Assembly (NCBI RefSeq): GCF_056712565.1
Contig: NZ_CM160072.1
Reading direction: 5' to 3' (one strand)
DNA length: 64,000 nucleotides
Shown one piece after another: positions 1-64,000 of the stretch. The position numbers and the translations under genes were made by a program. Under the pieces are notes generated by a model, which was not told where the DNA came from, searched no databases, and saw only the letters and a list, made by a program, of their open reading frames with translations. Within the stretch, counting starts at the first letter, position 1. Each line of letters starts with the position of its first letter.

Positions 1-1247
1 ATTGGCATCCAGGCAGCAATACCACTGGGATCGTTAGTGTGGATCACCCAGGAAATGATTGCAGAACCAACCAGTGGCGCGATCCCTCCGGCAATAACGG
101 CAGAAACTTCCCTTGCCAGTGCGACGCCAATATAACGATGGCGAGCACCAAAGAGTTCAGGCAGAAAAGCACCTTGTGCACCAAACATACCCCAGGCTCC
201 AATCCCTAAGGCCAGAGAAAGAGAGACAATAGTGACAGGAACATTACCGTGGCTGAAAGACCACCACACCGGAAAGGTAATCAACAACTGAAAAATCGCC
301 AGACTACGATAGACAAGAACCCTGCCGAAGCGATCGGTCAGCCAACCGGCAATAGGCACCATAATTGCACCGACTACTACCGCAGACATCAGGCATAGCG
401 TACCAACTGATTTGTCCAGCCCAACCACACCAACGATATAACTGATCGCTAAAGCCTGATAAATCGACGAGCCGCCGTTTTCTGCCAGACGTAAGCCAAT
501 CCCGACGAAGACATTACGGCGTGATGTTTTCAGCAAATTTCGTAAGGGTGATTCTGTAACTTGTTGACGAGCTTCGAGTTTTGCGAATGATGGCGATTCT
601 TTAAGATGCAGTCGAATATAAATAGCCACCGCGATAATCACCACGCTGGAGAGGAAGGGCAAGCGCCACCACCAGGTTTCGGCAAGATTTGTCACATTAT
701 GCAGCAGGATGAAGTAAACGGCAGATGCCATAAACGTACCAATCTGGATTCCGAGGAACGGCAGCGCGGCGTAATAACCCCGTTTGCCGTCAGGAGCATA
801 TTCGGTCATCAGTACGGCGGCTCCCGCCTGTTCAGCCCCAGCACCAAGCCCTTGCAGCAGGCGTAATGCAATAAGCATAATTGGCGCCCAGATTCCCGCT
901 GTTTCGTAAGTGGGTAATACCCCGATCAACGTGCTGGCGATTCCCATTAACAACACCGTTGCTAACAGGACGAACTTACGGCCCAAACGATCACCTAATG
1001 AGCCGAAGATAATTCCGCCTACAGGTCTGACGGCAAATCCGAGAAAGTAGGTGCCAAAACTGGCGATCAGCGCCATTCCCGGTTCCTGATTAGGAAAAAA
1101 GAGTGGACCAAAAATAATGGCGGATGCCAGGCTGTAAAGTGCGAAATCGTAGTATTCCAGTGCGCTGCCGAGAGAGCAGGTCCACGCCGCGCGACGCAGA
1201 TCTGCCGATGAAACATTCGCTTTCTCTGCTGGTTGTGAAGGTTGCAT
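1..1247 (-). CDS. MFS transporter, metabolite:H+ symporter (MHS; KgtP/ProP/ShiA-like) family; N-terminus at 1247, C-terminus beyond window start (partial)
   Basis: Own translation of the reverse strand from ATG (complement of 1245-1247) gives MQPSQPAEKANVSSADLRRAAW...; AAGGAG Shine-Dalgarno 6 nt upstream; MHS-type motifs EYYDFALY, RPVGGIIFGSLGDRLGRK and WLTDRFGR. Not in the ORF track because it runs off the window. Confidence 0.8.
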   Translation of the reverse strand, partial: MQPSQPAEKANVSSADLRRAAWTCSLGSALEYYDFALYSLASAIIFGPLFFPNQEPGMALIASFGTYFLGFAVRPVGGIIFGSLGDRLGRKFVLLATVLLMGIASTLIGVLPTYETAGIWAPIMLIALRLLQGLGAGAEQAGAAVLMTEYAPDGKRGYYAALPFLGIQIGTFMASAVYFILLHNVTNLAETWWWRLPFLSSVVIIAVAIYIRLHLKESPSFAKLEARQQVTESPLRNLLKTSRRNVFVGIGLRLAENGGSSIYQALAISYIVGVVGLDKSVGTLCLMSAVVVGAIMVPIAGWLTDRFGRVLVYRSLAIFQLLITFPVWWSFSHGNVPVTIVSLSLALGIGAWGMFGAQGAFLPELFGARHRYIGVALAREVSAVIAGGIAPLVGSAIISWVIHTNDPSGIAAWMP

Positions 1248-1337
1248 GATGTGTCTCCTTTCAGACGGATAAAAGAAATCCGCCTAAAATCAATGGGATT
1301 CTTGCGTTATTATTAAAATCCAAAATGAAATGCTAAG

Positions 1338-2117
1338 TTATCGAGCACTAAAGTGCGGTTGACGCTTCTCAGTAAATGCCTGACTGCCTTCATGAGCATC
1401 TTCAGTCGTGGCGGAAAAAGCGCCAGCCAGTGCTTCAAGCGTCGAGGCCACAGCAATACCTTCTCCGGCATCAATAACCTGCTTGGCGATCTGCACTGCA
1501 ACGGGAGCACGCTGGGCGATACGTTGTGCCAGTTGCAGTCCGGCGTCGTGTAACGCCTCCCTGGCGACAACGCGATTCACCAGCCCGCAGGACAGTGCCC
1601 GCTGTGCATCCAGTGGTTCACCGGTAAATACCAGTTCTTTCACCAGTGAGCGCCCAAGCAGTGCCGTCAGCCGCTGCGTTCCTGACCAGCCAGGCACTGT
1701 CGCCAGCCCGGTTTCTGGTAGTGCCATTTGTGCTTCGGCGCTACAAATACGGATATCGGTGGTAGCAGCCAGTTCCAGACCACCGCCATAAGCCAGGCCG
1801 TGCAACAGGGCGATTACGGGCTGTGGCAGTTGTGCCAGAGCATCAAATGCCTGATGACCGCGGCGGATCCAGTTGCGCCACATATCGAGTGCAGAAAGAG
1901 AGGTCCAGCGATGAATATCCGCGCCGACACAAAACGCTTTTTCACTGGCACTGGTCAGCAGTACTACGCGGATCTCCGAATCAGTTTCCAACGTGTGGCA
2001 ATGCGCCAGCAGTTGTTCGAGCATCTCTGGGGTTAATGCGTTGAGTTTTGCCGGGCGATTAATCACCAAAGTGGCAATGAAACCGTTGCGCTGGAGGTCA
2101 ATGGTGCCGTTATTCAT
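1338..2117 (-). CDS. enoyl-CoA hydratase/isomerase (crotonase superfamily)
   Basis: 259-aa ORF; crotonase-type motifs with both catalytic Glu positions (YGGGLELAATTD and ALPETGL); start overlaps the stop of the upstream CoA-transferase gene by 8 nt. Confidence 0.8.
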   Translation of the reverse strand: MNNGTIDLQRNGFIATLVINRPAKLNALTPEMLEQLLAHCHTLETDSEIRVVLLTSASEKAFCVGADIHRWTSLSALDMWRNWIRRGHQAFDALAQLPQPVIALLHGLAYGGGLELAATTDIRICSAEAQMALPETGLATVPGWSGTQRLTALLGRSLVKELVFTGEPLDAQRALSCGLVNRVVAREALHDAGLQLAQRIAQRAPVAVQIAKQVIDAGEGIAVASTLEALAGAFSATTEDAHEGSQAFTEKRQPHFSAR

Positions 2118-3681
2118 GGTGACGTCCTTGTTGAAAATAGTGGGGATTCATTAGTTTGAGATCGTCTGCCAGACGGAGTGGGGCATTGCTTTGGGCGAGA
2201 ATGTCGCGTTCAGGATCAATACCTGGGGCAATTTCCGTGACCAGTAGTCCGTCTGGGGTTAATTCCAGCACGCAGCGTTCAGTGATGTACTGCACTTGTT
2301 GCCCGAGTCTTATTGCGCGTTTGCCGGAGAACGTCACGTGGGCGACGTCCTGTACCAGTTTTTTGGCTTTGCCTTCTTTAATGATACGCAGCTGACCCTC
2401 TTCCAGTTGCAGTTGGGCACCGGCATTGAAAAAGCCAGAGAAAATAATGCGCTTCGCATGTGAGGTGATATCAATAAATCCACCGCATCCGGCAGTGACA
2501 TGTGGACGAGCGGGGAGATGTGAGACGTTCACTGAGCCATCTGCGCCGATTTGTAAAAACGACATCAGAGTGAGATCAAAGCCACCGCCCTGGAAATAGG
2601 TGAACTGCTGGGGAGAGGGCAAAAATGCTTCTGCATTAGAGGCACAACCGAACTGAAATTCCAGCAGTGGAACTCCGCCAATCGCGCCCTGTTCCAGCAG
2701 CCAGGTGACGTCACCGTGGCGACCTTGTTCCAGTAAAATGCGTGGTACGTTGGCAGAAATACCAAAGCCAATATTTACCGCATCTCCACTTTGTAGTTCT
2801 TGCGCGACTCGCTGGGCAATAACTCGCGCCGGGCCATGTTCCATATAACGAAAGGCTGATAGCGGACGACTGATTTCGCCGGAAATGGCAGGTTCATATT
2901 GCGTTTGTGTCGTTTGTGTTTGTTCCGGCGCAATCACGATGTAATCCACCAGTACACCCGGAATACGCACCTCTTTTGGTTTCAGACTTCCGGCGGCAAC
3001 CTGTCGTTTTACTTGCGCAATTATGATGCCACCATTATTGCGAACGGCAGTAGCCTGTTCCAGTGGCCCCAGATAAGCCCCTTCATGTTCATAAGTCAGG
3101 TTGCCGCGTTCATCGGCAGTGGTAGCGCGAATGATCGCCACCTGCGGCACGATACTGGGGAAAAACAGCCAGTCGTCGTTAGCAAATCGAACACGTTCAA
3201 CCAGAGATTGTTGCGCCGCTTTTTCATTCATTGCACCGCCCTGCAACAGGGGATCCACATAGGTATCCATGCCTGTTTGTGTCAGCACGCCAGGACGATG
3301 AGCCGCCGCTTCCCGGTGCATATCAAATAAGATCCCGGAAGGCAGATTCCAGGCGGGGATCGCGTTGTCATTGATCATTTGCCAGATTAACGGAGGCGCC
3401 ATTGATGATGGACCGGAGGGGTAGGAGCCAGCGATCACTTTTGCCAGTAAGCCCGGTTGCGCCAGATGATCGATGCCTTTTACGCCATACATATCACCAG
3501 CGGCGATAGGGTGGATGGAGGTGATGTTTTGCGGATGTCCGGCACGTTGAAAGCGTTCACCTATTGCTGCCAGCACCGCATCCGGACACCCCATTCCACT
3601 GGAGGAGGAGACGGTGACAACTGCGCCATCAACAATCAAATCTGCAGCTTCCGGTGCAGTGATCGTGCGTACAGAGCACAT
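2110..3681 (-). CDS. family I acyl-CoA:acetate CoA-transferase, fused alpha/beta (YdiF/Pct-like)
   Basis: 523-aa ORF; blocks AAAHRPGVLTQTGMDTYVDP, IRATTADERGNL and RIPGVLVDYIV align with E. coli YdiF as I recall it; E-x-G catalytic motif LLEQGAIGG; AAGGA SD before the ATG. Confidence 0.8.
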   Translation of the reverse strand: MCSVRTITAPEAADLIVDGAVVTVSSSSGMGCPDAVLAAIGERFQRAGHPQNITSIHPIAAGDMYGVKGIDHLAQPGLLAKVIAGSYPSGPSSMAPPLIWQMINDNAIPAWNLPSGILFDMHREAAAHRPGVLTQTGMDTYVDPLLQGGAMNEKAAQQSLVERVRFANDDWLFFPSIVPQVAIIRATTADERGNLTYEHEGAYLGPLEQATAVRNNGGIIIAQVKRQVAAGSLKPKEVRIPGVLVDYIVIAPEQTQTTQTQYEPAISGEISRPLSAFRYMEHGPARVIAQRVAQELQSGDAVNIGFGISANVPRILLEQGRHGDVTWLLEQGAIGGVPLLEFQFGCASNAEAFLPSPQQFTYFQGGGFDLTLMSFLQIGADGSVNVSHLPARPHVTAGCGGFIDITSHAKRIIFSGFFNAGAQLQLEEGQLRIIKEGKAKKLVQDVAHVTFSGKRAIRLGQQVQYITERCVLELTPDGLLVTEIAPGIDPERDILAQSNAPLRLADDLKLMNPHYFQQGRHHE

Positions 3682-3936
3682 AATAATTTCCTTGTTTCGA
3701 TATAAAAATAATTAAAAATATGCATTTAAAACAATATGATAATTTTCATAAATTAATTGGAACGATCTAATTTATGCGTAATTTGTACGATTAGGGTGTA
3801 AAAAACACAACAAGGGAAGTGCGAATCTGTGATCGAAACGACGATCTCCTGCGATCCCTTGCGTTAACGGATCGCATGAGTAAAAGGAGATTATGATAAA
3901 GTAATTGCCTTGATCTTATGGGGGTTTGGAGCAGGC

Positions 3937-4971
3937 ATGGCGAAGTCGGATACAGGAAGAAAGCGGGTAACATTAACCGATGTTGCGCGTGCGGCTGGCG
4001 TTTCGAAATCGACCGTATCGCTGGTTCTCAACGACAGTTCACTTATCAAAAAAGAGACTCAACAAAAAGTCCAGCAAGCCATTGAACAATTAGGCTATGT
4101 CTATAACCGTTTTGCTGCCAATCTGCGTTCGCAAAAATCGCTAACTATCGGCGTAGTCATTGACGATTTGATAAATCCTTTCTTCGCTGAATTTACTATG
4201 GGTCTTGAGATGACGCTGGCGGAGCACGGTTTTATCACCGTGATGTCCAATACCTCCCAGCGTAGTGACCGGCAAAAACAGGTGCTTGATACCTTGCTGG
4301 AACACCACGTCGCGGGCATTGTCCTCTGTCCAGTGAACAGTACCTCAGAAGCCGATTTACAGCGTTATGCCAACAGTTCCACACCCTTATTAATCACGAT
4401 GCGCCCTCTGGATTGGCAACAATTGCCCGTCGATTACGTTGGCGTGGACAGCCACGCAGGTGTACGGGAAGCGACGGAATATCTCATTCAACAAGGGCAC
4501 AGAGATATCGTGTTTATTGGTGGTCTTACGCACCATATGCGTTATCAGGGATACCTTGAGGCGATGAATCACCATGGTTTACAGCCGTGGAGTACTGATG
4601 CTTTTTCGCTGCGTGCTGAACCGACTCAGGCCAACGGCTACCAGTTGATGCAACAGCTGTTGGATATGCCTTCGCCACCCACAGCGGTGATTTGTTATAA
4701 CGATTTAATGGCTTTTGGCGCGGAGTCGGCACTAGGCGAAAGAGGATTATTTGCCGGGGAAGATATTTCGTTGATTGGTAATGATGGCGTGGCGGCTTGT
4801 GCTTACAGTAACCCGCCGTTAACCACAATTGCGGTAGAACCATTGGCTCTGGGGAAACAGGCGGCGCAGCAAATTTTACGGCGTATTGCGCAACCAGACG
4901 CACCGCTCAGCCATTACATCTATCGCCCGACCCTGCAAATTCGCGCTTCCACCGGAAAGCGGGGGCGTTAA
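3937..4971 (+). CDS. LacI/GalR-family transcriptional regulator, divergent from the CoA-transferase operon
   Basis: ORF-track ORF 3910-4971 trimmed to ATG 3937 (GGAG SD 5 nt upstream); N-terminal HTH VTLTDVARAAGVSKSTVSLVLN; periplasmic-binding-like effector domain. Confidence 0.8.
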   Translation: MAKSDTGRKRVTLTDVARAAGVSKSTVSLVLNDSSLIKKETQQKVQQAIEQLGYVYNRFAANLRSQKSLTIGVVIDDLINPFFAEFTMGLEMTLAEHGFITVMSNTSQRSDRQKQVLDTLLEHHVAGIVLCPVNSTSEADLQRYANSSTPLLITMRPLDWQQLPVDYVGVDSHAGVREATEYLIQQGHRDIVFIGGLTHHMRYQGYLEAMNHHGLQPWSTDAFSLRAEPTQANGYQLMQQLLDMPSPPTAVICYNDLMAFGAESALGERGLFAGEDISLIGNDGVAACAYSNPPLTTIAVEPLALGKQAAQQILRRIAQPDAPLSHYIYRPTLQIRASTGKRGR

Positions 4972-4977
4972 ATGCTG

Positions 4978-5000
4978 TAGCGAGAAACTGTTTCTCGCTA
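4978..5000. promoter_or_regulatory. perfect 23-bp palindrome TAGCGAGAAAC-T-GTTTCTCGCTA between the LacI-type gene stop and dnaB start; operator or terminator stem, function unknown
   Basis: Read directly: 11-bp arms pair perfectly around a single central T; lies 7 nt after the regulator stop and 44 nt before the dnaB ATG. Confidence 0.5.
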
Positions 5001-5043
5001 TACTCTCTTGTCCCCCATTCAACAGCAGGTAACACCATTCGTT

Positions 5044-6459
5044 ATGGCAGGCAATAGACCTTTCAACAAACAACAGACTGATAACCGCGAACGCGATCCA
5101 CAAGTTGCCGGGCTGAAAGTGCCTCCGCACTCGATCGAAGCGGAGCAGTCGGTGTTGGGCGGTTTAATGCTGGATAACGAACGCTGGGATGATGTAGCTG
5201 AGCGTGTGGTGGCAGATGATTTTTACACCCGCCCACACCGTCATATCTTTACTGAAATGGCGCGTTTGCAGGAAAGCGGTAGTCCTATCGATCTGATTAC
5301 CCTTGCGGAATCGCTGGAACGCCAGGGGCAACTCGATAGCGTCGGTGGTTTTGCTTATCTGGCAGAGCTGTCAAAAAATACGCCAAGTGCGGCGAACATC
5401 AGTGCATATGCGGATATCGTGCGCGAACGTGCCGTTGTTCGTGAGATGATCTCCGTTGCTAACGAGATTGCCGAAGCTGGTTTTGATCCACAAGGGCGTA
5501 CCAGTGAAGATCTGCTCGACCTTGCTGAATCCCGCGTCTTTAAAATTGCCGAAAGTCGTGCAAACAAAGACGAAGGGCCGAAGAACATCGCCGATGTGCT
5601 CGACGCAACCGTGGCGCGTATTGAGCAGTTGTTTCAGCAGCCACACGATGGCGTTACCGGGGTAAATACCGGTTATGACGATCTCAACAAAAAAACCGCT
5701 GGCTTGCAGCCGTCGGATTTGATCATCGTTGCCGCGCGTCCGTCGATGGGTAAAACGACATTTGCGATGAACCTCGTCGAAAACGCGGCGATGTTGCAGG
5801 ATAAACCGGTGCTTATCTTTTCGCTGGAGATGCCATCAGAACAGATTATGATGCGTTCTCTGGCGTCGCTGTCGCGCGTTGACCAGACTAAAATCCGTAC
5901 CGGGCAGCTCGATGATGAAGACTGGGCACGCATTTCCGGCACCATGGGTATTTTGCTCGAAAAACGCAATATCTATATCGATGATTCCTCCGGCTTGACG
6001 CCAACGGAAGTGCGTTCCCGCGCACGCCGTATTGCCCGTGAACACGGCGGCATCGGGCTTATCATGATCGACTACCTGCAACTGATGCGCGTACCGGCGC
6101 TTTCCGATAACCGTACGCTGGAAATTGCAGAAATCTCCCGCTCGCTGAAAGCACTGGCGAAAGAACTGAACGTGCCGGTGGTGGCGCTGTCCCAGTTGAA
6201 CCGTTCTCTGGAACAACGTGCCGACAAACGCCCGGTCAACTCCGACCTGCGTGAATCTGGCTCTATCGAGCAGGATGCGGACTTGATCATGTTTATCTAT
6301 CGTGATGAGGTGTATCACGAAAACAGTGATTTAAAAGGCATCGCGGAAATTATTATCGGTAAACAACGTAACGGCCCAATCGGGACGGTACGCCTGACCT
6401 TTAACGGTCAATGGTCGCGCTTCGACAACTATGCGGGGCCGCAGTACGACGACGAATAA
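5044..6459 (+). CDS. dnaB: replicative DNA helicase DnaB
   Basis: 471 aa from ATG 5044 (MAGNRPFNKQQ...); Walker A PSMGKTTFA; ORF-track ORF 5008-6459 has a 12-codon upstream extension that I reject. Confidence 0.95.
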   Translation: MAGNRPFNKQQTDNRERDPQVAGLKVPPHSIEAEQSVLGGLMLDNERWDDVAERVVADDFYTRPHRHIFTEMARLQESGSPIDLITLAESLERQGQLDSVGGFAYLAELSKNTPSAANISAYADIVRERAVVREMISVANEIAEAGFDPQGRTSEDLLDLAESRVFKIAESRANKDEGPKNIADVLDATVARIEQLFQQPHDGVTGVNTGYDDLNKKTAGLQPSDLIIVAARPSMGKTTFAMNLVENAAMLQDKPVLIFSLEMPSEQIMMRSLASLSRVDQTKIRTGQLDDEDWARISGTMGILLEKRNIYIDDSSGLTPTEVRSRARRIAREHGGIGLIMIDYLQLMRVPALSDNRTLEIAEISRSLKALAKELNVPVVALSQLNRSLEQRADKRPVNSDLRESGSIEQDADLIMFIYRDEVYHENSDLKGIAEIIIGKQRNGPIGTVRLTFNGQWSRFDNYAGPQYDDE

Positions 6460-6511
6460 TAATTATTTTATGAATTAGGTAATTAAAGCAAACACTTATC
6501 AAGGAACACTA

Positions 6512-7591
6512 ATGCAAGCGGCAACTGTTGTGATTAACCGCCGCGCTCTGCGACACAACCTGCAACGTCTTCGTGAACTGGCGCCTGCCAGTAAAATGGT
6601 TGCGGTGGTGAAAGCGAACGCTTATGGTCACGGTCTTCTTGAGACCGCGCGAACGCTCCCCGATGCTGACGCCTTTGGCGTAGCCCGTCTCGAAGAAGCT
6701 CTGCGACTGCGTGCGGGGGGAATCACCAAACCTGTACTTTTACTCGAAGGCTTTTTTGATGCCAGAGATCTACCGACGATTTCTGCGCAACATTTTCATA
6801 CCGCCGTGCATAACGAAGAACAGCTGGCTGCGCTGGAAGAGGCTAGCCTGGACGAGCCGGTTACCGTCTGGATGAAACTCGATACCGGTATGCACCGTCT
6901 GGGCGTAAGGCCGGAACAGGCTGAGGCGTTTTATCATCGTCTGACCCAGTGCAAAAACGTTCGTCAGCCGGTGAATATCGTCAGCCATTTTGCGCGCGCG
7001 GATGAACCAAAATGCGGCGCAACCGAGAAGCAACTCGCTATCTTTAATACCTTTTGCGAAGGCAAACCTGGTCAACGTTCCATTGCCGCGTCGGGTGGCA
7101 TTTTACTCTGGCCACAGTCGCATTTTGACTGGGTGCGCCCGGGCATCATTCTTTACGGCGTATCTCCGCTGGAAGATCGCTCCACCGGTGCCGATTTTGG
7201 CTGTCAGCCAGTGATGTCGCTAACCTCCAGCCTGATTGCCGTGCGTGAGCATAAAGCCGGAGAGCCTGTCGGTTATGGTGGAACCTGGGTAAGCGAACGT
7301 GATACTCGTCTTGGCGTAGTCGCGATGGGCTATGGCGATGGTTATCCGCGCGCCGCGCCGTCCGGTACGCCAGTGCTGGTGAACGGTCGCGAAGTGCCGA
7401 TTGTCGGGCGCGTGGCGATGGATATGATCTGCGTAGACTTAGGTCCACAGGCGCAGGATAAAGCCGGGGACCCGGTCATTTTATGGGGCGAAGGTTTGCC
7501 CGTAGAACGTATCGCTGAAATGACGAAAGTAAGTGCTTACGAACTTATCACGCGCCTGACCTCAAGAGTCGCGATGAAATACGTGGATTAA
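6512..7591 (+). CDS. alr: alanine racemase, biosynthetic
   Basis: 359 aa; PLP-lysine motif [10 protein letters not shown]; conserved position after dnaB. Confidence 0.95.
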
Positions 7592-7613
7592 TATTCGTCT
7601 CCAGGGAGGGACA

Positions 7614-8171
7614 ATGTCTTATTCAGAAATCGCCGCGTGTCTGGCATACGCGGTTTCCGTCTGGCTGGCTGCCAGAAACAATGTGCATACATGGTGGATC
7701 GGCATAATTGGCAGCATATTGTACGGCTGGGTTTTTTGGTCTGTGCAACTCTATGCCGACGTTACGCTCCAGTTATTCTTCATCGCGACCAGCATCACTG
7801 GCTGGATCCACTGGCTGAAAGGTCAGGGTGGCGACATCTTGCCGGTGCGCCGAACGCAAGCCAGTCACTTTTTCCTTTTGTTGCTCTGTGCTGTCGTCGT
7901 GGCAGGCGGTTACGGCTTTTTACTCCACACCTTTACCAATGCCTGGGCACCCTGGCTGGATTCGTTGATTTTGACCTTTAGCGTTCTGGCACAATTCATG
8001 TTGATGGGAAGACGTATCGAAAACTGGTTCGTCTGGTTAGCGGTGAATACCCTGGCAGTGCCACTGTATATGACGCGCGGTTTAAACCTGACCGCTGGCT
8101 TATATTTCCTGTTCTGGATTAACGCCTGGCATGGTTTGTATCAATGGCGCAAAGAGTTGCAAACATCATGA
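7614..8171 (+). CDS. PnuC-family nicotinamide riboside transporter homolog (compact, 185 aa)
   Basis: Blocks VQLYADVTLQLFFIATSITGWIHW and RRIENWFVWLAVNTLAVPLY align with E. coli PnuC (IQLYASLLLQVFFFAANIYGWYAW; RKYVENWLLWVIINVISVV) as I recall it; GGGAGGG SD; begins 22 nt after the alr stop. Confidence 0.75.
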   Translation: MSYSEIAACLAYAVSVWLAARNNVHTWWIGIIGSILYGWVFWSVQLYADVTLQLFFIATSITGWIHWLKGQGGDILPVRRTQASHFFLLLLCAVVVAGGYGFLLHTFTNAWAPWLDSLILTFSVLAQFMLMGRRIENWFVWLAVNTLAVPLYMTRGLNLTAGLYFLFWINAWHGLYQWRKELQTS

Positions 8172-9166
8172 AGCCTTTTGCAACGGGCCTGGTGGTTGGT
8201 AAATTCGCGCCTTTGCATTGTGGTCATGAAAAGTTGATCAATACCGCACTGGCGCAATGTGAAGAACTGTTCATCATCAGTTATTCCGTGCCGGAAATGC
8301 CTGACTGTGAACCTGAAAAGCGCCTGACGTGGCTGCAAGTGCGCTTCCCGCAAGCGACGATTTTGGTACTGACGCCAGAGCTTGTTGCGCGTTATAACTT
8401 ACCTGCCATACCGCATAACGATGCCGACATCCACCGTCATTATGTGGCGACGCTGTGCCTGCAGATATTACGCTGTCGTCCACATGCTGTATTTACTGCA
8501 GAAGACTATGGCGATGGCTTTGCTAACGTGCTGGCGCGGCGTTTTGCCCAACCCGTTGAACACGTTCGAATGGCGCGCCCAGTTGGCGATGAAGCGCCTT
8601 CGGGAACGCTTATTCGTTCCGATGTTCACCGCTATCGCTACATGTTGGCGAATGATGTTTATTACAGTTTCGTTCGCCGTATCTGTCTGCTTGGTGGCGA
8701 ATCTACCGGTAAAAGCACGCTTTCAAAAGCGCTGGCGGATGGGCTTGATACGGTGTATGTCGCTGAATTTGGCCGCGACTATTGGGAAGAAAAAAACGGA
8801 ATCTTAACCGCGGATGATTTGTTGCATATCGCCTGCGAACAGGTACGCCGGGAACAACAAGCAGAAGCTAATCACTATCTTATATGTGACACGTCGCCAC
8901 TCACGACCTTGTTCTATGCCCTTGATCAATATGGTCATGCTCCGCAAGAACTTCATCAACTGGCGGAGCGGGAATACTCTCTGGTGGTGCTTTGCGGCGC
9001 AGAATTTCCCTTCGTGCAGGATGGCACCCGGCAAGGAGAGGTATTTCGCGCACGGCAACAGGTGTGGTATGAACAGGAATTATCGCGCAGGAATATTCCT
9101 TATCTTTCTGTTTCGGGTTCGCTGCAAGAGCGACTGGGGCAAATTCTACATCGCCTTCCCGACTGA
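8168..9166 (+). CDS. NadR-like bifunctional NMN adenylyltransferase / ribosylnicotinamide kinase lacking the N-terminal HTH domain
   Basis: ORF-track ORF 8144-9166 trimmed to ATG 8168, which overlaps the upstream TGA (ATGA coupling); nucleotidyltransferase motif GKFAPLHCGH; Walker A GGESTGKST; same domain order as NadR without the DNA-binding domain. Confidence 0.75.
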   Translation: MKPFATGLVVGKFAPLHCGHEKLINTALAQCEELFIISYSVPEMPDCEPEKRLTWLQVRFPQATILVLTPELVARYNLPAIPHNDADIHRHYVATLCLQILRCRPHAVFTAEDYGDGFANVLARRFAQPVEHVRMARPVGDEAPSGTLIRSDVHRYRYMLANDVYYSFVRRICLLGGESTGKSTLSKALADGLDTVYVAEFGRDYWEEKNGILTADDLLHIACEQVRREQQAEANHYLICDTSPLTTLFYALDQYGHAPQELHQLAEREYSLVVLCGAEFPFVQDGTRQGEVFRARQQVWYEQELSRRNIPYLSVSGSLQERLGQILHRLPD

Positions 9167-9247
9167 CTTTGAACATCCACTCGATCTTCGTCTACTTCCG
9201 GTTTATTGTGTTTTAACCACCTGCCCGTAAACCTGGAGAACCATCGC

Positions 9248-10441
9248 GTGTTTCAAAAAGTTGACGCCTACGCTGGCGACCCGATTCTTACGCTTATGGA
9301 GCGTTTTAAAGAAGACCCTCGCAGCGACAAAGTGAATTTAAGTATCGGTCTGTACTACAACGAAGACGGAATTATTCCACAACTGAAAGCCGTAGCGGAT
9401 GCGGAAGCGCGCCTGAATGCGCAGCCTCATGGTGCTTCGCTTTATTTACCGATGGAAGGGCTTAACAGCTATCGCCATGCCATTGCGCCGCTGCTGTTTG
9501 GTGCGGACCATCCGGTACTGCAACAACAGCGCGTAGCAACCATTCAAACCCTTGGCGGCTCAGGGGCATTGAAAGTGGGTGCAGATTTCCTGAAACGCTA
9601 CTTCCCGGAATCAGGCGTCTGGGTCAGCGATCCTACCTGGGAAAACCACGTAGCAATATTCGCCGGGGCTGGATTCGAAGTAAGTACTTACCCCTGGTAT
9701 GACGAAGCGACTAACGGCGTGCGCTTTAATGACCTGTTGGCGACGCTGAAAACATTACCTGCCCGCAGTATTGTGTTGCTGCATCCATGTTGCCACAACC
9801 CAACGGGTGCCGATCTCACTAATGACCAGTGGGATTCCGTGATTGAAATTCTCAAAGCCCGCGAGCTTATTCCATTCCTCGATATTGCCTATCAAGGATT
9901 TGGTGCCGGTATGGAAGAGGATGCCTACGCCATTCGCGCCATTGCCAGCGCTGGATTACCCGCTCTGGTGAGCAATTCGTTCTCGAAAATTTTCTCCCTT
10001 TACGGCGAGCGCGTCGGCGGACTTTCTGTTCTGTGTGAAGATGCCGAAGCCGCAGGCCGCGTACTGGGGCAATTGAAAGCAACCGTTCGCCGCAACTACT
10101 CCAGCCCGCCGAATTTTGGTGCGCAGGTGGTGGCTGCGGTGCTGAATGACGAGGCATTGAAAGCCAGCTGGCTGGCGGAAGTAGAAGAGATGCGTACTCG
10201 CATTCTGGCAATGCGTCAGGAACTGGTGAAGGTATTGAGCACAGAGATGCCAGAGCGCAATTTCGATTATCTGCTTAATCAGCGCGGCATGTTCAGTTAT
10301 ACCGGTTTAAGAACCGCTCAGGTTGACCGACTACGTGAAGAATTTGGTGTCTATCTCATCGCCAGCGGTCGCATGTGTGTCGCCGGGCTTAACGCGCAAA
10401 ATGTGCATCGCGTGGCAAAGGCGTTTGCTGCGGTGATGTGA
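9248..10441 (+). CDS. tyrB: aromatic amino acid aminotransferase TyrB
   Basis: 397 aa from GTG 9248 ([14 protein letters not shown]...), matching the K-12 length; PLP-lysine context [16 protein letters not shown]. Confidence 0.9.
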
Positions 10442-10449
10442 TTTTAATC

Positions 10450-10473
10450 AACAGGCGGATCTCTCCGCCTGTT
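10450..10473 (+). terminator. stem-loop after tyrB (10-bp stem, 4-nt loop, no clear U-tract)
   Basis: AACAGGCGGA-TCTC-TCCGCCTGTT read directly 9 nt after the tyrB stop. Confidence 0.4.
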
Positions 10474-10571
10474 CCTGACTCCAGCCATCCCCTACTATTC
10501 TGTCCCTTTTTTCGCCCACTTTTACATCATCTCTTTTCTATAAGTTTTTGAAAATTAGTGTTTTTAACTGT

Positions 10572-10587
10572 TGGTACGGATTGTGCA
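10572..10587 (+). promoter_or_regulatory. candidate sigma-54 (-24/-12) promoter for the 2-oxoglutarate dehydrogenase operon
   Basis: TGGTACGGATTGTGCA: GG and GC separated by 10 nt, two mismatches to TGGCACG-N4-TTGC; 36 nt upstream of the E1 ATG; an NtrC-family activator gene is in the same island. Confidence 0.55.
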
Positions 10588-10622
10588 GTAATGCGGCTGT
10601 CTATGACCATCAGGAGAAAAAC

Positions 10623-13367
10623 ATGGAGAACATGACCTCGCCCGGCACGCTGCTTAGTGGAGATAACGCGACCTGGCTTGAAGAGTACTACCAGACCTGG
10701 TTGCGTACGCCGGAACAACTCCCGGAAGACTGGCGGCGTTTTTTTCTTTCACCTGAACTGACTGTCCAAAGCGTATCCGGTGATAACAACGTCAGCGGTG
10801 CGACGTTAAAAAAACAGGCTGCGGTAATACAACTGATCAATGCCTGGCGCACGCAGGGGCATCTGCGCGCAAAGCTTGATCCACTTGGTTTGAATCCCCC
10901 AGCTGACGTTCCCTCCCTCCAGCCTGGTTTTTGGGGATTAAGCGAAGAAGACTTGTTGCAGGAGTTTAGCGTCACCTTTGGCGCACACACCACGCAAATG
11001 CCACTTAAGCAACTGCTTAACCTGCTGGAGCAAGCCTGGGCCGGTAGCCAGGCTTATGAACTTGCTCATCTGGAAAATCGTGAAGAAATCAACTGGTTGT
11101 TATCACGGATTGAGAGCAGCAATGCGCCACAAGCTGATGCCCAAACCTGCATTGCCCGTTTTGAAAAACTGATGGCGGCAGAGACGTTAGAGCGTTATCT
11201 GCATACCCGTTATGTTGGGCAGAAACGGTTTTCTCTGGAAGGGGGCGAAAGTGCAATCCCGGCGCTCGATACGCTGACAAAACGCCTGCGTGCGCAAGGT
11301 GTGGAGGAAATGGTCATTGGCATGGCGCACCGGGGAAGACTTAATGTTCTGGTTAATCTGTTGAATAAAGACCCGGCACAGCTTTTTGCTGAGTTTGAAG
11401 GCAAGCAGACGATCGGCAGTGGTTCAGGCGATGTGAAATACCACATGGGGTATTCCAGCAATCTGGAAACACCTGCCGGTTCGCTGCATGTGGCGCTGGC
11501 GTATAACCCCTCACATCTGGAGATCGTGAATCCGGTGGTGCTGGGCCAGGTGCGAGCCAGGCAGGAACGCCGTGGTGAGGATGGTCAGGCAAAAGTGGTG
11601 GGCGTACTTATTCATGGGGATTCCGCGTTGGGCGGCCTCGGCGTCAACCAAACCACGTTTAACTTATCGCAGACTCAGGGCTACGGCACTGGCGGTACGC
11701 TACATCTGGTGATTAACAATCAGATTGGCTTCACCACTTCCCGCTTGCAGGATATGCGTTCTTCACGGTACTGCACCGATATTGCCAAAATGGTAGCGGC
11801 CCCAATTATCCACGTTAATGGCGATGACGTTGACGCTGTTTGCCAGGTAATGGAACTGGCGTGCGAATGGCGAGACACCTTCCGGCGCGACATCATCATC
11901 GATATTTGCTGCTTCCGTAAGCACGGACACAACGAAAGCGATGAGCCACGTCTTACCCAGCCACAAATGTATCAGGCAGTGGATGCTCACCCTGGTACGC
12001 TCGCCCGTTATGGTGAATCTCTTGCCCGCCGCGGCCTGTTAACTCAGGCGCAACAAGATGAGATGACGGCACGCTATCGCGACTGGCTGGATAGCTGCCA
12101 GAAACGTGAACCGCAGCCTCTCAAACCTGCAATTCACTCTTTTAGCGCTAACTGGTATGGGTTGACCAACCCTCACTGGAGCGCCCCGGTATCTACGGCA
12201 TTGCCTCGGCAAAAGCTGGCAGCGTATGGTGAAATCATTTCTACACTGCCACCCGATGTGGTCGCACATCCTACCATTAAACGGCAACTGGCGTTACGCC
12301 AGGATATGGCCGCAGGTACTCAGCCAATAGACTGGGGAATGGCTGAAATGCTGGCCTATGCATCGCTTGTGGATGCGGGTGTTGGTGTGCGTCTTTCTGG
12401 TGAAGACTCAGGGCGTGGCACGTTCAGTCATCGCCATGCAGTGGTACATCATCAAACTGAAGCCCGTCGTTATCTGCCGTTACAGCATATCCGCGCTGGT
12501 CAGGCATCTTTCGATGTTTATGATTCGGTGCTTAATGAAGAAGCGCTCTTAGCCTTTGAATATGGCTATTCAACGTCTGCGCCTCAGCAACTGGTTATTT
12601 GGGAAGCGCAGTTTGGTGACTTTGCCAACGGCGCTCAGGTTGCTATTGACCAGTTTATCTCGTCTGGCGAAACCAAGTGGGATCGCTATAGCGGTTTAAC
12701 CATTCTTCTGCCGCATGGCTATGACGGACAAGGGCCGGAGCACTCTTCTGCGCGTCCTGAGCGCTGGCTGCAACTGTGCGCAGAAAACAACATGCAGGTG
12801 GTGATGCCCAGTGAGTCAGCACAAATGTTCCATTTGCTGCGCGGTCAGGCATTACGCCCAATGCGCAAACCGTTAGTGATAATGATGAGTAAGCGTTTAC
12901 TTCGGTTTAAAGGCGCTATGAGCGAGCTTTCTGAATTCACTGATGGCGCTTATAAACCGGTAGTCACCGATCCGCAATTGCATCAGTCCCAGAAAGTTAA
13001 GCGCGTTATTTTGTGTAGCGGCCAGGTCTATTACGACGTACTGGAAGCCCGTAAGCAGCGTGAGTGTGAAGATGAGGTAGCGATTGTTCGCCTGGAGCAA
13101 CTCTACCCGTTCCCGGTCGCAGAACTGAATGATGTTCTGGCGAGTTGGCCGAACTGCTGCGAATGGATTTGGTTGCAGGAAGAGCCAGAAAACCAGGGCG
13201 CGTGGCGGCAGATTCGTCATGAGCTGGCGGCACTGAAAATTAACACTCCTTACTGGCAGTATGCAGGCCGCCCGGCAGTGGCAGCTCCGGCGACAGGGTA
13301 TGGGCGTGTACATAAACAACAAATCGACGAATTTCTTGCTGCTGCGTTTGCAGATATTCAGCCATGA
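10623..13367 (+). CDS. 2-oxoglutarate dehydrogenase E1 component paralog (SucA-like)
   Basis: ORF-track ORF 10548-13367 (TTG) trimmed to ATG 10623 with AGGAGA SD; ThDP region HGDSALGGLGVNQTTFNLSQTQGYGTGGTLHLVINNQIGFTTS parallels SucA. Confidence 0.9.
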   Translation: MENMTSPGTLLSGDNATWLEEYYQTWLRTPEQLPEDWRRFFLSPELTVQSVSGDNNVSGATLKKQAAVIQLINAWRTQGHLRAKLDPLGLNPPADVPSLQPGFWGLSEEDLLQEFSVTFGAHTTQMPLKQLLNLLEQAWAGSQAYELAHLENREEINWLLSRIESSNAPQADAQTCIARFEKLMAAETLERYLHTRYVGQKRFSLEGGESAIPALDTLTKRLRAQGVEEMVIGMAHRGRLNVLVNLLNKDPAQLFAEFEGKQTIGSGSGDVKYHMGYSSNLETPAGSLHVALAYNPSHLEIVNPVVLGQVRARQERRGEDGQAKVVGVLIHGDSALGGLGVNQTTFNLSQTQGYGTGGTLHLVINNQIGFTTSRLQDMRSSRYCTDIAKMVAAPIIHVNGDDVDAVCQVMELACEWRDTFRRDIIIDICCFRKHGHNESDEPRLTQPQMYQAVDAHPGTLARYGESLARRGLLTQAQQDEMTARYRDWLDSCQKREPQPLKPAIHSFSANWYGLTNPHWSAPVSTALPRQKLAAYGEIISTLPPDVVAHPTIKRQLALRQDMAAGTQPIDWGMAEMLAYASLVDAGVGVRLSGEDSGRGTFSHRHAVVHHQTEARRYLPLQHIRAGQASFDVYDSVLNEEALLAFEYGYSTSAPQQLVIWEAQFGDFANGAQVAIDQFISSGETKWDRYSGLTILLPHGYDGQGPEHSSARPERWLQLCAENNMQVVMPSESAQMFHLLRGQALRPMRKPLVIMMSKRLLRFKGAMSELSEFTDGAYKPVVTDPQLHQSQKVKRVILCSGQVYYDVLEARKQRECEDEVAIVRLEQLYPFPVAELNDVLASWPNCCEWIWLQEEPENQGAWRQIRHELAALKINTPYWQYAGRPAVAAPATGYGRVHKQQIDEFLAAAFADIQP

Positions 13368-13399
13368 AAGGCGCACAAAAATAATAAGGAGAACATTTT

Positions 13400-14554
13400 A
13401 TGATCGAAATTACTGTCCCTGTATTACCGGAATCTGTCACGGAAGGCACGCTGACAACCTGGTGTAAACAAGAAGGCGAGCACGTAAAACGCGATGATGT
13501 GATTGCCGAGCTGGAAACCGATAAAGTCATTCTGGAAATACCGGCCCCGCACGATGGCGTGTTAAGCAATATTATCGTCAGCGAAGGTAGCACGGTCACG
13601 TCCGCGCAACTGTTGGCGCATCTTAAGCCGCAAGCTGTCATAGAAGAAACCGTCACACCAGTCACCGAAACCCTGGCGATGCCTTCCGCACGGCTGGAGG
13701 CACAGCGTAGTGGTGTTGAACTTGCTGACGTTGCGGGGAGCGGGAGAAATGGACGTATCCTGAAAGAGGATGTACAGCGCGTTACTCCTGCACCAGTCAT
13801 TCAGCCTGAACGGGTGGCGGAGATCGCGCCAGCTAAACCCTTGACACCGGGTGCTCGTCAGGAACGTCGTGAGCCGATGTCGCGCTTACGTCAGCGAATT
13901 GCTGAGCGTCTGCTGGCTTCCCAACAAAATAACGCCATTCTTACCACATTCAACGAAGTAAACATGCAGAGCGTGATGGATTTACGCACCCGCTGGAAAG
14001 ATCGTTTTGCCGAGAAGCACGGCGTGAAGCTGGGCTTTATGTCCTTCTTTGTTAAGGCCGTTACCCGGGCGCTGGAGCGCTTCCCTGTAGTGAATGCCAG
14101 CGTTGATGGCAACGAGATTATCTGGCGTGATTATTGCGATATCGGCATTGCAGTGAGCAGCAACCGCGGCCTGGTAGTGCCTGTGTTACGCAATGCGCAA
14201 TCACTCTCTTTGGTGGAAATTGAACGGCAAATTGCCGAATACGCCACACAGGCACGCAATGGCAAATTGCCGCTGGAGGCGTTACAGGGCGGCACGTTCT
14301 CTATCACCAACGGCGGTACTTTTGGTTCGATGATGTCAACGCCAATCATTAACCCGCCGCAGTCGGCCATTCTTGGGATGCATGCCATCACGCCGCGCCC
14401 GGTCGCAGAAAACGGCCAGGTTGTTATTCGTCCCATGATGTACCTTGCTCTCAGCTATGACCATCGCATTATCGATGGTCAGGAAGCCGTGCAGACATTG
14501 GTGGCAATACGTGAGCTACTGGAATCACCGGAACAACTGTTGCTGGATCTTTAA
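13400..14554 (+). CDS. dihydrolipoyllysine-residue succinyltransferase E2 paralog (SucB-like)
   Basis: 384 aa; lipoyl-lysine motif [14 protein letters not shown]; catalytic [11 protein letters not shown]; AAGGAGA SD. Confidence 0.9.
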
Positions 14555-14565
14555 GGAGGGCGCCG

Positions 14566-15984
14566 ATGAGTACAATTTTTGATGTGGCAGTTATGGGGGG
14601 TGGGCCAGGTGGTTACGTAGCGGCACTGCGGGCTGCGCAGAATGGGCTTTCCGTAGTATGTATTGATGATGGTGTTAATGCACAGGGCGAACCTTCGCCG
14701 GGCGGTACGTGTCTCAATGTCGGCTGTATTCCGTCAAAATCGTTGCTGCAATCTTCCGAGCTGTACGCGCAAGTACAGCATGAGGCAAGCATTCATGGCG
14801 TTAACGTTGAAGGCGTATCTTTCAATGCTGCCGCGATGATTCAACGTAAAGATGCCATAGTAAGCCGCCTGACAATGGGCATCAGCTTGCTGTTTAAGAA
14901 AAATAAAGTGAAGCACTTGTGCGGCCTCGCAACGTTAGAACGTGCTCAGGATGAGATTTGGCAATTACGCGTAAACGATCAACACATTCACGCCCGTAAT
15001 GTAGTGATTGCAACAGGTTCTCAGCCGCGTCAGCTGCCTGGCGTTACCATTGATAATCAACAGATCCTCGACAATCGTGGCGCCCTGGCATTGAGCGAAG
15101 TGCCGCCGCGTCTCGGTGTGATCGGCGCTGGCGTGATTGGCCTTGAACTGGGGTCTGTGTGGAATCGGGTCGGTTCAGATGTCACGCTGCTGGAGATGGC
15201 GCCAACGTTCTTGCCTGCACTGGAAGCTCGCCTGTCGAACGAAGTCCGTAAAGCAATGATTGCCAGTGGGATGAAAATGCAACTGGCAGTAGAGATTGAG
15301 GCTATTGAACAACGGGATGACGGTGTGCATGTGCGCTGGCGGCAGGGTGAGAAGCGAGAAGAAAGCCGCTTCGATAAATTAATTCTTGCCATTGGACGTG
15401 TACCGCGACTTTCTGGTGTCGATCTCGTGCAACTCGGTCTTGAAGCCGATAACCGTGGCGGTATTGCCGTCGATAACTTATGCCGTACCGGGAAAGCCGG
15501 GCTGTGGGCAATTGGTGATGTCGTGCGAGGGCCGATGCTGGCGCATAAAGCGATGGCTGAAGGTGTGGTGGTTGCGGATCAAATTGCCGGACTGGCGGTA
15601 GAGCCGATTAATTTTGCGCTGATCCCTTCGGTGATTTACACCCAACCGGAAGTTGCGTGGGTAGGGGAAAACGAGGCCTCACTGAAAGCCGCTGGCAGAG
15701 TCTTTAACAAAGGAAATTCTCTGTTTGCCGGTAACGGTCGCGCCTTAGCATTAGGCCAGGAAGGTGGGCGTTGCACGTTATACAGCGATAAACACACTGA
15801 CCGCGTACTTGGCGGAGCGATTGTTGGCCCGCAGGCATCGGAGCTGATCAATGAAATTGCGCTGGCGATGACTTTTAGCGCCTCTGGCGAGGATATTGCC
15901 TGTGCGATCCATGCGCATCCGACCTTAAGCGAAGTCATCCACGAAGCAGCAATGGCCTTGAATAATAAAGCATTACACGGATAA
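14566..15984 (+). CDS. dihydrolipoyl dehydrogenase E3 paralog (Lpd-like)
   Basis: 472 aa; FAD fold GGGPGGYVAALRAAQ; redox-active disulfide CLNVGCIPSK. Confidence 0.9.
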   Translation: MSTIFDVAVMGGGPGGYVAALRAAQNGLSVVCIDDGVNAQGEPSPGGTCLNVGCIPSKSLLQSSELYAQVQHEASIHGVNVEGVSFNAAAMIQRKDAIVSRLTMGISLLFKKNKVKHLCGLATLERAQDEIWQLRVNDQHIHARNVVIATGSQPRQLPGVTIDNQQILDNRGALALSEVPPRLGVIGAGVIGLELGSVWNRVGSDVTLLEMAPTFLPALEARLSNEVRKAMIASGMKMQLAVEIEAIEQRDDGVHVRWRQGEKREESRFDKLILAIGRVPRLSGVDLVQLGLEADNRGGIAVDNLCRTGKAGLWAIGDVVRGPMLAHKAMAEGVVVADQIAGLAVEPINFALIPSVIYTQPEVAWVGENEASLKAAGRVFNKGNSLFAGNGRALALGQEGGRCTLYSDKHTDRVLGGAIVGPQASELINEIALAMTFSASGEDIACAIHAHPTLSEVIHEAAMALNNKALHG

Positions 15985-16005
15985 CACATACCACTGAGGG
16001 AATAT

Positions 16006-17175
16006 ATGAATTTACATGAGTATCAGGCCAAATCGTTACTGGCTGGCATGGGGATGCCGTGTCCAAAAGAGATAGCCATCCAACAGATTTCGCAACTGGC
16101 AGATGCCTGGCAACATATTGCTTGCCCGAGTAAAGGCGCGGTACTTAAAGCGCAGGTACATGCTGGTGGGCGCGGTAAAGCTGGCGGCGTAAAAGTGCTT
16201 AAGCAGCTGCCGGAAGCACAGGCTTTTGTACAGCAAATGTTGGGATCGCAACTGGTGACTTATCAGACCGGGCCAGAAGGGCAGTATGTCAGCAGTATTT
16301 TGCTGTGCGAAAACATCTATCCGGTACGCCAGGAACTCTATTTTGGCATGGTGGTGGATCGTGAAAGCCAGCGGGTCACGTTTATTGTCAGCCCGGAAGG
16401 TGGTGTGGAAATTGAAAAAGTCGCCCATGAGACACCGGAGAAAATCAGCAGTGTCAGCATTGATCCACTGACAGGCGTGCAGCCTTGCCATATCCGCGAA
16501 ATGTTTGCTGTTCTGCAACTGGAACACGGGCTATTTGCTACCTTTAGTCGCCTGGTTAATCAGGCGTGGAAAGCCTTTAACGAACTGGATTTCGCCCTGC
16601 TGGAAATTAACCCTCTGGTGTTGCGGGAAACGGGCGAATTTATGTGTGCAGACGCGAAAGTATCGCTGGATGATAACGCGCTGTATCGTCACCCGGAACT
16701 CCAGGTGCTACGTGATGAAACCCAGGAAGATCCACGCGAAAGCCAGGCAGCGAAGCTTGATCTTAATTATGTCTCGCTGGACGGAAATATCGGCTGCATG
16801 GTCAATGGTGCAGGGCTGGCTATGGCAACCATGGACATCATCAAGCTATACGGTGAACAACCCGCAAACTTCCTGGATGTTGGCGGTGGCGCAACCCAGG
16901 AGCGCGTCAGTGAAGCCTTTCGGCTGATTGTTTCCGACAGCAAAGTGAAAGCCATTCTGGTTAATATTTTTGGTGGGATTGTCCGTTGCGACATGATCGC
17001 CAGAGCCATTATTCATGCTCTGAATGAGGCCCGTATCACCCTGCCTGTCGTGGTGCGTCTCTCCGGTAATAACGCTGCCGAAGGGCAGCGGTTACTGGCA
17101 GAAAGTGGCCTGACGGTGGAAGCCGTCAATTCTCTGGATGATGCCGCTAAACGCATCATTGCGTTACTGAATTAA
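16006..17175 (+). CDS. succinyl-CoA synthetase beta subunit paralog (SucC-like)
   Basis: 389 aa; N-terminus MNLHEYQAKSLLAGMGMP typical of the ATP-grasp SucC family. Confidence 0.9.
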   Translation: MNLHEYQAKSLLAGMGMPCPKEIAIQQISQLADAWQHIACPSKGAVLKAQVHAGGRGKAGGVKVLKQLPEAQAFVQQMLGSQLVTYQTGPEGQYVSSILLCENIYPVRQELYFGMVVDRESQRVTFIVSPEGGVEIEKVAHETPEKISSVSIDPLTGVQPCHIREMFAVLQLEHGLFATFSRLVNQAWKAFNELDFALLEINPLVLRETGEFMCADAKVSLDDNALYRHPELQVLRDETQEDPRESQAAKLDLNYVSLDGNIGCMVNGAGLAMATMDIIKLYGEQPANFLDVGGGATQERVSEAFRLIVSDSKVKAILVNIFGGIVRCDMIARAIIHALNEARITLPVVVRLSGNNAAEGQRLLAESGLTVEAVNSLDDAAKRIIALLN

Positions 17176-17187
17176 CAGGAGGTTAAG

Positions 17188-18060
17188 ATGAGCGTTTTGA
17201 TCAACAAACACACGCGGGTACTGGTGCAGGGCATTACCGGCAAAAACGGCACATTTCATACAGAGCAGGCTATTGCGTATGGCACGCAGATTGTGGGTGG
17301 AGTGACGCCAGGTAAGGGCGGGCAACGGCATCTGGATCGCCCGGTTTTTGATTCAATGAAAGAAGCGATGCGACAAACTGAGGCTGATGCCAGCGTGATT
17401 TATGTGCCTGCACCGTTTGTGCTGGATTCTGTTGTTGAGGCTATTGAAGCTGGCGTCAAATTGGTTGTGGTGATCACTGAAGGTGTACCGACACTGGATA
17501 TGGTGAAAGTTCGTCGGCTGCTTGACTGCCACCCGGATGTGCGGCTGATTGGGCCAAACTGCCCAGGAGTTATCACGCCGGGCGAGTGCAAAATCGGGAT
17601 TATGCCTGGTGAAATCCACCGCCCAGGGCGTATTGGGATTGTTTCCCGCTCCGGTACATTAACCTACGAAGCTGTAGCGCAAACCACGGCGCTGGGACTT
17701 GGGCAATCCACCTGTATTGGTATTGGCGGCGATCCGGTTCCGGGGACTAACTTTATTGATGCGCTGCGTTTATTCGAAAATGATCCGCAAACAGACGCGG
17801 TAATTATGATCGGTGAAATTGGTGGTAATGCGGAAGAACGGGCTGCGGAATTTATTCGTCATGAAATGAATAAACCGGTCGTAGGTTATATTGCCGGTGT
17901 TACTGCACCAAAAGGAAAACGCATGGGGCACGCCGGAGCCATTATTTCTGGCGGTAGCGGCAGTGCAGAGGATAAATTCCGTGCGTTCGATAAAGCAGGC
18001 ATGGCATGGACAAGAAACCCGGCGTTGCTTGGCGAAACGTTATGGAATGTTATTAAGTAA
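17188..18060 (+). CDS. succinyl-CoA synthetase alpha subunit paralog (SucD-like)
   Basis: 290 aa; CoA-binding N-terminus [14 protein letters not shown]; phosphohistidine region [17 protein letters not shown]. Confidence 0.9.
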
Positions 18061-18078
18061 TCCATAAATGAATATCAA

Positions 18079-18102
18079 GGGAGCATATCGCTCCCTTTTT
18101 TT
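18079..18102 (+). terminator. rho-independent terminator ending the dehydrogenase/synthetase operon
   Basis: GGGAGC-ATATC-GCTCCC followed by an 8-T run, 19 nt after the sucD-like stop. Confidence 0.65.
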
Positions 18103-18215
18103 ATCTGTGTGGTAAGGGAATCATCTTTTAATAACTGTGCGGAAAACCGCGCATAAAATAAAAAGGATAAATAGCTAACTCATTAAATAACAAAGCGTTA
18201 TTAAAAAATTAAAGA

Positions 18216-18231
18216 TGGCATAGCTCCTGCA
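18216..18231 (+). promoter_or_regulatory. candidate sigma-54 (-24/-12) promoter for the transporter / Ldh_2 operon
   Basis: TGGCATAGCTCCTGCA: GG-N10-GC, close to consensus; about 40 nt upstream of ATG 18272. Confidence 0.6.
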
Positions 18232-18271
18232 ATAGCCAGGCAGGTTTTTTATTTTTCACAATGAGGTGAAT

Positions 18272-19771
18272 ATGTCATCAATATCCCATGGCGCACCACA
18301 AAAGCGTCGAATTATCCCTAATCCCGGCCTGTGGTTGGCGATCATTGCCGGAATTATTATTACCCTTCTGCCACTGGGCGATACCTTGCCCGTCGCCGGA
18401 CAAAATATGATCGCCATTCTGGTGTTTGCCATTATTGTCTGGATCAGCGAAGCGATGGATTACACCGCCAGTGCAATTGTTATTTCCGCACTGATTATCT
18501 TTATGGTTGGTTTTGCCCCGGATATGAATCACCCGGACACGATCCTTGGCACCGCGAAAGCGCTGAAAATGACTCTGTCGGGTTTTTCTAATTCTGCTCT
18601 GGCGCTGGTGGCAGCAGCAATGTTTATCGCGGCGGCAATGACCATTACCGGGCTGGATAAACGCATTGCGCTGTTTACTATGTCGAAAATAGGTGCCAGC
18701 AGCCGCAGCATTATTATCGGTGCCATTGTGGTGACCATCGTCCTGAGCCTGGTTGTACCCAGTGCCACTGCCCGTACGGCTTGCGTGGTGCCGATTATGA
18801 TGGGGGTCATTGCGGCATTTAAGGTGGATAAACATTCACGTTTAGCGGCGTCAATGATGATTGTTATCGCCCAGGCGACCAGTATCTGGAACGTTGGTAT
18901 TCAAACTTCGGCGGCGCAAAACCTGCTTTCTATCGGTTTTATCAATAAAACTTTCGGCGCCGGGCATTCTGTCAGCTGGCTTGACTGGCTGTTAGCGGGC
19001 GCGCCCTGGAGCCTCACCATGTCGGTGATCCTCTATTTCCTCGCACGTAAATTGTTGCCGCCAGAAACGGAAGCTGTTGAAGGGGGGAGCGAGGCCATTA
19101 AAAAAGCACTCGCAGAGTTAGGGCCAACCACCGGTAAAGAAAAACGCTTGATCGGTATTTCGCTATTGTTACTGCTCTTTTGGTCTACTGGCGGAAAATT
19201 ACACAGTATTGATACCACCTCTGTCACCCTTGCCGGACTGGCGATTATGTTGCTGCCAGGCATCGGTGTAATGAGCTGGAAAGAGGTCGAAAAACGTGTG
19301 CAGTGGGGCACGTTGCTGATGTTTGGTATTGGTATCAGCCTGGGGTCCACGCTGCTTGATACGCAGGCAGCTTCATGGATGGCGAACTATGTGGTGAAAG
19401 GTTTTGGTCTTGATGGCTTGCCATCATTAGCCATCTTCGCGATTCTCGCCGCTTTCTTGATAATTATTCACCTGGGGTTTGCCAGTGCCACTGCGCTAAC
19501 TGCCGCATTGCTGCCCATCCTGATTAGCCTGTTAAGCAGTCTGCCGCCAGAACTCGGCGTTAACCCGGTCGGCATGACCATTCTGCTCGCCTTCAGTGTC
19601 AGTTTTGGCTTCATCCTGCCGATTAACGCGCCACAAAATATGGTGTGTATGGGTACGGATACCTTCACGCCACGCCAGTTTACCCGTGTGGGACTGTACC
19701 TGACGGTAATCGGCTACCTGTTGTTGCTACTGTTTGCCGCCACCTGGTGGAAAATTTTAGGTCTAATGTGA
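18272..19771 (+). CDS. anion permease (DASS/CitT-like ion-transporter superfamily), probable 2-oxoglutarate/dicarboxylate uptake
   Basis: ORF-track ORF 18266-19771 (GTG) trimmed to ATG 18272; polytopic hydrophobic 499-aa protein; island context. Confidence 0.75.
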   Translation: MSSISHGAPQKRRIIPNPGLWLAIIAGIIITLLPLGDTLPVAGQNMIAILVFAIIVWISEAMDYTASAIVISALIIFMVGFAPDMNHPDTILGTAKALKMTLSGFSNSALALVAAAMFIAAAMTITGLDKRIALFTMSKIGASSRSIIIGAIVVTIVLSLVVPSATARTACVVPIMMGVIAAFKVDKHSRLAASMMIVIAQATSIWNVGIQTSAAQNLLSIGFINKTFGAGHSVSWLDWLLAGAPWSLTMSVILYFLARKLLPPETEAVEGGSEAIKKALAELGPTTGKEKRLIGISLLLLLFWSTGGKLHSIDTTSVTLAGLAIMLLPGIGVMSWKEVEKRVQWGTLLMFGIGISLGSTLLDTQAASWMANYVVKGFGLDGLPSLAIFAILAAFLIIIHLGFASATALTAALLPILISLLSSLPPELGVNPVGMTILLAFSVSFGFILPINAPQNMVCMGTDTFTPRQFTRVGLYLTVIGYLLLLLFAATWWKILGLM

Positions 19772-19782
19772 GGAAACCAACG

Positions 19783-20856
19783 ATGTCATTACAAATTGCT
19801 GTTGAAAAAGTGCGTTGGTTAGCTGCCGGGCTGCTGGAACTTAATGGCTGTGATGCCGATATCGCTCAGGATGTGGCGGAACATATGATTGAAGCGGAAC
19901 GTTATGGCTTTGCCAGCCACGGCGTCACGCTGCTACCGAAATATCTGGAAAATATCGCTCGTGGCGATGTAACCGCGAATGCCCGCCCGGAATGCTTAAC
20001 AAGTGAAGGTAATTTACAACGTTTTCATGCCCACAATGGCTTTGGTCAACACGCCGGAAAAGTGGCGGTAAATGCTGCCATCGAACAAGCAAAACACCGC
20101 GGTTTTTGCCTGTTAACGTTGTGCCATGCGCATCATTTAGGGCGTATGGGGCATTACGGGCAAATGGTTGCTGATCAAGGCCTGGCGATGCTGGCCATGA
20201 GTAACGTCACCGGGCGTCCGGCACTGGTCGCCCCGTGGGGCGGTGCGGAACCGCGTATGACCACTAACCCTTTCTGCTTTGCCTGGCCGTTCAGTGATGG
20301 GCGTCCGCCGATTCTGGTTGATTTTGCCACCAGTAGCATGGCGCTAAATAAAGCACGGGTAATGTCGTCCACCGGGAAGCAGGCCGCGCCGGGACAATTG
20401 ATCGATGCACAGGGGAATCCAAGCAATGATCCTGGGGTGTTATTCAGCAATCCTCCAGGGGCGTTACTGCCATTTGGTGAGCATAAAGGATTTGGCCTGG
20501 CACTGATGATTGAAATGATGGCGGGGATCTTATCTGGTGGTGACACGATCGCCGAAGATCATCAGACGGATGGATCTGCGCATAATCATCTTTTTGCGTT
20601 GATTATCGATCCTGATCAATTCACCGATCTGGCAGGGGAGAAAGGGCAGTTCTTTGCGGATTATCTGTTAGCTACGCAGCCTCAACCTGGCGGCAATCCG
20701 GTGATTTACCCCGGTATGCCAGAAGCTGCCAACCGGGAACGCAATGCGAAGATGATTACGATCCCGGTATCATTCTGGTCCTGGATAGTTGAACATTACG
20801 CCCGCAAAGGTATCGATTTGGGGTTACATCCTCAGGAATCAGCATTAGCTGGATGA
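19783..20856 (+). CDS. Ldh_2-family (malate/L-lactate dehydrogenase 2 type) 2-hydroxyacid/2-oxoacid oxidoreductase
   Basis: ORF-track ORF 19645-20856 trimmed to ATG 19783 (GAGGAAA SD; the upstream extension would overlap the transporter gene); 357 aa. Confidence 0.7.
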   Translation: MSLQIAVEKVRWLAAGLLELNGCDADIAQDVAEHMIEAERYGFASHGVTLLPKYLENIARGDVTANARPECLTSEGNLQRFHAHNGFGQHAGKVAVNAAIEQAKHRGFCLLTLCHAHHLGRMGHYGQMVADQGLAMLAMSNVTGRPALVAPWGGAEPRMTTNPFCFAWPFSDGRPPILVDFATSSMALNKARVMSSTGKQAAPGQLIDAQGNPSNDPGVLFSNPPGALLPFGEHKGFGLALMIEMMAGILSGGDTIAEDHQTDGSAHNHLFALIIDPDQFTDLAGEKGQFFADYLLATQPQPGGNPVIYPGMPEAANRERNAKMITIPVSFWSWIVEHYARKGIDLGLHPQESALAG

Positions 20857-22203
20857 TTCTGGTCGATAAACTTGCGGTTGAATCTGATGTTTGTTGAGTT
20901 TGTCATATAAAGTCTTGCGCGGCAGCTGTAATAGCCGCGCTGTCAAACTGACTTGGCCTTCCGTTTGTCGCAGCATATCTTCGATTAACTTTTTCTCGAA
21001 AGCATCAATGCAGGCGGTAAGGCCACTCTCTTCTTGCTGAGTCATTGGCACTGGCTGGTGGTGGGTCAGTAAACCGAGAACAAAACGCTCTGCATTGTGT
21101 TTAAGTTCACGTACATTGCCAGGCCAACTTTGTGATTGCAACCAGGCCAGTAACATGGGAGAAATATCAGGCAGAGGACGATTATATTTTTGTGCCGCCT
21201 GACTGGCGAACCAGTAAAACAGTTCAGGGATATCTTCTCGTCGCTGGCGTAGAGGTGGAATATTCAAGCTAACCACATTCAGACGATAATAGAGATCGAG
21301 ACGAAACAGATGTTCTTCGCTGCGACGCAGTAAATCTTCCTTGGTCGCTGCAATAACACGGCAATTCACCGGAATTAATTGATTGGCACCTAATCGTTCA
21401 ATGGTTCTTTCCTGCAATACACGTAGCAGTTTTACCTGCATTCCTGATGGCATTCCCTCTATTTCATCGAGAAATAACGTACCACCATTTGCATGTTCAA
21501 TTTTTCCAATACGCTTTTTAACCGCACCGGTAAATGCGCCCGCCTCATGACCAAATATTTCGCTTTCAAACAACGTTTCTGGTAAGCCTGCACAGTTTAA
21601 GGCAACAAACTGCCCCTGACGGCGGGTACTCCAGTGATGCAGCATTCTGGCGACGACTTCTTTACCACAACCTGTTTCACCATAAATAAGGACATCGGCA
21701 CCGGTATCTGCGACATTAAGGATCATTTTACGCAGTTGTTGCATCTGCGGACTACGACCAATCAGCACCGGGCCATTTTCCTGTTGCAGATTCGCCAGTA
21801 ATTGCTGATTTTCTAAAACCAATCGCCGTTTTTCTACCGCTCTGGCAATAATACTCAATAATTTATCTGAGCTACTTGGTTTCTCAATGAAATCGAATGC
21901 ACCATTACGCATGGCATCCACCGCCATTTCCACGTCACCGTGTCCGGTAATTAAAATAACCGGAATTTTGCTATCCATTTCGTTGATGTAACTGAGGAGC
22001 TCTAGTCCTGATATTCCAGGTAACCTGACATCGGTCAGTATAATAATGTTGGCTTGACTTTGAATAAGGGGAATACTGTGTTCTGCATCGCAACAGGAAA
22101 TAACACGATAACCAGCCAGCGTGAGCGTTTGTTCACAGGCAAAACGTACATCGTCACTATCCTCAATATAAACTATAGTAATTTCACTGGATTTATTATT
22201 CAT
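20845..22203 (-). CDS. kguR: sigma-54-dependent response regulator (NtrC family); matches KguR of the alpha-ketoglutarate utilization island
   Basis: 452 aa; receiver domain (IILTDVRLPG); AAA+ Walker A GETGCGKE; GAFTGA motif; C-terminal HTH. Gene name recalled from the UPEC literature, not verified here. Confidence 0.85.
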   Translation of the reverse strand: MNNKSSEITIVYIEDSDDVRFACEQTLTLAGYRVISCCDAEHSIPLIQSQANIIILTDVRLPGISGLELLSYINEMDSKIPVILITGHGDVEMAVDAMRNGAFDFIEKPSSSDKLLSIIARAVEKRRLVLENQQLLANLQQENGPVLIGRSPQMQQLRKMILNVADTGADVLIYGETGCGKEVVARMLHHWSTRRQGQFVALNCAGLPETLFESEIFGHEAGAFTGAVKKRIGKIEHANGGTLFLDEIEGMPSGMQVKLLRVLQERTIERLGANQLIPVNCRVIAATKEDLLRRSEEHLFRLDLYYRLNVVSLNIPPLRQRREDIPELFYWFASQAAQKYNRPLPDISPMLLAWLQSQSWPGNVRELKHNAERFVLGLLTHHQPVPMTQQEESGLTACIDAFEKKLIEDMLRQTEGQVSLTARLLQLPRKTLYDKLNKHQIQPQVYRPESSS

Positions 22204-24016
22204 GTTCTTCTCCCCATTCAGGCCAGGTTAATGTCATTACTGCGCCGCCTTCAGGATGATTACTGGCGTGGAGTGCGCCGTTCGAATTTCGGACAATTTC
22301 GCTGACTATTGCCAGTCCCAACCCCATTCCTCTACGTTTAGTGGTAAAAAATGGTTCAAATATGCGATCGACAACTTCAGGTGCAAAACCGCCACCGCTG
22401 TCTTTAATGGTAATAATAACTTTGTTATTTGCCTGGCGAATGGCGATATCCAGTCGTTTGTAAGAGCTACCTTCCATAGAATCTAAGGCGTTGCTAATTA
22501 AATTACTGAATATCTGTTCAAGACCGAGCTCATCGCAATTGACAAATAACGGCATGGATGGGGCTTTTATTCGTCGCTCAATGTTATTTTTCTCCATGCT
22601 GTGATTAAGTAACGCCACGGCGCTATACATCACTTTGATGACATCGGCAGAACCTTTAGGTACGCGATGGCGCGAGGCAAATGCTTTAAGTTCGGAAATG
22701 AGCTGCGTCATCCGCTCAATCACTGAAATAATGTGTTTCAGATTCTGTTCAACCTGCGGATACATCTCTTTTTTTAGCATAGTACGCGCGTTATCAGTAA
22801 GTGCGTGAATGGCGGCTAACGGTTGATTTTGTTCATGGGCAATTTCGGTTGCCATCTGTCCAAGCGCCGCCAGTTTGCTGGACTCTGCCAGTTCACTACG
22901 CGTAATTTGTAATACTTGTTCAGCCTGACTGCGCTCTTTTATCTCCTGTATTAATTTTTGATTGATCAATTCCAGGGCAGATGTACGCTCTTTAACCTGT
23001 TTTTCTAATGTTTCATTCGCCAGTGTTAATAATTGTTGTGCATGAGATCGCATTCTCCAGTATTTAATAAATAACAAAAACAGCAGGTAAATAATTAGTG
23101 TAATGACTAACGAAATAGCCCATGACCAGTACAGGTTATCTAAGGGGACCATAATTGTCATTTTCCAGTTAAATTCTGGAATGGCTATTTGTTGCGTATA
23201 ATATTGCGGGAATAAACAGAGTTGTTCTTTTTTATCTTTCAGGAAAGTAAAATTGCTCACGGTATAACAGGGATAATAATCCGCCGGTAAAAGATTGTCG
23301 AGACTATATTGACGGGTAGATTGTAGTTTTTGTTTTGCCTGAACAGGTAACGGTTGCAGTGTTCGCATTCGCCATGGCGATTTTGAACTTAAAAATATAA
23401 TCCCATGTTCATCATTCACGATAATATTTTCAGGACCTTCGGCCCATGCTTTTTCAATTTCATTAAGACTTATTTTTACTACTACAACACCGACAATTTT
23501 TCCTTTATCTTTTATACTTGTAGAGAGGAAGAATCCCGGTGTATTTGTAGTGCTACCAATACCGTAAAAGCGTCCATTTAAGCCAGACATGGCGTGTTTA
23601 TAATAGGGGCGATAGCTATAATTTTGCCCTACATAGCTGCCGGGGTCCTGCCAGTTGCTAGAAGCGATGGCCTTACCTTGGGTATCCAGAATAAATATTG
23701 CTGCGGTTTTGAGTTGAGTATTGAAATGTGCAATTCGTTGATTGAGTTCGCTGGACGTCATATCGTCAGGCGTAATTACCGCCTGACGGATGATATGGTC
23801 TGTTGAGAGCATATAGGGTAAAACATAAAATTGCTCGATGGTGGAATATAATGTGGACTTATACATTTCAAGCCGCATTTTATCGGTACCGGACAAGGTA
23901 TTAAAACGCAAGTGCAAAAAAGCGATTGAAACCGCGAGCATGATAAGAAAAAGTGAAATGCTTGTAATGTGAAATCGCCATTTGTTCTTAAATATATAAT
24001 TCCACGATATTTTCAT
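22196..24016 (-). CDS. kguS: sensor histidine kinase (DctB-like, periplasmic sensing domain); matches KguS
   Basis: 606 aa; two TM segments flanking a roughly 270-aa periplasmic domain; H-box ATEIAHEQNQPLAAI; ATPase G-box DSGGGF; stop overlaps the kguR start by 8 nt. Confidence 0.85.
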   Translation of the reverse strand: MKISWNYIFKNKWRFHITSISLFLIMLAVSIAFLHLRFNTLSGTDKMRLEMYKSTLYSTIEQFYVLPYMLSTDHIIRQAVITPDDMTSSELNQRIAHFNTQLKTAAIFILDTQGKAIASSNWQDPGSYVGQNYSYRPYYKHAMSGLNGRFYGIGSTTNTPGFFLSTSIKDKGKIVGVVVVKISLNEIEKAWAEGPENIIVNDEHGIIFLSSKSPWRMRTLQPLPVQAKQKLQSTRQYSLDNLLPADYYPCYTVSNFTFLKDKKEQLCLFPQYYTQQIAIPEFNWKMTIMVPLDNLYWSWAISLVITLIIYLLFLLFIKYWRMRSHAQQLLTLANETLEKQVKERTSALELINQKLIQEIKERSQAEQVLQITRSELAESSKLAALGQMATEIAHEQNQPLAAIHALTDNARTMLKKEMYPQVEQNLKHIISVIERMTQLISELKAFASRHRVPKGSADVIKVMYSAVALLNHSMEKNNIERRIKAPSMPLFVNCDELGLEQIFSNLISNALDSMEGSSYKRLDIAIRQANNKVIITIKDSGGGFAPEVVDRIFEPFFTTKRRGMGLGLAIVSEIVRNSNGALHASNHPEGGAVMTLTWPEWGEEHE

Positions 24017-24196
24017 TCATCATCCATTGAATGCATTTATATTTATCATCAGTATATTCCCTGAACAATGTTTGCGAGAACCAAAAGAGTGCCATTGTGT
24101 GAATGTGTAAGCAGAATAACCGTGGCAATGTGTGGTTTATCGCACAGGTATTCCAAATGTGATCATGCTCTTTTTATGTGACAAATCCGCAGATAA

Positions 24197-25006
<810 letters not shown>

Positions 25007-25116
25007 CAGAGCGGGAGAGCGTAATACTCTCCCGAATGCTGTTTTTTTAATCACACCTTTATCCTTTCGCTGTCTTGCTGCAAACTGATTAAGAGAGTTT
25101 TATCAAGGAGCAGCAC

Positions 25117-25533
25117 ATGTGGTATCAAAAGACGCTCACGCTTAGCGCCAAATCTCGTGGGTTTCATCTGGTAACGGATGAAATTCTGAATCAGCTGGCT
25201 GATATGCCGCGCGTTAACATCGGTTTACTGCATCTGTTGCTGCAACATACCTCCGCCTCTCTGACACTTAATGAGAACTGCGATCCCACCGTACGCCACG
25301 ACATGGAGCGTTTTTTCCTCCGCGCCGTTCCCGATAACGGAAATTATGAGCATGACTATGAGGGAGCAGACGATATGCCTTCTCATATCAAATCCTCAAT
25401 GCTGGGAACATCGCTTGTATTGCCGGTGCATAAAGGGCGTATTCAGACCGGCACCTGGCAAGGCATCTGGCTGGGGGAACATCGCATCCACGGCGGATCG
25501 CGTCGCATCATCGCGACACTACAAGGGGAGTGA
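25117..25533 (+). CDS. yjbQ: YjbQ family protein (UPF0047)
   Basis: 138 aa; conserved position and length. Confidence 0.85.
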
Positions 25534-25536
25534 AAA

Positions 25537-25893
25537 ATGACCATTTCGGAGTTGCTACAATATTGCATGGCAAAACCAGGCGCAGAACAGAGCGTGCATA
25601 ACGACTGGAAAGCGACGCAGATCAAAGTGGAAGATGTGCTGTTTGCGATGGTGAAAGAAGTAGAAAATCGCCCAGCTGTTTCGCTGAAAACCAGCCCGGA
25701 GCTGGCGGAGCTGCTACGTCAGCAGCACAGCGATGTGCGTCCAAGCCGCCATCTGAATAAAGCGCACTGGAGCACCGTGTATCTCGACGGTTCGCTGCCG
25801 GATTCGCAAATCTATTATCTGGTGGATGCGTCTTATCAGCAGGCGGTGAATTTGCTGCCGGAAGAAAAACGTAAATTGCTGGTGCAACTCTGA
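25537..25893 (+). CDS. yjbR: YjbR family protein
   Basis: 118 aa; starts 4 nt after the yjbQ stop. Confidence 0.85.
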   Translation: MTISELLQYCMAKPGAEQSVHNDWKATQIKVEDVLFAMVKEVENRPAVSLKTSPELAELLRQQHSDVRPSRHLNKAHWSTVYLDGSLPDSQIYYLVDASYQQAVNLLPEEKRKLLVQL

Positions 25894-25899
25894 AAGAAG

Positions 25900-25922
25900 A
25901 AGGCCGCTCTGAAAGCGGCCTT
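25900..25922. terminator. bidirectional stem-loop between convergent yjbR and uvrA
   Basis: AAGGCCGCT-CTGAA-AGCGGCCTT, 9-bp stem, read directly. Confidence 0.6.
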
Positions 25923-25927
25923 AACGA

Positions 25928-28750
25928 TTACAGCATCGGCTTGAGGAAGCGCGCCGTATGCGAAGCTTCGCACTCTGCGACGGTTTCTGGCGTACCGGAG
26001 ACGAGGATTTCGCCGCCCCCACTGCCGCCTTCCGGTCCCAGGTCGACAATCCAGTCAGCGGTTTTGATCACGTCGAGATTGTGCTCAATTACCACAATGG
26101 TATTGCCCTGATCGCGCAGTTTATGCAGTACGTCGAGCAGTTGCTGAATATCGGCGAAGTGCAGACCGGTGGTCGGCTCGTCGAGAATATACAGCGTCTG
26201 CCCGGTGCCGCGTTTTGACAGCTCACGCGCCAGCTTCACGCGCTGGGCTTCACCACCAGAAAGTGTGGTTGCGGACTGCCCGAGGCGAATGTACGTCAGG
26301 CCAACGTCCATCAACGTTTGCAGCTTACGCGCCAGAGCTGGCACCGCATCAAAGAACTCACGCGCCTCTTCGATGGTCATATCCAGCACTTCGTGGATGG
26401 TTTTGCCTTTGTACTTAATCTCCAGCGTTTCACGGTTATAGCGTTTGCCTTTGCACTGGTCGCACGGTACGTAAATGTCCGGCAGGAAGTGCATCTCCAC
26501 TTTGATCACGCCGTCGCCCTGACAGGCCTCGCAGCGTCCGCCACGGACGTTAAAGCTGAAACGTCCTGGCGTATAGCCGCGCGCACGGGATTCCGGTACG
26601 CCCGCAAACAGTTCGCGCACAGGTGTAAACACGCCGGTATAGGTCGCCGGGTTAGAACGCGGAGTACGACCAATTGGGCTTTGGTCGATATCGATCACTT
26701 TATCGAAATGCTCCAGTCCCTGAATATCGCGATACGGTGCCGGTTCGGCGATGGTCGCACCATTCAACTGGCGTTGGGCAATCGGGAACAGTGTGTCGTT
26801 AATCAGCGTCGATTTACCGGAACCTGAAACCCCTGTGATGCAGGTAAACAGACCTACCGGCAGCGTCAGCGTCACGTCTTTCAGGTTGTTGCCGCGTGCG
26901 CCCGTCAGTTTCAGCACTTTTTCTGGATTGGCGGGTACGCGTTTCTTCGGCACCTCAATCTTGCGTTTACCGCTCATGTACTGCCCGGTCAACGACTCAG
27001 GCACCGCCATAATCGCTTCCAGTGGACCTTCCGCGACCACTTCACCGCCGTGAACACCCGCACCCGGACCGATATCGATCACATGATCAGCGGCGCGAAT
27101 CGCGTCTTCGTCGTGCTCCACCACAATCACGGTATTACCGAGATCGCGCAGATGGATAAGCGTACCCAACAGGCGCTCGTTATCGCGCTGGTGCAGGCCG
27201 ATAGACGGCTCATCCAGCACGTACATCACGCCAACCAGGCCTGCACCAATCTGGCTCGCCAGACGAATACGCTGGGCTTCACCGCCGGAAAGTGTCTCTG
27301 CTGAGCGGGAAAGTGTCAGGTAATTCAGGCCGACGTTAACGAGGAATTTCAGACGATCGCCGATCTCTTTAAGGATTTTTTCTGCAATCTTCGCCCGCTG
27401 ACCTGCGAGTTTGAGATTGTTGAAGAATTCCATCGCATGACCGATGCTCATGTCGGAGATGGCGGGCAGCGGCGTATTCTCGACATACACGTGGCGTGCT
27501 TCCCGACGCAGACGGGTTCCTTCGCAGCTGGCGCACGGACGATTGCTGATAAACTTGGCTAATTCTTCACGTACCGCGCTGGATTCCGTCTCTTTATAAC
27601 GGCGCTCCATATTGTGCAGCACGCCTTCGAACGGATGACGACGAATGGAGGTATCGCCACGATCGTTCATGTATTTGAATTCAATGTTTTCTTTGCCAGA
27701 ACCGTACAACACCACTTTATGCACGTTCGCGCTCAGGCTGCCCCACGGCGCTTCGACGTCGAACTTATAGTGATCTGCCAGCGATTTCAGCATCTGGAAA
27801 TAATAGAAGTTGCGGCGATCCCAGCCACGGATCGCACCGCCAGCCAGCGACAATTCCGGATTCTGGATCACGCGGTCAGGATCGAAATATTGCTGTACGC
27901 CAAGACCGTCACAGGTCGGGCAGGCTCCCGCCGGGTTGTTAAATGAAAACAGGCGAGGTTCCAGCTCGCGCATACTGTAACCGCAAATCGGGCAGGCAAA
28001 GTTGGCGGAGAACAGCAGCTCTTCCGCTTTCGGGTCGTCCATATCCGCCACTACCGCGGTACCACCGGAAAGCTCCAGCGCGGTTTCAAACGACTCGGCA
28101 AGACGTTGGGTAAGATCGTCACGCACTTTGAAGCGATCAACCACCACTTCAATGGTATGTTTCTTTTGCAGTTCCAGTTTCGGCGGATCGGAAAGATCGC
28201 AGACTTCGCCATCAATACGAGCACGGATGTAACCCTGGCTTGCCAGGTTCTCCAGCGTTTTGGTGTGTTCGCCTTTGCGCTCTTTAATGATTGGCGCGAG
28301 CAGCATCAGACGCTTGCCTTCCGGCTGGGACAACACGTTATCCACCATCTGACTGACGGTTTGCGCCGCCAGCGGTACATCGTGGTCCGGGCAGCGCGGC
28401 TCACCAACGCGAGCGTACAGCAGACGCAAATAGTCGTGGATTTCGGTGATTGTCCCCACCGTAGAGCGCGGGTTATGAGACGTCGATTTCTGCTCAATTG
28501 AGATGGCAGGAGAAAGCCCTTCAATATGGTCGACGTCCGGCTTCTCCATCAGTGACAGAAACTGCCGCGCGTAGGCGGAAAGGGATTCAACGTAACGGCG
28601 CTGCCCTTCGGCATATAAGGTGTCGAAAGCGAGCGAGGATTTGCCAGAACCCGAAAGCCCGGTCACGACAATAAGCTTGTCGCGGGGGATAACGAGGTTG
28701 ATGTTTTTGAGATTATGGGTGCGGGCGCCCCGAACTTCGATCTTATCCAT
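25928..28750 (-). CDS. uvrA: excinuclease ABC subunit A
   Basis: 940 aa; [19 protein letters not shown]...; two ABC ATPase modules (GLSGSGKSS and GVSGSGKST). Confidence 0.97.
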
Positions 28751-28833
28751 TCACCTTTCCCGGATTAAACGCTTTTTTGCCCGGTGGCATGGTGCTACCG
28801 GCGATCACAAACGGTTAATTATGACACAAATTA

Positions 28834-28853
28834 ACCTGAATGAATATACAGTA
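28834..28853. promoter_or_regulatory. LexA (SOS) box in the divergent uvrA/ssb promoter region
   Basis: Bottom strand reads TACTGTATATTCATTCAGGT (CTGT-N8-ACAG core), 84 nt upstream of the uvrA start. Confidence 0.8.
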
Positions 28854-29003
28854 TTGGAATGCATTACCCGGAGTGTTGTGTAACAATGTCTGGCCAGGTT
28901 TGTTTCCCGGAACCGAGGTCACAACATAGTAAAAGCGCTATTGGTAATGGTACAATCGCGCGTTTACACTTATTCAGAACGATTTTTTTCAGGAGACACG
29001 AAC

Positions 29004-29540
29004 ATGGCCAGCAGAGGCGTAAACAAGGTTATTCTCGTTGGTAATCTGGGTCAGGACCCGGAAGTACGCTACATGCCAAATGGTGGCGCTGTTGCCAACA
29101 TTACGCTGGCTACTTCCGAATCCTGGCGTGATAAAGCGACCGGCGAGATGAAAGAGCAGACTGAATGGCACCGCGTTGTGCTGTTCGGCAAACTGGCAGA
29201 AGTGGCCAGCGAATATCTGCGTAAAGGTTCTCAGGTTTATATCGAAGGCCAGCTGCGTACCCGCAAATGGACCGATCAATCCGGTCAGGATCGCTATACC
29301 ACAGAAGTCGTGGTGAACGTTGGCGGCACCATGCAGATGCTGGGTGGTCGTCAGGGTGGTGGCGCTCCTGCAGGTGGCAATATCGGTGGTGGTCAGCCGC
29401 AGGGCGGTTGGGGTCAGCCTCAGCAGCCGCAGGGTGGCAATCAGTTCAGCGGCGGCGCGCAGTCTCGCCCGCAGCAGTCCGCTCCGGCAGCGCCGTCTAA
29501 CGAGCCGCCGATGGACTTTGATGACGATATTCCGTTCTGA
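29004..29540 (+). CDS. ssb: single-stranded DNA-binding protein
   Basis: ORF-track ORF 28941-29540 trimmed to ATG 29004 ([28 protein letters not shown]...); 178 aa; Gly/Gln-rich tail ending DDDIPF. Confidence 0.97.
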
Positions 29541-29609
29541 TTTGTCTTTAAAACAATAGGGTATATTGTTTTAAGGTGGATGATTAAAGCATCTGCCAGC
29601 CATAAAAAA

Positions 29610-29632
29610 GAAGCCTCCGTTATGGAGGCTTC
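29610..29632. terminator. bidirectional terminator between convergent ssb and yjcB
   Basis: GAAGCCTCC-GTTAT-GGAGGCTTC preceded by an A-run (a U-run on the minus strand). Confidence 0.6.
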
Positions 29633-29638
29633 TACATA

Positions 29639-29920
29639 TCAAGTCAAAATCATTGGCCATTGTGGCGGTGTCTGATTCATCTCTTCTATCATCACCGACT
29701 CGATGTTGTGCCAGATGGCGGTGATATCCGCCATTGTGATGCCAAGCAACCCCATTGCGAACCAGCAGGCGGAAACTACGCCCAGACCGCTGCTGATCAC
29801 TGCAAGCCCGACATAATCAGCCCGACGAAAACGGATGTTGAGCGTGCTAGCCAGAAACATCATTACGGCACTAAGAAGTTGCCAGCGAAGAAGAACCACG
29901 CCAGTGGTGAGGGTAGCCAT
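29639..29920 (-). CDS. yjcB: small inner-membrane protein YjcB
   Basis: ORF-track ORF 29639-30019 trimmed to ATG at 29920 (MATLTTGVVLLRWQLL...); 93 aa as in K-12. Confidence 0.7.
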   Translation of the reverse strand: MATLTTGVVLLRWQLLSAVMMFLASTLNIRFRRADYVGLAVISSGLGVVSACWFAMGLLGITMADITAIWHNIESVMIEEMNQTPPQWPMILT

Positions 29921-30348
29921 CAAACAATTCCTCGGAAAAGAGCTGATGCCCTGGACAGCGCGGCGTTGTTCACGGGAGGCGTGATACACTCTGGCTATCG
30001 CGGGGCTTGCAGAACACAAAAATGAAACACTCTGTTTGTTTCATGAATTTTGTGAACTATATCACAATTGGTTGTTTGTTAGCCAGATTAGGCCGTGACT
30101 TTTATTGCCGTACAGATTATGTGTTTTTTCAGCGGCATTAAGGGTATATCTTCCCGCCGCCTCTGCATTCCTGAAGGTGATTAATTTTTAAGATCAATGA
30201 ATTATCGTCATCCTGGTGACGATTAAAAAGGTCTCAATTTTATATCAGGCAAAAGTGCTATTTATACCGTAAGATTTATCTAAAGACGTCGGTAGCCAGG
30301 GTTTCACCTTGCAATAACCGGGTATAAACAGGCAGGGAATTGATAGCA

Positions 30349-31935
30349 ATGAGTCATCGTGCACGACACCAATTACTGGCGTTTCCGGGCATTATCTTTT
30401 TAGTTCTCTTTCCCATCATTCTGTCGCTATGGATTGCCTTCTTTTGGGCAAAATCAGAAGTGAATAATCAGCTCCGAACCTTTGCTCAGCTGGCGTTGGA
30501 TAAATCTGAGCTGGTCATTCGTCAGGCAGATTTAGTGAGCGATGCAGCTGAACGCTATCAGGGGCAAGTTTGCACTCCAGCCCATCAAAAGCGAATGTTG
30601 AATATTATTCGTGGCTATCTTTATATTAATGAATTGATTTATGCTCGTGATAACCATTTTTTATGCTCATCGCTGATAGCGTCTGTAAATGGCTATACGA
30701 TTGCACCGGCCGATTATAAGCGCGAACCTAACGTTTCTATCTATTATTACCGTGATACGCCTTTTTTCTCTGGCTATAAAATGACCTACATGCAGCGGGG
30801 AAATTATGTGGCGGTTATCAACCCTCTCTTCTGGAGTGAAGTGATGTCTGATGATCCGACATTGCAATGGGGAGTGTATGATACGGTGACGAAAACCTTT
30901 TTCTCGTTAAGCAACGAGGCCTCGGCAGCAACGTTTTCTCCGCTGATTCATTTGAATGATTTAACCGTACAACGAAATGGCTATTTATATGCGACAGTTT
31001 ATTCGACAAAACGCCCAATTGCAGCCATTGTTGCGACTTCATATCAACGTCTTATAACTCATTTTTATAATCATCTTATTTTTGCGTTGCCCGCCGGTAT
31101 TTTGGGGAGTCTTGTTCTGCTATTACTCTGGCTACGTATTCGACAAAACTATTTGTCTCCCAAACGCAAATTGCAACGCGCCCTCGAAAAACATCAACTT
31201 TGCCTTTATTACCAGCCAATAATCGATATCAAAACAGAAAAATGTATCGGCGCTGAAGCGTTGTTACGTTGGCCTGGTGAGCAGGGGCAAGTAATGAATC
31301 CGGCAGAGTTTATTCCGCTGGCAGAAAAGGAGGGGATGATCGAACAGGTAACTGATTATGTTATTGATAATGTCTTCCGTGATTTGGGCGCGTATCTGGC
31401 AACACATACCGATCGCTATGTTTCTATTAACCTGTCAGCCTCCGATTTTCATACCTCACGGTTGATAGCGCGAACCAATCAGAAAACAGAGCAACATGCG
31501 GTGCGTCCGCAGCAAATTAAATTTGAAGTGACTGAACATGCATTTCTTGATGTCGACAAAATGACGCCGATTATTCTGGCTTTCCGCAAGGCCGGTTACG
31601 AAGTGGCAATTGATGATTTTGGTATTGGCTACTCTAACTTGCATAACCTTAAATCATTGAATGTCGATATTTTGAAAATCGATAAATCGTTTGTTGAGAC
31701 GCTGACCACCCACAAAACCAGTCATTTGATTGCGGAACACATCATCGAGCTGGCGCACAGCCTGGGGTTAAAAACGATCGCTGAAGGTGTCGAAACTGAG
31801 GCGCAGGTTAACTGGCTGCGCAAACGCGGCGTGCGCTATTGCCAGGGATGGTTCTTCGCGAAGGCGATGCCGCCGCAGGTGTTTATGCAATGGATGGAGC
31901 AATTACCCGCGCGGGAGTTAACGCGCGGGCAATAA
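30349..31935 (+). CDS. pdeC: cyclic-di-GMP phosphodiesterase PdeC (CSS-motif sensor plus EAL domain)
   Basis: ORF-track ORF 30340-31935 (TTG) trimmed to ATG 30349; 528 aa; EAL domain motifs EALLRW and DDFGIGYS. Confidence 0.9.
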
Positions 31936-31937
31936 AA

Positions 31938-32261
31938 CTACAGGCGGTGGCGATAATCGCTGGGAGTGCGATCAAACTGCCGACGGAAAACGCGGGAGAA
32001 GGTCTGCTGAGAGACATAACCCAGGTCCATTGCGATATCAAAAATCGGACGCTCGGTGGTGCGCAACTCAACGGCGGCCAGTAACAGACGGCGCTGGCGA
32101 ATGTAATCGCCAAGCGTCTGATGCGTCACCGTGCGGAACATCCGTTGCAAGTACCACTTTGAATAGCCAGATTTTTTTGCGACGACATCAATGTTAAGCG
32201 GCTGGTCAATATGCTCGTCAATCCATGCGATAAGATCCTGAATAATTTTCTGATGGGACAT
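31938..32261 (-). CDS. soxS: superoxide-response AraC-family activator SoxS
   Basis: 107 aa; MSHQKIIQDLIAWIDEHIDQPL... Confidence 0.95.
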   Translation of the reverse strand: MSHQKIIQDLIAWIDEHIDQPLNIDVVAKKSGYSKWYLQRMFRTVTHQTLGDYIRQRRLLLAAVELRTTERPIFDIAMDLGYVSQQTFSRVFRRQFDRTPSDYRHRL

Positions 32262-32317
32262 AAATCTGCCTCTTTTCAGTGTTCAGTTCGTTAATTCATC
32301 TGTTGGGGAGTATAATT

Positions 32318-32335
32318 CCTCAAGTTAACTTGAGG
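32318..32335. promoter_or_regulatory. SoxR-binding palindrome in the soxS promoter
   Basis: Perfect 18-bp palindrome CCTCAAGTTAACTTGAGG between divergent soxS and soxR. Confidence 0.85.
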
Positions 32336-32346
32336 TAAAGCGATTT

Positions 32347-32811
32347 ATGGAAAAGAAATTACCCCGCATTAAAGCGCTGCTAACCCCCGGCGAAGTGGCG
32401 AAACGCAGCGGTGTGGCGGTATCGGCGCTGCATTTCTATGAAAGCAAAGGGTTGATTACCAGTATCCGTAATAGCGGCAATCAGCGGCGATATAAACGTG
32501 ATGTGTTGCGATATGTCGCAATTATCAAAATTGCTCAGCGTATTGGCATTCCGCTCGCAACCATTCGTGAAGCGTTTGGCGTGTTGCCAGAAGGGCATAC
32601 GTTAAGTGCGAAAGAGTGGAAACAGCTTTCGTCCCAATGGCGAGAAGAGTTGGATCGGCGCATTCATACCTTAGTGGCGCTGCGTGACGAACTGGATGGA
32701 TGTATTGGTTGTGGCTGCCTTTCGCGCAGTGATTGCCCGTTGCGTAACCCGGGCGACCGATTAGGAGAAGAAGGTACCGGCGCACGCTTACTGGAAGATG
32801 AACAAAACTAA
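32347..32811 (+). CDS. soxR: redox-sensing MerR-family regulator SoxR
   Basis: 154 aa; [24 protein letters not shown]; [2Fe-2S] cysteine cluster [12 protein letters not shown]. Confidence 0.95.
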
Positions 32812-32840
32812 AGCGCCACAAGGGCGCTTTAGTTTGTTTT
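32810..32840 (+). terminator. soxR terminator stem-loop
   Basis: AAAGCGCC-ACAAG-GGCGCTTT followed by AGTTTGTTTT. Confidence 0.55.
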
Positions 32841-32955
32841 CCGGTCTTTGTCTTTCTCTCTATCCCGCTGGTACACAGGAGGGTTTCCCCCGACGTCAAC
32901 ACACCTCATTCGAGCACGTGGTGGAGGTTCCGGTTGGTGTTGATGCTTTAATTGT
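32815..32955 (-). ncRNA. ryjA: possible RyjA small RNA (position by synteny only)
   Basis: In K-12 a roughly 140-nt sRNA lies convergent to soxR just downstream of it; boundaries here are approximate and not supported by any motif I can read. Confidence 0.25.
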
Positions 32956-33357
32956 ATGTTACCGGCGTTTCTTCGCCAGTGTAAAAGTACACTTTTTAGC
33001 CGCAATATTTTTGTCATCTCAGACGATTTTTTATCGCAATCCTGAACGGTATACGGCTCGATAACGCTGCAATCTTGCGCATCGACGATAACGTTTGCGC
33101 ATCAATTGCCTGGTTTTTCATCGTCAAGACAATAAAAGAGAAAAAAGCAGCAAACTTCGGTTGAAAAAGCCGCTATGATCGCCGGATAATCGTTTGCTTT
33201 TTTTACCACCCGTTTTGTATGCGCGGAGCTAAACGTTTGCTTTTTTTGCGACGCAGCAAATTGTCGCAAACCTGGAGCAGGAAGATAACGTTTCGCTGGC
33301 AGGGGATTGTCCGCCACGCATCTTGACGAAAATTAAACTCTCAGGGGATGTTTTCTT

Positions 33358-34707
33358 ATGTCTACGCCATCAGCGCGTACCGGCGGTTCACTCGACGCCT
33401 GGTTTAAAATTTCACAACGTGGAAGCACTGTCCGTCAGGAAGTGGTTGCCGGGTTAACAACGTTTCTGGCGATGGTCTACTCGGTTATCGTCGTTCCAGG
33501 CATGCTGGGTAAAGCGGGCTTCCCGCCTGCGGCAGTTTTCGTTGCAACCTGTCTGGTTGCCGGACTCGGTTCTATCGTGATGGGTCTGTGGGCTAATCTG
33601 CCGTTGGCGATTGGTTGCGCCATCTCTCTGACGGCGTTTACCGCATTCAGTCTGGTGCTGGGGCAACATATTAGCGTACCTGTCGCGCTGGGTGCCGTGT
33701 TCCTGATGGGTGTGCTGTTTACGGTAATTTCTGCCACGGGTATCCGTAGCTGGATTTTGCGCAACTTGCCGCACGGTGTGGCGCACGGCACGGGGATTGG
33801 TATCGGTCTGTTCCTGCTGCTGATTGCTGCTAATGGTGTCGGTCTGGTGATTAAAAACCCACTTGATGGTCTGCCCGTCGCGCTGGGGGATTTCACGACC
33901 TTTCCGGTGATGATGTCGTTGGTGGGGCTGGCAGTGATTATCGGCCTGGAAAAACTGAAAGTCCCTGGTGGCATTCTGCTGACCATTATCGGTATCTCAA
34001 TTGTCGGTTTGATCTTCGATCCTAACGTCCATTTCTCCGGCGTTTTCGCCATGCCTTCATTGAGCGATGAAAACGGCAATTCACTGATTGGCAGCCTGGA
34101 CATTATGGGTGCGCTGAATCCTGTAGTCCTGCCAAGTGTTCTGGCACTGGTGATGACGGCAGTATTTGATGCCACCGGAACTATCCGTGCCGTCGCCGGT
34201 CAGGCGAACCTGCTGGATAAAGATGGGCAGATCATCGACGGCGGGAAAGCACTGACCACCGACTCCATGAGCAGCGTTTTTTCTGGCCTCGTGGGTGCAG
34301 CTCCGGCAGCGGTATACATCGAGTCTGCGGCGGGTACGGCGGCGGGCGGTAAAACCGGTTTGACGGCTATCACCGTTGGCGTGCTGTTCCTGCTGATTCT
34401 GTTCCTCTCTCCGCTCTCTTACCTCGTTCCGGGGTACGCAACGGCTCCGGCGCTGATGTACGTTGGCCTGCTGATGCTGAGCAACGTGGCGAAAATCGAC
34501 TTTGCTGATTTTGTTGATGCGATGGCGGGTCTGGTTACGGCGGTATTCATCGTGCTGACCTGTAACATCGTAACAGGCATCATGATTGGCTTCGCGACTC
34601 TGGTGATTGGTCGTCTGGTTTCCGGCGAATGGCGCAAGTTGAACATCGGTACGGTCGTTATTGCCGTGGCGCTGGTGACCTTCTATGCGGGTGGCTGGGC
34701 TATCTAA
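33358..34707 (+). CDS. ghxP: guanine/hypoxanthine permease (NCS2 family)
   Basis: 449 aa; conserved position after soxR. Confidence 0.9.
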
Positions 34708-34725
34708 TCTTACATAGGATTCTGA

Positions 34726-34758
34726 AAACGGGTGGCAATGGCTGCCCGTTTTTATTTT
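34726..34758 (+). terminator. rho-independent terminator after ghxP
   Basis: AAACGGG-(12-nt loop)-CCCGTTT followed by TTTATTTT. Confidence 0.6.
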
Positions 34759-34857
34759 CTCCGCACATTGTGTGAGCTTTTGCGATATTCTGAAAAAATG
34801 AGAATTCAGGCATAACGCCTTTCTCAGATCATAAAAAACATCGCAAACAGGGAACGC

Positions 34858-36507
34858 ATGGAAATCTTCTTCACCATACTGATAATGACCCTCGTGGTCT
34901 CGCTGTCCGGGGTGGTCACTCGTGTCATGCCCTTTCAGATCCCGCTTCCGCTTATGCAAATCGCCATCGGTGCGCTACTGGCGTGGCCGACGTTTGGTTT
35001 GCATGTGGAGTTTGATCCTGAACTCTTTTTAGTCTTGTTTATCCCGCCGTTGCTGTTCGCTGATGGCTGGAAAACGCCGACCCGTGAATTTCTCGAACAT
35101 GGGCGAGAGATTTTCGGCCTCGCGCTGGCGCTGGTGGTGGTCACCGTGGTCGGCATTGGCTTCCTTATTTACTGGGTGGTGCCGGGCATTCCGCTGATCC
35201 CCGCCTTTGCGCTGGCTGCGGTGCTTTCTCCGACCGATGCTGTAGCGCTCTCCGGGATTGTTGGCGAGGGGCGCATCCCGAAAAAAATCATGGGCATTTT
35301 GCAGGGCGAAGCGTTGATGAATGACGCCTCCGGCCTGGTGTCGTTGAAGTTTGCCGTGGCAGTGGCGATGGGGACAATGATCTTCACCGTCGGCGGTGCG
35401 ACGGTCGAATTTATGAAAGTGGCAATAGGCGGTATTCTCGCCGGTTTTGTGGTGAGCTGGCTGTATGGTCGCTCGCTGCGATTCCTCAGCCGCTGGGGCG
35501 GTGATGAACCCGCGACGCAGATCGTTCTGCTGTTCTTGCTGCCATTCGCTTCTTATCTGATTGCGGAACATATTGGCGTTTCCGGCATCCTCGCTGCGGT
35601 TGCCGCCGGGATGACCATCACCCGCTCCGGTGTGATGCGCCGTGCGCCGCTGGCAATGCGCCTGCGCGCAAACAGCACCTGGGCGATGCTGGAATTTGTC
35701 TTTAACGGCATGGTGTTCCTGCTGTTAGGTCTGCAGTTGCCGGGGATTCTGGAGACGTCGCTGATGGCGGCAGAAATCGACCCTAACGTCGAAATCTGGA
35801 TGCTGTTTACCGATATTATTCTGATATATGCGGCGCTGATGCTGGTCCGTTTCGGCTGGCTGTGGACGATGAAAAAGTTCAGCAACCGCTTCCTGAAGAA
35901 GAAGCCGATGGAGTTTGGTTCGTGGACTACACGAGAAATCCTGATCGCGTCTTTCGCCGGGGTGCGTGGGGCGATCACTCTGGCCGGTGTGCTCTCTATC
36001 CCGCTTCTCTTGCCGGATGGTAACGTCTTCCCTGCGCGCTATGAGTTGGTGTTCCTGGCGGCTGGCGTCATTCTCTTCTCATTGTTTGTCGGCGTGGTGA
36101 TGTTGCCTATTCTGCTACAACACATAGAAGTCGCGGACCATTCGCAACAATTGAAAGAGGAACGTATTGCACGAGCGGCAACGGCAGAAGTGGCGATTGT
36201 GGCGATCCAGAAAATGGAGGAGCGTCTGGCGGCGGATACCGAAGAGAATATCGATAACCAGCTGCTCACAGAGGTTAGTTCTCGCGTCATTGGTAACCTG
36301 CGTCGTCGCGCCGATGGACGTAATGATGTAGAAAGTTCAATCCTGGAAGAGAACCTGGAGCGTCGCTTCCGTCTGGCGGCATTGCGTTCTGAACGTGCTG
36401 AACTGTACCACCTGCGCGCCACGCGGGAGATCAGTAACGAAACGCTGCAAAAATTACTGCACGATCTCGATTTGCTTGAAGCGTTGCTGATTGAGGAAAA
36501 TCAGTAA
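34858..36507 (+). CDS. yjcE: Na+/H+ exchanger family protein (CPA1)
   Basis: 549 aa polytopic membrane protein; conserved position. Confidence 0.9.
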   Translation: MEIFFTILIMTLVVSLSGVVTRVMPFQIPLPLMQIAIGALLAWPTFGLHVEFDPELFLVLFIPPLLFADGWKTPTREFLEHGREIFGLALALVVVTVVGIGFLIYWVVPGIPLIPAFALAAVLSPTDAVALSGIVGEGRIPKKIMGILQGEALMNDASGLVSLKFAVAVAMGTMIFTVGGATVEFMKVAIGGILAGFVVSWLYGRSLRFLSRWGGDEPATQIVLLFLLPFASYLIAEHIGVSGILAAVAAGMTITRSGVMRRAPLAMRLRANSTWAMLEFVFNGMVFLLLGLQLPGILETSLMAAEIDPNVEIWMLFTDIILIYAALMLVRFGWLWTMKKFSNRFLKKKPMEFGSWTTREILIASFAGVRGAITLAGVLSIPLLLPDGNVFPARYELVFLAAGVILFSLFVGVVMLPILLQHIEVADHSQQLKEERIARAATAEVAIVAIQKMEERLAADTEENIDNQLLTEVSSRVIGNLRRRADGRNDVESSILEENLERRFRLAALRSERAELYHLRATREISNETLQKLLHDLDLLEALLIEENQ

Positions 36508-36514
36508 TCTGCAT

Positions 36515-36538
36515 GGTTGGCGGGCGAGCCCGCCAACC
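36515..36538. terminator. bidirectional stem-loop between yjcE and the convergent LysR-type gene
   Basis: GGTTGGCGGG-CGAG-CCCGCCAACC, perfect 10-bp stem. Confidence 0.55.
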
Positions 36539-36542
36539 CGAC

Positions 36543-37427
36543 TTACTCTGGCGTTAACCAGTATCCTTCACAACAGCTCAGCCACGCGTGGGCAGAGTGG
36601 GAAAGGTAAACGCCCTCACGCCAAATCATTCCTAATTTCCAGCTTAGTTCGCTTTCCAGCGGTAGCCATTTTAAGGTGTTTTTATCTAATCGCTGGCAAA
36701 TGGGTTCCGGCAATATGGCTATTCCGACACCGGCCTGAACCATCGCGGCGAGAAAATCCCATTGCCCGCTGCGAACTGCAATTCTCGGCTTAACGCCATG
36801 TTCATCGAATAACTTCATCAATTGCTTACTTAAGGCAAAATCTTCGTTATAGATAAGTAGAGGATGTTCCGCCAATGTCTCCGGTGAGACGGCATCACAT
36901 TCAAGCCATTTACCTGAATGTGGCGTCAGTACACATAGTGGATGACTAAACAGCGATAACGTTGTCAGGCCGCTTTCTTCTACTGGCAGGGCTGTCAGTG
37001 CCATATCCAGTTCACCGTTCATCACCGCTTGTTGTACCGTCAGACCACCAAACTCCGAAATTTTCAATTCTACGCCGGGGTAACGCTGGCGAAAAAGGCC
37101 AATCGGCCCGGCCATCAACATCCCAACCATCGGCGGGATTCCCAGCCGCAAAACGCCGGTTTTAAGCTGATTGATATCGCTAAGCTCAGCTTCCAGTTGC
37201 CGAAACTCAGCCAGTAAAGCCAGCCCGCGCTCAAATACGACGCGACCAGTATCAGTGAGAAGCAGCCGACGACCATCGCGGATCAACAATATACAGTTCA
37301 GCTCATCTTCGAGATTCTTCAGCATCTTGCTGATAGTTGGTTGGGTGACAAACAACTTCTCCGCTGCGCGGGTGAAGCTTTGCTGGCGCACGACTTCGAC
37401 AAAATAACGCAGCGTTCTGATATCCAT
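36543..37427 (-). CDS. LysR-type transcriptional regulator, divergent from the LrgA/LrgB-like pair
   Basis: 294 aa; N-terminal wHTH IRTLRYFVEVVRQQSFTRAAEKLFVTQPTISKMLKNLE; LTTR co-inducer domain. Confidence 0.85.
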   Translation of the reverse strand: MDIRTLRYFVEVVRQQSFTRAAEKLFVTQPTISKMLKNLEDELNCILLIRDGRRLLLTDTGRVVFERGLALLAEFRQLEAELSDINQLKTGVLRLGIPPMVGMLMAGPIGLFRQRYPGVELKISEFGGLTVQQAVMNGELDMALTALPVEESGLTTLSLFSHPLCVLTPHSGKWLECDAVSPETLAEHPLLIYNEDFALSKQLMKLFDEHGVKPRIAVRSGQWDFLAAMVQAGVGIAILPEPICQRLDKNTLKWLPLESELSWKLGMIWREGVYLSHSAHAWLSCCEGYWLTPE

Positions 37428-37530
37428 AACTATTCCCTTTGACTATACCTGCAATGATTTTAATTCATTTCAGTCAGGGGCGAGCGCTCTCTATACTTAC
37501 CATTCTGTTTTATTTTCAGGATATCCTCTC

Positions 37531-37941
37531 ATGCCCGTGGCGCTTCGCCGCATTACCCCTGCCGTAGTGCAATCTATCCAGGTATTTTTTCAGGTTGTGC
37601 TGTATGCAGGTTTATTTATTTTTGCGCAGTATCTCGTCTCCTGGCTGCATTTGCCGCTGCCTGCCAACCTGGTGGGGATGATCCTGATGCTGGCGCTGAT
37701 TGTTTGTCGCATTCTTCCTCTGCAATGGGTTCGAGCCGGGGCGCGTTGGCTATTGGCCGAAATGTTGCTGTTTTTTGTCCCTGCCGTGGTGGCTGTGGTG
37801 AACTATGCACAACTATTACTGGTGGATGGCTGGCGTATTTTTGCTGTGATCGCGCTGAGTACGGTGATGGTGCTGGGCACGACTGCCTGGGTAGTGGAAA
37901 AAGTCTATCGCTATGAAATGCGCAGGTTAAACCGTGGCTAA
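37531..37941 (+). CDS. CidA/LrgA-family small membrane protein (YohJ-like)
   Basis: 136 aa; four predicted TM helices; paired with the downstream LrgB-family gene. Confidence 0.8.
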   Translation: MPVALRRITPAVVQSIQVFFQVVLYAGLFIFAQYLVSWLHLPLPANLVGMILMLALIVCRILPLQWVRAGARWLLAEMLLFFVPAVVAVVNYAQLLLVDGWRIFAVIALSTVMVLGTTAWVVEKVYRYEMRRLNRG

Positions 37942-38623
37942 TTTTCAGCTAAGTATGCTCTGTCTGGCAATTACGCTAGTTATCTATTTTCTTAACAAAC
38001 GCCTTTATCGCCGCTTTCGTAAATTGCCATTGATGCCTCTGGTGCTGACGCCTACGCTACTGGTTATGCTGCTGGTTTTTGGCAATATTTCCTGGCAAAA
38101 CTATATTGGCGAAGCGCACGGGTTACTATGGCTATTAGGTCCGGCCACCATCGCCTTTGCGGTACCAGTGTATGACAATCGGGCGATCATTAAGCGTCAC
38201 TGGATGTCGTTGACGGCAGGCGTACTGACGGCAACGGTGGTGGCAGTGACCAGCTCAGTGTGGCTGGCGCGATTGTTTACCCTGCCAGATGAGATCCAGC
38301 GTAGCCTGGCGGTGCGTTCGGTCACTACGCCATTTGCTTTGGCAGCGAGCCAGTCGCTCGGCGGACAGCCTGATCTGGTGGCGCTGTTTGTGGTGGTCAC
38401 CGGTGTGTTTGGCATGGCGATTGGCGACGTGTTGTTTTTACGTCTCTCTATTCGCGAAGGGATGGCGAAAGGTGCTGGATTCGGCGCGGCATCTCATGGT
38501 GCCGGGACTGCGCGGTCATATGAACTGGGTCAACAAGAAGGCGTAGTTGCAAGCCTGGTCATGATGCTTTCAGGTGTATTGATGGTATTGGTTTCGCCGC
38601 TGGTGGCCAGGATGATGTTCTGA
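37934..38623 (+). CDS. CidB/LrgB-family membrane protein (YohK-like)
   Basis: 229 aa from GTG 37934 (alternative ATG at 37955); aligns with E. coli YohK as I recall it (GTASHALGTARCAELDYQEG vs GAASHGAGTARSYELGQQEG); overlaps the LrgA-like stop by 8 nt. Confidence 0.8.
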   Translation: MANFQLSMLCLAITLVIYFLNKRLYRRFRKLPLMPLVLTPTLLVMLLVFGNISWQNYIGEAHGLLWLLGPATIAFAVPVYDNRAIIKRHWMSLTAGVLTATVVAVTSSVWLARLFTLPDEIQRSLAVRSVTTPFALAASQSLGGQPDLVALFVVVTGVFGMAIGDVLFLRLSIREGMAKGAGFGAASHGAGTARSYELGQQEGVVASLVMMLSGVLMVLVSPLVARMMF

Positions 38624-38661
38624 AGAAATTCCCCGATCAAGCGACCGGGGAAGGGGAGAGA

Positions 38662-40622
<1,961 letters not shown>

Positions 40623-40699
40623 CACAGATTCTCCAGAGGTAATGTAGGGATTGTTTTAATTCCCGCTCCCTTATGGGAGAAGGTTAACGCTTGGGTAAC

Positions 40700-40905
40700 C
40701 CTTGCCGAATGTAGGCCGGATAAGGCGTTATACGCCGCATCCGGCAATCAATGCCTGATGCGACGCTGTCGCGTCTTATCAGGCCTACAGCCGTTGCCGA
40801 ATGTAGGCCGGATAAGGCGTTCACGCCGCATCCGGCAACCAGCGCCTGATGCGCCGCTGTCGCGTCTTATCAGGCCTACAAACCGTTACCGACTCGCATC
40901 CGGCA
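40700..40905. repeat. REP/BIME cluster: two tandem roughly 90-bp units of palindromic REP sequences between yjcH and acs
   Basis: Two near-identical units each containing GCCGGATAAGGCGTT...ACGCCGCATCCGGCA and TGCGACGCTGTCGCGTCTTATCAGGCCTAC palindromic cores. Confidence 0.85.
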
Positions 40906-40913
40906 ATTGTGGG

Positions 40914-42872
40914 TTACGATGGCATCGCGATGGCCTGCTTCTCTTCAAGCAGCTTCTCGACTACGCCAGGATCGGCAAGCGTCGAGGTATCGCCCAGGTT
41001 GCTGGTATCGCCCGCCGCAATTTTGCGCAGAATACGGCGCATAATTTTGCCGGAGCGGGTTTTAGGCAGGGAGTCGGTCCAGTGCAGCACGTCTGGCGTC
41101 GCCAGCGGGCCAATCTCTTTACGCACCCAGTTGCGGACTTCTGCGTACAGTTCTGGTGACGGTTCCTCCCCGTGATTAAGCGTGACGTAGGCGTAGATCG
41201 CCTGACCTTTAATATTGTGCGGAATACCGACCACAGCGGCTTCGGCAATTTTCGGATGCGCCACCAGCGCCGACTCAATCTCTGCCGTCCCCAGGCGGTG
41301 ACCGGAGACGTTCAGCACGTCGTCCACGCGCCCGGTGATCCAGTAATAGCCATCTTCATCGCGACGCGCGCCGTCGCCGCTGAAATACATATTTTTGAAG
41401 GTGGAGAAGTAGGTCTGCTCAAAACGTTCGTGATCGCCAAACAGAGTACGCGCCTGACCCGGCCAGGAGTCGGTGATCACCAGACTGCCTTCGGTGGCCC
41501 CCTCCAGCGGGTTACCTTCGTTATCGACCAGCGCTGGTTGCACGCCGAAGAACGGACGTGTTGCCGAACCGGCTTTCAGCTCGGTAGCGCCAGGCAGTGG
41601 CGTGATCATGAAACCGCCAGTTTCGGTCTGCCACCAGGTGTCGACCACCGGGCATTTCTCATTGCCGATCTTCTTCCAGTACCACTCCCACGCTTCCGGG
41701 TTAATTGGCTCGCCCACGGAACCGAGAATGCGCAGCGACGAACGGTCGGTGCCTTCGATCGCTTTATCGCCTTCCGCCATCAGCGCGCGAATCGCCGTGG
41801 GCGCGGTATAGAGAATATTGACCTGATGCTTGTCCACCACCTGCGCCATACGGGCAGGCGTCGGCCAGTTCGGTACGCCTTCAAACATCAGCGTGGTCGC
41901 GCCGCAGGCCAGCGGGCCATACAGCAAATAACTGTGTCCGGTAACCCAGCCCACATCGGCGGTGCACCAGTAGATGTCGCCCGGATGATAATCAAAGACA
42001 TATTTAAAGGTCAGCGCCGCGTACACCAGATAACCGCCGGTAGTGTGCAGCACGCCTTTTGGCTTACCGGTAGAACCGGAGGTATAGAGAATAAACAGCG
42101 GATCTTCGGCGTTCATCTCTTCCGCCTGGTGCTGATCGCTGGCTTGCTCAACCAGGTCGTGCCACCACAGGTCGCGCCCTTCCTGCCAGTCAATTTTTCC
42201 GCCAGTACGCTTCAGTACCACCACATGCTCTACGCTGGTGACGTTCGGGTTTTTCAGCGCGTCATCAACGTTTTTCTTCAGCGGAATACTACGCCCGGCA
42301 CGCACACCTTCGTCGGAAGTGATCACCAGTCGTGAACTGGAGTCGATAATGCGTCCGGCAACGGCTTCCGGCGAGAAGCCGCCGAAAATCACCGAATGTA
42401 CCGCGCCAATGCGGGCGCAGGCCAGCATCGCGACCGCGGCTTCCGGTACCATCGGCATATAAATCGCAACTACGTCACCTTTTTTAATGCCCAGTTCGAG
42501 CAGGGTATTGGCGAAGCGGCAGACGTCGCGGTGCAGCTCTTTATAGCTAATATGTTTGCTCTGGCTGGCGTCGTCGCCTTCCCAGATGATGGCGGTACGA
42601 TCGCCGTTTTCTTGCAGATGGCGGTCAAGGCAGTTTGCCGCCAGATTCAGCGTGCCGTCCTCGTACCATTTAATGGACACATTACCGGGGGCAAAGGAGG
42701 TGTTTTTCACCTTCTGGTACGGTGTGATCCAGTCGAGAATTTTTCCCTGTTCGCCCCAGAAGGTATCTGGTGCGTTAATAGATTGTTGATACATCGCCTC
42801 GTACTGCTGAGGGTTTATCAGGCAACGGTCTGCGATGTTGGCAGGAATGGTGTGTTTGTGAATTTGACTCAT
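40914..42872 (-). CDS. acs: acetyl-CoA synthetase
   Basis: 652 aa; [25 protein letters not shown]...; AMP-binding motif [11 protein letters not shown]. Confidence 0.97.
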
Positions 42873-43123
42873 GCTTTTGTTCTCCTTGTAAGATGTTAAT
42901 AATATGTGGCATAAGCGTTAAATGTAGGGGTATTGGCAGTTTTGTTTAGTATTTGGGCGACAGATCACGCAAAAGTAGAATTGTGCAAATAAACGGCAGG
43001 GTAATTTTTGAAGGTCAGCAACAAAAGTTGATTAATTCTTTGAGGAACATGCAGTTATGCATGCTGTTGAAAAAGAGGAAGATACTGACTAACTCTAAAG
43101 TGGTATTTTACATGCACTTACAA

Positions 43124-43137
43124 TTGATTAAAGACAA
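43124..43137 (+). promoter_or_regulatory. candidate FNR site in the nrfA promoter
   Basis: TTGATTAAAGACAA versus consensus TTGAT-N4-ATCAA (two mismatches in the second half-site); about 130 nt upstream of the nrfA ATG. Confidence 0.4.
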
Positions 43138-43257
43138 CATTCATAGTGTGGTTATTTGTTACACATAGGGACGAGCAATGTCATGACAGTGTAGGTGCGG
43201 TTACTGTCGTGAAAAACAATAAAAACCGCCATTGCAACAATGGCGCAATTCGGATGA

Positions 43258-44700
<1,443 letters not shown>

Positions 44701-44744
44701 CCCCGTTCCGCCTCGCAAGGGGCGGAAAACACAATGGAGTGAAT

Positions 44745-45311
44745 ATGAGCGTATTACGTTCGTTATTAACTGCCGGGGTGCTGGCGTCGGGCCTGTTGTG
44801 GAGCCTGAACGGAATTACCGCTACCCCTGCGGCGCAGGCATCTGGTGATCGCTACGAAGTTACCCAGCAGCGTAACCCGGATGCCGCCTGTCTGGACTGT
44901 CATAAGCCAGATACCGAAGGTATGCATGGCAAACATGCTTCCGTTATCAACCCGAATAACAAACTGCCGGTCACCTGCACCAACTGCCACGGTCAGCCAT
45001 CACCGCAACACCGCGAAGGGGTGAAAGATGTGATGCGCTTTAACGAGCCGATGTACAAGGTTGGAGAGCAGAACAGCGTCTGTATGTCCTGCCATCTGCC
45101 GGAACAGTTGCAAAAAGCGTTCTGGCCGCACGATGTCCACGTAACCAAAGTGGCGTGCGCCAGCTGCCATTCCCTGCATCCACAGCAAGATACGATGCAG
45201 ACGTTAAGTGACAAAGGACGGATTAAGATTTGCGTCGATTGCCACAGCGATCAACGCACCAATCCGAACTTTAACCCGGCGTCTGTTCCGTTGCTTAAGG
45301 AGCAGCCATGA
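44745..45311 (+). CDS. nrfB: pentahaem cytochrome c NrfB
   Basis: ORF-track ORF 44739-45311 (GTG) trimmed to ATG 44745 ([12 protein letters not shown]...); 188 aa; five CxxCH motifs. Confidence 0.95.
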
Positions 45312-45979
45312 CCTGGTCACGTCGCCAGTTTCTCACCGGCGTCGGTGTGCTGGCCGCCGTCAGCGGCACCGCAGGACGCGTGGTGGCGAAAACGTTGAAT
45401 ATCAATGGTGTGCGTTACGGCATGGTGCATGACGAGTCGTTATGCATCGGCTGTACCGCCTGTATGGATGCTTGTCGGGAAGTGAACAAGGTGCCGGAAG
45501 GCGTCTCGCGCCTGACGATTATTCGTAGCGAGCCGCAGGGCGAATTTCCTGATGTGAAATATCGCTTCTTCCGTAAGTCTTGCCAGCACTGCGATCATGC
45601 GCCGTGCGTTGATGTCTGCCCGACCGGTGCGTCTTTTCGCGACGCTGCCAGTGGGATTGTCGATGTTAATCCGGATCTCTGCGTCGGTTGTCAGTACTGC
45701 ATCGCCGCCTGTCCGTACCGCGTGCGCTTTATCCATCCGGTCACGAAGACGGCGGACAAATGCGATTTCTGCCGTAAGACCCATTTGCAGGCCGGTAAGC
45801 TGCCCGCGTGCGTTGAGGCTTGCCCGACGAAGGCGCTGACGTTTGGCAATCTGGACGATCCCAGCAGTGAGATTTCGCAACTGCTGCGCCAGAAGCCCAC
45901 TTACCGCTACAAGCTGGCGCTGGGAACCAAACCGAAGCTGTACCGCGTACCGTTTAAATACGGGGAGGTGAGCCAATGA
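45308..45979 (+). CDS. nrfC: 4Fe-4S ferredoxin-type subunit NrfC
   Basis: 223 aa; Tat signal RRQFLTG; multiple CxxCxxCxxxCP clusters; ATGA overlap with nrfB. Confidence 0.95.
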
Positions 45980-46932
45980 CGCAGACTTCCGCATTTCATT
46001 TTGAATCGCTGGTGTGGGACTGGCCGATTGCCATCTACCTGTTTTTGATTGGTATTTCTGCCGGTCTGGTGACGCTGGCCGTACTGTTACGTCGTGTCTA
46101 CCCGCAGGCGGGCGGTGCAGACAGTACGTTGCTGCGCACCACGCTGATTGTCGGGCCTGGCGCGGTGATCCTCGGTCTGTTGATCCTCGTCTTCCACCTG
46201 ACAAGACCGTGGACCTTCTGGAAGCTGATGTTCCACTACAGTTTTACCTCGGTGATGTCGATGGGGGTGATGCTGTTTCAGCTTTACATGGTGGTGCTGG
46301 TGCTGTGGCTGGCGAAAATCTTTGAACATGATTTGCTTGCCCTGCAACAACGCTGGTTGCCGAAGCTGGGGATCGTGCAAAAGGTCTTGAGCCTGCTGAC
46401 GCCCGTTCATCGCGGACTGGAAACATTGATGCTGGTGCTGGCGGTGTTGTTGGGGGCTTATACCGGCTTTCTGCTGTCGGCGCTGAAATCGTATCCGTTC
46501 CTCAATAACCCGATCCTGCCGGTGCTGTTCCTCTTCTCCGGCATCTCGTCCGGTGCGGCGGTGGCGCTGATCGCCATGGCGATACGCCAACGCAGTAACC
46601 CGCATTCCACGGAAGCGCACTTTGTACACCGTATGGAAATCCCCGTGGTATGGGGTGAAATCTTCCTGCTGGTGGCGTTTTTTGTCGGTCTGGCGCTGGG
46701 CGATGACGGTAAAGTGCGTGCGCTGGTGGCGGCATTGGGCGGCGGTTTCTGGACATGGTGGTTCTGGCTTGGTGTCGCCGGGCTGGGGCTGATTGTGCCA
46801 ATGTTGCTCAAACCGTGGGTCAATCGCAGTTCCGGCATTCCTGCCGTGCTGGCTGCGTGTGGGGCCAGCCTGGTCGGCGTGTTGATGCTGCGCTTTTTCA
46901 TTCTCTACGCCGGGCAGTTGACGGTGGCGTAA
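45976..46932 (+). CDS. nrfD: membrane quinol dehydrogenase subunit NrfD
   Basis: 318 aa polytopic protein; ATGA overlap with nrfC. Confidence 0.95.
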   Translation: MTQTSAFHFESLVWDWPIAIYLFLIGISAGLVTLAVLLRRVYPQAGGADSTLLRTTLIVGPGAVILGLLILVFHLTRPWTFWKLMFHYSFTSVMSMGVMLFQLYMVVLVLWLAKIFEHDLLALQQRWLPKLGIVQKVLSLLTPVHRGLETLMLVLAVLLGAYTGFLLSALKSYPFLNNPILPVLFLFSGISSGAAVALIAMAIRQRSNPHSTEAHFVHRMEIPVVWGEIFLLVAFFVGLALGDDGKVRALVAALGGGFWTWWFWLGVAGLGLIVPMLLKPWVNRSSGIPAVLAACGASLVGVLMLRFFILYAGQLTVA

Positions 46933-47011
46933 GCCAGAACAGAGGTGGTTTCTGGACGTATTCCTTCCTGAAGTCGGTTTTCTGGCGTTGTTGTTAAGTC
47001 TCGGGGTCAAC

Positions 47012-48670
47012 GTGTTGACCCCGTTGACGGCCTTCGCGGGAGTGCGGTTGCGCTGGCCTGCCATGATGCGACTCACTTGCATCGGCATTCTGGCGCAGTT
47101 CGCGCTCCTGCTGCTCGCCTTTGGCGTACTGACGTATTGTTTTCTCATCAGCGATTTCTCGGTCATTTATGTCGCCCAACATAGCTATAGCCTGCTGTCG
47201 TGGGAACTCAAACTGGCGGCGGTGTGGGGCGGTCATGAAGGTTCGCTGCTGCTTTGGGTGCTGCTGCTTTCCGCCTGGAGCGTGCTGTTTGCCTGGCATT
47301 ATCGACAGCAAACCGATCCGCTATTTCCGCTCACGTTAACGGTTTTATCGCTGATACTTGCCGCACTGCTGCTGTTTGTTGTCGGATGGTCCGATCCTTT
47401 TGTGAGGATATTTCCGCCCGCAATAGAAGGGCGCGATCTCAATCCGATGCTGCAACATCCCGGTCTTATCTTTCATCCACCGCTGCTTTATCTCGGCTAC
47501 GGCGGTTTGATGGTGGCGGCGAGCGTGGCGCTGGCGAGTTTACTGCGCGGCGAGTTTGGTGGTACCTGCGCCCGAATTTGCTGGCGTTGGGCACTACCTG
47601 GCTGGAGCGCATTAACAGCGGGGATCATCCTCGGTTCCTGGTGGGCCTATTGCGAACTGGGCTGGGGCGGCTGGTGGTTCTGGGATCCGGTGGAAAACGC
47701 GTCGTTATTACCCTGGCTTTCTGCCACAGCGCTGCTGCACAGTTTATCCCTGACACGCCAGCGGGGGATTTTCCGCCACTGGTCGCTGTTGCTGGCGATA
47801 GTAACTCTGATGCTGTCGCTGCTGGGCACCTTAATTGTCCGTTCTGGCATTCTGGTTTCGGTTCATGCGTTCGCGCTGGATAACGTCCGCGCCGTGCCGT
47901 TGTTCAGCCTGTTTGCACTGATTAGCCTTGCGTCTCTGGCTCTGTATGGCTGGCGAGCGCGGGACGGTGGCCCGGCGGTGCGTTTTTCGGGGTTATCGCG
48001 GGAAATGTTAATCCTCGCTACGCTGTTGCTGTTTTGCGCAGTGCTACTGATCGTGCTGGTGGGAACGCTTTATCCGATGATTTACGGCCTGCTGGGCTGG
48101 GGACGCCTCTCCGTTGGCGCGCCGTATTTTAACCGCGCGACGTTACCGTTTGCTCTGTTGATGCTGGTGGTGATTGTGCTGGCGACGTTTGTCTCTGGCA
48201 AACGTGCTCAGCTTCCGGCGCTGCTGGCGCATGCGGGCGTGCTGTTATTTGCCGCGGGGATCGTGGTTTCCAGCGTCAGCCGTCAGGAGATCAGCCTGAA
48301 TTTACAGCCGGGTCAGCAGGTGACGCTGGCAGGATACACCTTCCGTTTTGAGCGCCTCGATCTGCAAGCCAAAGGCAATTACACCAGTGAAAAAGCGATA
48401 GTGGCACTGTTTGACCATCAGCAACGCATTGGTGAATTAACGCCGGAGCGGCGTTTTTACGAAGCACGTCGTCAGCAAATGATGGAACCGTCAATTCGCT
48501 GGAATGGCATCCATGACTGGTATGCGGTCATGGGCGAGAAAACCGGAGCGGATCGTTACGCTTTTCGTTTGTATGTACAAAGCGGTGTGCGCTGGATCTG
48601 GGGGGGAGGATTGTTGATGATTGCGGGCGCATTGTTAAGCGGATGGCGGGGAAGGAAGCGCGATGAATAA
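47012..48670 (+). CDS. nrfE: cytochrome c-type biogenesis protein NrfE (haem lyase, CcmF-like)
   Basis: ORF-track ORF 46988-48670 (TTG) trimmed to GTG 47012 to give the K-12 length of 552 aa (GGGG SD 6 nt upstream); start is uncertain. Confidence 0.85.
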   Translation: MLTPLTAFAGVRLRWPAMMRLTCIGILAQFALLLLAFGVLTYCFLISDFSVIYVAQHSYSLLSWELKLAAVWGGHEGSLLLWVLLLSAWSVLFAWHYRQQTDPLFPLTLTVLSLILAALLLFVVGWSDPFVRIFPPAIEGRDLNPMLQHPGLIFHPPLLYLGYGGLMVAASVALASLLRGEFGGTCARICWRWALPGWSALTAGIILGSWWAYCELGWGGWWFWDPVENASLLPWLSATALLHSLSLTRQRGIFRHWSLLLAIVTLMLSLLGTLIVRSGILVSVHAFALDNVRAVPLFSLFALISLASLALYGWRARDGGPAVRFSGLSREMLILATLLLFCAVLLIVLVGTLYPMIYGLLGWGRLSVGAPYFNRATLPFALLMLVVIVLATFVSGKRAQLPALLAHAGVLLFAAGIVVSSVSRQEISLNLQPGQQVTLAGYTFRFERLDLQAKGNYTSEKAIVALFDHQQRIGELTPERRFYEARRQQMMEPSIRWNGIHDWYAVMGEKTGADRYAFRLYVQSGVRWIWGGGLLMIAGALLSGWRGRKRDE

Positions 48671-49046
48671 AGGGCTTCTCACGCTACTGCTGTTATTTAC
48701 CTGTTTTGCGCGCGCTCAGGTTGTAGACACCTGGCAATTCGCCAATCCGCAACAACAGCAACAGGCGTTAAATATTGCCAGCCAGTTACGTTGTCCGCAG
48801 TGCCAGAATCAGAACTTACTGGAATCCAATGCGCCGGTGGCAGTCAGTATGCGCCATCAGGTTTACACCATGGTGGAAGAGGGGAAAAGTGAAGTCGAAA
48901 TCATTGACTGGATGACCGAACGCTACGGAGATTTTGTTCGCTATAACCCACCGTTAACGGGTCAGACGCTGGTGTTGTGGGCGCTGCCAGTAGTGTTGTT
49001 ACTGCTGATGGCACTGATCCTCTGGCGAGTGAGGGCGAAGCGATGA
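48663..49046 (+). CDS. nrfF: thiol:disulfide oxidoreductase-like haem lyase subunit NrfF (CcmH-like)
   Basis: 127 aa; LRCPQCQNQ motif; 8-nt overlap with nrfE. Confidence 0.95.
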
Positions 49047-49639
49047 AACAGCCCCAAATACCGGTGAAAATGCTGACAACACTCACGATTTTGATGGTAT
49101 TTCTCTGTGTCGGCAGTTATCTGTTAAGTCCAAAATGGCAGGCTGTACGTACGGAGTATCAGCGTCAGCGCGATCCGCTGCATCAGTTTGCCAGCCAGCA
49201 AACCCCGGAAGCGCAGCTTCAGGCATTGCAGGATAAAATCCGTGCTAATCCACAAAACAGCGAACAGTGGGCGTTACTGGGCGAGTATTATCTGTGGCAA
49301 AACGATTACAGCAATTCGCTGCTGGCGTACCGTCAGGCGTTGCAACTACGTGGTGAGAACGCTGAACTGTATGCGGCGCTGGCGACGGTGCTGTATTACC
49401 AGGCCAGCCAACATATGACCGTCCAGACTCGCGCAATGATCGACAGAGCCCTCGCGCTGGACTCTAACGAAATCACCGCTCTGATGCTGCTGGCTTCCGA
49501 TGCGTTTATGCAGGCGAACTACGCGCAAGCCATCGAACTATGGCAAAAAGTGATGGATCTCAACTCACCCCGGATCAACCGGACACAGCTGGTCGAGTCG
49601 ATTAATATGGCGAAATTGTTGCAGCGGAGATCAGATTAA
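49043..49639 (+). CDS. nrfG: TPR-repeat haem lyase accessory protein NrfG
   Basis: ORF-track ORF 48977-49639 trimmed to ATG 49043 ([13 protein letters not shown]...); 198 aa; ATGA overlap with nrfF. Confidence 0.9.
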
Positions 49640-49981
49640 TCATCTGGTGATGAAGATTATGTTATTGAGCTGCATAAAAAATAATCGAATGAACATATAA
49701 TCAAAAATAATCACCAATCAGTATTATTGCAGATTAAATAAATAAAAATCCTTCTATAACAAATGGTTATTCATTAATCCTGCCATAAACTCGCGTTATT
49801 ATGCATTAATGCAGCGAAAAGCTCTGTTGTTAAAGGGTTGCGCAACATACCGCGCAAATGATACTGATCATAAGCGTTAAAAAAATCTACAAACCAACGC
49901 AACACAATTCATGCCCTGGCAGTATGTCACGTTCTCGCGTTTCTGAACGGGGAACGGCGCTCCATTGAGGAAGTTATTCTG

Positions 49982-51295
49982 ATGAAAAATATAAAATTCA
50001 GCCTGGCCTGGCAGATTCTGTTTGCTATGGTGCTGGGCATTCTCCTGGGAAGCTACCTGCACCACCATAGCGACAGCCGCGACTGGCTGGTCGTCAATTT
50101 GCTCTCTCCGGCGGGTGATATCTTCATCCATCTGATCAAAATGATTGTTGTGCCGATTGTGATCTCCACACTGGTGGTGGGTATCGCGGGTGTTGGTGAT
50201 GCCAAACAGCTCGGGCGTATTGGTGCGAAAACCATTATCTACTTCGAGGTGATCACCACCGTCGCCATCATTTTGGGGATCACTCTGGCGAACGTCTTCC
50301 AGCCCGGTGCCGGGGTGGATATGTCGCAGCTGGCGACCGTCGATATCTCGAAATATCAGAGCACTACGGAAGCGGTACAAAGCAGTTCCCACGGCATTAT
50401 GGGCACGATTTTGTCGCTGGTGCCGACGAACATCGTGGCGTCGATGGCGAAAGGCGAAATGCTGCCGATCATCTTCTTCTCGGTGCTGTTTGGTCTGGGG
50501 CTTTCATCCCTGCCCGCGACGCATCGTGAACCGCTGGTGACAGTTTTCCGCTCCATCTCTGAAACCATGTTTAAAGTGACTCACATGGTGATGCGTTATG
50601 CGCCGGTGGGTGTGTTTGCGCTGATTGCGGTGACGGTGGCTAACTTTGGTTTCTCGTCTCTGTGGCCACTGGCGAAACTGGTGCTGCTGGTGCATTTCGC
50701 CATTCTGTTCTTCGCGCTGGTAGTGCTGGGAATTGTGGCGCGCCTGTGCGGGTTAAGCGTCTGGATCCTGATTCGTATTCTGAAAGATGAGCTGATTCTG
50801 GCGTACTCCACTGCCAGCTCTGAAAGCGTGCTGCCGCGAATTATTGAGAAGATGGAAGCCTACGGAGCACCGGCGTCGATCACCAGTTTCGTGGTGCCGA
50901 CCGGTTACTCTTTTAACCTTGATGGTTCGACGCTGTATCAAAGTATTGCCGCTATTTTCATCGCTCAGCTGTATGGCATTGACCTGTCCATCTGGCAGGA
51001 AATCATTCTGGTGCTGACGCTGATGGTGACCTCGAAAGGGATTGCTGGCGTGCCGGGCGTGTCGTTTGTGGTGTTGCTGGCAACGCTGGGCAGCGTAGGG
51101 ATCCCGCTGGAAGGTCTGGCGTTTATTGCCGGTGTTGACCGTATCCTCGACATGGCGCGTACTGCGCTGAACGTGGTGGGTAATGCGCTGGCGGTGCTGG
51201 TGATTGCCAAATGGGAACACAAATTTGACCGTAAGAAAGCGCTGGCTTATGAGCGTGAAGTACTGGGCAAATTTGATAAAACTGCGGATCAGTAA
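49982..51295 (+). CDS. gltP: glutamate/aspartate:proton symporter
   Basis: 437 aa; MKNIKFSLAWQILFAMVLGILLG...; preceded by a roughly 340-bp AT-rich regulatory region. Confidence 0.95.
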   Translation: MKNIKFSLAWQILFAMVLGILLGSYLHHHSDSRDWLVVNLLSPAGDIFIHLIKMIVVPIVISTLVVGIAGVGDAKQLGRIGAKTIIYFEVITTVAIILGITLANVFQPGAGVDMSQLATVDISKYQSTTEAVQSSSHGIMGTILSLVPTNIVASMAKGEMLPIIFFSVLFGLGLSSLPATHREPLVTVFRSISETMFKVTHMVMRYAPVGVFALIAVTVANFGFSSLWPLAKLVLLVHFAILFFALVVLGIVARLCGLSVWILIRILKDELILAYSTASSESVLPRIIEKMEAYGAPASITSFVVPTGYSFNLDGSTLYQSIAAIFIAQLYGIDLSIWQEIILVLTLMVTSKGIAGVPGVSFVVLLATLGSVGIPLEGLAFIAGVDRILDMARTALNVVGNALAVLVIAKWEHKFDRKKALAYEREVLGKFDKTADQ

Positions 51296-51369
51296 TTGAA
51301 GATTGCCGGGGGGATATCCACCCGGCAATGTGTGGATGCCTGACTGAGTAATAGCCTGATGTAGCGTGA

Positions 51370-51441
51370 TTTTTGTAGGTCGGATAAGGCGTTTACGCCG
51401 CATCCGACATCAATGCCTGATGCGACGTTTGCTGCGCCTAC
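51370..51441. repeat. REP element(s) between gltP and yjcO
   Basis: GTAGGTCGGATAAGGCGTTTACGCCGCATCCGACATCAATGCCTGATGCGACG, same REP family as at 40700-40905. Confidence 0.75.
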
Positions 51442-51442
51442 C

Positions 51443-52132
51443 TTAACCGTTAGTTAATTTTTCAAACTCTTCACAACCGGTATCAAATCCTTCCATACAG
51501 CTCAGATTCAACCAGTGCAGCGCCTTTTGTTTATTCTTCTCGATAAAACCCTCTTCACCGTTTAAGAACATCATTCCCGCCCAGTATTCGGAATAACCGG
51601 TTCGGGAAATCGCGGAGCTACGCTTGAAATACCAGGTTGCTTTGTCATCGTCGGCCTTAATGCCCACGCCGTTGGCGTAAATCAAACCAAGCAGCATTTG
51701 GGCATCGACGGCAGAGTCGTTCTCCAGATCTTCCGAGGCGTTTTCTAACAGCGAAATCGCCTTTGGATAATCCGGTTTACCCGCTTGCGTATTTACCAGA
51801 ATATGCGCCAGCGTTACTTCACCTTCTTTACTGCCCGCTTGCGCTGCTTTCTCGGCAAGCACTTTTGCTTGTGGATAGTCCAGACTGACCGGATTGGTGA
51901 TTTTGATCTGCGCCAACAGCGCACAGGCATCGGCATCACCGCTGTCGGCGGCTTTCTGTGCCCAATATTCGGCTTTGCTCAAATCGCCGGAGCTAAACCA
52001 GCTGTCGGCAAGAAAATATTGTGCGCGTCGGTCTCCGGCCTCTGCTGCCTTTAAATACTGGCTGCCAGGCTCGGAGTCGTTCGCGTGGGCAAAGAATGTC
52101 AAAAACAACATCAAAGTGATAATTTTTTTCAT
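51443..52132 (-). CDS. yjcO: Sel1-repeat lipoprotein YjcO
   Basis: ORF-track ORF 51443-52186 trimmed to ATG at 52132 (MKKIITLMLFLTFFAHA signal); 229 aa. Confidence 0.85.
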   Translation of the reverse strand: MKKIITLMLFLTFFAHANDSEPGSQYLKAAEAGDRRAQYFLADSWFSSGDLSKAEYWAQKAADSGDADACALLAQIKITNPVSLDYPQAKVLAEKAAQAGSKEGEVTLAHILVNTQAGKPDYPKAISLLENASEDLENDSAVDAQMLLGLIYANGVGIKADDDKATWYFKRSSAISRTGYSEYWAGMMFLNGEEGFIEKNKQKALHWLNLSCMEGFDTGCEEFEKLTNG

Positions 52133-52242
52133 TTTGATAATGAAGTTTGGTAGGGGAGAGACAGTATAAAGTGTTCGGGTGGACAAAAAAACAACTGTAA
52201 AAAGACCTGAAAGCAGAATGAATTAATGCAATGTCAGGTTTT

Positions 52243-52947
52243 TTAATCCATCCGATGTTCCCCCTTTTCCATGGCGTCGCGATCAAAAAATCGCTGAATT
52301 TTTCCCTCGGACATCAATGCCGCTCGATCAGACATATGCGCGATGACATCGGCATCGTGACTGACCAGCAGATATGTCATTTGGTGTTCCAGCTTAAGTT
52401 GATTCAACAAATTAAGGATTTCCGCTTGTACCGACATATCCAACGCCGAGGTGGGTTCATCCAGCAGAAGAAGTTGTGGTCGTAACAACAGGGCGCGAGC
52501 AATAACCACACGTTGCCGTTGACCACCGGAAAGCTGGTGTGGGTAGCGACGAGCGGCGTCGAAAGGCAAGCCAACCTGTTCCAGTGCAGTCTGGACGCGT
52601 TTTTCTATTTCTCTTTCGCCACGAATTTTGAGTGGTTCAGCCAGCGTTCGCCACAGAGTATGATTGGGATGCAACGAGGCATAGGGATCCTGAAACACCA
52701 TTTGCACATTGCGGCGGAGATCGCCTTGAAAACGCATTCCTGGTTTGATGGTGTGCCCAAACAGTGACACCTGACCGTGCCAGTCGCGCTGTAATCCAGC
52801 AATTACGCGCAAAATCGTGGATTTTCCGCAGCTTGATTCGCCAATTAAACTAAATGTCTCTCCGGCATTAACCGAAAAACTGGCGGCAGAAACTGCGGTT
52901 TTCTCAGCAAAAGTCACCTGTAAGTGATTAATTTCAACAATCGTCAT
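52243..52947 (-). CDS. ABC transporter ATP-binding protein (short, NikE-type)
   Basis: 234 aa; Walker A GESSCGKST; signature LSGGQRQR; Walker B LLLLDEPTSALD; no C-terminal oligopeptide-transporter extension. Confidence 0.85.
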   Translation of the reverse strand: MTIVEINHLQVTFAEKTAVSAASFSVNAGETFSLIGESSCGKSTILRVIAGLQRDWHGQVSLFGHTIKPGMRFQGDLRRNVQMVFQDPYASLHPNHTLWRTLAEPLKIRGEREIEKRVQTALEQVGLPFDAARRYPHQLSGGQRQRVVIARALLLRPQLLLLDEPTSALDMSVQAEILNLLNQLKLEHQMTYLLVSHDADVIAHMSDRAALMSEGKIQRFFDRDAMEKGEHRMD

Positions 52948-53770
52948 GGTATTTCTCCGGCGTCATTGCCGTCCTGTCCAGCGTCGGCAGCATCTGCCCG
53001 TAAGTTTGTGCATTTGGGCGGCAAGTCCACAGTGTGCGCGTGTAAGGATGCGTTGCTGTAGGTAGCGCAGCAGCGTGCATTTCATCCACCTTATTTCCCT
53101 GATACATCACCAGCACCCGATGGCAAAATTGGGCAACTAATGGCAGGTCGTGACTGATCAGCAACATTGCCATCTGACGTTGTTCACACTGGGTAACCAG
53201 CAGTTCCAGAATCTGATTACGCAGGCGCACATCCAGTGCTGATGTTGGCTCATCGGCAATCAATACCCGGGGATCGTTGATGAGCGCAATTGCAATCATC
53301 ACTCGCTGCCCCATGCCGCCAGAAAGTTCACGAGGATAGCTTTGCAGTACTCGCGTATTGAGGCCGACAGCCTGAATTGCGGTGTTTATTTTCTCTTCTT
53401 TCTCGCGGCGGTTCAGACGTTGATGGAGCGTAAGCGCCTCTTCCAGTTGCGCTTTTACTGTCTTTACTGGATTAAGCGCGTAACGCGGATCTTGCAATAC
53501 CATCGCGATATCGTTACCGCGCAACTGTTGCCATCCACGCGCGTTAAGGGTGAGTGCATCACGCCCCAGAATGTTAAGTGTGTCCGCGGTTACTACACCC
53601 GGTTTACGCACCAGCCCCATCAGGGCGCGGGCGGTCATGGACTTACCTGAACCCGACTCACCGACCAGCGCCAGACGTTCATTGCCTAATGTAAAACTGA
53701 CATTGTTGACGACCCGGGACTCCGGATAATCGACGCAGAGATTGTTGATACTAAGACGTGAGTCAGTCAT
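52934..53770 (-). CDS. ABC transporter ATP-binding protein (short, NikD-type)
   Basis: ORF-track ORF 52934-53830 (TTG) trimmed to ATG at 53770 (MTDSRLSINNLCVDY...); Walker A GESGSGKS; signature LSGGMGQR. Confidence 0.8.
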   Translation of the reverse strand: MTDSRLSINNLCVDYPESRVVNNVSFTLGNERLALVGESGSGKSMTARALMGLVRKPGVVTADTLNILGRDALTLNARGWQQLRGNDIAMVLQDPRYALNPVKTVKAQLEEALTLHQRLNRREKEEKINTAIQAVGLNTRVLQSYPRELSGGMGQRVMIAIALINDPRVLIADEPTSALDVRLRNQILELLVTQCEQRQMAMLLISHDLPLVAQFCHRVLVMYQGNKVDEMHAAALPTATHPYTRTLWTCRPNAQTYGQMLPTLDRTAMTPEKYHDDC

Positions 53771-54596
53771 GTTGAGGCTCCAGAACATCGCGCAAGCCAT
53801 CACCCAGCAGATTAAAGGCCAGACTGGCAATTAAGATAATTGCGCCGGGAGCGGCGGCAATCCACCATTGATCAAAAATGACCTGCATACCGTCGGCGAT
53901 CATGGCTCCCCATTCCGCCATTGGCGGGCGAGCACCAAGCCCAAGAAAACCCAGGCCAGCAGCCGCCAGAATGATACCCGCTAAATCCAGTGCCAGACGG
54001 ACAATGGCAGATGGCAGGCACAATGGTAAAATATGACCAGCCAGCAGACGCCTGCCGCGGATGCCCATCATTTCTGCGGCGGCAAGATAATCACTGTGTC
54101 GCAGACGTTGGATCTCACTCCGTGCCTGACGCGCATAAGCAGGCCAGGTGGTTAATGCCAGGGCCAGTGCGCCGTTAACCAGCCCCGGCCCCAGCATGGC
54201 AACAAAAGCAAAAGCCAGAATTAAACGCGGCATTGACATTACTACGTCAGTAAAACGCATCAGCACGCGTTCCAGCCAGCCGCCGTAGTACCCGGCTAAA
54301 ATGCCAATCAGCAGACCGACCGGGAGTGTAATGATTGTCACCAATGCCACCAGCCCCAGTGCCGGGCGGCTGCCGTAGATTAAACGTGAAAGTAGGTCTC
54401 GTCCGTAACTGTCAGTGCCGAGCCAGTGCTGACGACTCGGTGCTTGTAACCGCGCCGCCGCATCCTGCCAGTTAGGATCGTGAGGTGCCAGCCACGGCGC
54501 GAAGAGCGCAATTAGCATTAATAACAGGATAATTATCAACCCGCAAAACGCGGCGGGTGAATGGCGTAAACGGCGTAAAAAGAGAAACATCGGCAT
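53763..54596 (-). CDS. ABC transporter permease (NikC/DppC-type)
   Basis: 277 aa; six predicted TM helices; BPD-transporter region around AFAFVAMLGPGLVNGALALALT. Confidence 0.85.
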   Translation of the reverse strand: MPMFLFLRRLRHSPAAFCGLIIILLLMLIALFAPWLAPHDPNWQDAAARLQAPSRQHWLGTDSYGRDLLSRLIYGSRPALGLVALVTIITLPVGLLIGILAGYYGGWLERVLMRFTDVVMSMPRLILAFAFVAMLGPGLVNGALALALTTWPAYARQARSEIQRLRHSDYLAAAEMMGIRGRRLLAGHILPLCLPSAIVRLALDLAGIILAAAGLGFLGLGARPPMAEWGAMIADGMQVIFDQWWIAAAPGAIILIASLAFNLLGDGLRDVLEPQHD

Positions 54597-55645
54597 CAGC
54601 GTAACCTCGGATCGGTCAGCCGGACCAGCAGGTCGGTTAAGTTATTTATCAACACAAAGCAGACGCCAATCAGCAGCGTTCCTCCCATGATTGCTGTGGT
54701 ATCACCCGCGAAGAGCGCTGTAGTGAGGTAGCGCCCAATACCTGGCCATGAAAAGACGGTTTCTGTCAGTACCGCGCCTTCCAGCATTGATGTATAGGCG
54801 AGGGCGATAACGGTGAGCAAGGTGCCGCGAATGTTGGGTAAAACATGACGTAGCAAAATTGTCATCTCGCTGGCCCCTTTGGCGCGCGCCAGCAGAATAT
54901 ATTCTTTATTCATTTCGCCAAGACAGGCGGAACGAGTCAGGCGCGTAATACTGGCGAGCGAGAAGTACGCCAGTAATAAAACCGGAAGTATCAAATGGTT
55001 GATTGCATTGGTAAATGCCTCGCGATCGCCAGAAAGCCACGTATCAATCAGCGCAAATCCGCTGCGGGGTTCTATGGTGAATTGATAAATATCATCCAGC
55101 CTGCCCGGCCCGGCACTCCATTGCAGTCTGGCGTAGAACAGCGCCAGCATCAGCAGACCAAGCCAAAAAACAGGGACGGAATTTCCCAGTAGAGTTAATG
55201 TTCGCACGGTGAAATCCAGCGGAGAACCGACATAACGGGCGCAAAGTACACCCGCAATGACGCCGACAACAGCACCGACAATAAGCGCCAACGTTGCCAG
55301 TTCAATGGTCGCCGGGAATACTGATAGCAAGTCCTGGAGTACCGGTTGCCCGGTGGAGCTGGCGATGCCCAGATCGCCGTGTGCCAGATTCATCAGGTAA
55401 TGCCAGAACTGGACGGCTAACGGCTGATCCAATCCTAACTGGTGGCGTACCTGATCATAGGTGGACTGGCTGGCGTGATCGCCAACGATTTGTAGTACGC
55501 GATCGACCGGTGAGAGAGCCGAAAGCGCAAAGGTAATCAGCAGCAGGCCGAGTAGCGTCAGAGCAACGGTAAACAGCCCTTGCAACAGCGCGAGCAGAGG
55601 GCGCTTGCCTCGCCATCTCGCGCGAGTGGAAAAAACGACAGACAT
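54596..55645 (-). CDS. ABC transporter permease (NikB/DppB-type)
   Basis: ORF-track ORF 54596-55738 trimmed to ATG at 55645 (MSVVFSTRARWRGKRPLLALL...) because the intergenic stem-loop occupies the extension; start is uncertain. Confidence 0.75.
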   Translation of the reverse strand: MSVVFSTRARWRGKRPLLALLQGLFTVALTLLGLLLITFALSALSPVDRVLQIVGDHASQSTYDQVRHQLGLDQPLAVQFWHYLMNLAHGDLGIASSTGQPVLQDLLSVFPATIELATLALIVGAVVGVIAGVLCARYVGSPLDFTVRTLTLLGNSVPVFWLGLLMLALFYARLQWSAGPGRLDDIYQFTIEPRSGFALIDTWLSGDREAFTNAINHLILPVLLLAYFSLASITRLTRSACLGEMNKEYILLARAKGASEMTILLRHVLPNIRGTLLTVIALAYTSMLEGAVLTETVFSWPGIGRYLTTALFAGDTTAIMGGTLLIGVCFVLINNLTDLLVRLTDPRLR

Positions 55646-55691
55646 GATCTTTCCATACAGTGATAAATCAGCGGCTGGCCTGCAATACAGG

Positions 55692-55725
55692 CCAGCCCTG
55701 GTACCGCGCCCGGTAACAGGGCTGG
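55692..55725 (-). other. intra-operon stem-loop between the binding-protein gene and the first permease gene
   Basis: CCAGCCCTG-(16 nt)-CAGGGCTGG, 9-bp stem, read directly. Confidence 0.5.
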
Positions 55726-55744
55726 ACGCGAGTTGCATACAGGG

Positions 55745-57313
55745 TTATTTGGTTACCTGATCAAACCAGACCATATCGGCATTCAACCCTTGTTGATACC
55801 CCTGCACATTATCACGCATGACAATTTGCGTTTTGCCTTGATCAATAAAGACATACGGGGAACTACGTTGTAGTTCTTGTTGCATTTTCTTATACAAATC
55901 AAGACGTTTAGTGCTATCAGGTTCAGCGATGGCCGCCAGCGTTTCTTTGTTCAGTTCCGGGATTTTCCAGCCGTTTAACCCGGCAACGGTGCTGGATTTG
56001 CCATCGTTATAGGCGAAAGAGCTGGCGTTGGAATGTGCGTCAAAATAATCAGGCAACCACATACGAATGGCCCCCTGATGCTGGTGGGCGCGAACGCGAG
56101 AGTAGACCTGACTCCCTGCGGCTGGCAGCAAATCAACTTTTACACCGCCCTGAGCAAAGCTGGCCTGAATTGACTGCGCGATGGTAATAAATGGCGGTTT
56201 ATTTTCGACATCAAGCGTGAAGTGCGGGTCTTTGATTCCGGCTTTAGCGAGGATCTCTTTTGCTTTGGCTGGATTAAAGGTAAACGGTGTTTCTTCCAGT
56301 GCTCCAGGAAAGCCCACGGGCAGGAAACTTTGATGGGTAAAATATTGTCCTTTTAAGAGATTTTTGGTGATGCCGTCGTAATCGACCAACCAGCGAGCGG
56401 CCTCCCAGAACGCAGGATTACTCATCAGCGGGTTATCCTTGTTACCGGTATTGAAGGCCAGGTAGTTCTGTTCGGCGGAGGCAATGCTCATCACTTTTAC
56501 GCCAGGTTTACCCTGTAATGCATCGATTTGATCGGCTCCCAGATCACGAGCCATATCAGCATCACCTTGTTGGATCAGCAGGCGACGCGTTGCCGGATCG
56601 GGAACATTTTTGATGATGACGTTTTTCAGTTTCGGGGCGCCGGTTGGTGAGCTGGCGTTGGCTTCCATCACGATGGCCTGATGCGGTTGGTAAGTACGCA
56701 TTTTAAACGCGCCGCTGCCAGCGGAATGCATCTTCAGCCATTCATTACCAAAGTCGTTATTTTTGGCGTTTGGCGCAACCAGCTTCTCGTCAACAATTGA
56801 GGCGATTGGTGTGGAGAGAATATTCAGTGCCAGCGCCGGGCTGACGTCGGCACTCCATTGCACCTGGACGGTATGGTCATCGATTTTCTTCAACTGGCTG
56901 GCGATATTTTCCGGCTGCCATCCCAGCACATTGAGAATAAACGCACCGGATTTATTCAGTGTGACAGCCCGGACATAAGAGTAAATCACATCTTCCGGGC
57001 GTACCGGATTACCAGAGGCAAATTTCGCATCGCTTTTCAGTTTTATGGTTAGCGTTTTGGCTGCGGGGTCAGCCTGCCAACTTTCCGCCAGAATCGGAGT
57101 GATTTTCGTCGGATCATTACGGTCCGGTTGTACTACGCGTTGATACAGACTTGGTACAGTCTGAATACTTGAGAGTTCATTAGCTTCTGCCGGGTCCAGA
57201 CTCACAATATCATCCAGTCCCTGGGCTACAACCAACGTATTAGGCGGTGTAGCGGCAACGGTTGTGGCGGAAATTGTGCTTAAAACCAGTAAAGGTAATA
57301 GTTTTTTAATCAT
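55745..57313 (-). CDS. ABC transporter periplasmic substrate-binding protein, family 5 (NikA/DppA/OppA-like)
   Basis: 522 aa; signal peptide MIKKLLPLLVLSTISATTVAA; size typical of cluster C SBPs. Confidence 0.85.
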   Translation of the reverse strand: MIKKLLPLLVLSTISATTVAATPPNTLVVAQGLDDIVSLDPAEANELSSIQTVPSLYQRVVQPDRNDPTKITPILAESWQADPAAKTLTIKLKSDAKFASGNPVRPEDVIYSYVRAVTLNKSGAFILNVLGWQPENIASQLKKIDDHTVQVQWSADVSPALALNILSTPIASIVDEKLVAPNAKNNDFGNEWLKMHSAGSGAFKMRTYQPHQAIVMEANASSPTGAPKLKNVIIKNVPDPATRRLLIQQGDADMARDLGADQIDALQGKPGVKVMSIASAEQNYLAFNTGNKDNPLMSNPAFWEAARWLVDYDGITKNLLKGQYFTHQSFLPVGFPGALEETPFTFNPAKAKEILAKAGIKDPHFTLDVENKPPFITIAQSIQASFAQGGVKVDLLPAAGSQVYSRVRAHQHQGAIRMWLPDYFDAHSNASSFAYNDGKSSTVAGLNGWKIPELNKETLAAIAEPDSTKRLDLYKKMQQELQRSSPYVFIDQGKTQIVMRDNVQGYQQGLNADMVWFDQVTK

Positions 57314-57601
57314 ATGCTTCCCAATCCCTGAAATTACTTTGAGGTTATTAATATGCTATCAGACGGGGTTTCGCTGCATTAATCGCGCCAGAATATCCCG
57401 TTAATAGAACGAGTTAAACGGTCGATGATTTCTCACCTTACCGAAATTTTGTTTATCAAATGTAAAGTATTATTACGTTAGGCCGCGATGAGAATTGAGT
57501 AAAGATAATTCTCATTTGCAATCGTGACTGGAATAGAAGAACAACCGAGAAGACGTCGCTAATAACCAGGATGGGCTGGTTTGACTGCGCAGGTATGTAT
57601 A

Positions 57602-57635
57602 AAAAAATCCGGAAACAGAGAGTCGTTTCCGGATT
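57602..57635 (-). terminator. rho-independent terminator of fdhF
   Basis: ATCCGGAAAC-(8 nt)-GTTTCCGGAT with a 7-A run on the plus strand (U-tract on the minus-strand transcript), 53 nt after the fdhF stop. Confidence 0.7.
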
Positions 57636-57687
57636 GATACAAAGGCGTTGGGTAATATCGCCGCTTTTAACGTGAGTTTACGCGGTA

Positions 57688-59835
57688 TTACGCCAGTGCC
57701 GCTTCGCGCAGGCGAGTTTTCAACTTGTTGTACTCGTCAATCACGTACTGCTCGGCGGCGCGCTGATCGGCGATCGGCTCGACGCGCACGGCGCAGTATT
57801 TGTATTCCGGCGTTTTCGTAATCGGGCTTAAGTTTTCGGTCACCAGCTCGTTACAGGCACCAATCCACCACTGGTAGGTCATGTAAATCGCCCCTTTGTT
57901 CGGACGATCGCTGACCTGCGCACGGGTGATAATTTTGCCTTTACGCGAGTGCACCCAAACCAATGCCTCATCTTCAATACCCAGACGTTTGGCGTCTTCG
58001 GTATTGATTTGTGCGTAGCCAGGTTCATCAGCCAGCGCCGCCAGTGCCGCACAGTTACCGGTCATCGAACGGCAAGAGTAGTGACCAACTTCACGCACCG
58101 TTGACAGTACCATCGGGTACTCGTCGGTGAGTTTGTCGATTGGCGCTACCCAGTCGCAGGTGAAGAACTGCGCCAGACCGTTCGGGGTATCAAACTTCTC
58201 TTTAAACAGATAAGAAGTCCCCTGATCGGCATCTGAAGTATCGCGGCAAGGCCACTGAATGAAGCCCAGTTCGCCCATTTTCTCGTAAGTCGCACCGTAG
58301 AAATCCGGGCACAGATGACGCAACTCGTCCCAGATCTCCTGGGTGTTGTTGTAGTGCATCGGATAACCCATACGAGTGGCAATTTCACTGATGATTTGCC
58401 AGTCCGTTTTCAGATCCCACTTCGGCTCAACCGCCTTGAAGAAACGCTGGAAGCCACGGTCAGCCGCAGTAAACACGCCTTCATGCTCGCCCCACGACGT
58501 TGACGGTAAAATGACATCCGCCGCCGACGCGGTTTTGGTCATAAAGATGTCCTGAACGATAACCAGTTCCAGATCTTCAAAGGCTTTACGTACTGCCGAC
58601 AGTTCCGCGTCAGTTTGCAGCGGATCTTCGCCCATAATGTACGCCGCTCTCACTTCACCATGCGCCACGCGGTGCGGCAGCTCGCTGATACGATAACCGG
58701 TATGAGCAGGCAGGCTTTCCACGCCCCAGGCTTTGGCAAATTTCTCGCGGTTAGCCGGATCTTTCACGTACTGATAGCCCGGATACGTATCCGGCAGCGC
58801 GCCCATATCGCAGGCACCCTGCACGTTGTTCTGACCACGAACCGGGTTTACACCCGCATGTGGCTTACCGAGGTTACCGGTCAGCATCGCGAGGCTGGTC
58901 AGAGAACGCACGGTTTCCACGCCCTGATAGAACTGGGTTACCCCCATGCCCCACAGGATGGCGGCGCTTTCCGCCTGGGCATACATCCGCGCCGCCTGAC
59001 GAATCTCACTGGCGCTGACGCCGGTGATATCTTCAACCGACTCCGGCGTGTAGCCTTCAACGATTTTACGATACTCTTCAAAGCCTTCTGTACGGGAAGC
59101 GACGAACGCTTTGTCGTACAGATTTTCTTCAATAATGACATGGCCCATCGCATTCAACAGCGCGATGTTCGAGCCGTTTTTCAATGCAATGTGCATGTCA
59201 GCAATGCGCGCGGTTTCAATTTTACGCGGATCGCAGACGATAATTTTCGCCCCGTTACGTTTAGCGTTAATTACGTGATTCGCCACGATTGGGTGGGAAT
59301 CCGCCGGGTTATACCCGAAAACGAACACTAAATCGGTATTATCAATTTCGTTAATAGCATTGCTCATTGCGCCATTACCGACCGATTGGTGCAGACCTGC
59401 AACCGATGGGCCGTGTCAGACACGAGCGCAGCAGTCAACGTTATTGGTACCAATAACGGCGCGCGCAAATTTTTGCATTACATAGTTGGTTTCGTTACCC
59501 GTACCGCGCGAGGAGCCGGTCGTCTGGATGGCATCCGGACCGTACTTCTCTTTGATGGCGCTCAGGCGCTCGGCAACGTAATTCAGTGCCTCATCCCAGG
59601 AAACAGGTTCGAGTTTGCCGCCACGCTGGCGACGGATCATGGGGGTTTTCAGGCGCGGGGTCAGGATCTGGGTATCGTTAATGAAGTCCCAGCCATAATA
59701 ACCCTTCAGACACAGGGTACCCTGGTTGGTTTTCCCCTGCGCTGCCTCCGCCCGGACGATTTTGCCGTTATCGACGACCAGGTTGATTTTGCAACCTGAT
59801 GCGCAATAGGGGCAAACCGTGACGACTTTTTTCAT
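57688..59835 (-). CDS. fdhF: formate dehydrogenase H (selenocysteine- and molybdopterin-containing), with in-frame UGA Sec codon at 59416-59418
   Basis: ORF-track ORFs 59416-59835 (139 aa, ...VDCCARV) and 57688-59367 are in the same frame, separated only by TGA; joined product is 715 aa reading ...CARV-U-HGPSV...; N-terminal 4Fe-4S motif CPYCASGC. Confidence 0.95.
59375..59418 (-). other. UGA(Sec140) codon and immediately downstream SECIS region of fdhF mRNA
   Basis: Position of the in-frame TGA read directly; SECIS extent (about 40 nt 3' of the UGA) is placed from knowledge of fdhF, not folded here. Confidence 0.7.
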
Positions 59836-59886
59836 CGGTCTCGCTCCAGTTAATCAAATCACGCATACGCGCTCTCGACTACAGTA

Positions 59887-59902
59887 TGCATCTTTTATGC
59901 CA
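59887..59902 (-). promoter_or_regulatory. sigma-54 promoter of fdhF (FhlA-dependent)
   Basis: Minus strand reads TGGCATAAAAGATGCA (GG-N10-GC), about 50 nt upstream of the fdhF ATG. Confidence 0.8.
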
Positions 59903-60001
59903 CATTTTATTTGGGGTCATTCCCTGATATTACGGGCACTATTTATTCAAAACTCTGACGAAAAACAGGCTGTCGTCAGTTTTGACGTGACGAAACGAAA
60001 T

Positions 60002-60025
60002 ACCGCGTGACAGCCATCACGCGGT
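60002..60025. terminator. stem-loop downstream of mdtP
   Basis: ACCGCGTGA-CAGCCA-TCACGCGGT, 9-bp stem, 8 nt after the mdtP stop. Confidence 0.45.
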
Positions 60026-60032
60026 AGACATT

Positions 60033-61499
60033 TTATTTTTTCTCGACGATGGGAGCCGCCTGATACCCGCCGCCCAGCGATTTCATCAACTGAATGCTTT
60101 GGATCACCCGGCGGCTGTCCAGCATCAGTAATGACATCTCTTCGGCAAGCACTGGCAACCGGGCTTCGGTGGCCTGTAAGCGGCTGGTTAAGCCGCGCTG
60201 ATAGGCGGCCTCGGCTGCGCGCTGGGTGAAGCGCGTTGCTTCTACGCGTTCAGCCTGCATCTCTCGCTCGTCGTTGAGCGTTTGCAGACGTGTGCCGTTG
60301 ACGGCAACGTCACGCACCGCGTTCAGTACTGACTGGTTGTAACGTTCAATCATCATGTTGCTGGCGGCGCGAGTGCCTTCGAGATTGGCATTCAACCGTC
60401 CACCGTCAAACAGCGGCAATTTCAGACCCGGGATGAAGTTGAACTGGCGACTGGTTTTTTTGAATAAGGTATCCAGGTGGATGGAGTCCAGACCGAAAAA
60501 CGCTTTGATATCAAAGCTCGGGTAGAACAGCGCCCGCGCGGAATCCACCTGATCTAATGACGCCTGAACATACCAGCGCATGGCTTGCAGATCCGGGCGT
60601 CTGGCGAGCAACTCATAAGAGAGCGTTGCCGGAATGCCGGTCTGTACTCGTGGTAATGCCACCGGTTTGATCTCCGGCATATCGCTGGCTCCCGCGCCAA
60701 TCAATGCACGCAGAGATTCTCGCGTTTCAGTGATTTGCCCTTTGACGGCAGCAATTTGTTTATCGACCGCCAGAATCTGTGCCCGCGCGCCGTGGAAAGG
60801 CACTTGCGCTTCCAGACCGTGCGCCACTTTACTCTGGTGCGCTTTCACCGCGTAATCAATCACATCGCGAGTTTGTTCTAACAGATCGAGCATCTGATAG
60901 CTGGCCTGCATACTGTAATAAAGCTGCGCTACGCCCGTGGTCAGCGATAGCTCTACTGCTGCGGTTTCTGCCAGCGCGGCATTATGCGCGCCAATGGCGG
61001 CAGCAACCGCTGAGCGATGCACACCCCACAAATCGAGATCCAGTCCGGCAAACAAACCGACTGTGGCTTCCGTATAGTACGGCCCGTCCATACCCAGTGC
61101 TGGCGCATCCATCGCATAAGGGCTTAAAAAGCCGTTCGCCGAGACGCGTTGGCGGTTGAGCATCCCTAACGCTGCGACCTGTAATTGTGAACCGGCATCT
61201 AACAAATCGGCCTGGGACTGCGCTTTTTCTTCCCGCAGTTTCGCTTCGGCGAGGGTGTGTGAACCACTTAGCGTCCGTTGGATCAGCGCATCCAGCTGCG
61301 GGTCATTGAGTTGTTTCCACCACTGCGCCTGCGGCCAGCCGGAGCTGGCAAGATGAATATCATCGGCCAGTTTGATTTGTTCCGGTTTGAGCTGTTGATG
61401 AGGCGCAGAATCCTTACGTACCAGGGCACAGCCGGAAATCAGCGTCGTGCTGCCGAGAATGCTGCACAACAGCAGACGTGAAAGTTGACGATTGATCAT
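60033..61499 (-). CDS. mdtP: outer-membrane efflux lipoprotein (NodT family)
   Basis: 488 aa; lipobox LISGC; conserved position. Confidence 0.9.
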   Translation of the reverse strand: MINRQLSRLLLCSILGSTTLISGCALVRKDSAPHQQLKPEQIKLADDIHLASSGWPQAQWWKQLNDPQLDALIQRTLSGSHTLAEAKLREEKAQSQADLLDAGSQLQVAALGMLNRQRVSANGFLSPYAMDAPALGMDGPYYTEATVGLFAGLDLDLWGVHRSAVAAAIGAHNAALAETAAVELSLTTGVAQLYYSMQASYQMLDLLEQTRDVIDYAVKAHQSKVAHGLEAQVPFHGARAQILAVDKQIAAVKGQITETRESLRALIGAGASDMPEIKPVALPRVQTGIPATLSYELLARRPDLQAMRWYVQASLDQVDSARALFYPSFDIKAFFGLDSIHLDTLFKKTSRQFNFIPGLKLPLFDGGRLNANLEGTRAASNMMIERYNQSVLNAVRDVAVNGTRLQTLNDEREMQAERVEATRFTQRAAEAAYQRGLTSRLQATEARLPVLAEEMSLLMLDSRRVIQSIQLMKSLGGGYQAAPIVEKK

Positions 61500-63547
61500 T
61501 GCGTGGCTCCTTGTGCCTGTTCCGTGGCGGGCGTTAATGCCGGAGCTGTCCAGTCTGGCAAGCGGGCGAAAAGCTGGCAGACGTGTTGCTCCTGTTTTAA
61601 TAAGGTGGGCAGGATGGCCTGCGAGGCGGGTGTTTCTTCAAGCGTTATTTGAGGAGAACGGCTGAGTGCGGTTGCCAGACCGGCAGCGTATTTCTCCAGG
61701 GCGTCGGCAAACTGACCTGCTCTGTCCGGCTGTAGTGCGTTATCCAGCGCCTGCGCCGAGTTCCAGGTGGCATCCCAGGCGTGAAGAATATCGCGGCCCT
61801 GACGAATAACCGTTTGCGAACGTTCAATCAGTAATGCGCGTTCTTCGCTGTCCAGTTGACGCTCCAGCACCACGCGTTGGCACATCTCTTCACAGGCATT
61901 AAACGCCGCATGCAGACCTATGCGAATTTGCAGATAAGTGCGCAGAGCCGTGACTTCCTGCTGGCGTGGGATCCGCATTACTTTACTCAACATACCCAGC
62001 GCGCCAGCCAGTTTTTGCGGCAGCGTGCGCGCTTCGCTTTCAGGCCAGACAAAGGTGTAAATCACCGCGGACACCACGGTACCAATGATGATACCCAGAG
62101 CGCGATCGCGAATTTCCACCAGGTCGTACACCGGGCCAAAAACGTTTTCGAGCGTGGCGAGCGCGAAGGTGACCACCATCTGTGTGCCGATATAAGAAGA
62201 GCGTTCAGAGCTGGTGGCAATCCATGCGCCCAACAGGAAAATCGGTGCCAGCACAAACAGCAATTCGACAATATTGTCCAGCCAGGGCATGACCAGTAGC
62301 GTGAATAACAGTGCCAGAATCGCGCCGCAAAAGGCCCCACCAAAACGCAGCACCATCTTCTGGTACGACGAACCGACATTTGGATTAGCGACGATCACGC
62401 AGGTCAGCATACAGGTGTGAATGCCTTCCCAGTCCACGCCGCTGTAGAAGGTGTAACAGATCAAACAGGCGAGCAGCGTTTTTACCGCGTAGCGCATATA
62501 GTCTGGATTGGTAAAAGCATCGGCGACCATTGATGGCGGTTTGGCTGCGGGCGTTGGCGGCGTATTCGGGTCCATCTGACCAAGCTGTAACAGCGTCTGG
62601 CAGATATTCTCCAGGTTACATTCCCGTGCCGCCATCGCTTCACTTTCACTGATCCGCCAGTCGCTTTGCCAGCACTGACCTTCGGCAATGGTATGTTGCA
62701 GCTTGTTGATTTCTGAGACTAATTTTTGCCGAAATTCAATAATTGCCTGAGAATCAGCAAAAGAGGTGGGATCGTAGCGATTCAGCGTCGAGTAAATGTA
62801 GGTTACCGTTGCCACGCAGCTTTGCCACCATGCGCTCTGGGTTCGCCAGTTGGCATCATCCGCGAGGCAAAAGACATTGAGTTTTTGCAGCGCCAGCGCC
62901 TCTCTTTCAATCCGCGTTTCGGGTAGCGGTGCGAGGCTGTCCGTCAGGTGGCTAATGGCATCATCAAGCCGATCATTAAGCGCCTGATGCATCTGCGTAA
63001 TGGCACGACTGGGAAACCACAGCACGCCGATTAACGTCATCAGCAAGGTTGGATAGAGGCCAACAACGATACACCACAGCGTTAAGCGCACGACCACTTC
63101 CGGATAGTCGAGCATGGCGGGGAAGGTTTGCCCGTAAATAGCGACAATGGCGACGGCGAAAAAGACCAGTCCCAGCCGATGGGTGCGCATCAAAAACATG
63201 CAGCCCATCAGGATCGGCCCGGCGATGATCAATCGGATCAACGGTTCGCCATATGACCATTTGTAGATCAAAAACAGGCTGCCGATCTCCAGCACCGTGG
63301 CAACCACAAACAAGATCGCGACAAATTTGGTGTAAAACGCGTTCGACTGAATACCGTAAAACAGCACTGCCAGTGATAACGCCACAAAAGGGATCTCAAA
63401 AGTCATCGAGATCAGAATCACCAGCAGGCAGCCTACCCAGAGTTGCATAGTCTGTGGCACGCGCCCTGGTCGCCGCTCGCTTAACTCTTCATGAAAGAAC
63501 GCCAGCAGCCTGACCACCGGTAATGGCAGGGAGTTGAGCGCGCTCAT
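61496..63547 (-). CDS. mdtO: putative efflux pump membrane protein (FUSC/aromatic acid exporter family)
   Basis: 683 aa; ATGA overlaps with both mdtP and mdtN. Confidence 0.9.
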   Translation of the reverse strand: MSALNSLPLPVVRLLAFFHEELSERRPGRVPQTMQLWVGCLLVILISMTFEIPFVALSLAVLFYGIQSNAFYTKFVAILFVVATVLEIGSLFLIYKWSYGEPLIRLIIAGPILMGCMFLMRTHRLGLVFFAVAIVAIYGQTFPAMLDYPEVVVRLTLWCIVVGLYPTLLMTLIGVLWFPSRAITQMHQALNDRLDDAISHLTDSLAPLPETRIEREALALQKLNVFCLADDANWRTQSAWWQSCVATVTYIYSTLNRYDPTSFADSQAIIEFRQKLVSEINKLQHTIAEGQCWQSDWRISESEAMAARECNLENICQTLLQLGQMDPNTPPTPAAKPPSMVADAFTNPDYMRYAVKTLLACLICYTFYSGVDWEGIHTCMLTCVIVANPNVGSSYQKMVLRFGGAFCGAILALLFTLLVMPWLDNIVELLFVLAPIFLLGAWIATSSERSSYIGTQMVVTFALATLENVFGPVYDLVEIRDRALGIIIGTVVSAVIYTFVWPESEARTLPQKLAGALGMLSKVMRIPRQQEVTALRTYLQIRIGLHAAFNACEEMCQRVVLERQLDSEERALLIERSQTVIRQGRDILHAWDATWNSAQALDNALQPDRAGQFADALEKYAAGLATALSRSPQITLEETPASQAILPTLLKQEQHVCQLFARLPDWTAPALTPATEQAQGATQ

Positions 63548-64000
63548 TATTGTGGCTCAAGATTAGCGACTGCCGAAGCGCCGATGCGGAACATTTCCGG
63601 GTCAGGTTTATCAACCATGATTTTGACCGGAAAACGCTGGGCAACGCGGACCCAGTTAATAGACCGTGACACTTTCGGCAGGCCGCCCAGCACCAGGCCG
63701 CCGTCATCCGGTAGCACGCCGTAGCCAATCGAATCCACTTTACCCTCGAAGGTTTTGCCGCTGTCGCTCATCAGGCGAATGGTTGCGAGTGTACCCGAGC
63801 GAATATTTTTCAGATCAGTTTCGCGGAAGTTGGCAATCACGTACCAGTGACGAGTGTCGATTAGAGTGAAAATAGGGCGCATCGCAGATGCAAACTGCCC
63901 GACGGAGGTTTTGAGGGAAATGACCCGGCCATCAAACGGCGCGCGAACGGTCGCCATTTCCAGATGCAGTTTCGTCAACGCAATATCCGCTTCGACTGCC
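63547..64000 (-). CDS. mdtN: membrane fusion protein (HlyD family), C-terminal part only; N-terminus beyond window end
   Basis: Open reading frame continues to the window edge; ORF-track entry 63547-63978 begins at an internal Met. Confidence 0.85.
   Translation of the reverse strand, partial: AVEADIALTKLHLEMATVRAPFDGRVISLKTSVGQFASAMRPIFTLIDTRHWYVIANFRETDLKNIRSGTLATIRLMSDSGKTFEGKVDSIGYGVLPDDGGLVLGGLPKVSRSINWVRVAQRFPVKIMVDKPDPEMFRIGASAVANLEPQ

Follow-up and report, generated by a model that had tools for sequence, protein, structure and literature searches.

An accessory CoA-transferase, crotonase and flavoprotein module between qorA and dnaB of Escherichia coli, possibly for a carbohydrate-derived acid

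Next to dnaB, some Escherichia coli chromosomes carry a small set of genes for CoA-ester chemistry under a sugar-type regulator, which raises the question of what kind of acid such a set might handle. The locus was studied in a window of 64,000 nucleotides (contig NZ_CM160072.1, assembly GCF_056712565.1), at whose start an accessory minus-strand operon for a transporter, a crotonase and a YdiF/Pct-type CoA-transferase, divergent from a LacI-family regulator gene, had been predicted; the family profile matches agree with these classes. The four open reading frames lie where the original prediction had placed them (open reading frame list, translations), except that the LacI gene, thought to begin at 3910, begins with the ATG at 3937 (RefSeq), a start kept in two orthologous loci. 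The expectation that the module extends past the window start was likewise borne out: in strain S88 it comprises five genes, for the LacI regulator, the CoA-transferase, the crotonase, the transporter and an FAD flavoprotein, followed by qorA, so that the rest of the MHS transporter gene and the gene of the 682-aa flavoprotein lie beyond the first base of the window.

At the qorA-dnaB site, a block of 7.3 kb takes the place of most of the 82-bp spacer of K-12; in a blastn comparison of K-12 with S88, 66 bp of the spacer are replaced by 7,324 bp, and K-12 3799-4000 aligns to 20028-20229 of the S88 locus (L001). The block is accessory because K-12 has only this spacer there, with qorA adjoining dnaB, as had been foreseen. 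The right boundary lies at 5027..5028, since the sequence matches K-12 again from 16 bp upstream of dnaB, which starts at 5044, and the LacI stop lies 72 bp before dnaB; between the regulator gene and the boundary, a terminator-like scan picked out a hairpin with a 12-bp stem (4976..5002, plus strand) as a consensus match only. The block is present in 826 of 5,426 complete E. coli genomes (~15%), and the genes of the module have stayed together even where their chromosomal surroundings differ. In comparisons with orthologues that are 67-90% identical in amino acids, dN/dS is 0.04-0.09 (0.05-0.07 for the hydratase gene), and the module genes are therefore under strong purifying selection rather than chance ORFs. 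A classical mobile genomic island was considered and rejected, as no mobility genes are annotated in the block, its G+C content does not deviate (51.2% versus 51.9% for the window), and the insertion is a replacement of 66 bp of spacer.

The first gene of the minus-strand operon (2110..3681) encodes a family I CoA-transferase of 523 aa and YdiF/Pct type, which matches the YdiF structure 2ahu with 338 bits over residues 5-516 and has the fused alpha/beta CoA_trans architecture of ~520 aa (PF01144 is recorded for its orthologues). By alignment, the catalytic glutamate of family I CoA-transferases is present as Glu330 (LLEQGAIGG), opposite YdiF residue 333 (TVETGPIGG), which we take to be the glutamate that forms the enzyme-CoA thioester. 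Fold, length and aligned glutamate are thus shared with E. coli YdiF and propionate CoA-transferase, but the identity is ~38% (by eye) and the gene lies in another operon, together with genes for a crotonase and a flavoprotein and under a sugar-type regulator. It overlaps by 8 bp with the gene of a crotonase-superfamily enoyl-CoA hydratase/dehydratase (1338..2117, minus strand, 259 aa; translation, profile match), which scores 217 bits against the short-chain enoyl-CoA hydratase model (cut-off 394) and 145 bits against the crotonobetainyl-CoA hydratase (CaiD) model (cut-off 500). Its best solved relatives are 3-hydroxypropionyl-CoA dehydratase (5zai, 190 bits) and short-chain enoyl-CoA hydratases. 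The protein has the ECH_1 fold with the oxyanion-hole motifs FCVGAD and GGG, and both catalytic glutamates are present, Glu115 in GGGLE and Glu135 in LPETG, presumably the counterparts of rat ECH Glu144 and Glu164, as judged by motif.

The third gene enters the window with its first 415 codons (1..1247, minus strand; translation, TIGR00883) and encodes an MFS transporter, probably an MHS-family organic-acid/H+ symporter, of 466 aa in S88, the remaining 51 codons lying outside the window. It scores 353 bits over its whole length against the TIGR00883 metabolite/H+ symporter model (curated cut-off 443), close homologues are named MHS family by the sources, and among the equivalog models that of the shikimate transporter scores highest (268 bits). 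Orthologues at 62-83% identity are widespread, and a 64% homologue in Azotobacter vinelandii adjoins a shikimate-dehydrogenase-like gene. The MHS gene is one of two alleles, being present in 279 of the 826 carriers, with an Nramp-like carrier in the other 547. The right breakpoint of this cassette swap falls at 1248..1349, as the partial matches in the 547 genomes begin at query base 1350 and the sequence agrees with the ST131-type allele again from ~1350, a point that lies within the hydratase gene, 11 bp from its 3' end; between S88 and SaT040 the divergent segment is L001 14810-16349, or window -190..1349 (blastn). The ST131-type carrier, encoded outside this window, was rejected as an Nramp divalent-metal transporter: it scores 81 bits against the MntH model (cut-off 430), and DPGN and MPH, which we take to be the metal-binding motifs of Nramp transporters, are missing from the E. 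coli protein and four relatives. Its 64% relative belongs to an operon with UxuA, a mannitol-dehydrogenase-family (UxuB-like) protein, UxaC and GntR, and relatives at 51-52% are found in glycan-utilisation loci. A paralogous E. coli cluster encodes a TRAP binding protein closest to 4ovr, 4x8r and 4n8y, presumably glucuronate- or galacturonate-bound structures, and sister clusters have D-galactonate-type MFS carriers.

Directly upstream of the window, past the transporter end and before qorA, lies the gene of a 682-aa FAD-dependent oxidoreductase; the remark that no dehydrogenase is visible thus holds inside the window and fails just outside it. By domain and fold comparison the flavoprotein is a divergent member of the succinate dehydrogenase/fumarate reductase/L-aspartate oxidase superfamily, with an FAD_binding_2 domain (Pfam E = 2.8e-14) and the fold of complex-II flavoproteins (hhalign probability 99.6; Foldseek probability 1.0 to FrdA and SdhA at 14-20% identity). 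Its H437 and R469 align with FrdA H355 and R390, a pair that we take to bind the substrate carboxylate. FrdA H44, H232 (opposite G276), T244/E245 and R287 have no counterpart, and neither the TEGxRGEGG region nor that of R287 is conserved, a pattern of kept and lost residues that fits a monocarboxylate substrate and a different chemistry. A functional fumarate reductase, succinate dehydrogenase or L-aspartate oxidase was rejected, since the full dicarboxylate site and the proton shuttle are not kept; NCBIfam equivalog scores reach at most 117 bits against cut-offs above 450 (117 against 718). While FAD_binding_2, overall fold and the aligned His/Arg pair are shared with FrdA, SdhA and L-aspartate oxidase, the covalent-FAD histidine and an iron-sulfur partner gene are lacking. 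In Enterobacterales clusters without CoA enzymes the flavoprotein gene stands beside SDR, Gfo, TIM-barrel and acid-carrier genes, and in Raoultella a paralogue-type flavoprotein is combined with B2-type partners, because of which the enzyme probably acts on a compound at the level of a sugar acid. A flavodoxin gene follows the flavoprotein gene in Raoultella, the one genus where this was seen, and in a few loci genes of the Qor/acrylyl-CoA-reductase family adjoin it.

On the plus strand, 3937..4971 encodes the LacI-family transcriptional regulator (344 aa; RefSeq, profile matches), with full-length matches to the MalI, RbsR, PurR and LacI models and, in its orthologues, the HTH and effector domains (PF00356, Peripla_BP). 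The divergent control region (3682..3936), the AT-rich spacer of 255 bp that had been described, has 33.7% G+C, and parts of it stand out as conserved blocks when it is aligned with two orthologous loci. Within it, at 3757..3770, a conserved palindrome with a central CG forms a candidate LacI-family operator, TTGGAACGATCTAA, 76-89 bp upstream of the CoA-transferase start, which differs by two mismatches from the consensus TTGGAACGTTCCAA and is the sole match with at most two mismatches in the 64-kb window. A second conserved inverted repeat, GATCG-N6-CGATC (3831..3846), keeps its arms and varies in its spacer across the three-locus alignment. The palindrome TTGGAACGTTCCAA is kept in alpha-, beta- and gammaproteobacteria (29 sites with at most one mismatch in 1.40 Mb versus 0-1 in shuffles), and perfect or one-mismatch copies precede CoA-transferase, flavoprotein, Gfo/Idh/MocA, GMC and LacI genes in many loci; the genes that it precedes are orthologues of the CoA-transferase, crotonase and flavoprotein genes, as well as genes for hexose uptake and sugar-oxidising enzymes and a KDG-kinase-like gene. 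A LacI-type repressor, putatively binding in its own control region, probably controls the module. As read from operators and gene order, the regulon elsewhere in the proteobacteria couples these CoA enzymes with the uptake and oxidation of sugars, which explains a LacI-type regulator that had seemed unusual for an acyl-CoA pathway.

The regulator is 80-84% identical in orthologous modules and 33-46% identical to the LacI protein of most alpha- and betaproteobacterial clusters, whose CoA-transferases are 58-67% identical to that of E. coli. The complete Rhizobium operon begins with genes for LacI, a Gfo/Idh/MocA enzyme, CoA-transferase, crotonase, an aldehyde dehydrogenase and a sugar ABC transporter, and continues with two GMC oxidoreductases, a levoglucosan-dehydrogenase-like Gfo protein, the flavoprotein and a KdgK-like kinase; an aldolase gene, which may be unrelated, follows the kinase gene after a 180-bp gap. 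The binding protein of its ABC transporter matches glucose/galactose-binding proteins with 345-554 bits, and inositol dehydrogenase is also among the matches of the Gfo enzymes in the related clusters. In Rhodobacteraceae the gene after the kinase was judged by eye to encode an Eda-type aldolase. In Raoultella the module adjoins an IclR-associated operon with genes for a class III CoA-transferase, a crotonase, an MFS protein and a hydrolase of the GH88 family; this GH88 neighbour occurs in the one genus, and no operator stands beside the GH88 gene there.

The relatives of the transporters in hexuronate and glycan loci favour a carbohydrate-derived, probably hexuronate-like acid over short-chain acids, and we tentatively propose, at somewhat less than even confidence, that the module is a self-contained accessory catabolic unit which degrades such an acid via CoA esters. 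In the scheme that we infer, for substrate, order and direction of steps and flavoprotein reaction alike, the MHS or Nramp-like sugar-type importer would bring in a polyhydroxylated carboxylic acid of carbohydrate origin, most probably similar to a hexuronate; the flavoprotein would catalyse a two-electron redox reaction at the carbon or carbons adjoining the free carboxylate; and the CoA-transferase would form the thioester with acetyl-CoA or product-CoA as donor. The crotonase might then add or eliminate water (a beta-hydroxyl or beta-alkoxy group) across C2-C3 via the acidified alpha-proton, CoA would be handed on to the next substrate molecule, and core enzymes (Kdu, KdgK, Eda) would finish the resulting keto-deoxy sugar acid. 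A weak point of this scheme is that the flavoprotein has no necessary role in it, as activation and beta-elimination alone give a keto-deoxy acid.

A CoA-ester route has almost no precedent for sugar acids. In the canonical route for hexuronates and unsaturated uronates (ExuT, UxaC, UxuAB, KduI, KduD, KdgK, Eda) there is neither CoA nor a flavoprotein, and the island encodes none of its enzymes; the block nevertheless probably acts on the same class of substrate and ends in the same product, KDG, to judge by the relatives of the transporters and by the KdgK-like kinase in the orthologous clusters. The acyl-CoA route of 2-deoxyribonate catabolism in Klebsiella michiganensis, in which a sugar acid is handled as a CoA ester and MFS carriers belong to the cluster, is such a precedent, but it employs a CoA synthetase, a 3-hydroxyacyl-CoA dehydrogenase, a thiolase and a glycerate kinase and is without crotonase and flavoprotein.

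The original prediction had thought of a small carboxylic acid, with acrylate, crotonate and hydroxy- or unsaturated acids as possibilities. On this reading the module would import or receive a C3-C4 acid such as 3-hydroxypropionate, acrylate, 3-oxopropionate or crotonate, which the Pct-type transferase would activate, with the crotonase interconverting 3-hydroxyacyl-CoA and enoyl-CoA and the fumarate-reductase-like flavoprotein reducing or forming the enoate; where the proteobacterial clusters are larger, the sugar would be the source of a C3 fragment on which the CoA enzymes act. Such a role appears rather unlikely for this module, although it gives every enzyme a part to play, agrees with the 3-hydroxypropionyl-CoA dehydratase as the best solved relative of the hydratase, and can draw on the Raoultella flavodoxin, on the Qor/acrylyl-CoA-reductase-family neighbours and on the existence of fumarate-reductase-type acrylate reductases. 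It also retains a precedent in Anaerostipes rhamnosivorans, where the oxcT-ecdH-acaD operon converts 3-oxopropionate to propionate downstream of inositol catabolism; this documented case of a CoA-transferase/crotonase pair that handles a C3 piece from a sugar-like pathway also counts against a hexuronate. That operon likewise joins a 3-oxoacid/propionate-type CoA-transferase to an enoyl-CoA hydratase and is tied to a pathway with Gfo/Idh/MocA, TIM-barrel, PfkB-kinase and aldolase members, a likeness by gene types; however, it uses an acyl-CoA dehydrogenase with Etf, whereas the redox partner in the block is a succinate-dehydrogenase-superfamily flavoprotein and the carriers look to be of sugar-acid type. 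Against a small acid stand the hexuronate and glycan contexts of the transporter relatives, the occurrence of the flavoprotein with sugar-type enzymes where CoA enzymes are absent, its lack of the proton-donor Arg of fumarate reductase, and the conserved LacI regulator and operator, which suggest a sugar-like effector; if the Rhodobacteraceae gene after the kinase does encode an Eda-type aldolase, cleavage would leave no C3 acid. A polyhydroxylated acid derived from carbohydrate is thus preferred to acrylate, crotonate and other small acids.

Two further readings are less probable still. A carbocyclic polyhydroxy acid of shikimate or quinate type, with the crotonase hydrating a ring double bond of the CoA ester and the flavoprotein desaturating or oxidising the ring, by a logic that resembles cyclohexanecarboxyl-CoA pathways, would account for the shikimate carrier as best equivalog of the MHS protein and for the Azotobacter neighbour, both of which sit poorly with a hexuronate, and for the inositol dehydrogenase scores of the Gfo enzymes; shikimate may moreover be nearly isosteric with a 4,5-unsaturated uronate. 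This is improbable given that the Rhizobium binding protein falls in the glucose/galactose-binding group, that the closest relative of the Nramp-like allele lies in a hexuronate operon, and that a ring-cleaving hydrolase and a dehydroshikimate dehydratase are absent from the island. A reductive electron sink, in which a hydroxy acid would be activated, dehydrated and reduced by the flavoprotein and the saturated acid excreted, seems quite improbable. Its layout of transporter, CoA-transferase, crotonase and flavoenzyme parallels caiT, caiB, caiD and caiA of the carnitine operon, the flavoprotein superfamily includes many reductases, the CaiD model does give a score, and the flavodoxin of Raoultella could supply low-potential electrons; but E. 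coli has no electron-donor module here, the fumarate-reductase proton-donor Arg is missing, and the orthologous regulon of aerobic alphaproteobacteria has many oxidases and dehydrogenases, and a kinase at its end, with a probable aldolase in some loci. The cai operon resembles the block in its dedicated importer, CoA-recycling CoA-transferase, crotonase dehydratase and flavoenzyme. It employs the class III transferase CaiB, the acyl-CoA-dehydrogenase-type reductase CaiA and the BCCT carrier CaiT, whereas the block has a class I transferase, a flavoprotein of succinate-dehydrogenase fold and an MHS or Nramp-like carrier. A carnitine system was accordingly rejected, and the likeness is one of analogy.

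Carried over to the whole regulon, the hexuronate reading would mean that phylogroup-B2-type E. coli strains and many alpha-, beta- and gammaproteobacteria share a regulon under one conserved LacI-family repressor (operator TTGGAACGTTCCAA) for degrading a hexuronate- or unsaturated-uronate-like acid via CoA thioesters, with a crotonase in place of dehydratases, lyases and isomerases, a new clade of the succinate dehydrogenase/L-aspartate oxidase group for sugar-acid redox chemistry and an 'Nramp' clade that carries sugars or sugar acids; in this full form it is possible but doubtful. Literature and database searches found no characterised orthologous pathway, and in the literature consulted the block appears only as CFT073 c5020-c5025, uncharacterised. 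One of these products, the LacI regulator c5025, was detected in the proteome of urine-grown CFT073.

The five genes beside dnaB, encoding a LacI-type regulator, a CoA-transferase, a crotonase, a transporter and a flavoprotein, are best described as a repressor-controlled accessory catabolic operon with CoA-transferase and crotonase chemistry. Both enzyme genes of the original prediction are present in the ORF list on the minus strand, namely a 523-aa CoA-transferase (2110-3681) and a 259-aa enoyl-CoA hydratase (1338-2117), which overlap by 8 bp, and translation of 1-1247 (-) yields 415 codons of the predicted transporter, continuing past the window start. The LacI-family ORF runs to 4971 (+) as proposed, with its start moved to the ATG at 3937, most likely the true one, as RefSeq places the start there and the ATG is kept in two orthologous loci; with this start, the proposed 255-bp AT-rich divergent spacer is recovered (G+C 33.7%). 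NCBIfam assigns the transporter to the metabolite/H+ symporters (353 bits; top equivalog, shikimate transporter, 268 bits), places the 259-aa protein with short-chain enoyl-CoA hydratases (217 bits) and the 523-aa protein with CoA-transferases of FadX/3-oxoacid type, and finds the regulator similar to MalI, RbsR and PurR. Against the YdiF structure, the CoA-transferase scores 338 bits, its Glu330 lying opposite YdiF residue 333, which we take to be the catalytic glutamate, and both hydratase glutamates are found in the crotonase (Glu115 and Glu135).

The window sequence is identical in several E. coli genomes, including S88, IHE3034, APEC O18 and ATCC 11775. The suspected continuation past the window start is seen in S88, which has the remainder of the transporter gene and a gene for a 682-aa FAD-dependent oxidoreductase (the flavoprotein), so that the order reads qorA, flavoprotein, 466-aa MFS transporter, hydratase, CoA-transferase, divergent LacI gene and dnaB. 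K-12 indeed has qor upstream of dnaB, with a qorA-dnaB spacer of only 82 bp, 66 bp of which give way in S88 to 7,324 bp; on the right, the block ends at 5027/5028, leaving 16 bp to the dnaB start (5044). The block is of ordinary composition (G+C 51.2%), has no annotated mobility genes and is present in 826 of 5,426 complete E. coli genomes, with ST95-type and ST131-type strains presumably among the carriers, judging by strain names in the matches. In carriers, the sequence upstream of dnaB (4972-5043) is replaced except for its last 16 bp, hence the dnaB upstream region differs from that of K-12, and a predicted hairpin with a 12-bp stem is located at 4976-5002.

The existence of the block is already known from RefSeq annotation and from a 2010 synteny table, where c5020-c5025 are labeled '3-ketoacid metabolism'. 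Literature searches by locus tag found no functional study of the block, only the 2010 table and a proteomic mention of the regulator protein c5025, detected in urine-grown CFT073, and searches by enzyme combination gave no match or analogies only. Unusual for an operon of this kind are the flavoprotein and the probable substrate class.

Conservation across genomes marks the five-gene module as a functional unit. The same five genes co-occur at other chromosomal settings, with an MHS carrier at 78-90% amino-acid identity and with an Nramp-like carrier at 67-82% identity, they are also together in Raoultella, and dN/dS against orthologous modules is 0.04-0.09. In Raoultella, a paralogue-type flavoprotein (70% identity) is combined with B2-type partners, and the module adjoins an IclR-associated operon for a class III CoA-transferase, a crotonase, an MFS transporter and a GH88-family hydrolase, a co-directional run that follows two IclR-family regulator genes (5618-11077 of the Raoultella locus L100). 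This run ties CoA chemistry directly to an unsaturated-uronide hydrolase, in one genus only; among all loci compared, GH88 and flavodoxin neighbors occur only in Raoultella and are therefore weak evidence.

The carrier is the variable part of the module. The MHS allele is found in 279 of the 826 block-carrying genomes, and in the other 547, including the ST131-type SaT040, it is replaced by a 409-aa 'Nramp family' gene, with 98-99% identity in the remaining block DNA and 97% identity between the flavoproteins. One end of the swapped segment falls 16 codons into the flavoprotein gene and the other 11 bp into the hydratase gene, near window 1350 (S88 locus L001 14810-16349, comprising window 1-1349 and upstream sequence; SaT040 locus L002 4636-6000). 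Only the transporter gene has been exchanged between E. coli lineages, with the breakpoints at its borders. DPGN and MPH, which we take to be the metal-binding motifs of Nramp transporters, are both missing from the Nramp-like allele (L002 4682-5911), as they are from the rest of its clade annotated 'Nramp family divalent metal transporter' (L092-L096). A 64% relative of the allele shares its operon with genes for UxuA, a mannitol-dehydrogenase-family protein, UxaC and a GntR regulator, and relatives at 51-52% are found in glycan loci that contain SusC/D or are rich in sulfatases; devoid of metal motifs and placed in hexuronate operons and polysaccharide-utilization loci, the clade thus probably carries sugars or sugar acids, not metals. 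Orthologues of the MHS carrier (62-83%) occur in many proteobacteria, one within the Raoultella module, one next to a shikimate-dehydrogenase-like gene in Azotobacter and one amid hydroxy-acid dehydrogenases in Burkholderia.

The flavoprotein has an FAD_binding_2 domain and belongs to a family of >7,700 matches of ~690 aa with no more than generic names. By sequence, the only proteins of solved structure related to it are L-aspartate oxidase and complex-II flavoproteins (E ~1e-9), and no close solved structure was found. The AlphaFold model (pLDDT 81) shares its fold with FrdA and SdhA (probability 1.0; 14-20% identity); model residues 80-165 are of low confidence, yet invariant in sequence. 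In a profile comparison with FrdA and NadB (probability 99.6), H437 and R469 are kept and align to FrdA H355 and R390, a pair that we take to bind the substrate carboxylate, and the flavoprotein has probably retained carboxylate binding beside the flavin. The same comparison found no counterpart of the histidine that binds FAD covalently, of H232 (G276 in this protein), of the T244/E245 motif or of R287 of the proton shuttle, and the loss of these residues rules out a fumarate reductase, succinate dehydrogenase or aspartate oxidase.

Among 80 genomic loci encoding members of this family, in which genes were called and clustered and recurrent families annotated, three arrangements recur; in the flavoprotein tree, context follows taxonomy and CoA-specific clades are not seen. 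The first, TetR-linked and found in Enterobacterales, combines SDR, Gfo/Idh/MocA and TIM-barrel proteins and an acid-type MFS carrier with the flavoprotein, and contains no CoA enzymes. The second, a paralogous cluster located in E. coli between ytfB and rplI, encodes TetR, SDR and TIM-barrel proteins, a crotonase, a CoA-transferase, the flavoprotein and a carrier of TRAP or D-galactonate type. In the version with a TRAP transporter (L003 4155-13938; CFT073 c5298-c5303), the flavoprotein is 52% identical, and the structures nearest to the TRAP binding protein are 4ovr, 4x8r and 4n8y, presumably glucuronate/galacturonate complexes. This cluster, absent from K-12 according to the 2010 synteny table, is common in E. 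coli and likewise uncharacterized. The third comprises LacI-linked clusters of alpha- and beta-proteobacteria, with a complete operon in Rhizobium, whose binding protein matches 4r2b with 554 bits and glucose/galactose-binding proteins with 345-361 bits. With 58-67% identity to the enzymes of this third arrangement vs 38% to the E. coli paralogue, the island CoA-transferase places the E. coli island in the LacI-linked group. GMC oxidoreductase and CoA-transferase/crotonase pairs had appeared to alternate, an artefact of 10-kb flanks truncating loci, and were rejected as alternative modules, since the full Rhizobium operon has both; ectoine genes next to one Rhizobium locus are part of an adjacent cluster.

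When the control region was aligned to those of two orthologous loci, a palindrome of consensus TTGGAACGTTCCAA proved to be conserved. With <=2 mismatches allowed, the 64-kb window contains a single match to it, the E. coli candidate operator TTGGAACGATCTAA (3757-3770). In many loci, genes for CoA-transferase, flavoprotein, Gfo, GMC and LacI proteins are preceded by copies that are perfect or have one mismatch; at <=1 mismatch, 1.40 Mb of sequence holds 29 sites, distributed among 19 loci, and shuffled versions hold 0-1. This common operator suggests that CoA enzymes, flavoprotein and sugar-oxidizing genes form one regulon, which would explain a sugar-type repressor beside acyl-CoA enzymes, so that the LacI regulator no longer appears unusual, as it had been called. 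A promoter scan gave matches no more numerous than in shuffles. A second inverted repeat (3831-3846, GATCG-N6-CGATC), with a GATC (Dam) site in each arm, keeps its arms and varies in its spacer in three orthologous control regions.

The best-supported reading is that the island imports an acid of carbohydrate origin, probably hexuronate-like, and degrades it in the form of a CoA ester. The acid would be taken up and activated to the CoA ester, the crotonase would add or eliminate water next to the thioester, the flavoprotein would carry out a two-electron step next to the carboxylate, and the product would be a keto-deoxy sugar acid finished by core enzymes. A weakness of this scheme is that it assigns the flavoprotein no necessary step. 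Its main rival, the small-acid module of the original prediction, has a role for each enzyme and finds a genuine precedent in the 3-oxopropionate operon of Anaerostipes. A small acid, however, fits poorly both with the transporter contexts and with the clusters that pair the flavoprotein with sugar-type enzymes but no CoA enzymes, and a sugar acid is thus preferred. The K. michiganensis deoxyribonate pathway was rejected as a match, as its enzymes differ.

If true, CoA activation with crotonase chemistry would be a new biochemical route for sugar acids, and a host- or diet-derived sugar acid as substrate would make the block, which marks extraintestinal pathogenic lineages and would encode a nutrient capability absent from K-12, a new niche determinant. 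It also offers functional handles on the >7,700-member flavoprotein family, a conserved LacI regulon and the 'Nramp' clade without metal-binding motifs, and the conserved operator makes the substrate question directly testable by reporter fusions.

A Qor/PIG3 (quinone-oxidoreductase) family gene adjoins the flavoprotein gene in several unrelated taxa (loci L012, L032, L043 and L083), and the E. coli block abuts the core gene qorA (L001 11720-12703); this adjacency could be fortuitous, reflect a functional link or have provided a homology anchor when the block was acquired. Further accessory genes lie in the window. Between alr and tyrB, adjacent in K-12, are genes for a PnuC nicotinamide riboside transporter and an AAA-ATPase (7614-9166). 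After tyrB, a second accessory block (~10600-24000) contains 2-oxoglutarate dehydrogenase E1/E2/E3-like and sucCD-like genes, a DASS symporter, an Ldh-family oxidoreductase, a sensor kinase and a sigma-54 regulator, and we take it to be the alpha-ketoglutarate utilization (kgu, c5032-c5041) island of CFT073; the regulator, flagged in RefSeq as a pseudogene in S88, is an intact 452-codon ORF in the window. The interval between yjcO and fdhF, presumably adjacent in K-12, holds a five-gene ABC transporter cluster of a binding protein, two permeases and two ATPases (~52200-57300; S88 ECS88_RS24460-24480).

Follow-up and report, generated by a model that had tools for sequence, protein, structure and literature searches.

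A perfect 23-bp palindrome upstream of dnaB in island-bearing Escherichia coli as a possible terminator–promoter junction

Between an accessory gene for a LacI-family regulator and the essential gene dnaB, the DNA analysed here carries a perfect palindrome, and the question raised by this locus is whether the element belongs to the regulator, as its operator, or to dnaB, as a terminator or another part of its control region. The window, which is the whole stretch of 64,000 nucleotides that was analysed (contig NZ_CM160072.1), is 100% identical to the DNA of E. coli ATCC 11775. An earlier note, made from the letters of the window, had described the palindrome and had offered two readings of it, a terminator that shields dnaB from read-through and the operator of a dimeric regulator. 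The features around which the argument turns are as follows.

3937–4971, + strand: LacI-family regulator gene, scoring below the cut-off of every named NCBIfam family
4978–5000, + strand: perfect 23-bp palindrome, 11-nt arms around T, the centre (4989) being T or C among lineages
4967–5012, + strand: conserved non-coding block made up of GTTAAATGCTG, the palindrome and TATACTCTCTTGTC, defined from cross-lineage alignments
5044–6459, + strand: dnaB, the replicative helicase gene, presumably served by the upstream block

Direct reading of the sequence at 4978–5000 (TAGCGAGAAACTGTTTCTCGCTA) confirms the perfect 23-bp palindrome of the earlier note, with 11-nt arms that are 100% complementary and a single central T (TAGCGAGAAAC-T-GTTTCTCGCTA). 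The gap of 72 bp that the note gave between the regulator and dnaB is likewise correct, as the regulator coding sequence (3937–4971) and the dnaB start (5044) leave a 72-nt spacer at 4972–5043, in which the palindrome starts about 6–7 nt after the regulator stop codon (4969–4971) and ends 43 nt before the dnaB ATG. The sequence is present as one copy within the 64-kb window, with none expected from 100 shuffles, and the chance of a perfect 11+1+11 palindrome anywhere in 64 kb is about 0.015 by arithmetic (64000 × 4^-11). Perfect inverted repeats with short loops and arms of 10 bp or more number 11 in the window, compared with about 0.9 in shuffled sequence, and the palindrome is thus a member of an enriched class and no one-off. 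With its one copy in the window it does not qualify as a dispersed repeat of the REP/BIME type. When 5426 complete E. coli genomes were searched, the palindrome query matched a median of two places per genome and four at the highest; because the query contains the palindrome, the two places are read as a single site matching on both strands, and at the sensitivity of BLAST none of the 5426 genomes showed a second similar site. Rfam covariance models gave no relevant match at E ≤ 10 across 3600–5300. The half-site GCGAGAAAC, with one mismatch allowed, has 30 matches in the window versus 17 expected, and this enrichment was rejected as a regulatory signal and judged an effect of codons or composition, since paired sites are absent. 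Two of the other perfect inverted repeats, palindromes with 10-bp arms, lie inside coding sequences (47002–47023 in nrfE and 59439–59458 in fdhF). A two-codon mini-ORF, ATG CTG TAG (4972–4980), abuts the TAA stop of the regulator and runs into the left arm; it is probably fortuitous, judging from a single inserted C that breaks its frame in Citrobacter.

The regulator gene is the + strand member of a five-gene island between qorA and dnaB, the four − strand genes of which encode an FAD-binding protein, an MFS transporter, an enoyl-CoA hydratase and a CoA-transferase, and none of the five island proteins reaches the cut-off of a named NCBIfam family. The four form an uncharacterised catabolic cluster (window 1–3681 and upstream; locus L001, 110–5982), with a fumarate-reductase-like FAD-binding protein, a shikimate-transporter-like MFS protein, the hydratase and a fused CoA-transferase; an Nramp transporter replaces the MFS protein in loci L010 and L014, and L023 also differs in that segment. 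For ExPEC strains, a comparative paper of 2026 mentions five additional ORFs at the qorA–dnaB position (PMC12928451). A query comprising the LacI-type gene and its flanks (3700–5300) is covered to at least 80% in 826 of the 5426 complete E. coli genomes, and in the remaining genomes the similarity to the window begins only about 16 nt before the dnaB ATG. An 89-nt query with the palindrome matches exactly the same 826 genomes, 823 of them at 99% or more, and the one variant examined has a single change at 5017, outside the palindrome. The earlier note had held the LacI-type gene to be accessory, and this distribution agrees with it, for the four catabolic genes as well; in the comparison with K-12 that it had suggested, the palindrome proved absent from K-12-type strains. 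Elsewhere in the window, a second accessory insertion (7614–9166, between alr and tyrB) carries pnuC and the gene of an AAA-family ATPase and is absent from K-12-type strains, and the segment at 10623–24016, between tyrB and aphA, looks like the alpha-ketoglutarate island (KguS/KguR) reported for CFT073 (PMC3694859); it contains a DASS transporter, a sensor kinase together with a sigma-54 regulator, and paralogues of both 2-oxoglutarate dehydrogenase and succinyl-CoA ligase.

As RNA of the + strand, the palindrome and its surroundings give a hairpin followed by a pyrimidine-rich tail.

4976–5002, + strand: RNA hairpin with 12 pairs, including one G–U, and a 3-nt loop, terminator-like in the scan
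5003–5012, + strand: pyrimidine-rich tail CTCTCTTGTC, a weak U tract that includes the predicted dnaB start point and is invariant in all lineages

The fold has an energy of −14.6 kcal/mol (z = −5.9), and 0 of 200 shuffles fold as well; the fold-energy check proposed in the earlier note thus places the element ahead of every shuffled sequence. The stem begins at 4976–4978, 5–7 nt past the stop codon and on the same strand as the upstream gene. The palindrome therefore has the stable stem-loop and the location shortly 3′ of a stop codon that are expected of an intrinsic terminator, and a consensus scan marks 4976–5002 plus the tail as terminator-like. The tail itself (TACTCTCTTGTC) has four U in its first 8 nt and a TransTermHP-style score of about −2.8 (range −2.5 to −2.9), compared with a mean of −2.07 for random sequence, whereas the window's classical terminators reach −4.1 to −4.9; this score falls at about the top 10% of random 15-mers, and the tails of several other post-gene hairpins in the window are poorer still. 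A stable hairpin but a middling tail score give the element the look of a weak or partial terminator. Of the window's ten other perfect hairpins, eight are found no more than 53 nt 3′ of a stop codon, most of them at 6–9 nt, following tyrB, ssb, yjcB, soxR, yjcE/LysR, an ABC-transporter binding-protein gene, fdhF and mdtP. The element thus resembles the Rho-independent terminators of Enterobacteria in its stable stem-loop a few nucleotides past the stop codon, its orientation on the coding strand and its U-containing tail, and other perfect hairpins of the window hold the same kind of position; it differs from them in that the tail is broken by a C, in that only 4 of the 12 stem pairs are G–C and in that its descending arm doubles as a −10-like element, and termination at it is something that we infer. 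The terminator-like role proposed in the earlier note is compatible with this position and fold.

In Citrobacter the hairpin takes the form of a 10-bp stem with a 7-nt loop (−13.9 kcal/mol). The stem is otherwise invariant, so that there are no compensatory changes, and covariation yields no signal to separate an RNA structure from a DNA site. A terminator on the reverse strand was rejected on account of its poor tail in our own calculation. An outer G5/C5 helix (4961–4967 with 5009–5015) encloses the hairpin, for a total of −27.7 kcal/mol, and the change G4965A in E. fergusonii, which turns a G–U into an A–U pair, is compatible with it; as a conserved structure the outer helix was rejected, as it is broken in Citrobacter and L023.

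The same stretch contains the best candidate for a dnaB promoter.

4975–4981, + strand: weak −35-like sequence CTGTAG / TGTAGC, overlapping the left arm over its first 4 nt, with 2/6 matches
4999–5004, + strand: −10-like hexamer TATACT with a putative promoter function, overlapping the last 2 nt of the palindrome and ending 40 nt before the dnaB ATG
5014–5043, + strand: putative dnaB 5′ UTR, aligning with the K-12-type spacer (CCCATTC...GGTAAC.CCATTC)

The hexamer TATACT matches the sigma-70 −10 element at five of six positions, with A at position 2 and T at position 6, and is invariant in all lineages; the position of the −10 extension reads CGc, not TGn. In E. coli as in Citrobacter, the pair CTGTAG-18-TATACT ranks highest among the sigma-70 pairs in the 250 nt ahead of dnaB, with a score of 7.2 that is no better than chance (6.7 ± 2.1 for the average best pair in random 250-nt pieces), and a consensus promoter scan found no promoter in the 72-nt spacer.

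A short qor–dnaB spacer without the palindrome is common to K-12-type strains, E. albertii, a Salmonella-labelled contig and genomes of the C. freundii complex. The K-12-type qorA–dnaB spacer has 82 nt, of which only two differ between K-12 and E. albertii. The short version has no inverted repeat and contains a conserved extended −10, TGnTAA(A/T)(G/C)T, that ends 37 nt before the dnaB ATG, in agreement with the dnaB promoter TCGTCA-17-TAAAGT predicted for K-12 by Shimada et al. (2014) from an RpoD SELEX peak (PMC3946193). Alignable similarity between the window and the K-12-type spacer stops at about 5014, and all sequence upstream is unrelated. The two versions thus part close to the predicted transcription start, and the core promoter of island-type lineages has to be a different one. 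The earlier note had placed the dnaB promoter within or just after the accessory gene, and any dnaB promoter of this strain must indeed lie in sequence without counterpart in K-12-type strains. The two regions are alike in having a −10-like hexamer at a similar distance from the ATG (40 versus 37 nt), in their alignable 5′ UTR and in being very conserved between species; they are unlike in that the K-12 type has the extended −10 (TGnTAAAGT) and no inverted repeat, and in that the sequence above about +1 is unrelated. An apparent similarity of the K-12 spacer to the qor-side flank of the island is not significant, 194 of 300 shuffles scoring as well.

The K-12 start list of Romero (2014) contains no forward dnaB start and only a reverse-strand start, that of qor, at 4262328 in U00096.2, 9 nt upstream of the dnaB ATG (PMC4681348). 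The −10 of qor in K-12 (CATAGT) would span the dnaB start codon (window 5035–5046, − strand; L002, 3008); at this site the window reads CATAAC, with the final T lost, and the island-bearing Citrobacter retains CATAGT.

The conservation of the block was followed through lineages of increasing distance. A metagenome scan with a flank-based pattern, together with exact-protein look-ups, added three lineages; the pattern that excluded the E. coli form gave no match in the metagenomes, and a relaxed pattern gave nine loci. In all lineages compared, 4967–4985 and 4990–5012 are unchanged, and the variable positions cluster at 4986–4989, which is the tip of the hairpin, at 5013–5025, at 5034 and at 5040–5042. 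Escherichia marmotae (L024, L027) carries the full island, 91.5% identical, and L023, a divergent E. coli lineage, carries a variant of it; in both, the arms are identical at 22/22 positions and only the central base is changed, from T to C. Over the spacer, identity is 72/72 in E. fergusonii, 70/72 in L023 and 69/72 in E. marmotae, compared with 76–78% at dnaB third positions, and with the third-position rate taken as neutral the corresponding P values are 2e-9, 2e-6 and 2e-5. Identical dnaB runs of 111–113 nt occur in L023 and E. marmotae, and mosaic recombination could contribute to the apparent conservation in these two lineages or inflate it.

Citrobacter sp. has the island at the same qor–dnaB site, with a regulator 86% identical. 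Its version of the palindrome reads TAGCGAGA-TGGTGTT-TCTCGCTA; the outer 8 bp of each arm and TATACTCTCTTGTC are unchanged, and three adjacent bases near the tip differ (AAC → TGG). Over 4963–5012, the differences from E. coli are these tip bases (4986–4988) and one inserted C, and 47/50 positions are kept, whereas third-codon positions of dnaB are 61% identical. The part of the would-be promoter spacer outside the tip (4982–4985 and 4990–4998) is invariant even in Citrobacter, for which the chance is by arithmetic about 0.61^13 = 0.002; since a promoter spacer is normally not constrained in sequence, this points to a constraint on the inverted repeat itself. A relic copy of the cluster located elsewhere (L015, 1259–1340) still has the spacer next to dnaB together with 12 nt from the start of dnaB (ATGGCTGGGAAT), and this remnant of dnaB implies that the cluster was mobilised from a qor–dnaB site. 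The relic has lost 8 nt at the tip and forms no hairpin (−5.1 kcal/mol, no better than shuffles).

The most telling comparison is with E. fergusonii, in which the palindrome occurs without the island. The loci examined (L026 and L031–L038, among them the eight genome loci that include CU928158.2, which we take to be the type strain chromosome) read qor, a 68-aa ORF, a decayed vestige of about 65 nt from the 3′ end of the regulator gene, the palindrome and dnaB, with no accessory operon. The earlier note had named the palindrome upstream of dnaB in strains lacking the operon as the occurrence that would make it an element of dnaB or qor itself, and this occurrence was found in one species, E. 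fergusonii. The element is thus tied to dnaB and not to the accessory regulator, and the vestige of the LacI gene indicates that it arrived with the island. Compared with the window, E. fergusonii is identical at 93/94 positions over 4950–5043 and at 68% over the regulator-gene vestige (4909–4949); in dnaB, identity is 75.8% at third-codon positions and 99.3% at first and second positions. With up to one mismatch allowed, matching stretches reach 77 nt in dnaB and 109 nt in the upstream block. The 68-aa ORF is hydrophobic, specific to this species and situated at the place of the island (L026, 3652–3858; L031–L038, 2501–2707).

Given these results, an operator of the adjacent LacI-family regulator, by which dnaB would be coupled to the signal of the accessory operon, is a most improbable account of the palindrome. 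The palindrome adjoins the regulator gene and shares its dyad symmetry with the operators of the LacI/GalR family (PurR, Cra and the site predicted here), but it is 23 bp long with an odd centre (11+1+11, T or C) and no central CG, a departure that the earlier note had pointed out correctly. Scanning species-representative genomes with the LacI-type protein yielded no relatives beyond 25–26%; orthologues of the regulator were gathered by a search of proteins and by exact look-ups, and six divergent promoter regions were aligned, from ATCC 11775, a second E. coli, Citrobacter sp., Leminorella richardii, Enterobacter asburiae and a metagenomic contig. This alignment revealed a different site.

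3757–3770, no strand assigned: predicted cognate operator TTGGAWCGWTCYAA (TTGGAACGATCTAA), a conserved 14-bp CG-centred palindrome that is not part of the 23-bp element

Each orthologous locus contains the site TTGGAWCGWTCYAA once, and the window has no other copy of it. The site bears no resemblance to the 23-bp palindrome and is the probable operator, as judged from this alignment, of the uncharacterised LacI-family regulator. The palindrome does not travel with the regulator: in Leminorella, E. asburiae, L016 and L019, unrelated hairpins take its place behind the regulator gene, and it is present in E. fergusonii without the regulator. Three independent tests thus already contradict the operator of the neighbouring protein, which the earlier note had entertained. 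An operator of some other dimeric regulator, lying over about −33 to −11 of the dnaB promoter, where the bound protein would block or modulate RNA polymerase, is unlikely. The invariant arms with a variable centre and tip are as expected for half-sites around a free spacer, the palindrome fills the interval between the −35 and −10 of the best promoter candidate, and it is kept in E. fergusonii without the LacI-type gene. No candidate regulator is at hand, however, the E. coli genomes searched hold no second similar site at BLAST sensitivity, the Citrobacter site is asymmetric, three adjacent bases of one arm differing, and K-12-type strains, E. albertii, the Salmonella-labelled contig and the C. 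freundii complex run dnaB without the site. Likenesses noticed by eye to sites of LexA (CTGT-N8-ACtG), Cra, PurR, UvrY, sigma-32 (CCCCATTC) and sigma-E were rejected, as they fail on spacing or on conservation in Citrobacter.

Two further explanations dispense with a regulator protein at the palindrome. It is rather improbable that dnaB is mainly read through from the promoter of the LacI-type gene and that the hairpin is a stabilising or processing structure in the leader of its mRNA: the spacer contains no convincing sigma-70 promoter, the weak U tract makes read-through plausible and the LacI-type gene has ahead of it a promoter-like site (3712–3740) that is closely followed by the predicted operator, but E. 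fergusonii has lost that gene together with its promoter and keeps the block unchanged, the ancestral −10 at an equivalent position suggests a local promoter, and the larger structure formed by 4961–4967 with 5009–5015 is the one broken in Citrobacter and L023. Slightly more doubtful still is a scar without function, left at the island junction, such as a quasi-palindrome that template switching has made perfect; it would look conserved only through its linkage to dnaB and recombination. Template switching at quasi-palindromes is an established mutational mechanism. The palindrome lies within about 15 nt of the end of the alignable K-12-type similarity, both the cluster of three adjacent bases near the tip of one arm in Citrobacter and the 8-nt tip loss in the relic copy are typical of palindrome-associated mutation, as at template-switch sites, and long identical dnaB runs occur in two lineages. 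Such events explain the origin or change of a perfect symmetry, however, and not the conservation of the arms across species; against a scar also stand the 93/94 identity of the E. fergusonii block beside a vestige at 68% and dnaB third positions at 76%, the longer nearly identical stretch in the block (109 nt) than in dnaB (77 nt), and the 47/50 positions kept in Citrobacter despite 39% divergence at third positions.

The best explanation for the block of about 45 nt at 4967–5012 is that it constitutes a dnaB upstream control region, one of two non-homologous versions of the qor–dnaB junction in Escherichia and Citrobacter. Within it, the palindrome may be a weak terminator-like hairpin in a compact terminator–promoter junction for dnaB, a reading that we favour while holding it at somewhat less than even confidence. 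Transcription from the upstream gene, which is the regulated accessory LacI-type gene in most carriers and the 68-aa ORF in E. fergusonii, would be stopped or attenuated at the hairpin, and dnaB would be restarted from its own weak promoter, with the −10-like TATACT in the descending arm; we infer termination, the use of this promoter and a start near 5011. The essential dnaB would thereby be buffered from its accessory neighbour. The terminator part of this junction is suggested by a hairpin of −14.6 kcal/mol at 5–7 nt past the stop codon, by the similar placement of other hairpins in the window and by the unrelated hairpins that island copies elsewhere carry after the same regulator gene. 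A functional block is suggested by its intact state in E. fergusonii beside a vestige decayed to 68%, and a local promoter by the placement of TATACT at 40 nt, compared with 37 nt for the ancestral −10, and by the downstream 5′ UTR, which aligns. Against the junction count the weak U tract, the poor −35, the promoter score at the level of chance, the lack of covariation and, for the conservation in L023 and E. marmotae, the possible mosaic recombination.

In conclusion, post-gene hairpins and short-spacer promoters are ordinary, and what is mildly new here is the occurrence, within one genus, of two non-homologous upstream regions of an essential gene, each of them highly conserved, as well as the persistence of the island-type region, unchanged, in E. 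fergusonii after the loss of the island. No published description of either aspect of the dnaB upstream region was found, the paper on ExPEC strains noting only the five extra qorA–dnaB ORFs (PMC12928451). A further-reaching proposal, which we regard as possible though unlikely, is that the essential dnaB relies on two unrelated promoter regions in one genus, that the palindrome-based, island-type region has become indispensable and was for that reason kept base for base in E. fergusonii, and that the palindrome truly exerts control, as an insulator hairpin or as the operator of another regulator, which would give B2 E. coli, E. marmotae and E. fergusonii a regulation of helicase supply unlike that of K-12-type strains. 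If the element is only a weak terminator, the finding is routine. The dosage of dnaB matters for replication, and most work on dnaB uses K-12; in about 15% of complete E. coli genomes, in E. marmotae and in E. fergusonii, dnaB lies behind a different and highly conserved upstream region, which was brought in by an accessory island and in E. fergusonii has survived the loss of that island. Should the hairpin insulate or regulate dnaB, this would be a clear case of natural promoter replacement at an essential gene by horizontal transfer, and it would caution against carrying K-12 promoter annotations over to island-type strains.

Follow-up and report, generated by a model that had tools for sequence, protein, structure and literature searches.

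A coupled PnuC-like/NadR-like gene pair between alr and tyrB of Escherichia coli: a candidate riboside uptake-and-trap module

Architecture of the locus

The DNA analyzed here, referred to as the window, is a 64,000-nt stretch from an E. coli genome of phylogroup B2 (contig NZ_CM160072.1) and is 100% identical to strain UTI89. The gene order at the locus is dnaB-alr-pnuC-nadR-like-tyrB, with two overlapping open reading frames placed between alr and tyrB. The features of the locus are as follows:

6512..7591, + strand: alr (alanine racemase); ORF, UTI89 RefSeq annotation, tblastn protein 100% identical
7592..7613, + strand: 22-nt spacer between alr and the pnuC-like gene, with a GGGAGGG Shine-Dalgarno sequence; from the sequence and a hairpin scan
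7614..8171, + strand: PnuC-family facilitator, 185 aa; Pfam NMN_transporter, TIGR01528, PDB 4QTN
8168..8171, + strand: ATGA stop/start overlap, predicted translational coupling; 4-nt overlap also in Enterobacter, Kosakonia and Superficieibacter
8168..9166, + strand: NadR-like ORF, 332 aa, lacking a helix-turn-helix (HTH) domain; ATG start at 8168
9167..9247, + strand: 81-nt spacer before tyrB; K-12 homology restarts at 9170 (local alignment)
9248..10441, + strand: tyrB, the downstream flank; ORF and RefSeq annotation, GTG start at 9248

The alr gene ends with TAA at 7589-7591, and the PnuC-like frame runs from an ATG at 7614 to a TGA at 8169-8171. An alternative in-frame start of the NadR-like gene at 8144 would give a longer ORF; homologs and RefSeq favor 8168. 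The 22-nt gap after alr and the ATGA overlap at 8168-8171, both described in an earlier sequence-only reading of this DNA, were verified in the sequence, as were the two enzyme motifs that it had named (GKFAPLHCGH and GGESTGKST, listed below with their positions). The pair is already known to RefSeq, where the two genes are named "pnuC" and "AAA family ATPase". A literature search covering uropathogenic and B2 E. coli found no paper that deals with the pair, and a locus-tag search returned only a synteny table.

The sequence-only reading had further held that the pair abuts alr without a terminator. Our scan agrees: hairpins in the 7592..7613 spacer are weak and lack a T-tract, and neither a convincing terminator nor a sigma-70-like promoter was found between alr and tyrB. 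No Rfam element or riboswitch was detected in positions 6400-9400 of the window, nor did 11 diverse loci show a riboswitch or other RNA element ahead of the pair. Allowing up to three mismatches, no NadR operator (TGTTTA-N6-TAAACA) occurs within positions 3710-10264, and no TyrR box occurs near K-12 tyrB. Given an enzyme that lacks the HTH domain, a gap to alr of just 22 nt, and scans that found neither terminator nor promoter, NadR box or riboswitch, the pair is probably co-transcribed with alr, and its expression together with alr probably lies outside the NAD-responsive NadR regulon.

The PnuC-like transporter

Profile searches with Pfam and NCBIfam models bear out the proposal that the first gene encodes a PnuC-family protein. 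The match to Pfam NMN_transporter (PF04973) is full-length (8.1e-49, model positions 1-175 of 175), and the score against the curated PnuC equivalog TIGR01528 is 75.8 bits, above the cut-off of 42.45. PDB entry 4QTN matches at 4e-8, and identity to E. coli PnuC is 23%. The protein has the compact form, with the seven-helix core and without the extra N-terminal helix.

In Pnu transporters, the ligand motif WxxW(x)3D/N sits in TM6, and TM3 and TM7 each have a gate tryptophan at their end (PMC5749112). The ligand motif was located by alignment:

8025..8048, + strand: WFVWLAVN, the WxxW(x)3N ligand-binding motif of Pnu transporters, residues 138-145

This WxxWxxxN motif is invariant in 70 of the 71 clade members and common to the PnuC proteins of E. 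coli and N. mucosa. Likewise shared with those two proteins, the gate residues W67 and W178 are conserved in the 71 clade members. The first half-site differs: its canonical S-N-Y (S-N-Y-x-x-G), seen in the E. coli and N. mucosa proteins, is an invariant H25-T26-W27 in the clade.

The NadR-like enzyme

The second gene encodes a two-domain protein in which the following domains and motifs were identified:

8168..8662, + strand: N-terminal nucleotidyltransferase (NMNAT-like) domain, residues 1 to ~165; TIGR01526, PHROG NMNAT
8663..9166, + strand: C-terminal P-loop ribosylnicotinamide-kinase-like domain, residues ~166-332; Pfam AAA_28, alignments to 8X7F, 1LW7 and 9X6F
8198-8227, + strand: GKFAPLHCGH, residues 11-20, the GxFxPxHxGH motif
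8600-8617, + strand: SGTLIR (S145-G-T147-L-I-R150), ISSTxxR-type motif
8693-8719, + strand: Walker A GGESTGKST, residues 176-184, kinase domain
residues 200-203, + strand: EFGR, kinase domain
8888-8893, + strand: Walker B D241-T242, kinase domain
9020-9031, + strand: lid DGTR (D285-G-T-R288), kinase domain

The protein matches TIGR01526 (NadR NMNAT) at 1.1e-41 over model positions 3-320 of 325 and the PHROG NMNAT family at 1.1e-46. NadR entries in the PDB (9X6F, 8X7F, 1LW7, 6GYE) match at 2e-25 to 2e-7, with the 8X7F alignment mainly covering residues 144-315. Of the Pfam families anticipated from the sequence, NMN_transporter on the first protein and AAA_28 on this one (7.6e-32) gave strong matches, but CTP_transf_like on the N-terminal domain was marginal (0.073).

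Membership in the NadR superfamily, with the catalytic motifs of both halves in place, was confirmed by comparison with 80 relatives. G-K-F-x-P-L-H-x-G-H, S145/T147/R150, G176-K182, E200-G-R203, D241-T242 and D285-G-x-R288 are invariant in all of them; the N-terminal motifs are common to the four solved NadRs, and the kinase residues to canonical NadRs. Many further residues of the N-terminal domain are invariant across the clade. The start codon lies six residues ahead of the nucleotidyltransferase motif, and the protein can be aligned to E. coli NadR, with 29% identity, only from NadR residue 67 on; the HTH domain is hence absent, as had been claimed.

Despite these shared motifs, the clade lies far from canonical NadR, and by sequence comparison the protein is not a close NadR ortholog. 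Its scores fall below the curated cut-offs for TIGR01526 (143.1 versus 341.15 bits) and NF005988 (91 versus 201 bits), and the NCBI name remains "AAA family ATPase" because the TIGR01526 score is under the trusted cut-off. Comparison of E. coli, H. influenzae and L. lactis NadR and 9X6F with the 80 relatives revealed a set of clade-specific replacements. The tryptophan of 'PNGW', invariant in canonical NadRs, becomes H or Q at position 89, the tryptophan of 'YW' becomes R157, a kinase-domain tyrosine becomes L or M at position 218, and canonical D and H residues become Q284 and Q225, respectively. In addition, R90, H154 and W206 are newly invariant in the clade. By analogy with NMNAT structures, the replaced positions may line the substrate pocket.

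Distribution, synteny and selection

The pair is present in 867 of 5426 complete E. coli genomes. Canonical pnuC and nadR, whose presence in E. coli had been pointed out from the start, coexist with it in essentially every genome. Purifying selection acts on both genes (dN/dS 0.04-0.22), and the ORFs are intact in alleles with up to 9% DNA difference. There is a threefold excess of dS, which may reflect introgression.

The order alr-pnuC-nadR-like-tyrB is also found in Enterobacter, Kosakonia and Superficieibacter, with an alr gap of 11-24 nt, the 4-nt overlap and even a shared junction, 'ccagggaggga'; the short alr spacer (11-24 nt) recurs in six other Enterobacteriaceae loci. The non-B2 E. 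coli strain CI5 has the dnaB-alr-pnuC-nadR-like-tyrB synteny and lacks both neighboring B2 islands. Since the synteny recurs in other genera and in CI5, gene order identifies the locus as an old, patchily retained arrangement and not a B2-specific gain, and the description of the pair as inserted between alr and tyrB becomes doubtful. In K-12, an unrelated 174-bp REP-containing segment stands where the window has positions 7595-9169; local alignment detected no deletion scar, the 174 bp having no residual similarity to the cassette. Judged from synteny, the direction of the event would be loss or replacement in K-12.

A recent insertion or mobile origin was considered and rejected, as the GC content of 51% is like that of the flanks, the synteny extends to other genera, and no real plasmid or phage carrier was found. 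Phage homologs of the pair are at most 32% identical, and E. coli 'plasmid' matches resemble chromosome fragments. A role in anti-phage defense was likewise set aside, PADLOC returning no hit for the pair.

Genomic context of the relatives

Of 80 genomes, which span several phyla, about 70 have a pnuC-like gene immediately upstream of the nadR-like one. Outside the enterics, the nearest relatives are those of Andreprevotia (L015-L017) and Chitinimonas (L031/L033), where nrtR-pnuC-nadR-like stands divergent to pncB. Such co-localization with NAD genes (nrtR, pncB, nadE) occurs in relatives and not at the E. coli locus itself; the nrtR and pncB neighbors tie the clade to NAD metabolism. The nrtR/pnuC-nadR arrangement has been published for Hahella and Streptococcus (PMC2330246).

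In about 30 of the 80 relatives, the nadR-like gene is the last of a conserved operon of overlapping ORFs, and these members are basal in the tree. This widespread operon encodes a MoxR AAA+ ATPase, a ~333-aa protein, an HExxH and VWA protein, a radical SAM/SPASM enzyme (optional), a 194-aa protein whose C-terminus, ...ADKWTRE, is invariant, an ANL ligase, PnuC (also optional) and the NadR-like enzyme; six basal members have the operon and the NadR-like gene without pnuC. In Paucimonas (L088), nrtR, pncB and nadE flank this larger operon, and in another genome (L090) nrtR and ADP-ribosylglycohydrolases lie beside it. Operon proteins A and C have no sequence match in Pfam, NCBIfam, PHROG or the PDB. 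Their predicted models reach pLDDT values of 77 and 87, and fold searches matched A to a VWA domain alone and C to uncharacterized proteins alone. On the optional radical SAM gene, PADLOC reported generic radical SAM similarity only (pVip, 2e-16).

Comparison with known systems

Haemophilus influenzae PnuC and NadR (1LW7) belong to the same two families as the pair, and facilitated diffusion, phosphorylation and adenylylation would be common to both. The two NadR proteins have a common two-domain plan and the HxGH, ISSTxxR-like, Walker A/B and lid motifs. However, the match between them is weak (phmmer 1e-13, 54 bits), and the tryptophans of the canonical 'YPNGW' and 'YW' are replaced in the E. 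coli protein. Also unlike the H. influenzae system, the E. coli genes overlap, and the host possesses a complete de novo pathway and a canonical NadR. The sequence-only label "Haemophilus-style" thus fits the predicted function but not close NadR kinship, given 29% identity to E. coli NadR, 143 versus 341 bits and the replaced invariant residues.

The enterobacterial trifunctional NadR (b4390) and nadA-pnuC (b0751) supply homologous domains and a homologous transporter in the same genomes. Identity to them is 29% and 23%, and the new pair is linked and coupled, whereas the canonical genes are unlinked. As the new enzyme has no HTH domain, it cannot repress, and no NadR box lies upstream, which sets it apart from the trifunctional repressor.

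L. lactis NadR (6GYE), Streptococcus nadR-pnuC-nrtR and the divergent Hahella nrtR and pnuC-nadR exemplify HTH-less bifunctional NadRs linked to pnuC, and nrtR linkage is common to the Streptococcus and Hahella systems and the relatives of the E. coli pair. L. lactis NadR falls in a separate clade, however, and matches the NadR-like protein only at 2e-7. Unlike the Streptococcus and Hahella systems, the Enterobacteriaceae pair is appended to alr with no NAD regulator adjacent. PnuT and its thiamine kinase resemble the pair in combining a compact Pnu transporter, without the N-terminal helix, with a co-localized trapping kinase, but PnuT carries WxxWxxxD where the E. coli PnuC-like protein has N, and the partner enzyme is of a different family. 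M. tuberculosis NadRh (Rv0212c) is, like the new enzyme, a distant NadR homolog without HTH; it has no PnuC partner, whereas the E. coli protein retains every catalytic motif and, throughout its subclade, comes with PnuC.

Proposed function and alternatives

Taking together the observed homology, motif conservation, purifying selection, gene coupling, conserved synteny and NAD-regulon linkage of relatives, we propose that the pair is a two-gene uptake-and-trap module for a pyridine riboside, most probably converting nicotinamide riboside to NAD (probability roughly 60%). The 185-aa PnuC-family protein would allow diffusion of the uncharged-phosphate riboside across the inner membrane. The C-terminal P-loop kinase domain of the coupled 332-aa enzyme would phosphorylate it to a trapped mononucleotide, which the N-terminal HxGH nucleotidyltransferase domain would adenylylate to the dinucleotide, NAD; expression with alr would be constitutive. 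Metabolic trapping by a linked kinase is an established Pnu mechanism (PMC5749112). Both the substrate and the activity of the two domains are predictions. NadRh, the distant HTH-less homolog from M. tuberculosis, had neither kinase nor NMNAT activity in vitro (PMC3944813), so specificity for nicotinamide riboside is not a given here.

A further reading may be put forward tentatively. The clade is separate from all assayed NadRs, its predicted pocket is remodeled, and its basal members end an operon that sometimes adjoins NAD genes. The E. coli pair could be a pared-down salvage branch of a separate, uncharacterized NAD-linked system, handling a pyridine riboside other than nicotinamide riboside or serving a dedicated process, and enterics could have kept it to scavenge that compound.

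It is rather unlikely, yet worth weighing, that the same mechanism serves another substrate, for example nicotinic acid riboside (via NaMN to NaAD, with NadE finishing) or some other nucleoside-like vitamin, and so complements the canonical PnuC/NadR route without duplicating it. Catalytic positions are kept, but the putative substrate-side ones depart from those of canonical NadR and PnuC, and the invariant basic R90, R157 and H154 in place of canonical tryptophans could suit an anionic group. A redundant nicotinamide riboside route under purifying selection beside intact canonical genes is harder to explain than one of different specificity, and Pnu transporters are also known for thiamine and riboflavin. 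The data point to no alternative ligand, however; the asparagine of WxxWxxxN is of PnuC and not PnuT type (D), and the NrtR/pncB linkage confines any alternative to pyridine nucleotide metabolism.

We consider it improbable that the kinase half alone is active, with a diverged N-terminal domain that is regulatory or inactive and NMN passing through PncC deamidation to NadD and NadE. The kinase domain is indeed closer to known NadRs than the N-terminal domain, as the AAA_28 and CTP_transf_like scores indicate, but HxGH and S-x-T-x-x-R are invariant in 80 of 80 relatives, and so many invariant N-terminal residues would be unexpected in a dead domain.

The chances are slimmer still that the clade's real role is in the basal operon, with the enzyme acting on its product or protein, and that the enteric pair is a remnant unrelated to vitamin salvage. 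The basal position of the operon-ending members and the six cases without pnuC favor such a role. Against it, E. coli, Enterobacter and Pseudomonas have the pair only, the large C-protein family has no enteric members among its best matches, and pair-only lineages always have the PnuC partner, with nrtR and pncB as neighbors; the larger operon, by its own neighbors in L088 and L090, also points to NAD. Finally, a decaying non-functional leftover, surviving between two essential or housekeeping genes, is very improbable: the pair is absent (lost) from ~84% of complete E. coli genomes and some truncated protein clusters exist (214-289 aa), but intact ORFs in alleles up to 9% apart, with dN/dS of 0.04-0.15, and a start/stop overlap and motifs conserved across genera argue against decay.

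By its sequence and conservation, the pair is a real and conserved second copy of a system of known type, with a predicted function, and "AAA family ATPase", as RefSeq has it, says too little about the NadR-like gene. As the clade departs from canonical NadR, enzyme assays on it would be cheap and informative. A NadR-type route would bypass NadD and NadE, both of which are pursued as antibacterial targets (PMC3944813). Natural NAD auxotrophs occur among the carriers, UTI89 being nicotinamide-dependent via nadB and NC101 having a nadA mutation, so that salvage capacity can set growth in host niches. If active, the uptake-and-trap module would allow B2 extraintestinal pathogenic E. coli (ST95, ST73, ST131), and Enterobacter and Kosakonia as well, to make NAD from a host- or microbiota-derived riboside by a route free of repression by NAD.

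Organization of the locus

The E. coli of the window is of the phylogroup B2 type, and across positions 7400-9400 it matches UTI89, S88, APEC O1, IHE3034 and ATCC 11775 at 100% identity. Every detail of the sequence-only reading of this locus (the ORF lengths, the 22-nt gap after alr, the ATGA overlap and both motifs) was confirmed from the window sequence.

Features of the pair and its flanks (window positions)
End at 7591, plus strand: alr (ORF call)
7614-8171, plus strand: PnuC-like ORF, 185 aa, starting 22 nt past alr, with a GGGAGGG ribosome-binding site upstream
8168-9166, plus strand: NadR-like ORF, 332 aa, with an ATGA overlap with the PnuC-like ORF
Residues 11-20 of the NadR-like protein: GKFAPLHCGH
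Residues 176-184 of the NadR-like protein: GGESTGKST
Start at 9248, plus strand: tyrB

In UTI89, RefSeq annotates the two genes as pnuC (WP_000122235) and "AAA family ATPase" (WP_001331852), respectively.

The sequence scan revealed neither a sigma-70-like promoter nor a convincing terminator between alr and tyrB, no Rfam element at the cassette, and no NadR operator from 3710 to 10264. The missing terminator had been noted correctly, and the scans, together with a conserved short spacer, support the further proposal, which we infer, that the cassette would be co-transcribed with alr and independent of NadR/NAD control.

Both flanks carry strain-variable genes. Upstream of dnaB, an acyl-CoA:acetate/3-ketoacid CoA-transferase (2110-3681, minus strand) and a LacI-family regulator (3910-4971) occupy the position of qorA in K-12 and strain CI5. 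The region 2110-4971 belongs to a '3-ketoacid metabolism' block (c5020-c5025) that varies among strains; in the published table, not all four of the compared uropathogenic strains are marked for it (PMC2831201). Directly 3' of tyrB lies a second 2-oxoglutarate dehydrogenase E1-like gene (10548-13367 and downstream), followed in UTI89 by odhB-, lpdA-, sucC- and sucD-like genes and a DASS transporter. K-12 and CI5 lack this block, which is described under '2-oxoglutarate metabolism' (c5030-c5041; PMC2831201) and is associated with uropathogens.

Family assignment and conserved residues

The PnuC family assignment holds, with an end-to-end match to Pfam NMN_transporter (8e-49) and a score of 75.8 bits against the NCBIfam PnuC equivalog, above its cut-off of 42.45. 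The protein shares 23% identity with E. coli PnuC and retains the WxxWxxxN ligand motif and gate tryptophans, whose roles have been described (PMC5749112), while its first half-site reads HTW compared with SNY in characterised PnuCs.

The NadR-like protein matches the TIGR01526 NadR NMNAT model over its full length (1.1e-41) and AAA_28 (7.6e-32), and marginally Pfam CTP_transf_like. With 143 bits it remains below the 341-bit trusted cut-off of the NCBIfam NadR model, so that the earlier placement stands for the NadR superfamily but not for the curated equivalog. A phage NMNAT family (PHROG; 1.1e-46) matches the protein no less well than the bacterial NadR model does, and the only PDB relatives are the NadR-type enzymes 9X6F, 8X7F, 1LW7 and 6GYE. 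Because the alignment to E. coli NadR begins at residue 67 of the latter (29% identity), the protein lacks the HTH domain, as had been noted. In the phage collection, 704 genomes encode NadR-like kinase/adenylyltransferase proteins with at most 32% identity to the E. coli protein, including Vibrio, Salmonella, Klebsiella and Escherichia phages and Caulobacter jumbo phages.

For the residue analysis, 80 relatives from GTDB genomes were aligned with the E. coli, H. influenzae and L. lactis NadRs and 9X6F. The clade formed by the NadR-like protein and its relatives shares with the solved NadRs an invariant set comprising G-K-F-x-P-L-H-x-G-H, R52, W55, S145, T147, R150, Walker A from G176 to K182, E200-G-R203, D241-T242 and D285-G-x-R288. 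Judged by alignment, the clade thus retains all residues required for phosphoryl and nucleotidyl transfer, on which the proposed kinase and nucleotidyltransferase activities depended. At several other positions the clade departs from residues that all four solved enzymes share: the W of 'PNGW' is replaced by H/Q89, the W of 'YW' by R157, a kinase-domain Y by L/M, a D by Q284 and an H by Q225. Furthermore, R90, H154, W206, C240 and C276 are new invariant residues in the clade. The replaced residues may contact the pyridine ring, as we presume from NMNAT structures. Across transporter and enzyme, the chemistry appears conserved and the substrate side remodelled.

The window allele (ST95 type) encodes 332 aa and most E. 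coli alleles 334 aa; a 6-bp 'AD' repeat accounts for the difference (HND--ADIHRH versus HNDADADIHRH; ~8420-8430, residues 85-88), which falls in the loop standing in place of the canonical 'PNGW' segment.

Distribution and evolution

The cassette occurs in 867 of 5426 complete E. coli genomes, at a single chromosomal site and in allele classes of 100%, 98.7%, 97.2% and ~91.5% identity. Canonical nadR and pnuC, already assumed for E. coli, are present in 5424 of these genomes, and the cassette is therefore always a second copy.

The order dnaB-alr-pnuC-nadR-like-tyrB is also found in Enterobacter hormaechei, E. cloacae, five Kosakonia and two Superficieibacter species, with an alr gap of 11-24 nt, the same 4-nt overlap and 70-100 nt before tyrB; Superficieibacter and E. 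coli even share the junction 'ccagggaggga'. The ~91.5% allele belongs to CI5, which lacks both neighbouring B2 islands and whose genes flanking the cassette are nearer to K-12 than to B2. The GC content of the cassette equals that of its flanks, and searches of plasmid and phage collections found no genuine plasmid or phage bearing the pair. Given the shared synteny, junctions and CI5 allele, insertion between alr and tyrB in B2, as originally suggested, is not the best description; the cassette is better read as an old enterobacterial arrangement, apparently retained patchily.

In K-12, an unrelated 174-bp REP-containing segment (L002:4864-5036) replaces window 7595-9169 and, aligned with the window, contains no trace of the cassette; only approximately the last 77 nt 5' of the tyrB GTG are common to both. 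Should these 174 bp contain the tyrB promoter or TyrR sites of K-12, cassette strains must transcribe tyrB otherwise, with initiation inside the nadR-like gene or with transcripts reading through from alr.

Both cassette genes are under purifying selection (dN/dS of 0.04 and 0.15 between B2 and CI5 alleles; 0.22 and 0.11 between ST95 and ST131). Their dS between B2 and CI5 is 0.27-0.32 (window 7614-9166 versus L085:6015-7573), about three times the 0.08-0.11 of dnaB, alr and tyrB, an excess for which old polymorphism, introgression and weak codon bias are all candidate causes.

Genomic context in relatives

In ~70 of 80 loci, the nadR-like gene is immediately preceded by a pnuC-like gene. Within the pair-only subclade that includes E. 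coli, Andreprevotia (L015-L017) and Chitinimonas (L031, L033) carry NAD genes alongside the pair, arranged as nrtR-(ADP-ribosylglycohydrolase-like)-pnuC-nadR-like and divergent from pncB and a gene without assigned identity. Clusters of a similar kind, nrtR/pnuC-nadR, served Rodionov et al. in the definition of NrtR regulons (PMC2330246). In Massilia (L072, L080), pncB is nearby. Of the independent evidence for a role of the clade in NAD metabolism, the nrtR/pncB linkage is the strongest. In an Oxalobacteraceae MAG, a tandem array of 13 tRNA genes (L044:7220-8538) immediately follows the nadR-like gene.

About 30 more distant relatives branch basally when a neighbour-joining tree is rooted with E. 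coli NadR; in these, the nadR-like gene is the last gene of a larger operon with overlapping ORFs.

Genes of the larger operon (L066:601-7041; L052:795-6990; L087-L092, e.g. L088:3640-12597)
MoxR-like AAA_3 ATPase
Unknown protein, ~333 aa
HExxH+VWA protein, ~600 aa
Radical SAM/SPASM enzyme, optional
Helical protein, 194 aa, with an invariant C-terminal tail ...ADKWTRE
AMP-binding ligase
PnuC, optional
NadR-like enzyme

The operon is widespread in soil and freshwater Proteobacteria, Verrucomicrobia, Geobacteraceae and others, and six Oxalobacteraceae loci carry it with the NadR-like gene but without pnuC. Neither Pfam nor NCBIfam has a family for three of the components, and the unknown components gave no match in Pfam, NCBIfam, PHROG or PDB sequences. 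Structure modelling recognised only the VWA domain in the large protein, and the structural neighbours of the tailed protein are all uncharacterised; its family comprises >2300 clusters, every one "hypothetical". The operon adjoins nrtR, pncB and nadE in Paucimonas (L088), and nrtR with two ADP-ribosylglycohydrolases in L090, so this operon, too, points to NAD and ADP-ribose biology.

Functional interpretation

With a probability of roughly 0.6, we favor a module in which the pair would take up and trap nicotinamide riboside, yield NAD, and be expressed alongside alr beyond NadR control. The main rival keeps this mechanism but changes the substrate to a different pyridine riboside, for example nicotinic acid riboside. 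It is suggested by the remodelled pockets and by the fact that purifying selection on a purely redundant route is hard to explain, yet we consider it unlikely overall. A kinase-only enzyme, set beside the conserved nucleotidyl-transfer residues, is distinctly less probable, and a role tied to the large MoxR/VWA/ligase operon, found in the more distant relatives, slightly less so again. A decaying remnant is highly improbable for genes under purifying selection. An HTH-less NadR homologue of M. tuberculosis is inactive (PMC3944813), which calls for caution in transferring function on homology alone; that homologue has no PnuC partner, whereas the E. coli protein has one.

An HTH-less NadR linked to pnuC is an arrangement already known, and the E. 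coli pair, already annotated, is a new, uncharacterised member of it; literature searches found no paper studying this pair. A bolder idea, in which the pair has a substrate class of its own or serves a new NAD-linked MoxR/VWA/ligase system as its salvage arm, is tentative and has a rather low chance of being right. Some carriers are NAD auxotrophs, UTI89 via nadB and NC101 via nadA, and the route encoded by the pair would, by inference, bypass NadD and NadE. The pair marks the major extraintestinal pathogenic lineages, and its relevance is moderate.

Follow-up and report, generated by a model that had tools for sequence, protein, structure and literature searches.

Genomic context of the E1 operon

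The window analyzed here, a stretch of 64,000 nucleotides of contig NZ_CM160072.1 (assembly GCF_056712565.1), holds the published kgu island (c5032–c5041) between tyrB and aphA, with the gene order matched to the published one (PMC3694859). The island encodes E1, E2 and E3 proteins, SucC-like and SucD-like proteins, a DASS transporter and an Ldh_2 oxidoreductase, and the genes for the KguR and KguS regulators lie on the opposite strand. The operon c5032–c5037 is a transcribed unit on the plus strand (10623–18060) whose structure was determined by RT-PCR (PMC3694859). It is composed of the genes encoding E1 (10623–13367), E2 (13400–14554), E3 (14566–15984), SucC-like (16006–17175) and SucD-like (17188–18060) proteins, all on the plus strand, which are the E1, E2 and E3 components of alpha-ketoglutarate dehydrogenase plus succinyl-CoA synthetase. 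The ATG of E1 at position 10623 follows the PGAP annotation of the identical Nissle 1917 sequence.

The kguR gene (c5040) is located at 20845–22203 on the minus strand and encodes the cognate sigma-54 enhancer-binding response regulator of the island. Its product contains Response_reg, Sigma54_activat (1e-67), AAA_lid_14 and HTH_8 domains, with a Walker A motif at residue 175 and a GAFTGA loop at residue 222, and the NtrC-family enhancer-binding protein that an earlier note on this DNA had placed in the island is thereby accounted for. In CFT073, the c5040 product is also counted among the activator ATPases with a GAFTGA motif, and activators of this type act on the sigma-54 holoenzyme (PMC9017345). 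The neighboring kguS gene (c5041; 22196–24016, minus strand) encodes a histidine sensor kinase with a dCache domain.

Several E. coli of B2 type, Nissle 1917 and ATCC 11775 among them, match 10300–10800 at 100% identity, and the end of tyrB, the leader and the start of E1 are identical between CFT073 and the window over 270 nt. The leader is found in 1044 of 5426 complete E. coli genomes at 95.6–100% identity. In the alignment with K-12, homology ends directly after the tyrB stop codon at 10441, and therefore the whole 181-nt leader between tyrB and E1 is island DNA. The RefSeq annotation contains no feature within this leader, an Rfam scan of 10200–10800 returned no RNA family match, and a repeat search of the region identified a hairpin only.

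This hairpin, AACAGGCGGA-TCTC-TCCGCCTGTT (10450–10473, plus strand), follows the tyrB stop codon and has a perfect 10-bp stem without a U-tract. Its folding energy is -17.7 kcal/mol (z = -3.7), and a terminator scan of 10300–10700 neither called the hairpin nor found any terminator. K-12 exhibits a different hairpin at the same place, the one in the window being island DNA, and in E. albertii the stem is kept and the loop is changed. The hairpin is probably the tyrB terminator or an insulator of the operon from tyrB transcription. The earlier note had described the promoter candidate upstream of E1 as preceded only by this hairpin, a description that does not fit the leader, where approximately 97 nt of further DNA separates the hairpin from the motif.

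A probable -24/-12 element upstream of E1

The sequence TGGTACGGATTGTGCA lies at 10572–10587 on the plus strand, with its GG at 10573–10574, its GC at 10585–10586 and 10 nt between the two. The earlier note had reported a GG-N10-GC motif at this place upstream of E1, and both its position and its spacing are borne out, with 35 nt between the motif and the E1 ATG (36 nt from A10587 to A10623) and the C at -12 located 37 nt before the ATG.

A crude search for the consensus TGGYACGNNNNTTGCW with up to two mismatches gave 21 matches in the window against 22.9 expected, with the TGGTACGGATTGTGCA site among only three matches that carry a single mismatch. Since this loose search performed no better than chance, a position weight matrix built from 135 ChIP-seq-defined sigma-54 sites of E. 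coli K-12 (PMC4591121, Tables 1 and 2) was used instead, a type of scan that had been suggested along with the motif. The 17-mer TTGGTACGGATTGTGCA scores 15.7–15.9 bits with this matrix, at the 76th percentile of the real sites, and ranks third or fourth among 127,968 window positions. The per-position probability of such a score is approximately 2e-6, corresponding to an expectation of 0.27 in the whole window and of 3e-4 on the sense strand of the 181-nt intergenic region. As positive controls, the matrix recovered the known fdhF promoter GTGGCATAAAAGATGCA (59887–59903, minus strand) and the proven c5038 promoter (18215–18231). With a matrix from the 42 intergenic-sense sites only, the score of the motif falls to 12.6 bits (rank 11, 5th percentile), which is due to its two less common bases, a T for C at -22 (present in 26 of the 135 real sites) and a G for T at -15 (5 of 135). 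Other high-scoring sigma-54 matches in the window lie inside genes, for example at 14122–14138.

Within the 300 nt upstream of E1 the next-best sigma-54 match scores 1.6 bits, and a scan of 10300–10700 for sigma-70-like promoters found none. The motif is intergenic and in the sense orientation, and the length of its predicted leader, approximately 25 nt, falls among those of confirmed promoters (PMC4591121, Table 1). The transcription start of the operon is predicted at approximately 10598 (10596–10600, plus strand), 12 nt after the C at -12 or 19 nt after the motif center, giving a 5' UTR of approximately 25 nt; this position is derived from the mapped c5038 start, and the Bonocora rule (PMC4591121) leads to an identical prediction. 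A Shine-Dalgarno sequence, AGGAGA, follows at 10612–10617 on the plus strand, with its AGGAG core 6 nt before the ATG, and is invariant in the alignment. The idea of a CT-rich insulator, in which a read-through transcript from tyrB hides the ribosome-binding site of E1, was also considered and dropped, as 10442–10650 does not fold unusually well (z = -1.1) and the short transcript lacks structure.

Taken as a whole, TGGTACGGATTGTGCA is with good confidence assigned as the sigma-54 (RpoN) -24/-12 element driving the island operon c5032–c5037, and RpoN dependence of the E1 operon promoter would be the expected mechanism. It is very probably an ordinary sigma-54 promoter, a previously unreported addition to the known regulon that is expected rather than surprising.

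Conservation of the predicted promoter among related modules

Eleven versions of the module were compared, comprising that of E. coli and ten others in at least five chromosomal contexts. The gene upstream of E1 is tyrB in E. albertii and in Klebsiella sp. 2680, and two SRA contigs (L094 and L095) have a tyrB-like end at this place. In Salmonella enterica the upstream gene is a divergent Plug-domain gene, in Pectobacterium zantedeschiae glnALG-yshB precedes E1, in Entomohabitans a phytase-like gene and in Gibbsiella an aldehyde dehydrogenase gene. In a Vibrio diazotrophicus-like contig, kguS lies upstream and is divergent from E1, and a third SRA contig (L093) completes the set. The lineages are only partly independent, as E. 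coli and E. albertii are close to each other, as are Entomohabitans and Gibbsiella. A search with the E. coli E1 protein returned only E. coli clusters at 99–100% identity, whereas the divergent Vibrio-like E1 as the query gave useful orthologues; a contig scan for orthologues found three and otherwise mostly the housekeeping SucA at approximately 48% identity. Identity of E1 to the E. coli protein falls to approximately 60% within the set, and most of the upstream regions are unalignable.

In all eleven lineages the best sigma-54 match in the 300 nt before E1 scores 12.5–17.4 bits and ranks between first and fifth in its locus. The C at -12 of this best site is located 37–51 nt before the E1 ATG in every one of them despite the differing upstream genes, and the next-best upstream match is usually below 3 bits. 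A TGGTAYGG variant is common to most of the enterobacterial copies. The core positions of the element are invariant in an alignment of the E. coli variants with E. albertii, Klebsiella sp. and Salmonella, and the 16-mer is unchanged in four sampled E. coli leader variants while the bases directly after it vary. A constant 16-mer followed by variable bases is the pattern that would be expected of a functional -24/-12 element.

Candidate KguR and IHF sites in the leader

The KguR operator was read in the register TGTGYG-N6-CRCRCA, which is common to the validated c5038 and kguS sites (the latter being TGTGCGATAAACCACACA, 24146–24129, minus strand) and is kept in five transporter orthologues. The N8 reading given in the papers is broken in the window, where CGCATA replaces CGCACA, whereas the N6 reading is intact. 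A KguR matrix was built from seven transporter and kguS sites only and scanned over the regions upstream of E1. Its top match upstream of E1 in the window is the proximal candidate TGTCCCTTTTTTCGCCCA (reverse complement TGGGCGAAAAAAGGGACA) at 10501–10518, centered at approximately -88, which scores 5.9–7.9 bits and is weak when taken alone. A distal candidate, TGTTCCTGACTCCAGCCA (10470–10487, centered at approximately -119), lies 31 bp upstream of the proximal one, shares 4 nt with the 3' end of the hairpin and reaches 2.0 bits by itself. Both candidates are located inside the 130 nt between the tyrB stop codon and the motif. The best window matches to TGTGYG-N6-CRCRCA have at least three mismatches, and the window candidates differ systematically from the transporter sites by a C for G at position 6 and by a T-rich center.

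The assignment of these sites as the enhancer is based on conservation and not on motif strength. The distance from the start of a KguR-like site to the promoter 17-mer downstream is 69–70 nt for the E. coli-type lineages and 108–110 nt for those of the Gibbsiella and Vibrio types, and a partner site is found 30–31 bp from the other KguR-like site in 11 of 11 lineages. Stronger KguR matches occur elsewhere, with 17.7 bits in the Vibrio-like contig, 15.5 bits in L094 and 14.4 bits in Entomohabitans. Over the first eight lineages, the best KguR scores add up to 64.4, whereas 1000 dinucleotide shuffles gave 17.7 ± 8.2 and never more than 47.1. For tandem pairs, the statistic reached 53.7 compared with -49.6 ± 16 in 1000 shuffles.

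The spacer from the proximal site to the promoter is 52 nt long with 77% A+T and contains an IHF-like site, TTTCAAAAACTTA (10541–10553, minus strand), that matches the IHF consensus WATCAANNNNTTR at 12 of 13 positions and is centered at approximately -51. In the window alone, a match of this quality carries a 16% chance expectation. A match with at most one mismatch is present in each of the eight lineage spacers between the upstream sites and the promoter, and the summed mismatches over these eight lineages amount to 5, whereas shuffles gave 15.3 ± 1.8 and, in 2000 of them, never fewer than 9. A DNA bend, probably assisted by IHF, is proposed at approximately -51.

These leader sites bear on a further claim of the earlier note, namely that activator-binding sites must overlap the 3' region of tyrB. 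The claim is not upheld, as the leader itself contains two conserved KguR-like sites 31 bp apart and an IHF-like site; the leader sites recur where the upstream gene is not tyrB, and the site proposed within tyrB is absent from E. albertii. The comparison of lineages points with moderate confidence to an enhancer placed in the leader and not in tyrB, with occupancy of the particular sites by KguR as a prediction.

Published experiments and alternative explanations

Deletion of kguS/kguR abolishes expression of a c5032-lacZ fusion in CFT073, and MBP-KguR shifts the -272 to +32 fragment of c5032, corresponding to window positions 10351–10654 (PMC3694859). In a kguR mutant, RNA-seq found c5032–c5037 to be down by approximately 8 log2 units and tyrB to be down by approximately 2.2-fold (PMC8716947). 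For the sister promoter c5038, a start was mapped by 5'-RACE, binding of RpoN was demonstrated and induction is lost in an rpoN mutant, whose growth on alpha-ketoglutarate is poor (PMC5318444). For c5032 itself, no -24/-12 element, start site, rpoN-mutant test or promoter mutation is described in the papers that were found.

The published predicted KguR site for the operon is TGTGTG-N13-CGCGCA, which lies inside the tyrB coding sequence (10374–10398, plus strand) and is centered at approximately -212 (PMC3694859, PMC8716947); a subsequent list gives it as a target in its own right, named "aromatic aminotransferase" (PMC8716947). If this were the enhancer, the sigma-54 promoter would be correct and the leader 18-mers would not be KguR sites, a combination that we regard as unlikely. 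The tyrB-internal site came from the group that performed the EMSA, the shifted fragment contains it, and it was relisted subsequently (PMC3694859, PMC8716947); the assay is unable to discriminate between the tyrB site and the leader, because the -272 to +32 probe spans both. The CGCGCA half-site is also confined to the island-associated tyrB allele (1044 genomes with the allele, 1044–1045 with the island), and in the N6 register the tyrB region reaches at most 4.1 bits, similar to the leader sites. Against this, the N13 spacing departs from the fixed N6 found in the orthologous sites as well as at the validated c5038 and kguS sites, and the left half of the site simply corresponds to the tyrB codons for Met, Cys and Val. 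In E. coli SA186 the right half is changed to CACGCA, and E. albertii lacks the site despite having the same tyrB-linked island and promoter. In other genera, the contexts without tyrB retain the tandem leader sites, and the tyrB site cannot exist there. The tyrB-internal site is therefore probably not the main enhancer.

Two other alternatives concern the promoter element. It is very improbable that the motif is a chance resemblance, in which case operon transcription would come from a sigma-70-type promoter that has escaped recognition or from tyrB read-through, and the effect of KguR would be indirect. The crude consensus search was no richer than shuffles, and read-through is conceivable in view of a post-tyrB hairpin that has no U-tract and was not called as a terminator; the decrease of tyrB in the kguR mutant is in line with it, but the loss of operon expression in the same mutant far exceeds that change (PMC8716947). 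The matrix probability of approximately 2e-6 per position, the conserved position of the site in 11 lineages with unrelated upstream genes and the lack of any sigma-70-like promoter in the scan of 10300–10700 all oppose a chance origin, as does the nature of KguR as a GAFTGA-type activator of the class acting on the sigma-54 holoenzyme (PMC9017345). Equally far from probable is that the sigma-54 holoenzyme binds the element but that the site is poised or inert and the productive operon promoter is elsewhere. For many of the sigma-54 sites detected by ChIP-seq in E. coli K-12, it is not known whether they drive transcription (PMC4591121), and the window has further high-scoring sites inside genes, such as that at 14122–14138. 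The E1 element, however, is intergenic and in the sense orientation with approximately 25 nt from the predicted start to the ATG, which is the geometry of the confirmed zraP, pspG, hycA and rtcB promoters (PMC4591121, Table 1). There is no second candidate in the 300 nt upstream, where the next-best match is that of 1.6 bits, and a cognate activator is encoded with conserved enhancer-like sites at the usual distance.

Proposed mechanism of activation

For a KguR-activated sigma-54 promoter at 10572–10587, the predicted order of the leader from 5' to 3' is the tyrB stop codon with the hairpin, two KguR sites three helical turns apart, an IHF-type bend, the -24/-12 element, the transcription start, the Shine-Dalgarno sequence and the ATG of E1. 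A closed complex of sigma-54 and RNA polymerase would sit on the TGGTACGGATTGTGCA element. KguS would sense alpha-ketoglutarate, and phosphorylated KguR would then bind the upstream enhancer and oligomerise there, with the degenerate pair of KguR-type 18-mers at 10470–10487 and 10501–10518 being most likely this enhancer. A DNA bend at approximately -51, probably assisted by IHF, would allow the GAFTGA loop of KguR to contact the polymerase, and the use of ATP by KguR would open the promoter for transcription from approximately 10598, about 25 nt before the ATG. Such remodelling of a closed sigma-54 complex by phosphorylated KguR would account for the all-or-none KguR dependence exhibited by the lacZ fusion and by RNA-seq.

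Comparison with known systems

The system is reminiscent of Rhizobium dctA, a sigma-54 promoter for dicarboxylate use that is controlled by DctB/DctD, with IHF-assisted looping in some species. According to Ledebur and Nixon in 1992, DctD reportedly binds two tandem sites of unequal affinity that are approximately three helical turns apart and approximately 100–140 bp upstream of dctA. The kgu and dctA systems share a dCache-type sensor kinase and an NtrC-family activator, and the candidate tandem sites of the kgu leader are reminiscent of the unequal DctD sites, but the two systems differ in the inducer, which is a C5 rather than a C4 dicarboxylate, and in the target, which is a dehydrogenase/synthetase operon rather than a transporter.

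The closest relative of the E1 promoter is the c5038 promoter (18106–18231, plus strand), which shares with it the activator KguR, the inducer and the anaerobic control (PMC3694859). Its KguR site TGTGCGGAAAACCGCGCA lies at 18136–18153 with a weaker site 30 nt upstream (18106–18123), and its -24/-12 element is TGGCATAGCTCCTGCA (18216–18231, plus strand). The published c5038 transcription start (PMC5318444) maps to window position 18242, 12 nt after the C of the GC. The two promoters have the same layout, with KguR-type 18-mers approximately 30 bp apart, an A+T-rich spacer, the -24/-12 element and a leader of 25–30 nt. The c5038 promoter features a near-consensus TGGCAT-N5-CTGCA and a strong KguR site, TGTGCG-N6-CGCGCA (PMC5318444, PMC8716947), whereas the E1 promoter reads TGGTAC-N5-GTGCA and has only degenerate KguR-like sites. 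Unlike c5032, c5038 has a mapped transcription start, an rpoN-mutant test and an RpoN EMSA. The region upstream of kguS was not used as a third reference promoter, its sole sigma-54-like site being poor (2.9 bits).

In Pseudomonas aeruginosa, MifS/MifR and RpoN control the alpha-ketoglutarate transporter PA5530 (cited in PMC5318444). MifS/MifR resembles the kgu system in being an alpha-ketoglutarate-responsive two-component system with a sigma-54 activator, but the target of MifR is a transporter only. The archetypal enterobacterial sigma-54 promoter, glnAp2 with NtrC (TTGGCACAGATTTCGCT; PMC4591121, Table 1), exhibits GG-N10-GC, upstream tandem activator sites and an ATP-dependent open complex, which are seen or predicted at the E1 promoter as well, and it differs from the E1 promoter in its activator and signal and in not needing IHF.

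Implications for the kgu island

Up to now, the dehydrogenase operon has counted among the direct targets of KguR with no promoter defined for it, and the operator proposed for it lies oddly inside a neighboring gene. The -24/-12 element and the likely enhancer provide the exact bases to mutate, and the entire pathway, not the transporter alone, is predicted from this assignment to be lost in rpoN mutants. For uropathogenic E. coli, this closes a minor gap in a metabolic circuit already known to be associated with virulence and leaves general concepts unchanged.

The published tyrB-internal KguR operator may well be a misassignment, with the real enhancer being the tandem degenerate sites and the IHF site of the island leader (10470–10553) and the island itself a self-contained regulatory cassette. 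This reading would be of use in correcting the assignment of the KguR operator. If it is true, the cassette would consist of an enhancer, a bend, a sigma-54 promoter, the operon, a sensor and an activator, and an island moving between genera would carry its own complete control region. Control would then be kept at any insertion site, in keeping with the at least five chromosomal contexts in which the module is found.

Sigma-54 matrix matches in the window

The matrix built from 135 ChIP-seq sites of E. coli K-12 (PMC4591121) recovers the known sigma-54 promoter of fdhF, GTGGCATAAAAGATGCA (59887–59903, minus strand), which served as a positive control. This promoter is site OS41 in PMC4591121 and lies 53 nt upstream of the fdhF ATG (59835). 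The top match of the entire window is CTGGCGCGATTAATGCA (57375–57391, minus strand, 18.3 bits), located in the intergenic region between fdhF and a gene encoding a 522-aa ABC-transporter substrate-binding protein (55745–57313). The match is in the sense orientation, with 63 nt separating C(-12) from the ATG of the substrate-binding protein gene, and is probably an unannotated sigma-54 promoter of a four-gene ABC transporter operon. Within the kgu island, a high-scoring sigma-54-like site, CTGGCGTGATTATTGCG (14122–14138, plus strand, 15.9 bits), is found in the sense orientation inside the E2 gene, similar to the intragenic sigma-54 sites reported for K-12.

The upstream region of the sensor kinase gene kguS contains a validated KguR site (24129–24146), and kguSR is autoregulated by KguR (PMC8716947). 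The sole sigma-54-like element in this region, ATGGCACTCTTTTGGTT (24079–24095, minus strand), scores poorly at 2.9 bits, features GT in place of GC at -12 and is positioned only ~35 nt downstream of the KguR site.

The KguR site of c5038

The KguR site upstream of the transporter gene c5038 reads ...CGCGCATA in this strain (18136–18155) versus ...CGCGCACA in CFT073 (4815816–4815835). The window strain thus lacks an intact copy of the N8 palindrome described in the literature but retains the site in the N6 register (TGTGCG-N6-CGCGCA). Another site of lower strength, TGTGTGGTAAGGGAATCA (18106–18123), is located 30 nt upstream of the first.

The 3′ end of tyrB

Near the 3′ end of tyrB, a 25-nt stretch (10388–10412) diverges from K-12 and encodes NAQNVH versus the NTANVQ of K-12; the final 29 nt of the gene, 3′ of this patch, are K-12-like again. 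The numbers of genomes with the patch allele (1044) and with the island (1044–1045) match, and there are no intermediates. The patch is similar to the end of tyrB in Klebsiella sp. 2680, whose island is likewise tyrB-linked, and it is probably a recombination scar left by the donor. The predicted KguR site within tyrB, TGTGTG-N13-CGCGCA (10374–10398), is listed in the genome-wide KguR motif search of PMC8716947 (Table 3) as a separate target, an "aromatic amino acid transaminase", with no mention that this sequence is the c5032 site proposed by the same group in 2013 (PMC3694859).

The kgu module in other genomes

One contig carrying the module (JABXHW010000047.1) bears the database label of a Flavobacteriia MAG. 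It has probably been mis-binned, since its kgu module is of gammaproteobacterial type and the encoded E1 matches a protein of Vibrio diazotrophicus at 100% identity. Here kguS and E1 are divergent, with one control region common to both genes.

The same ten-gene module occupies at least five chromosomal contexts in different genera. It follows tyrB in Klebsiella sp. 2680, glnALG-yshB in Pectobacterium zantedeschiae, a phytase-like gene in Entomohabitans and an aldehyde dehydrogenase gene in Gibbsiella; in Salmonella enterica its neighbour is a divergently oriented gene for a Plug-domain receptor. Such varied surroundings are consistent with the kgu module having been moved repeatedly by horizontal transfer as one unit.

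Follow-up and report, generated by a model that had tools for sequence, protein, structure and literature searches.

A sigma-54 promoter before the c5038 transporter gene of the ExPEC alpha-ketoglutarate island: a rediscovery with small additions to its enhancer map

Is a near-consensus 16-mer upstream of a transporter gene a genuine sigma-54 promoter, and if it is, which activator sites serve it and which genes belong to its transcription unit? The question is raised by a 64,000-nucleotide stretch of DNA (the window; all coordinates are those of the window), in which an earlier note, made from the letters alone, had placed a second, near-consensus sigma-54 promoter before a unit of a transporter gene and an Ldh_2 gene. 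The sequence in question, TGGCATAGCTCCTGCA, occupies exactly positions 18216 to 18231 of the + strand. Its GG (18217-18218) and GC (18229-18230) form GG-N10-GC, the exact spacing of -24/-12 elements, and it agrees with the extended consensus TGGCAC-N5-TTGCW at 14 of 16 positions, departing from it at -20 (T for C) and at -15 (C for T). Forty nucleotides lie between the end of the motif and the ATG of the DASS-family transporter gene (18272, RefSeq annotation), and a Shine-Dalgarno sequence, GAGGTG, precedes this ATG at 18263-18268. The sequence and its distance to the start codon are as the earlier note described them. We hold with high confidence that this 16-mer serves c5038-c5039, an operon in the alpha-ketoglutarate island of ExPEC, as its sigma-54 (-24/-12) promoter. 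The coordinates of the promoter, its neighboring genes, and the other elements discussed below are collected in Table 1.

Table 1. Positions of the c5038 promoter, associated sites, and genes in the window
Feature	Position	Strand	Basis or remarks
Second sigma-54-type motif, TGGTACGGATTGTGCA	10572-10587	+	Predicted; 51 nt ahead of the c5032 (E1) start codon, ATG at 10623
Conserved degenerate KguR-like 18-mers, TGTTCCTGACTCCAGCCA and TGTCCCTTTTTTCGCCCA	10470-10487 and 10501-10518	+	Spaced by 31 bp; precede the c5032 promoter
Intrinsic terminator of the c5032-c5037 (E1-E2-E3-sucC-sucD) operon	18077-18104	+	Terminator scan
Distal KguR-like site, TGTGTGGTAAGGGAATCA	18106-18123	+	Center approximately -127.5; conserved TGTGYGG, PWM
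Proximal KguR site, inverted repeat TGTGCGGAAAACCGCGCA(TA)	18136-18155	+	Center approximately -97.5; published in CFT073
IHF-like site, TAACAAAGCGTTA	18188-18200	+	1 mismatch to WATCAANNNNTTR; AT-rich spacer, center approximately -48
Sigma-54 (-24/-12) promoter core of c5038-c5039	18216-18231	+	TGGCAT-AGCTC-CTGCA
Transcription start site, A	18242	+	5'-RACE in CFT073 (PMC5318444), mapped onto the window
c5038, DASS-family anion symporter, 499 aa	18272-19771	+	Pfam Na_sulph_symp 1e-117; NCBIfam dass; RefSeq
c5039, Ldh_2-family oxidoreductase, second gene of the unit	19783-20856	+	Pfam Ldh_2 4.5e-94
kguR (c5040), NtrC-family response regulator/bacterial enhancer-binding protein	20845-22203	-	Pfam, translation
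kguS (c5041), sensor histidine kinase	22196-24016	-	Pfam dCache_1, HisKA, HATPase_c

The sequence match alone is statistically unremarkable in 64 kb. When two mismatches to the consensus were allowed, there were 54 matches in the window compared to 45.5 expected, and the stricter pattern TGGCAY-N5-YTGCW matched once compared to 0.62 expected; neither count is significant, and we rejected motif counting as proof. The looser pattern TGGCAY-N6-TGCW matched only twice in 128 kb (both strands, 0.44 expected), at 18216 and at 59887-59902 on the - strand near fdhF. This other match, TGGCATAAAAGATGCA, precedes the start of fdhF (CDS 57688-59835, - strand) by 52 nt and is the classic textbook promoter of that gene, dependent on FhlA and sigma-54. 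It serves as an internal positive control and has the same number of mismatches as the site at 18216. The selenocysteine insertion element of fdhF was detected separately (Rfam SECIS_2, 87 bits, 59369-59423, - strand). What sets the match at 18216 apart from chance is its position, orientation, and conservation, and the real support for the promoter is its context, its conservation, and published experiments.

The genes flanking the motif identify the region as the c5032-c5041 "alpha-ketoglutarate island" of CFT073, which is located between tyrB and aphA. From tyrB to aphA, the order is E1-E2-E3 of 2-oxoglutarate dehydrogenase, sucC, sucD, the DASS transporter gene, and the Ldh_2 gene, followed on the opposite strand by kguR and kguS; Pfam domains and the RefSeq annotation of the identical NU14 region both give this gene content. 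The transporter c5038 has been characterized as an anaerobic alpha-ketoglutarate importer (PMC5318444). KguR contains the Pfam domains Response_reg, Sigma54_activat (AAA+, 1e-67), and HTH_8 (Fis-type HTH), has a GAFTGA loop in its translation, and finds its best PDB match among NtrC-family regulators; its gene, 2.6 kb downstream of the promoter at 18216, is that of the cognate enhancer-binding protein. Residues 41 to 292 of KguS (periplasmic) match the DctB structures 2zbb (E 6e-33) and 3e4o (E 4e-32). The NCBIfam equivalogs for KguR, KguS, and Ldh_2 all fell below their curated cut-offs, therefore these three proteins allow no finer naming. The 3' ends of the Ldh_2 gene (+ strand) and kguR (- strand) overlap convergently by 12 bp (20845-20856), which leaves no room for a terminator in either unit before it runs antisense into the other.

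Experiments on this promoter have been published for CFT073. By 5'-RACE, transcription of c5038 begins at an A in position -30 relative to the start codon (PMC5318444; Cai et al. 2017, Front Microbiol 8:275). On the window, this start at A18242 sets the GG at -25/-24 and the GC at -13/-12, such that G18218 is -24 and C18230 is -12. In the same study, the authors noted the -24/-12 motif of c5038, deletion of rpoN abolished the induction of c5038 by alpha-ketoglutarate and was complemented, His6-RpoN shifted Pc5038 and PglnA in EMSA but did not shift PxylA, and the promoter/intergenic fragment drove lacZ by itself from a plasmid (PMC5318444). RT-PCR in a previous study showed c5032-5037 and c5038-5039 to form two distinct operons (PMC3694859; Cai et al. 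2013, PLoS Pathog 9:e1003428). Both operons were induced by alpha-ketoglutarate under anaerobiosis, deletion of kguR (c5040) abolished expression of the lacZ fusions of both, and KguR shifted promoter fragments of both (PMC3694859). The promoter reading offered by the earlier note is thus upheld by a start site that fits it, by the loss of c5038 expression in the rpoN deletion, and by the shift of the DNA with RpoN (PMC5318444, CFT073). By the same token, the finding is correct yet already known: the promoter was mapped and tested in CFT073 in 2017, and ours is a rediscovery. One published statement sits oddly with the c5038 lacZ data. In the 2021 RNA-seq report, mutation of kguR is said to have strongly lowered the expression of the genes of the island, "except c5038" (PMC8716947).

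All of these promoter experiments come from CFT073, and the window carries a different allele of the intergenic region. The 16-nucleotide core is the same in both, and an alignment of the two sequences is identical from 18180 through the ATG; because of this identity, the published start site and promoter results transfer directly, and the window's allele is predicted to be active. Upstream of 18180, there are 10 substitutions between 18117 and 18179, including 18154 within the published KguR 20-mer and 18117 within the distal KguR-like site, and all 10 are confined to the stretch that runs from the distal KguR-like site to the IHF-like one. We detected the island in 1,045 of 5,426 complete E. 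coli genomes. Among 1,044 island-bearing complete genomes, the sucD-DASS intergenic allele is of the CFT073 type in 864 and of the window type in 176 (carriers include NU14, ATCC 11775, and APEC O18), and the two types are approximately 94% identical. The allele of E. albertii is CFT073-like. A MAG contig labeled "Citrobacter sp.," with 98 to 100% protein identity to the E. coli island and a promoter allele of the CFT073 type, looks mis-binned.

The window as a whole is collinear with E. coli NU14, with seven mismatches in 64 kb. Compared to the K-12 gene order, three blocks are presumably strain-specific insertions: 1-4971, 7614-9166, and 52243-57313. The first contains genes for an MFS transporter, an enoyl-CoA hydratase, a CoA transferase, and a LacI regulator before dnaB; the second contains pnuC and an AAA ATPase gene between alr and tyrB; and the third contains a five-gene ABC transporter between yjcO and fdhF. 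Rfam matches in the window included the sraL sRNA (32804-32944, - strand, 153 bits) and two adjacent naRNA4 (REP-derived) elements (40714-40876, + strand).

To compare the locus across taxa, we scanned for the transporter protein in one genome per species, which gave 16 loci, and determined their gene content by tblastn. The pentamers TGGCA and CTGCA are invariant in eight taxa from Escherichia to Vibrio, and the six bases between them vary. The pattern TGGCAY-N5-CTGCA lies 56 to 60 nt before the ATG in all eight full-length DASS loci with kguRS, and six DASS loci that are more distant and have no kguRS (in Burkholderiales, Azotobacter, and others) all lacked such a motif. The same nine-gene set occurs in Citrobacter spp., Klebsiella indica, Entomohabitans, and Pectobacterium zantedeschiae; the E. 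albertii contig starts just upstream of the transporter gene and covers the DASS-to-aphA part only. In the stretch of Vibrio sp. Y2-5 that we examined, DASS-Ldh_2 comes first, followed by kguRS and then by E1, E2, and E3. Uptake and catabolism are physically separate in this Vibrio, where the transporter unit has retained a promoter and upstream sites of its own. A contig labeled "Flavobacteriia bacterium MAG" is almost identical to Vibrio sp. Y2-5 and looks mis-binned. Ldh_2 adjoins DASS in every related kguRS-bearing locus that extends past DASS. In Paraburkholderia loci and a Proteobacteria MAG, the DASS gene and an Ldh_2 gene (47 to 49% identity) are adjacent in the absence of kguRS, the dehydrogenase genes, and the sigma-54 motif, which makes the transporter-oxidoreductase pair a module older than the island.

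The KguR site of c5038 is given as TGTGCGGAAAACCGCGCACA in PMC8716947, where a probe without this site is reported to be unbound by KguR in EMSA. In the window, this 20-mer has one difference, a T for C at 18154 that changes CGCACA to CGCATA, and the inverted repeat TGTGCG-GAAAAC-CGCGCA (18136-18153) fits the published pattern TGTG(T/C)G-N5-15-C(G/A)C(G/A)CA. The columns TGTG.GG...C.C..A of this proximal site are invariant in eight taxa, its PWM score is 24.6 bits, and in every taxon it begins upstream of TGGCA, at a distance of 79 to 82 bp from the T.

A distal KguR-like site, 30 bp from the proximal one in E. coli, combines a good left half with a degenerate right half (2.5 bits in E. coli). 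In all Enterobacterales loci, the 18-mer containing TGTGYGG begins upstream of TGGCA, 110 to 112 bp from the T, and when ranked with a PWM trained on strong sites, it is the second-best match in six of the seven taxa scanned, Vibrio included; in Pectobacterium, it is third, with a low score. The text of three KguR papers makes no mention of it. The probe used for EMSA in 2013 begins at -163 relative to the ATG (PMC3694859), which corresponds to 18109, therefore the probe cuts into the distal site. Because the probe without the proximal site was not shifted (PMC8716947), the distal site is at best weak by itself. Both activator sites, centered at -97.5 and -127.5, fall within 80 to 150 bp upstream of the start, and their positions are conserved. 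Between them and the core, the columns A.A.CA......TA of the IHF-like site are conserved in the alignment of transporter promoters, and Entomohabitans has a perfect AATCAATAAATTA (a match to WATCAANNNNTTR) at this position. The term "IHF" occurs zero times in PMC5318444. We infer that 18188-18200 is a putative DNA-bending site for IHF.

The c5032 operon has a comparable arrangement. Before its E1 gene, the motif TGG(T/C)A(C/T)-N5-(C/G)TGC(A/T) is conserved in seven taxa and takes the form TGGTAC-N5-GTGCA here, which points to a c5032 promoter that uses sigma-54, with a predicted start near 10598. Neither of two papers in which c5032 and RpoN are both named describes an rpoN test of c5032. The published KguR site of c5032, TGTGTG-N13-CGCGCA at 10374-10398, did not withstand comparison: it falls within the tyrB coding sequence, Citrobacter has no counterpart of its right half, and K-12, which does not have the island, carries its left half as ordinary tyrB sequence. 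Judging from these comparisons, it is probably not a functional site for c5032. The two 18-mers at -102 and -71 from the c5032 motif (10470 and 10501) appear to be better candidates. With a PWM trained only on DASS and kguS sites, they are the top two matches in E. coli, Citrobacter, K. indica, and Pectobacterium; the pair in E. coli has a P value of 0.006 relative to shuffled sequences, and a site of this type in Vibrio, at about -110, scores 18 bits.

The region upstream of kguSR (24017-24292, - strand) also contains a strong KguR 18-mer, TGTGCGATAAACCACACA (24129-24146), which is conserved in six taxa, and a conserved -10-like hexamer, TATACT. As a candidate sigma-54 promoter for kguSR, we considered TGGCACTCTTTTGGTT (24079-24094, - strand) and rejected it; the -12 GC is missing, and E. 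albertii, Citrobacter, and K. indica do not conserve the sequence. This third unit of the island does not look sigma-54 dependent. The published positive autoregulation of kguSR would thus be an instance of a sigma-54 activator acting at an apparent sigma-70 promoter.

Downstream of the end of sucD at 18060, the terminator consists of a GC-rich hairpin of 8 to 9 bp (18077-18097) followed by a T7 run to 18104. The hairpin has a dG of -13.9 kcal/mol (z = -4.0), none of 200 shuffled sequences folds as well, and an equivalent hairpin and T-run follow sucD in Citrobacter. Another potential hairpin covers the -12 element and the start site (CCTGC...GCAGG with a T-run, 18226-18256); with a dG of -6.6 kcal/mol, z = -0.29, and 71 of 200 shuffled sequences equal to it, we rejected it as a terminator or attenuator. 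An Rfam search of the whole window at the gathering threshold returned nothing in or near 18060-18272.

These observations bear on the wider organization proposed in the earlier note. The terminator, given there as 18079-18102, was essentially right and is strong, and the separate transcription units agree with the two operons found by RT-PCR (PMC3694859) and with the terminator between them. Of the proposed two sigma-54 units, that of c5038 is experimentally proven, and that of c5032 has comparative support in its conserved motif. The division into uptake and catabolism survives as two KguR-dependent operons, but the uptake unit also carries Ldh_2, and kguSR constitutes a third unit. The idea of a shared upstream activator motif was borne out by a search that found KguR-like sites before both c5038 and c5032.

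Taken together, the elements suggest how the promoter would operate. Sigma-54 RNA polymerase would bind the GG at 18217-18218 and the GC at 18229-18230 as a closed complex that cannot open the DNA alone. External alpha-ketoglutarate under anaerobiosis would be sensed by the DctB-like kinase KguS, which would phosphorylate KguR. KguR would then bind the inverted repeat at 18136-18155 and, probably in a cooperative manner, the weaker site at 18106-18123, three helical turns upstream. As KguR oligomerizes, the AT-rich spacer would probably be bent by IHF at about -48, bringing the GAFTGA loop into contact with the polymerase, and ATP hydrolysis would open the promoter for transcription from A18242. 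The terminator at 18077-18104 would insulate the c5038 unit from the upstream dehydrogenase/succinyl-CoA synthetase operon, which would be expressed from its own conserved sigma-54-type motif at 10572-10587. In CFT073, the start site, the rpoN dependence, the binding of RpoN and of KguR (proximal site), the KguR dependence, and the existence of two operons are experimental (PMC5318444, PMC3694859, and PMC8716947).

Could c5038-c5039 instead be mainly the tail of a long operon read from the c5032 promoter, with 18216 as a minor internal promoter at most? All seven genes are co-oriented and are co-induced by alpha-ketoglutarate and KguR, and full efficiency is rare among intrinsic terminators. 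However, the terminator here is strong, RT-PCR detected two operons (PMC3694859), the intergenic fragment alone drives lacZ and 5'-RACE places a start at 18242 (PMC5318444), and in Vibrio the units are physically apart and the transporter unit retains its promoter. We consider a long operon very improbable. We give even less credence, practically none, to the notion that the match at 18216 is a chance occurrence and that a sigma-70 promoter in the AT-rich intergenic region drives the transporter gene. This notion draws on the fact that two-mismatch matches are as frequent as chance predicts and on the very AT-rich composition of 18157-18215, of a kind that often gives -10-like hexamers. Against it, a search of the + strand from 18100 to 18271 found no sigma-70-like promoter, and the blocks at -24 and -12 do not vary across eight taxa while their flanks diverge; it is already refuted by the published rpoN deletion, which abolished expression (PMC5318444).

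A closer contest concerns the enhancer. The sigma-54 promoter could be activated through a single KguR site without IHF; the conservation of the distal 18-mer and of the IHF-like site would then have other causes, for example the terminator context or AT-rich curvature. Published work invokes one site only, and the probe without that site was unbound (PMC8716947). Moreover, the right half of the distal site is poor in E. coli (2.5 bits), and the IHF-like site is putative and one mismatch from its consensus. On the other side, five genera retain TGTGYGG at -110 to -112 even though the intervening sequence diverges, and a layout of two sites 30 to 31 bp apart recurs at the c5032 promoter. Tandem sites are also the rule for activators of the NtrC/DctD type. 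We therefore take activation through a single site seriously without favoring it. Our own preference, a slight one, is for two KguR sites 30 bp apart and an IHF-like bend at c5038, together with a degenerate two-site layout (10470-10487 and 10501-10518) that serves the c5032 sigma-54 promoter and replaces the non-conserved site inside tyrB.

The promoter controls anaerobic uptake of alpha-ketoglutarate, which is an abundant metabolite of the kidney, and UPEC owes part of its fitness in the mouse urinary tract to the transporter and its regulators (PMC3694859, PMC5318444). The significance of the promoter for UPEC is therefore already in the literature. The present analysis indicates that a real sigma-54 promoter was recognizable from sequence alone and that the promoter and its module are conserved from Escherichia to Vibrio. 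Beyond the literature, it makes small additions: the distal site at 18106-18123, the IHF-like site, and the sigma-54 motif and weak KguR-like sites of c5032. For c5038, the enhancer map as published is probably incomplete, and for c5032, it is probably misplaced, which matters only to those dissecting the KguS/KguR regulon.

Among known systems, Pc5038 of CFT073 is the same promoter; the genes, the island between tyrB and aphA, and KguS/KguR are all shared, and the window differs in having the less common allele, with its 10 substitutions at 18117-18179. The fdhF promoter, activated by FhlA, resembles the promoter at 18216 in its class, its number of mismatches, its distance of approximately 50 nt to the start codon, and its service to anaerobic metabolism. 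It differs in that FhlA responds to formate and is not a response regulator, and fdhF belongs to the E. coli core genes and not to an island. MifS/MifR of Pseudomonas aeruginosa is, like KguS/KguR, an alpha-ketoglutarate-responsive two-component system with a bEBP as its regulator. Its transporter, PA5530, belongs to a family different from DASS and is not known to have a linked dehydrogenase operon. The PA5530 gene requires RpoN, according to Lundgren et al. 2014 as cited in PMC5318444.

The dctA/DctB/DctD system of Rhizobium and Sinorhizobium is alike in several respects: a DctB-type sensor with a periplasmic double-Cache domain (KguS matches 2zbb with an E value of approximately 6e-33), an activator of the NtrC family of bEBPs, and a sigma-54 promoter for a dicarboxylate transporter, with the activator acting from upstream inverted repeats. 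DctD binds tandem sites about three helical turns apart. The KguSR system differs in its ligand, the C5 acid alpha-ketoglutarate rather than a C4-dicarboxylate, and in its transporter, which belongs to DASS/Na_sulph_symp and not to the SDF family of DctA. Unlike DctD, KguR also drives a full 2-oxoglutarate dehydrogenase/succinyl-CoA synthetase operon. KguS/KguR therefore works in the manner of DctB/DctD at dctA but with a DASS transporter, as a system distinct from it.
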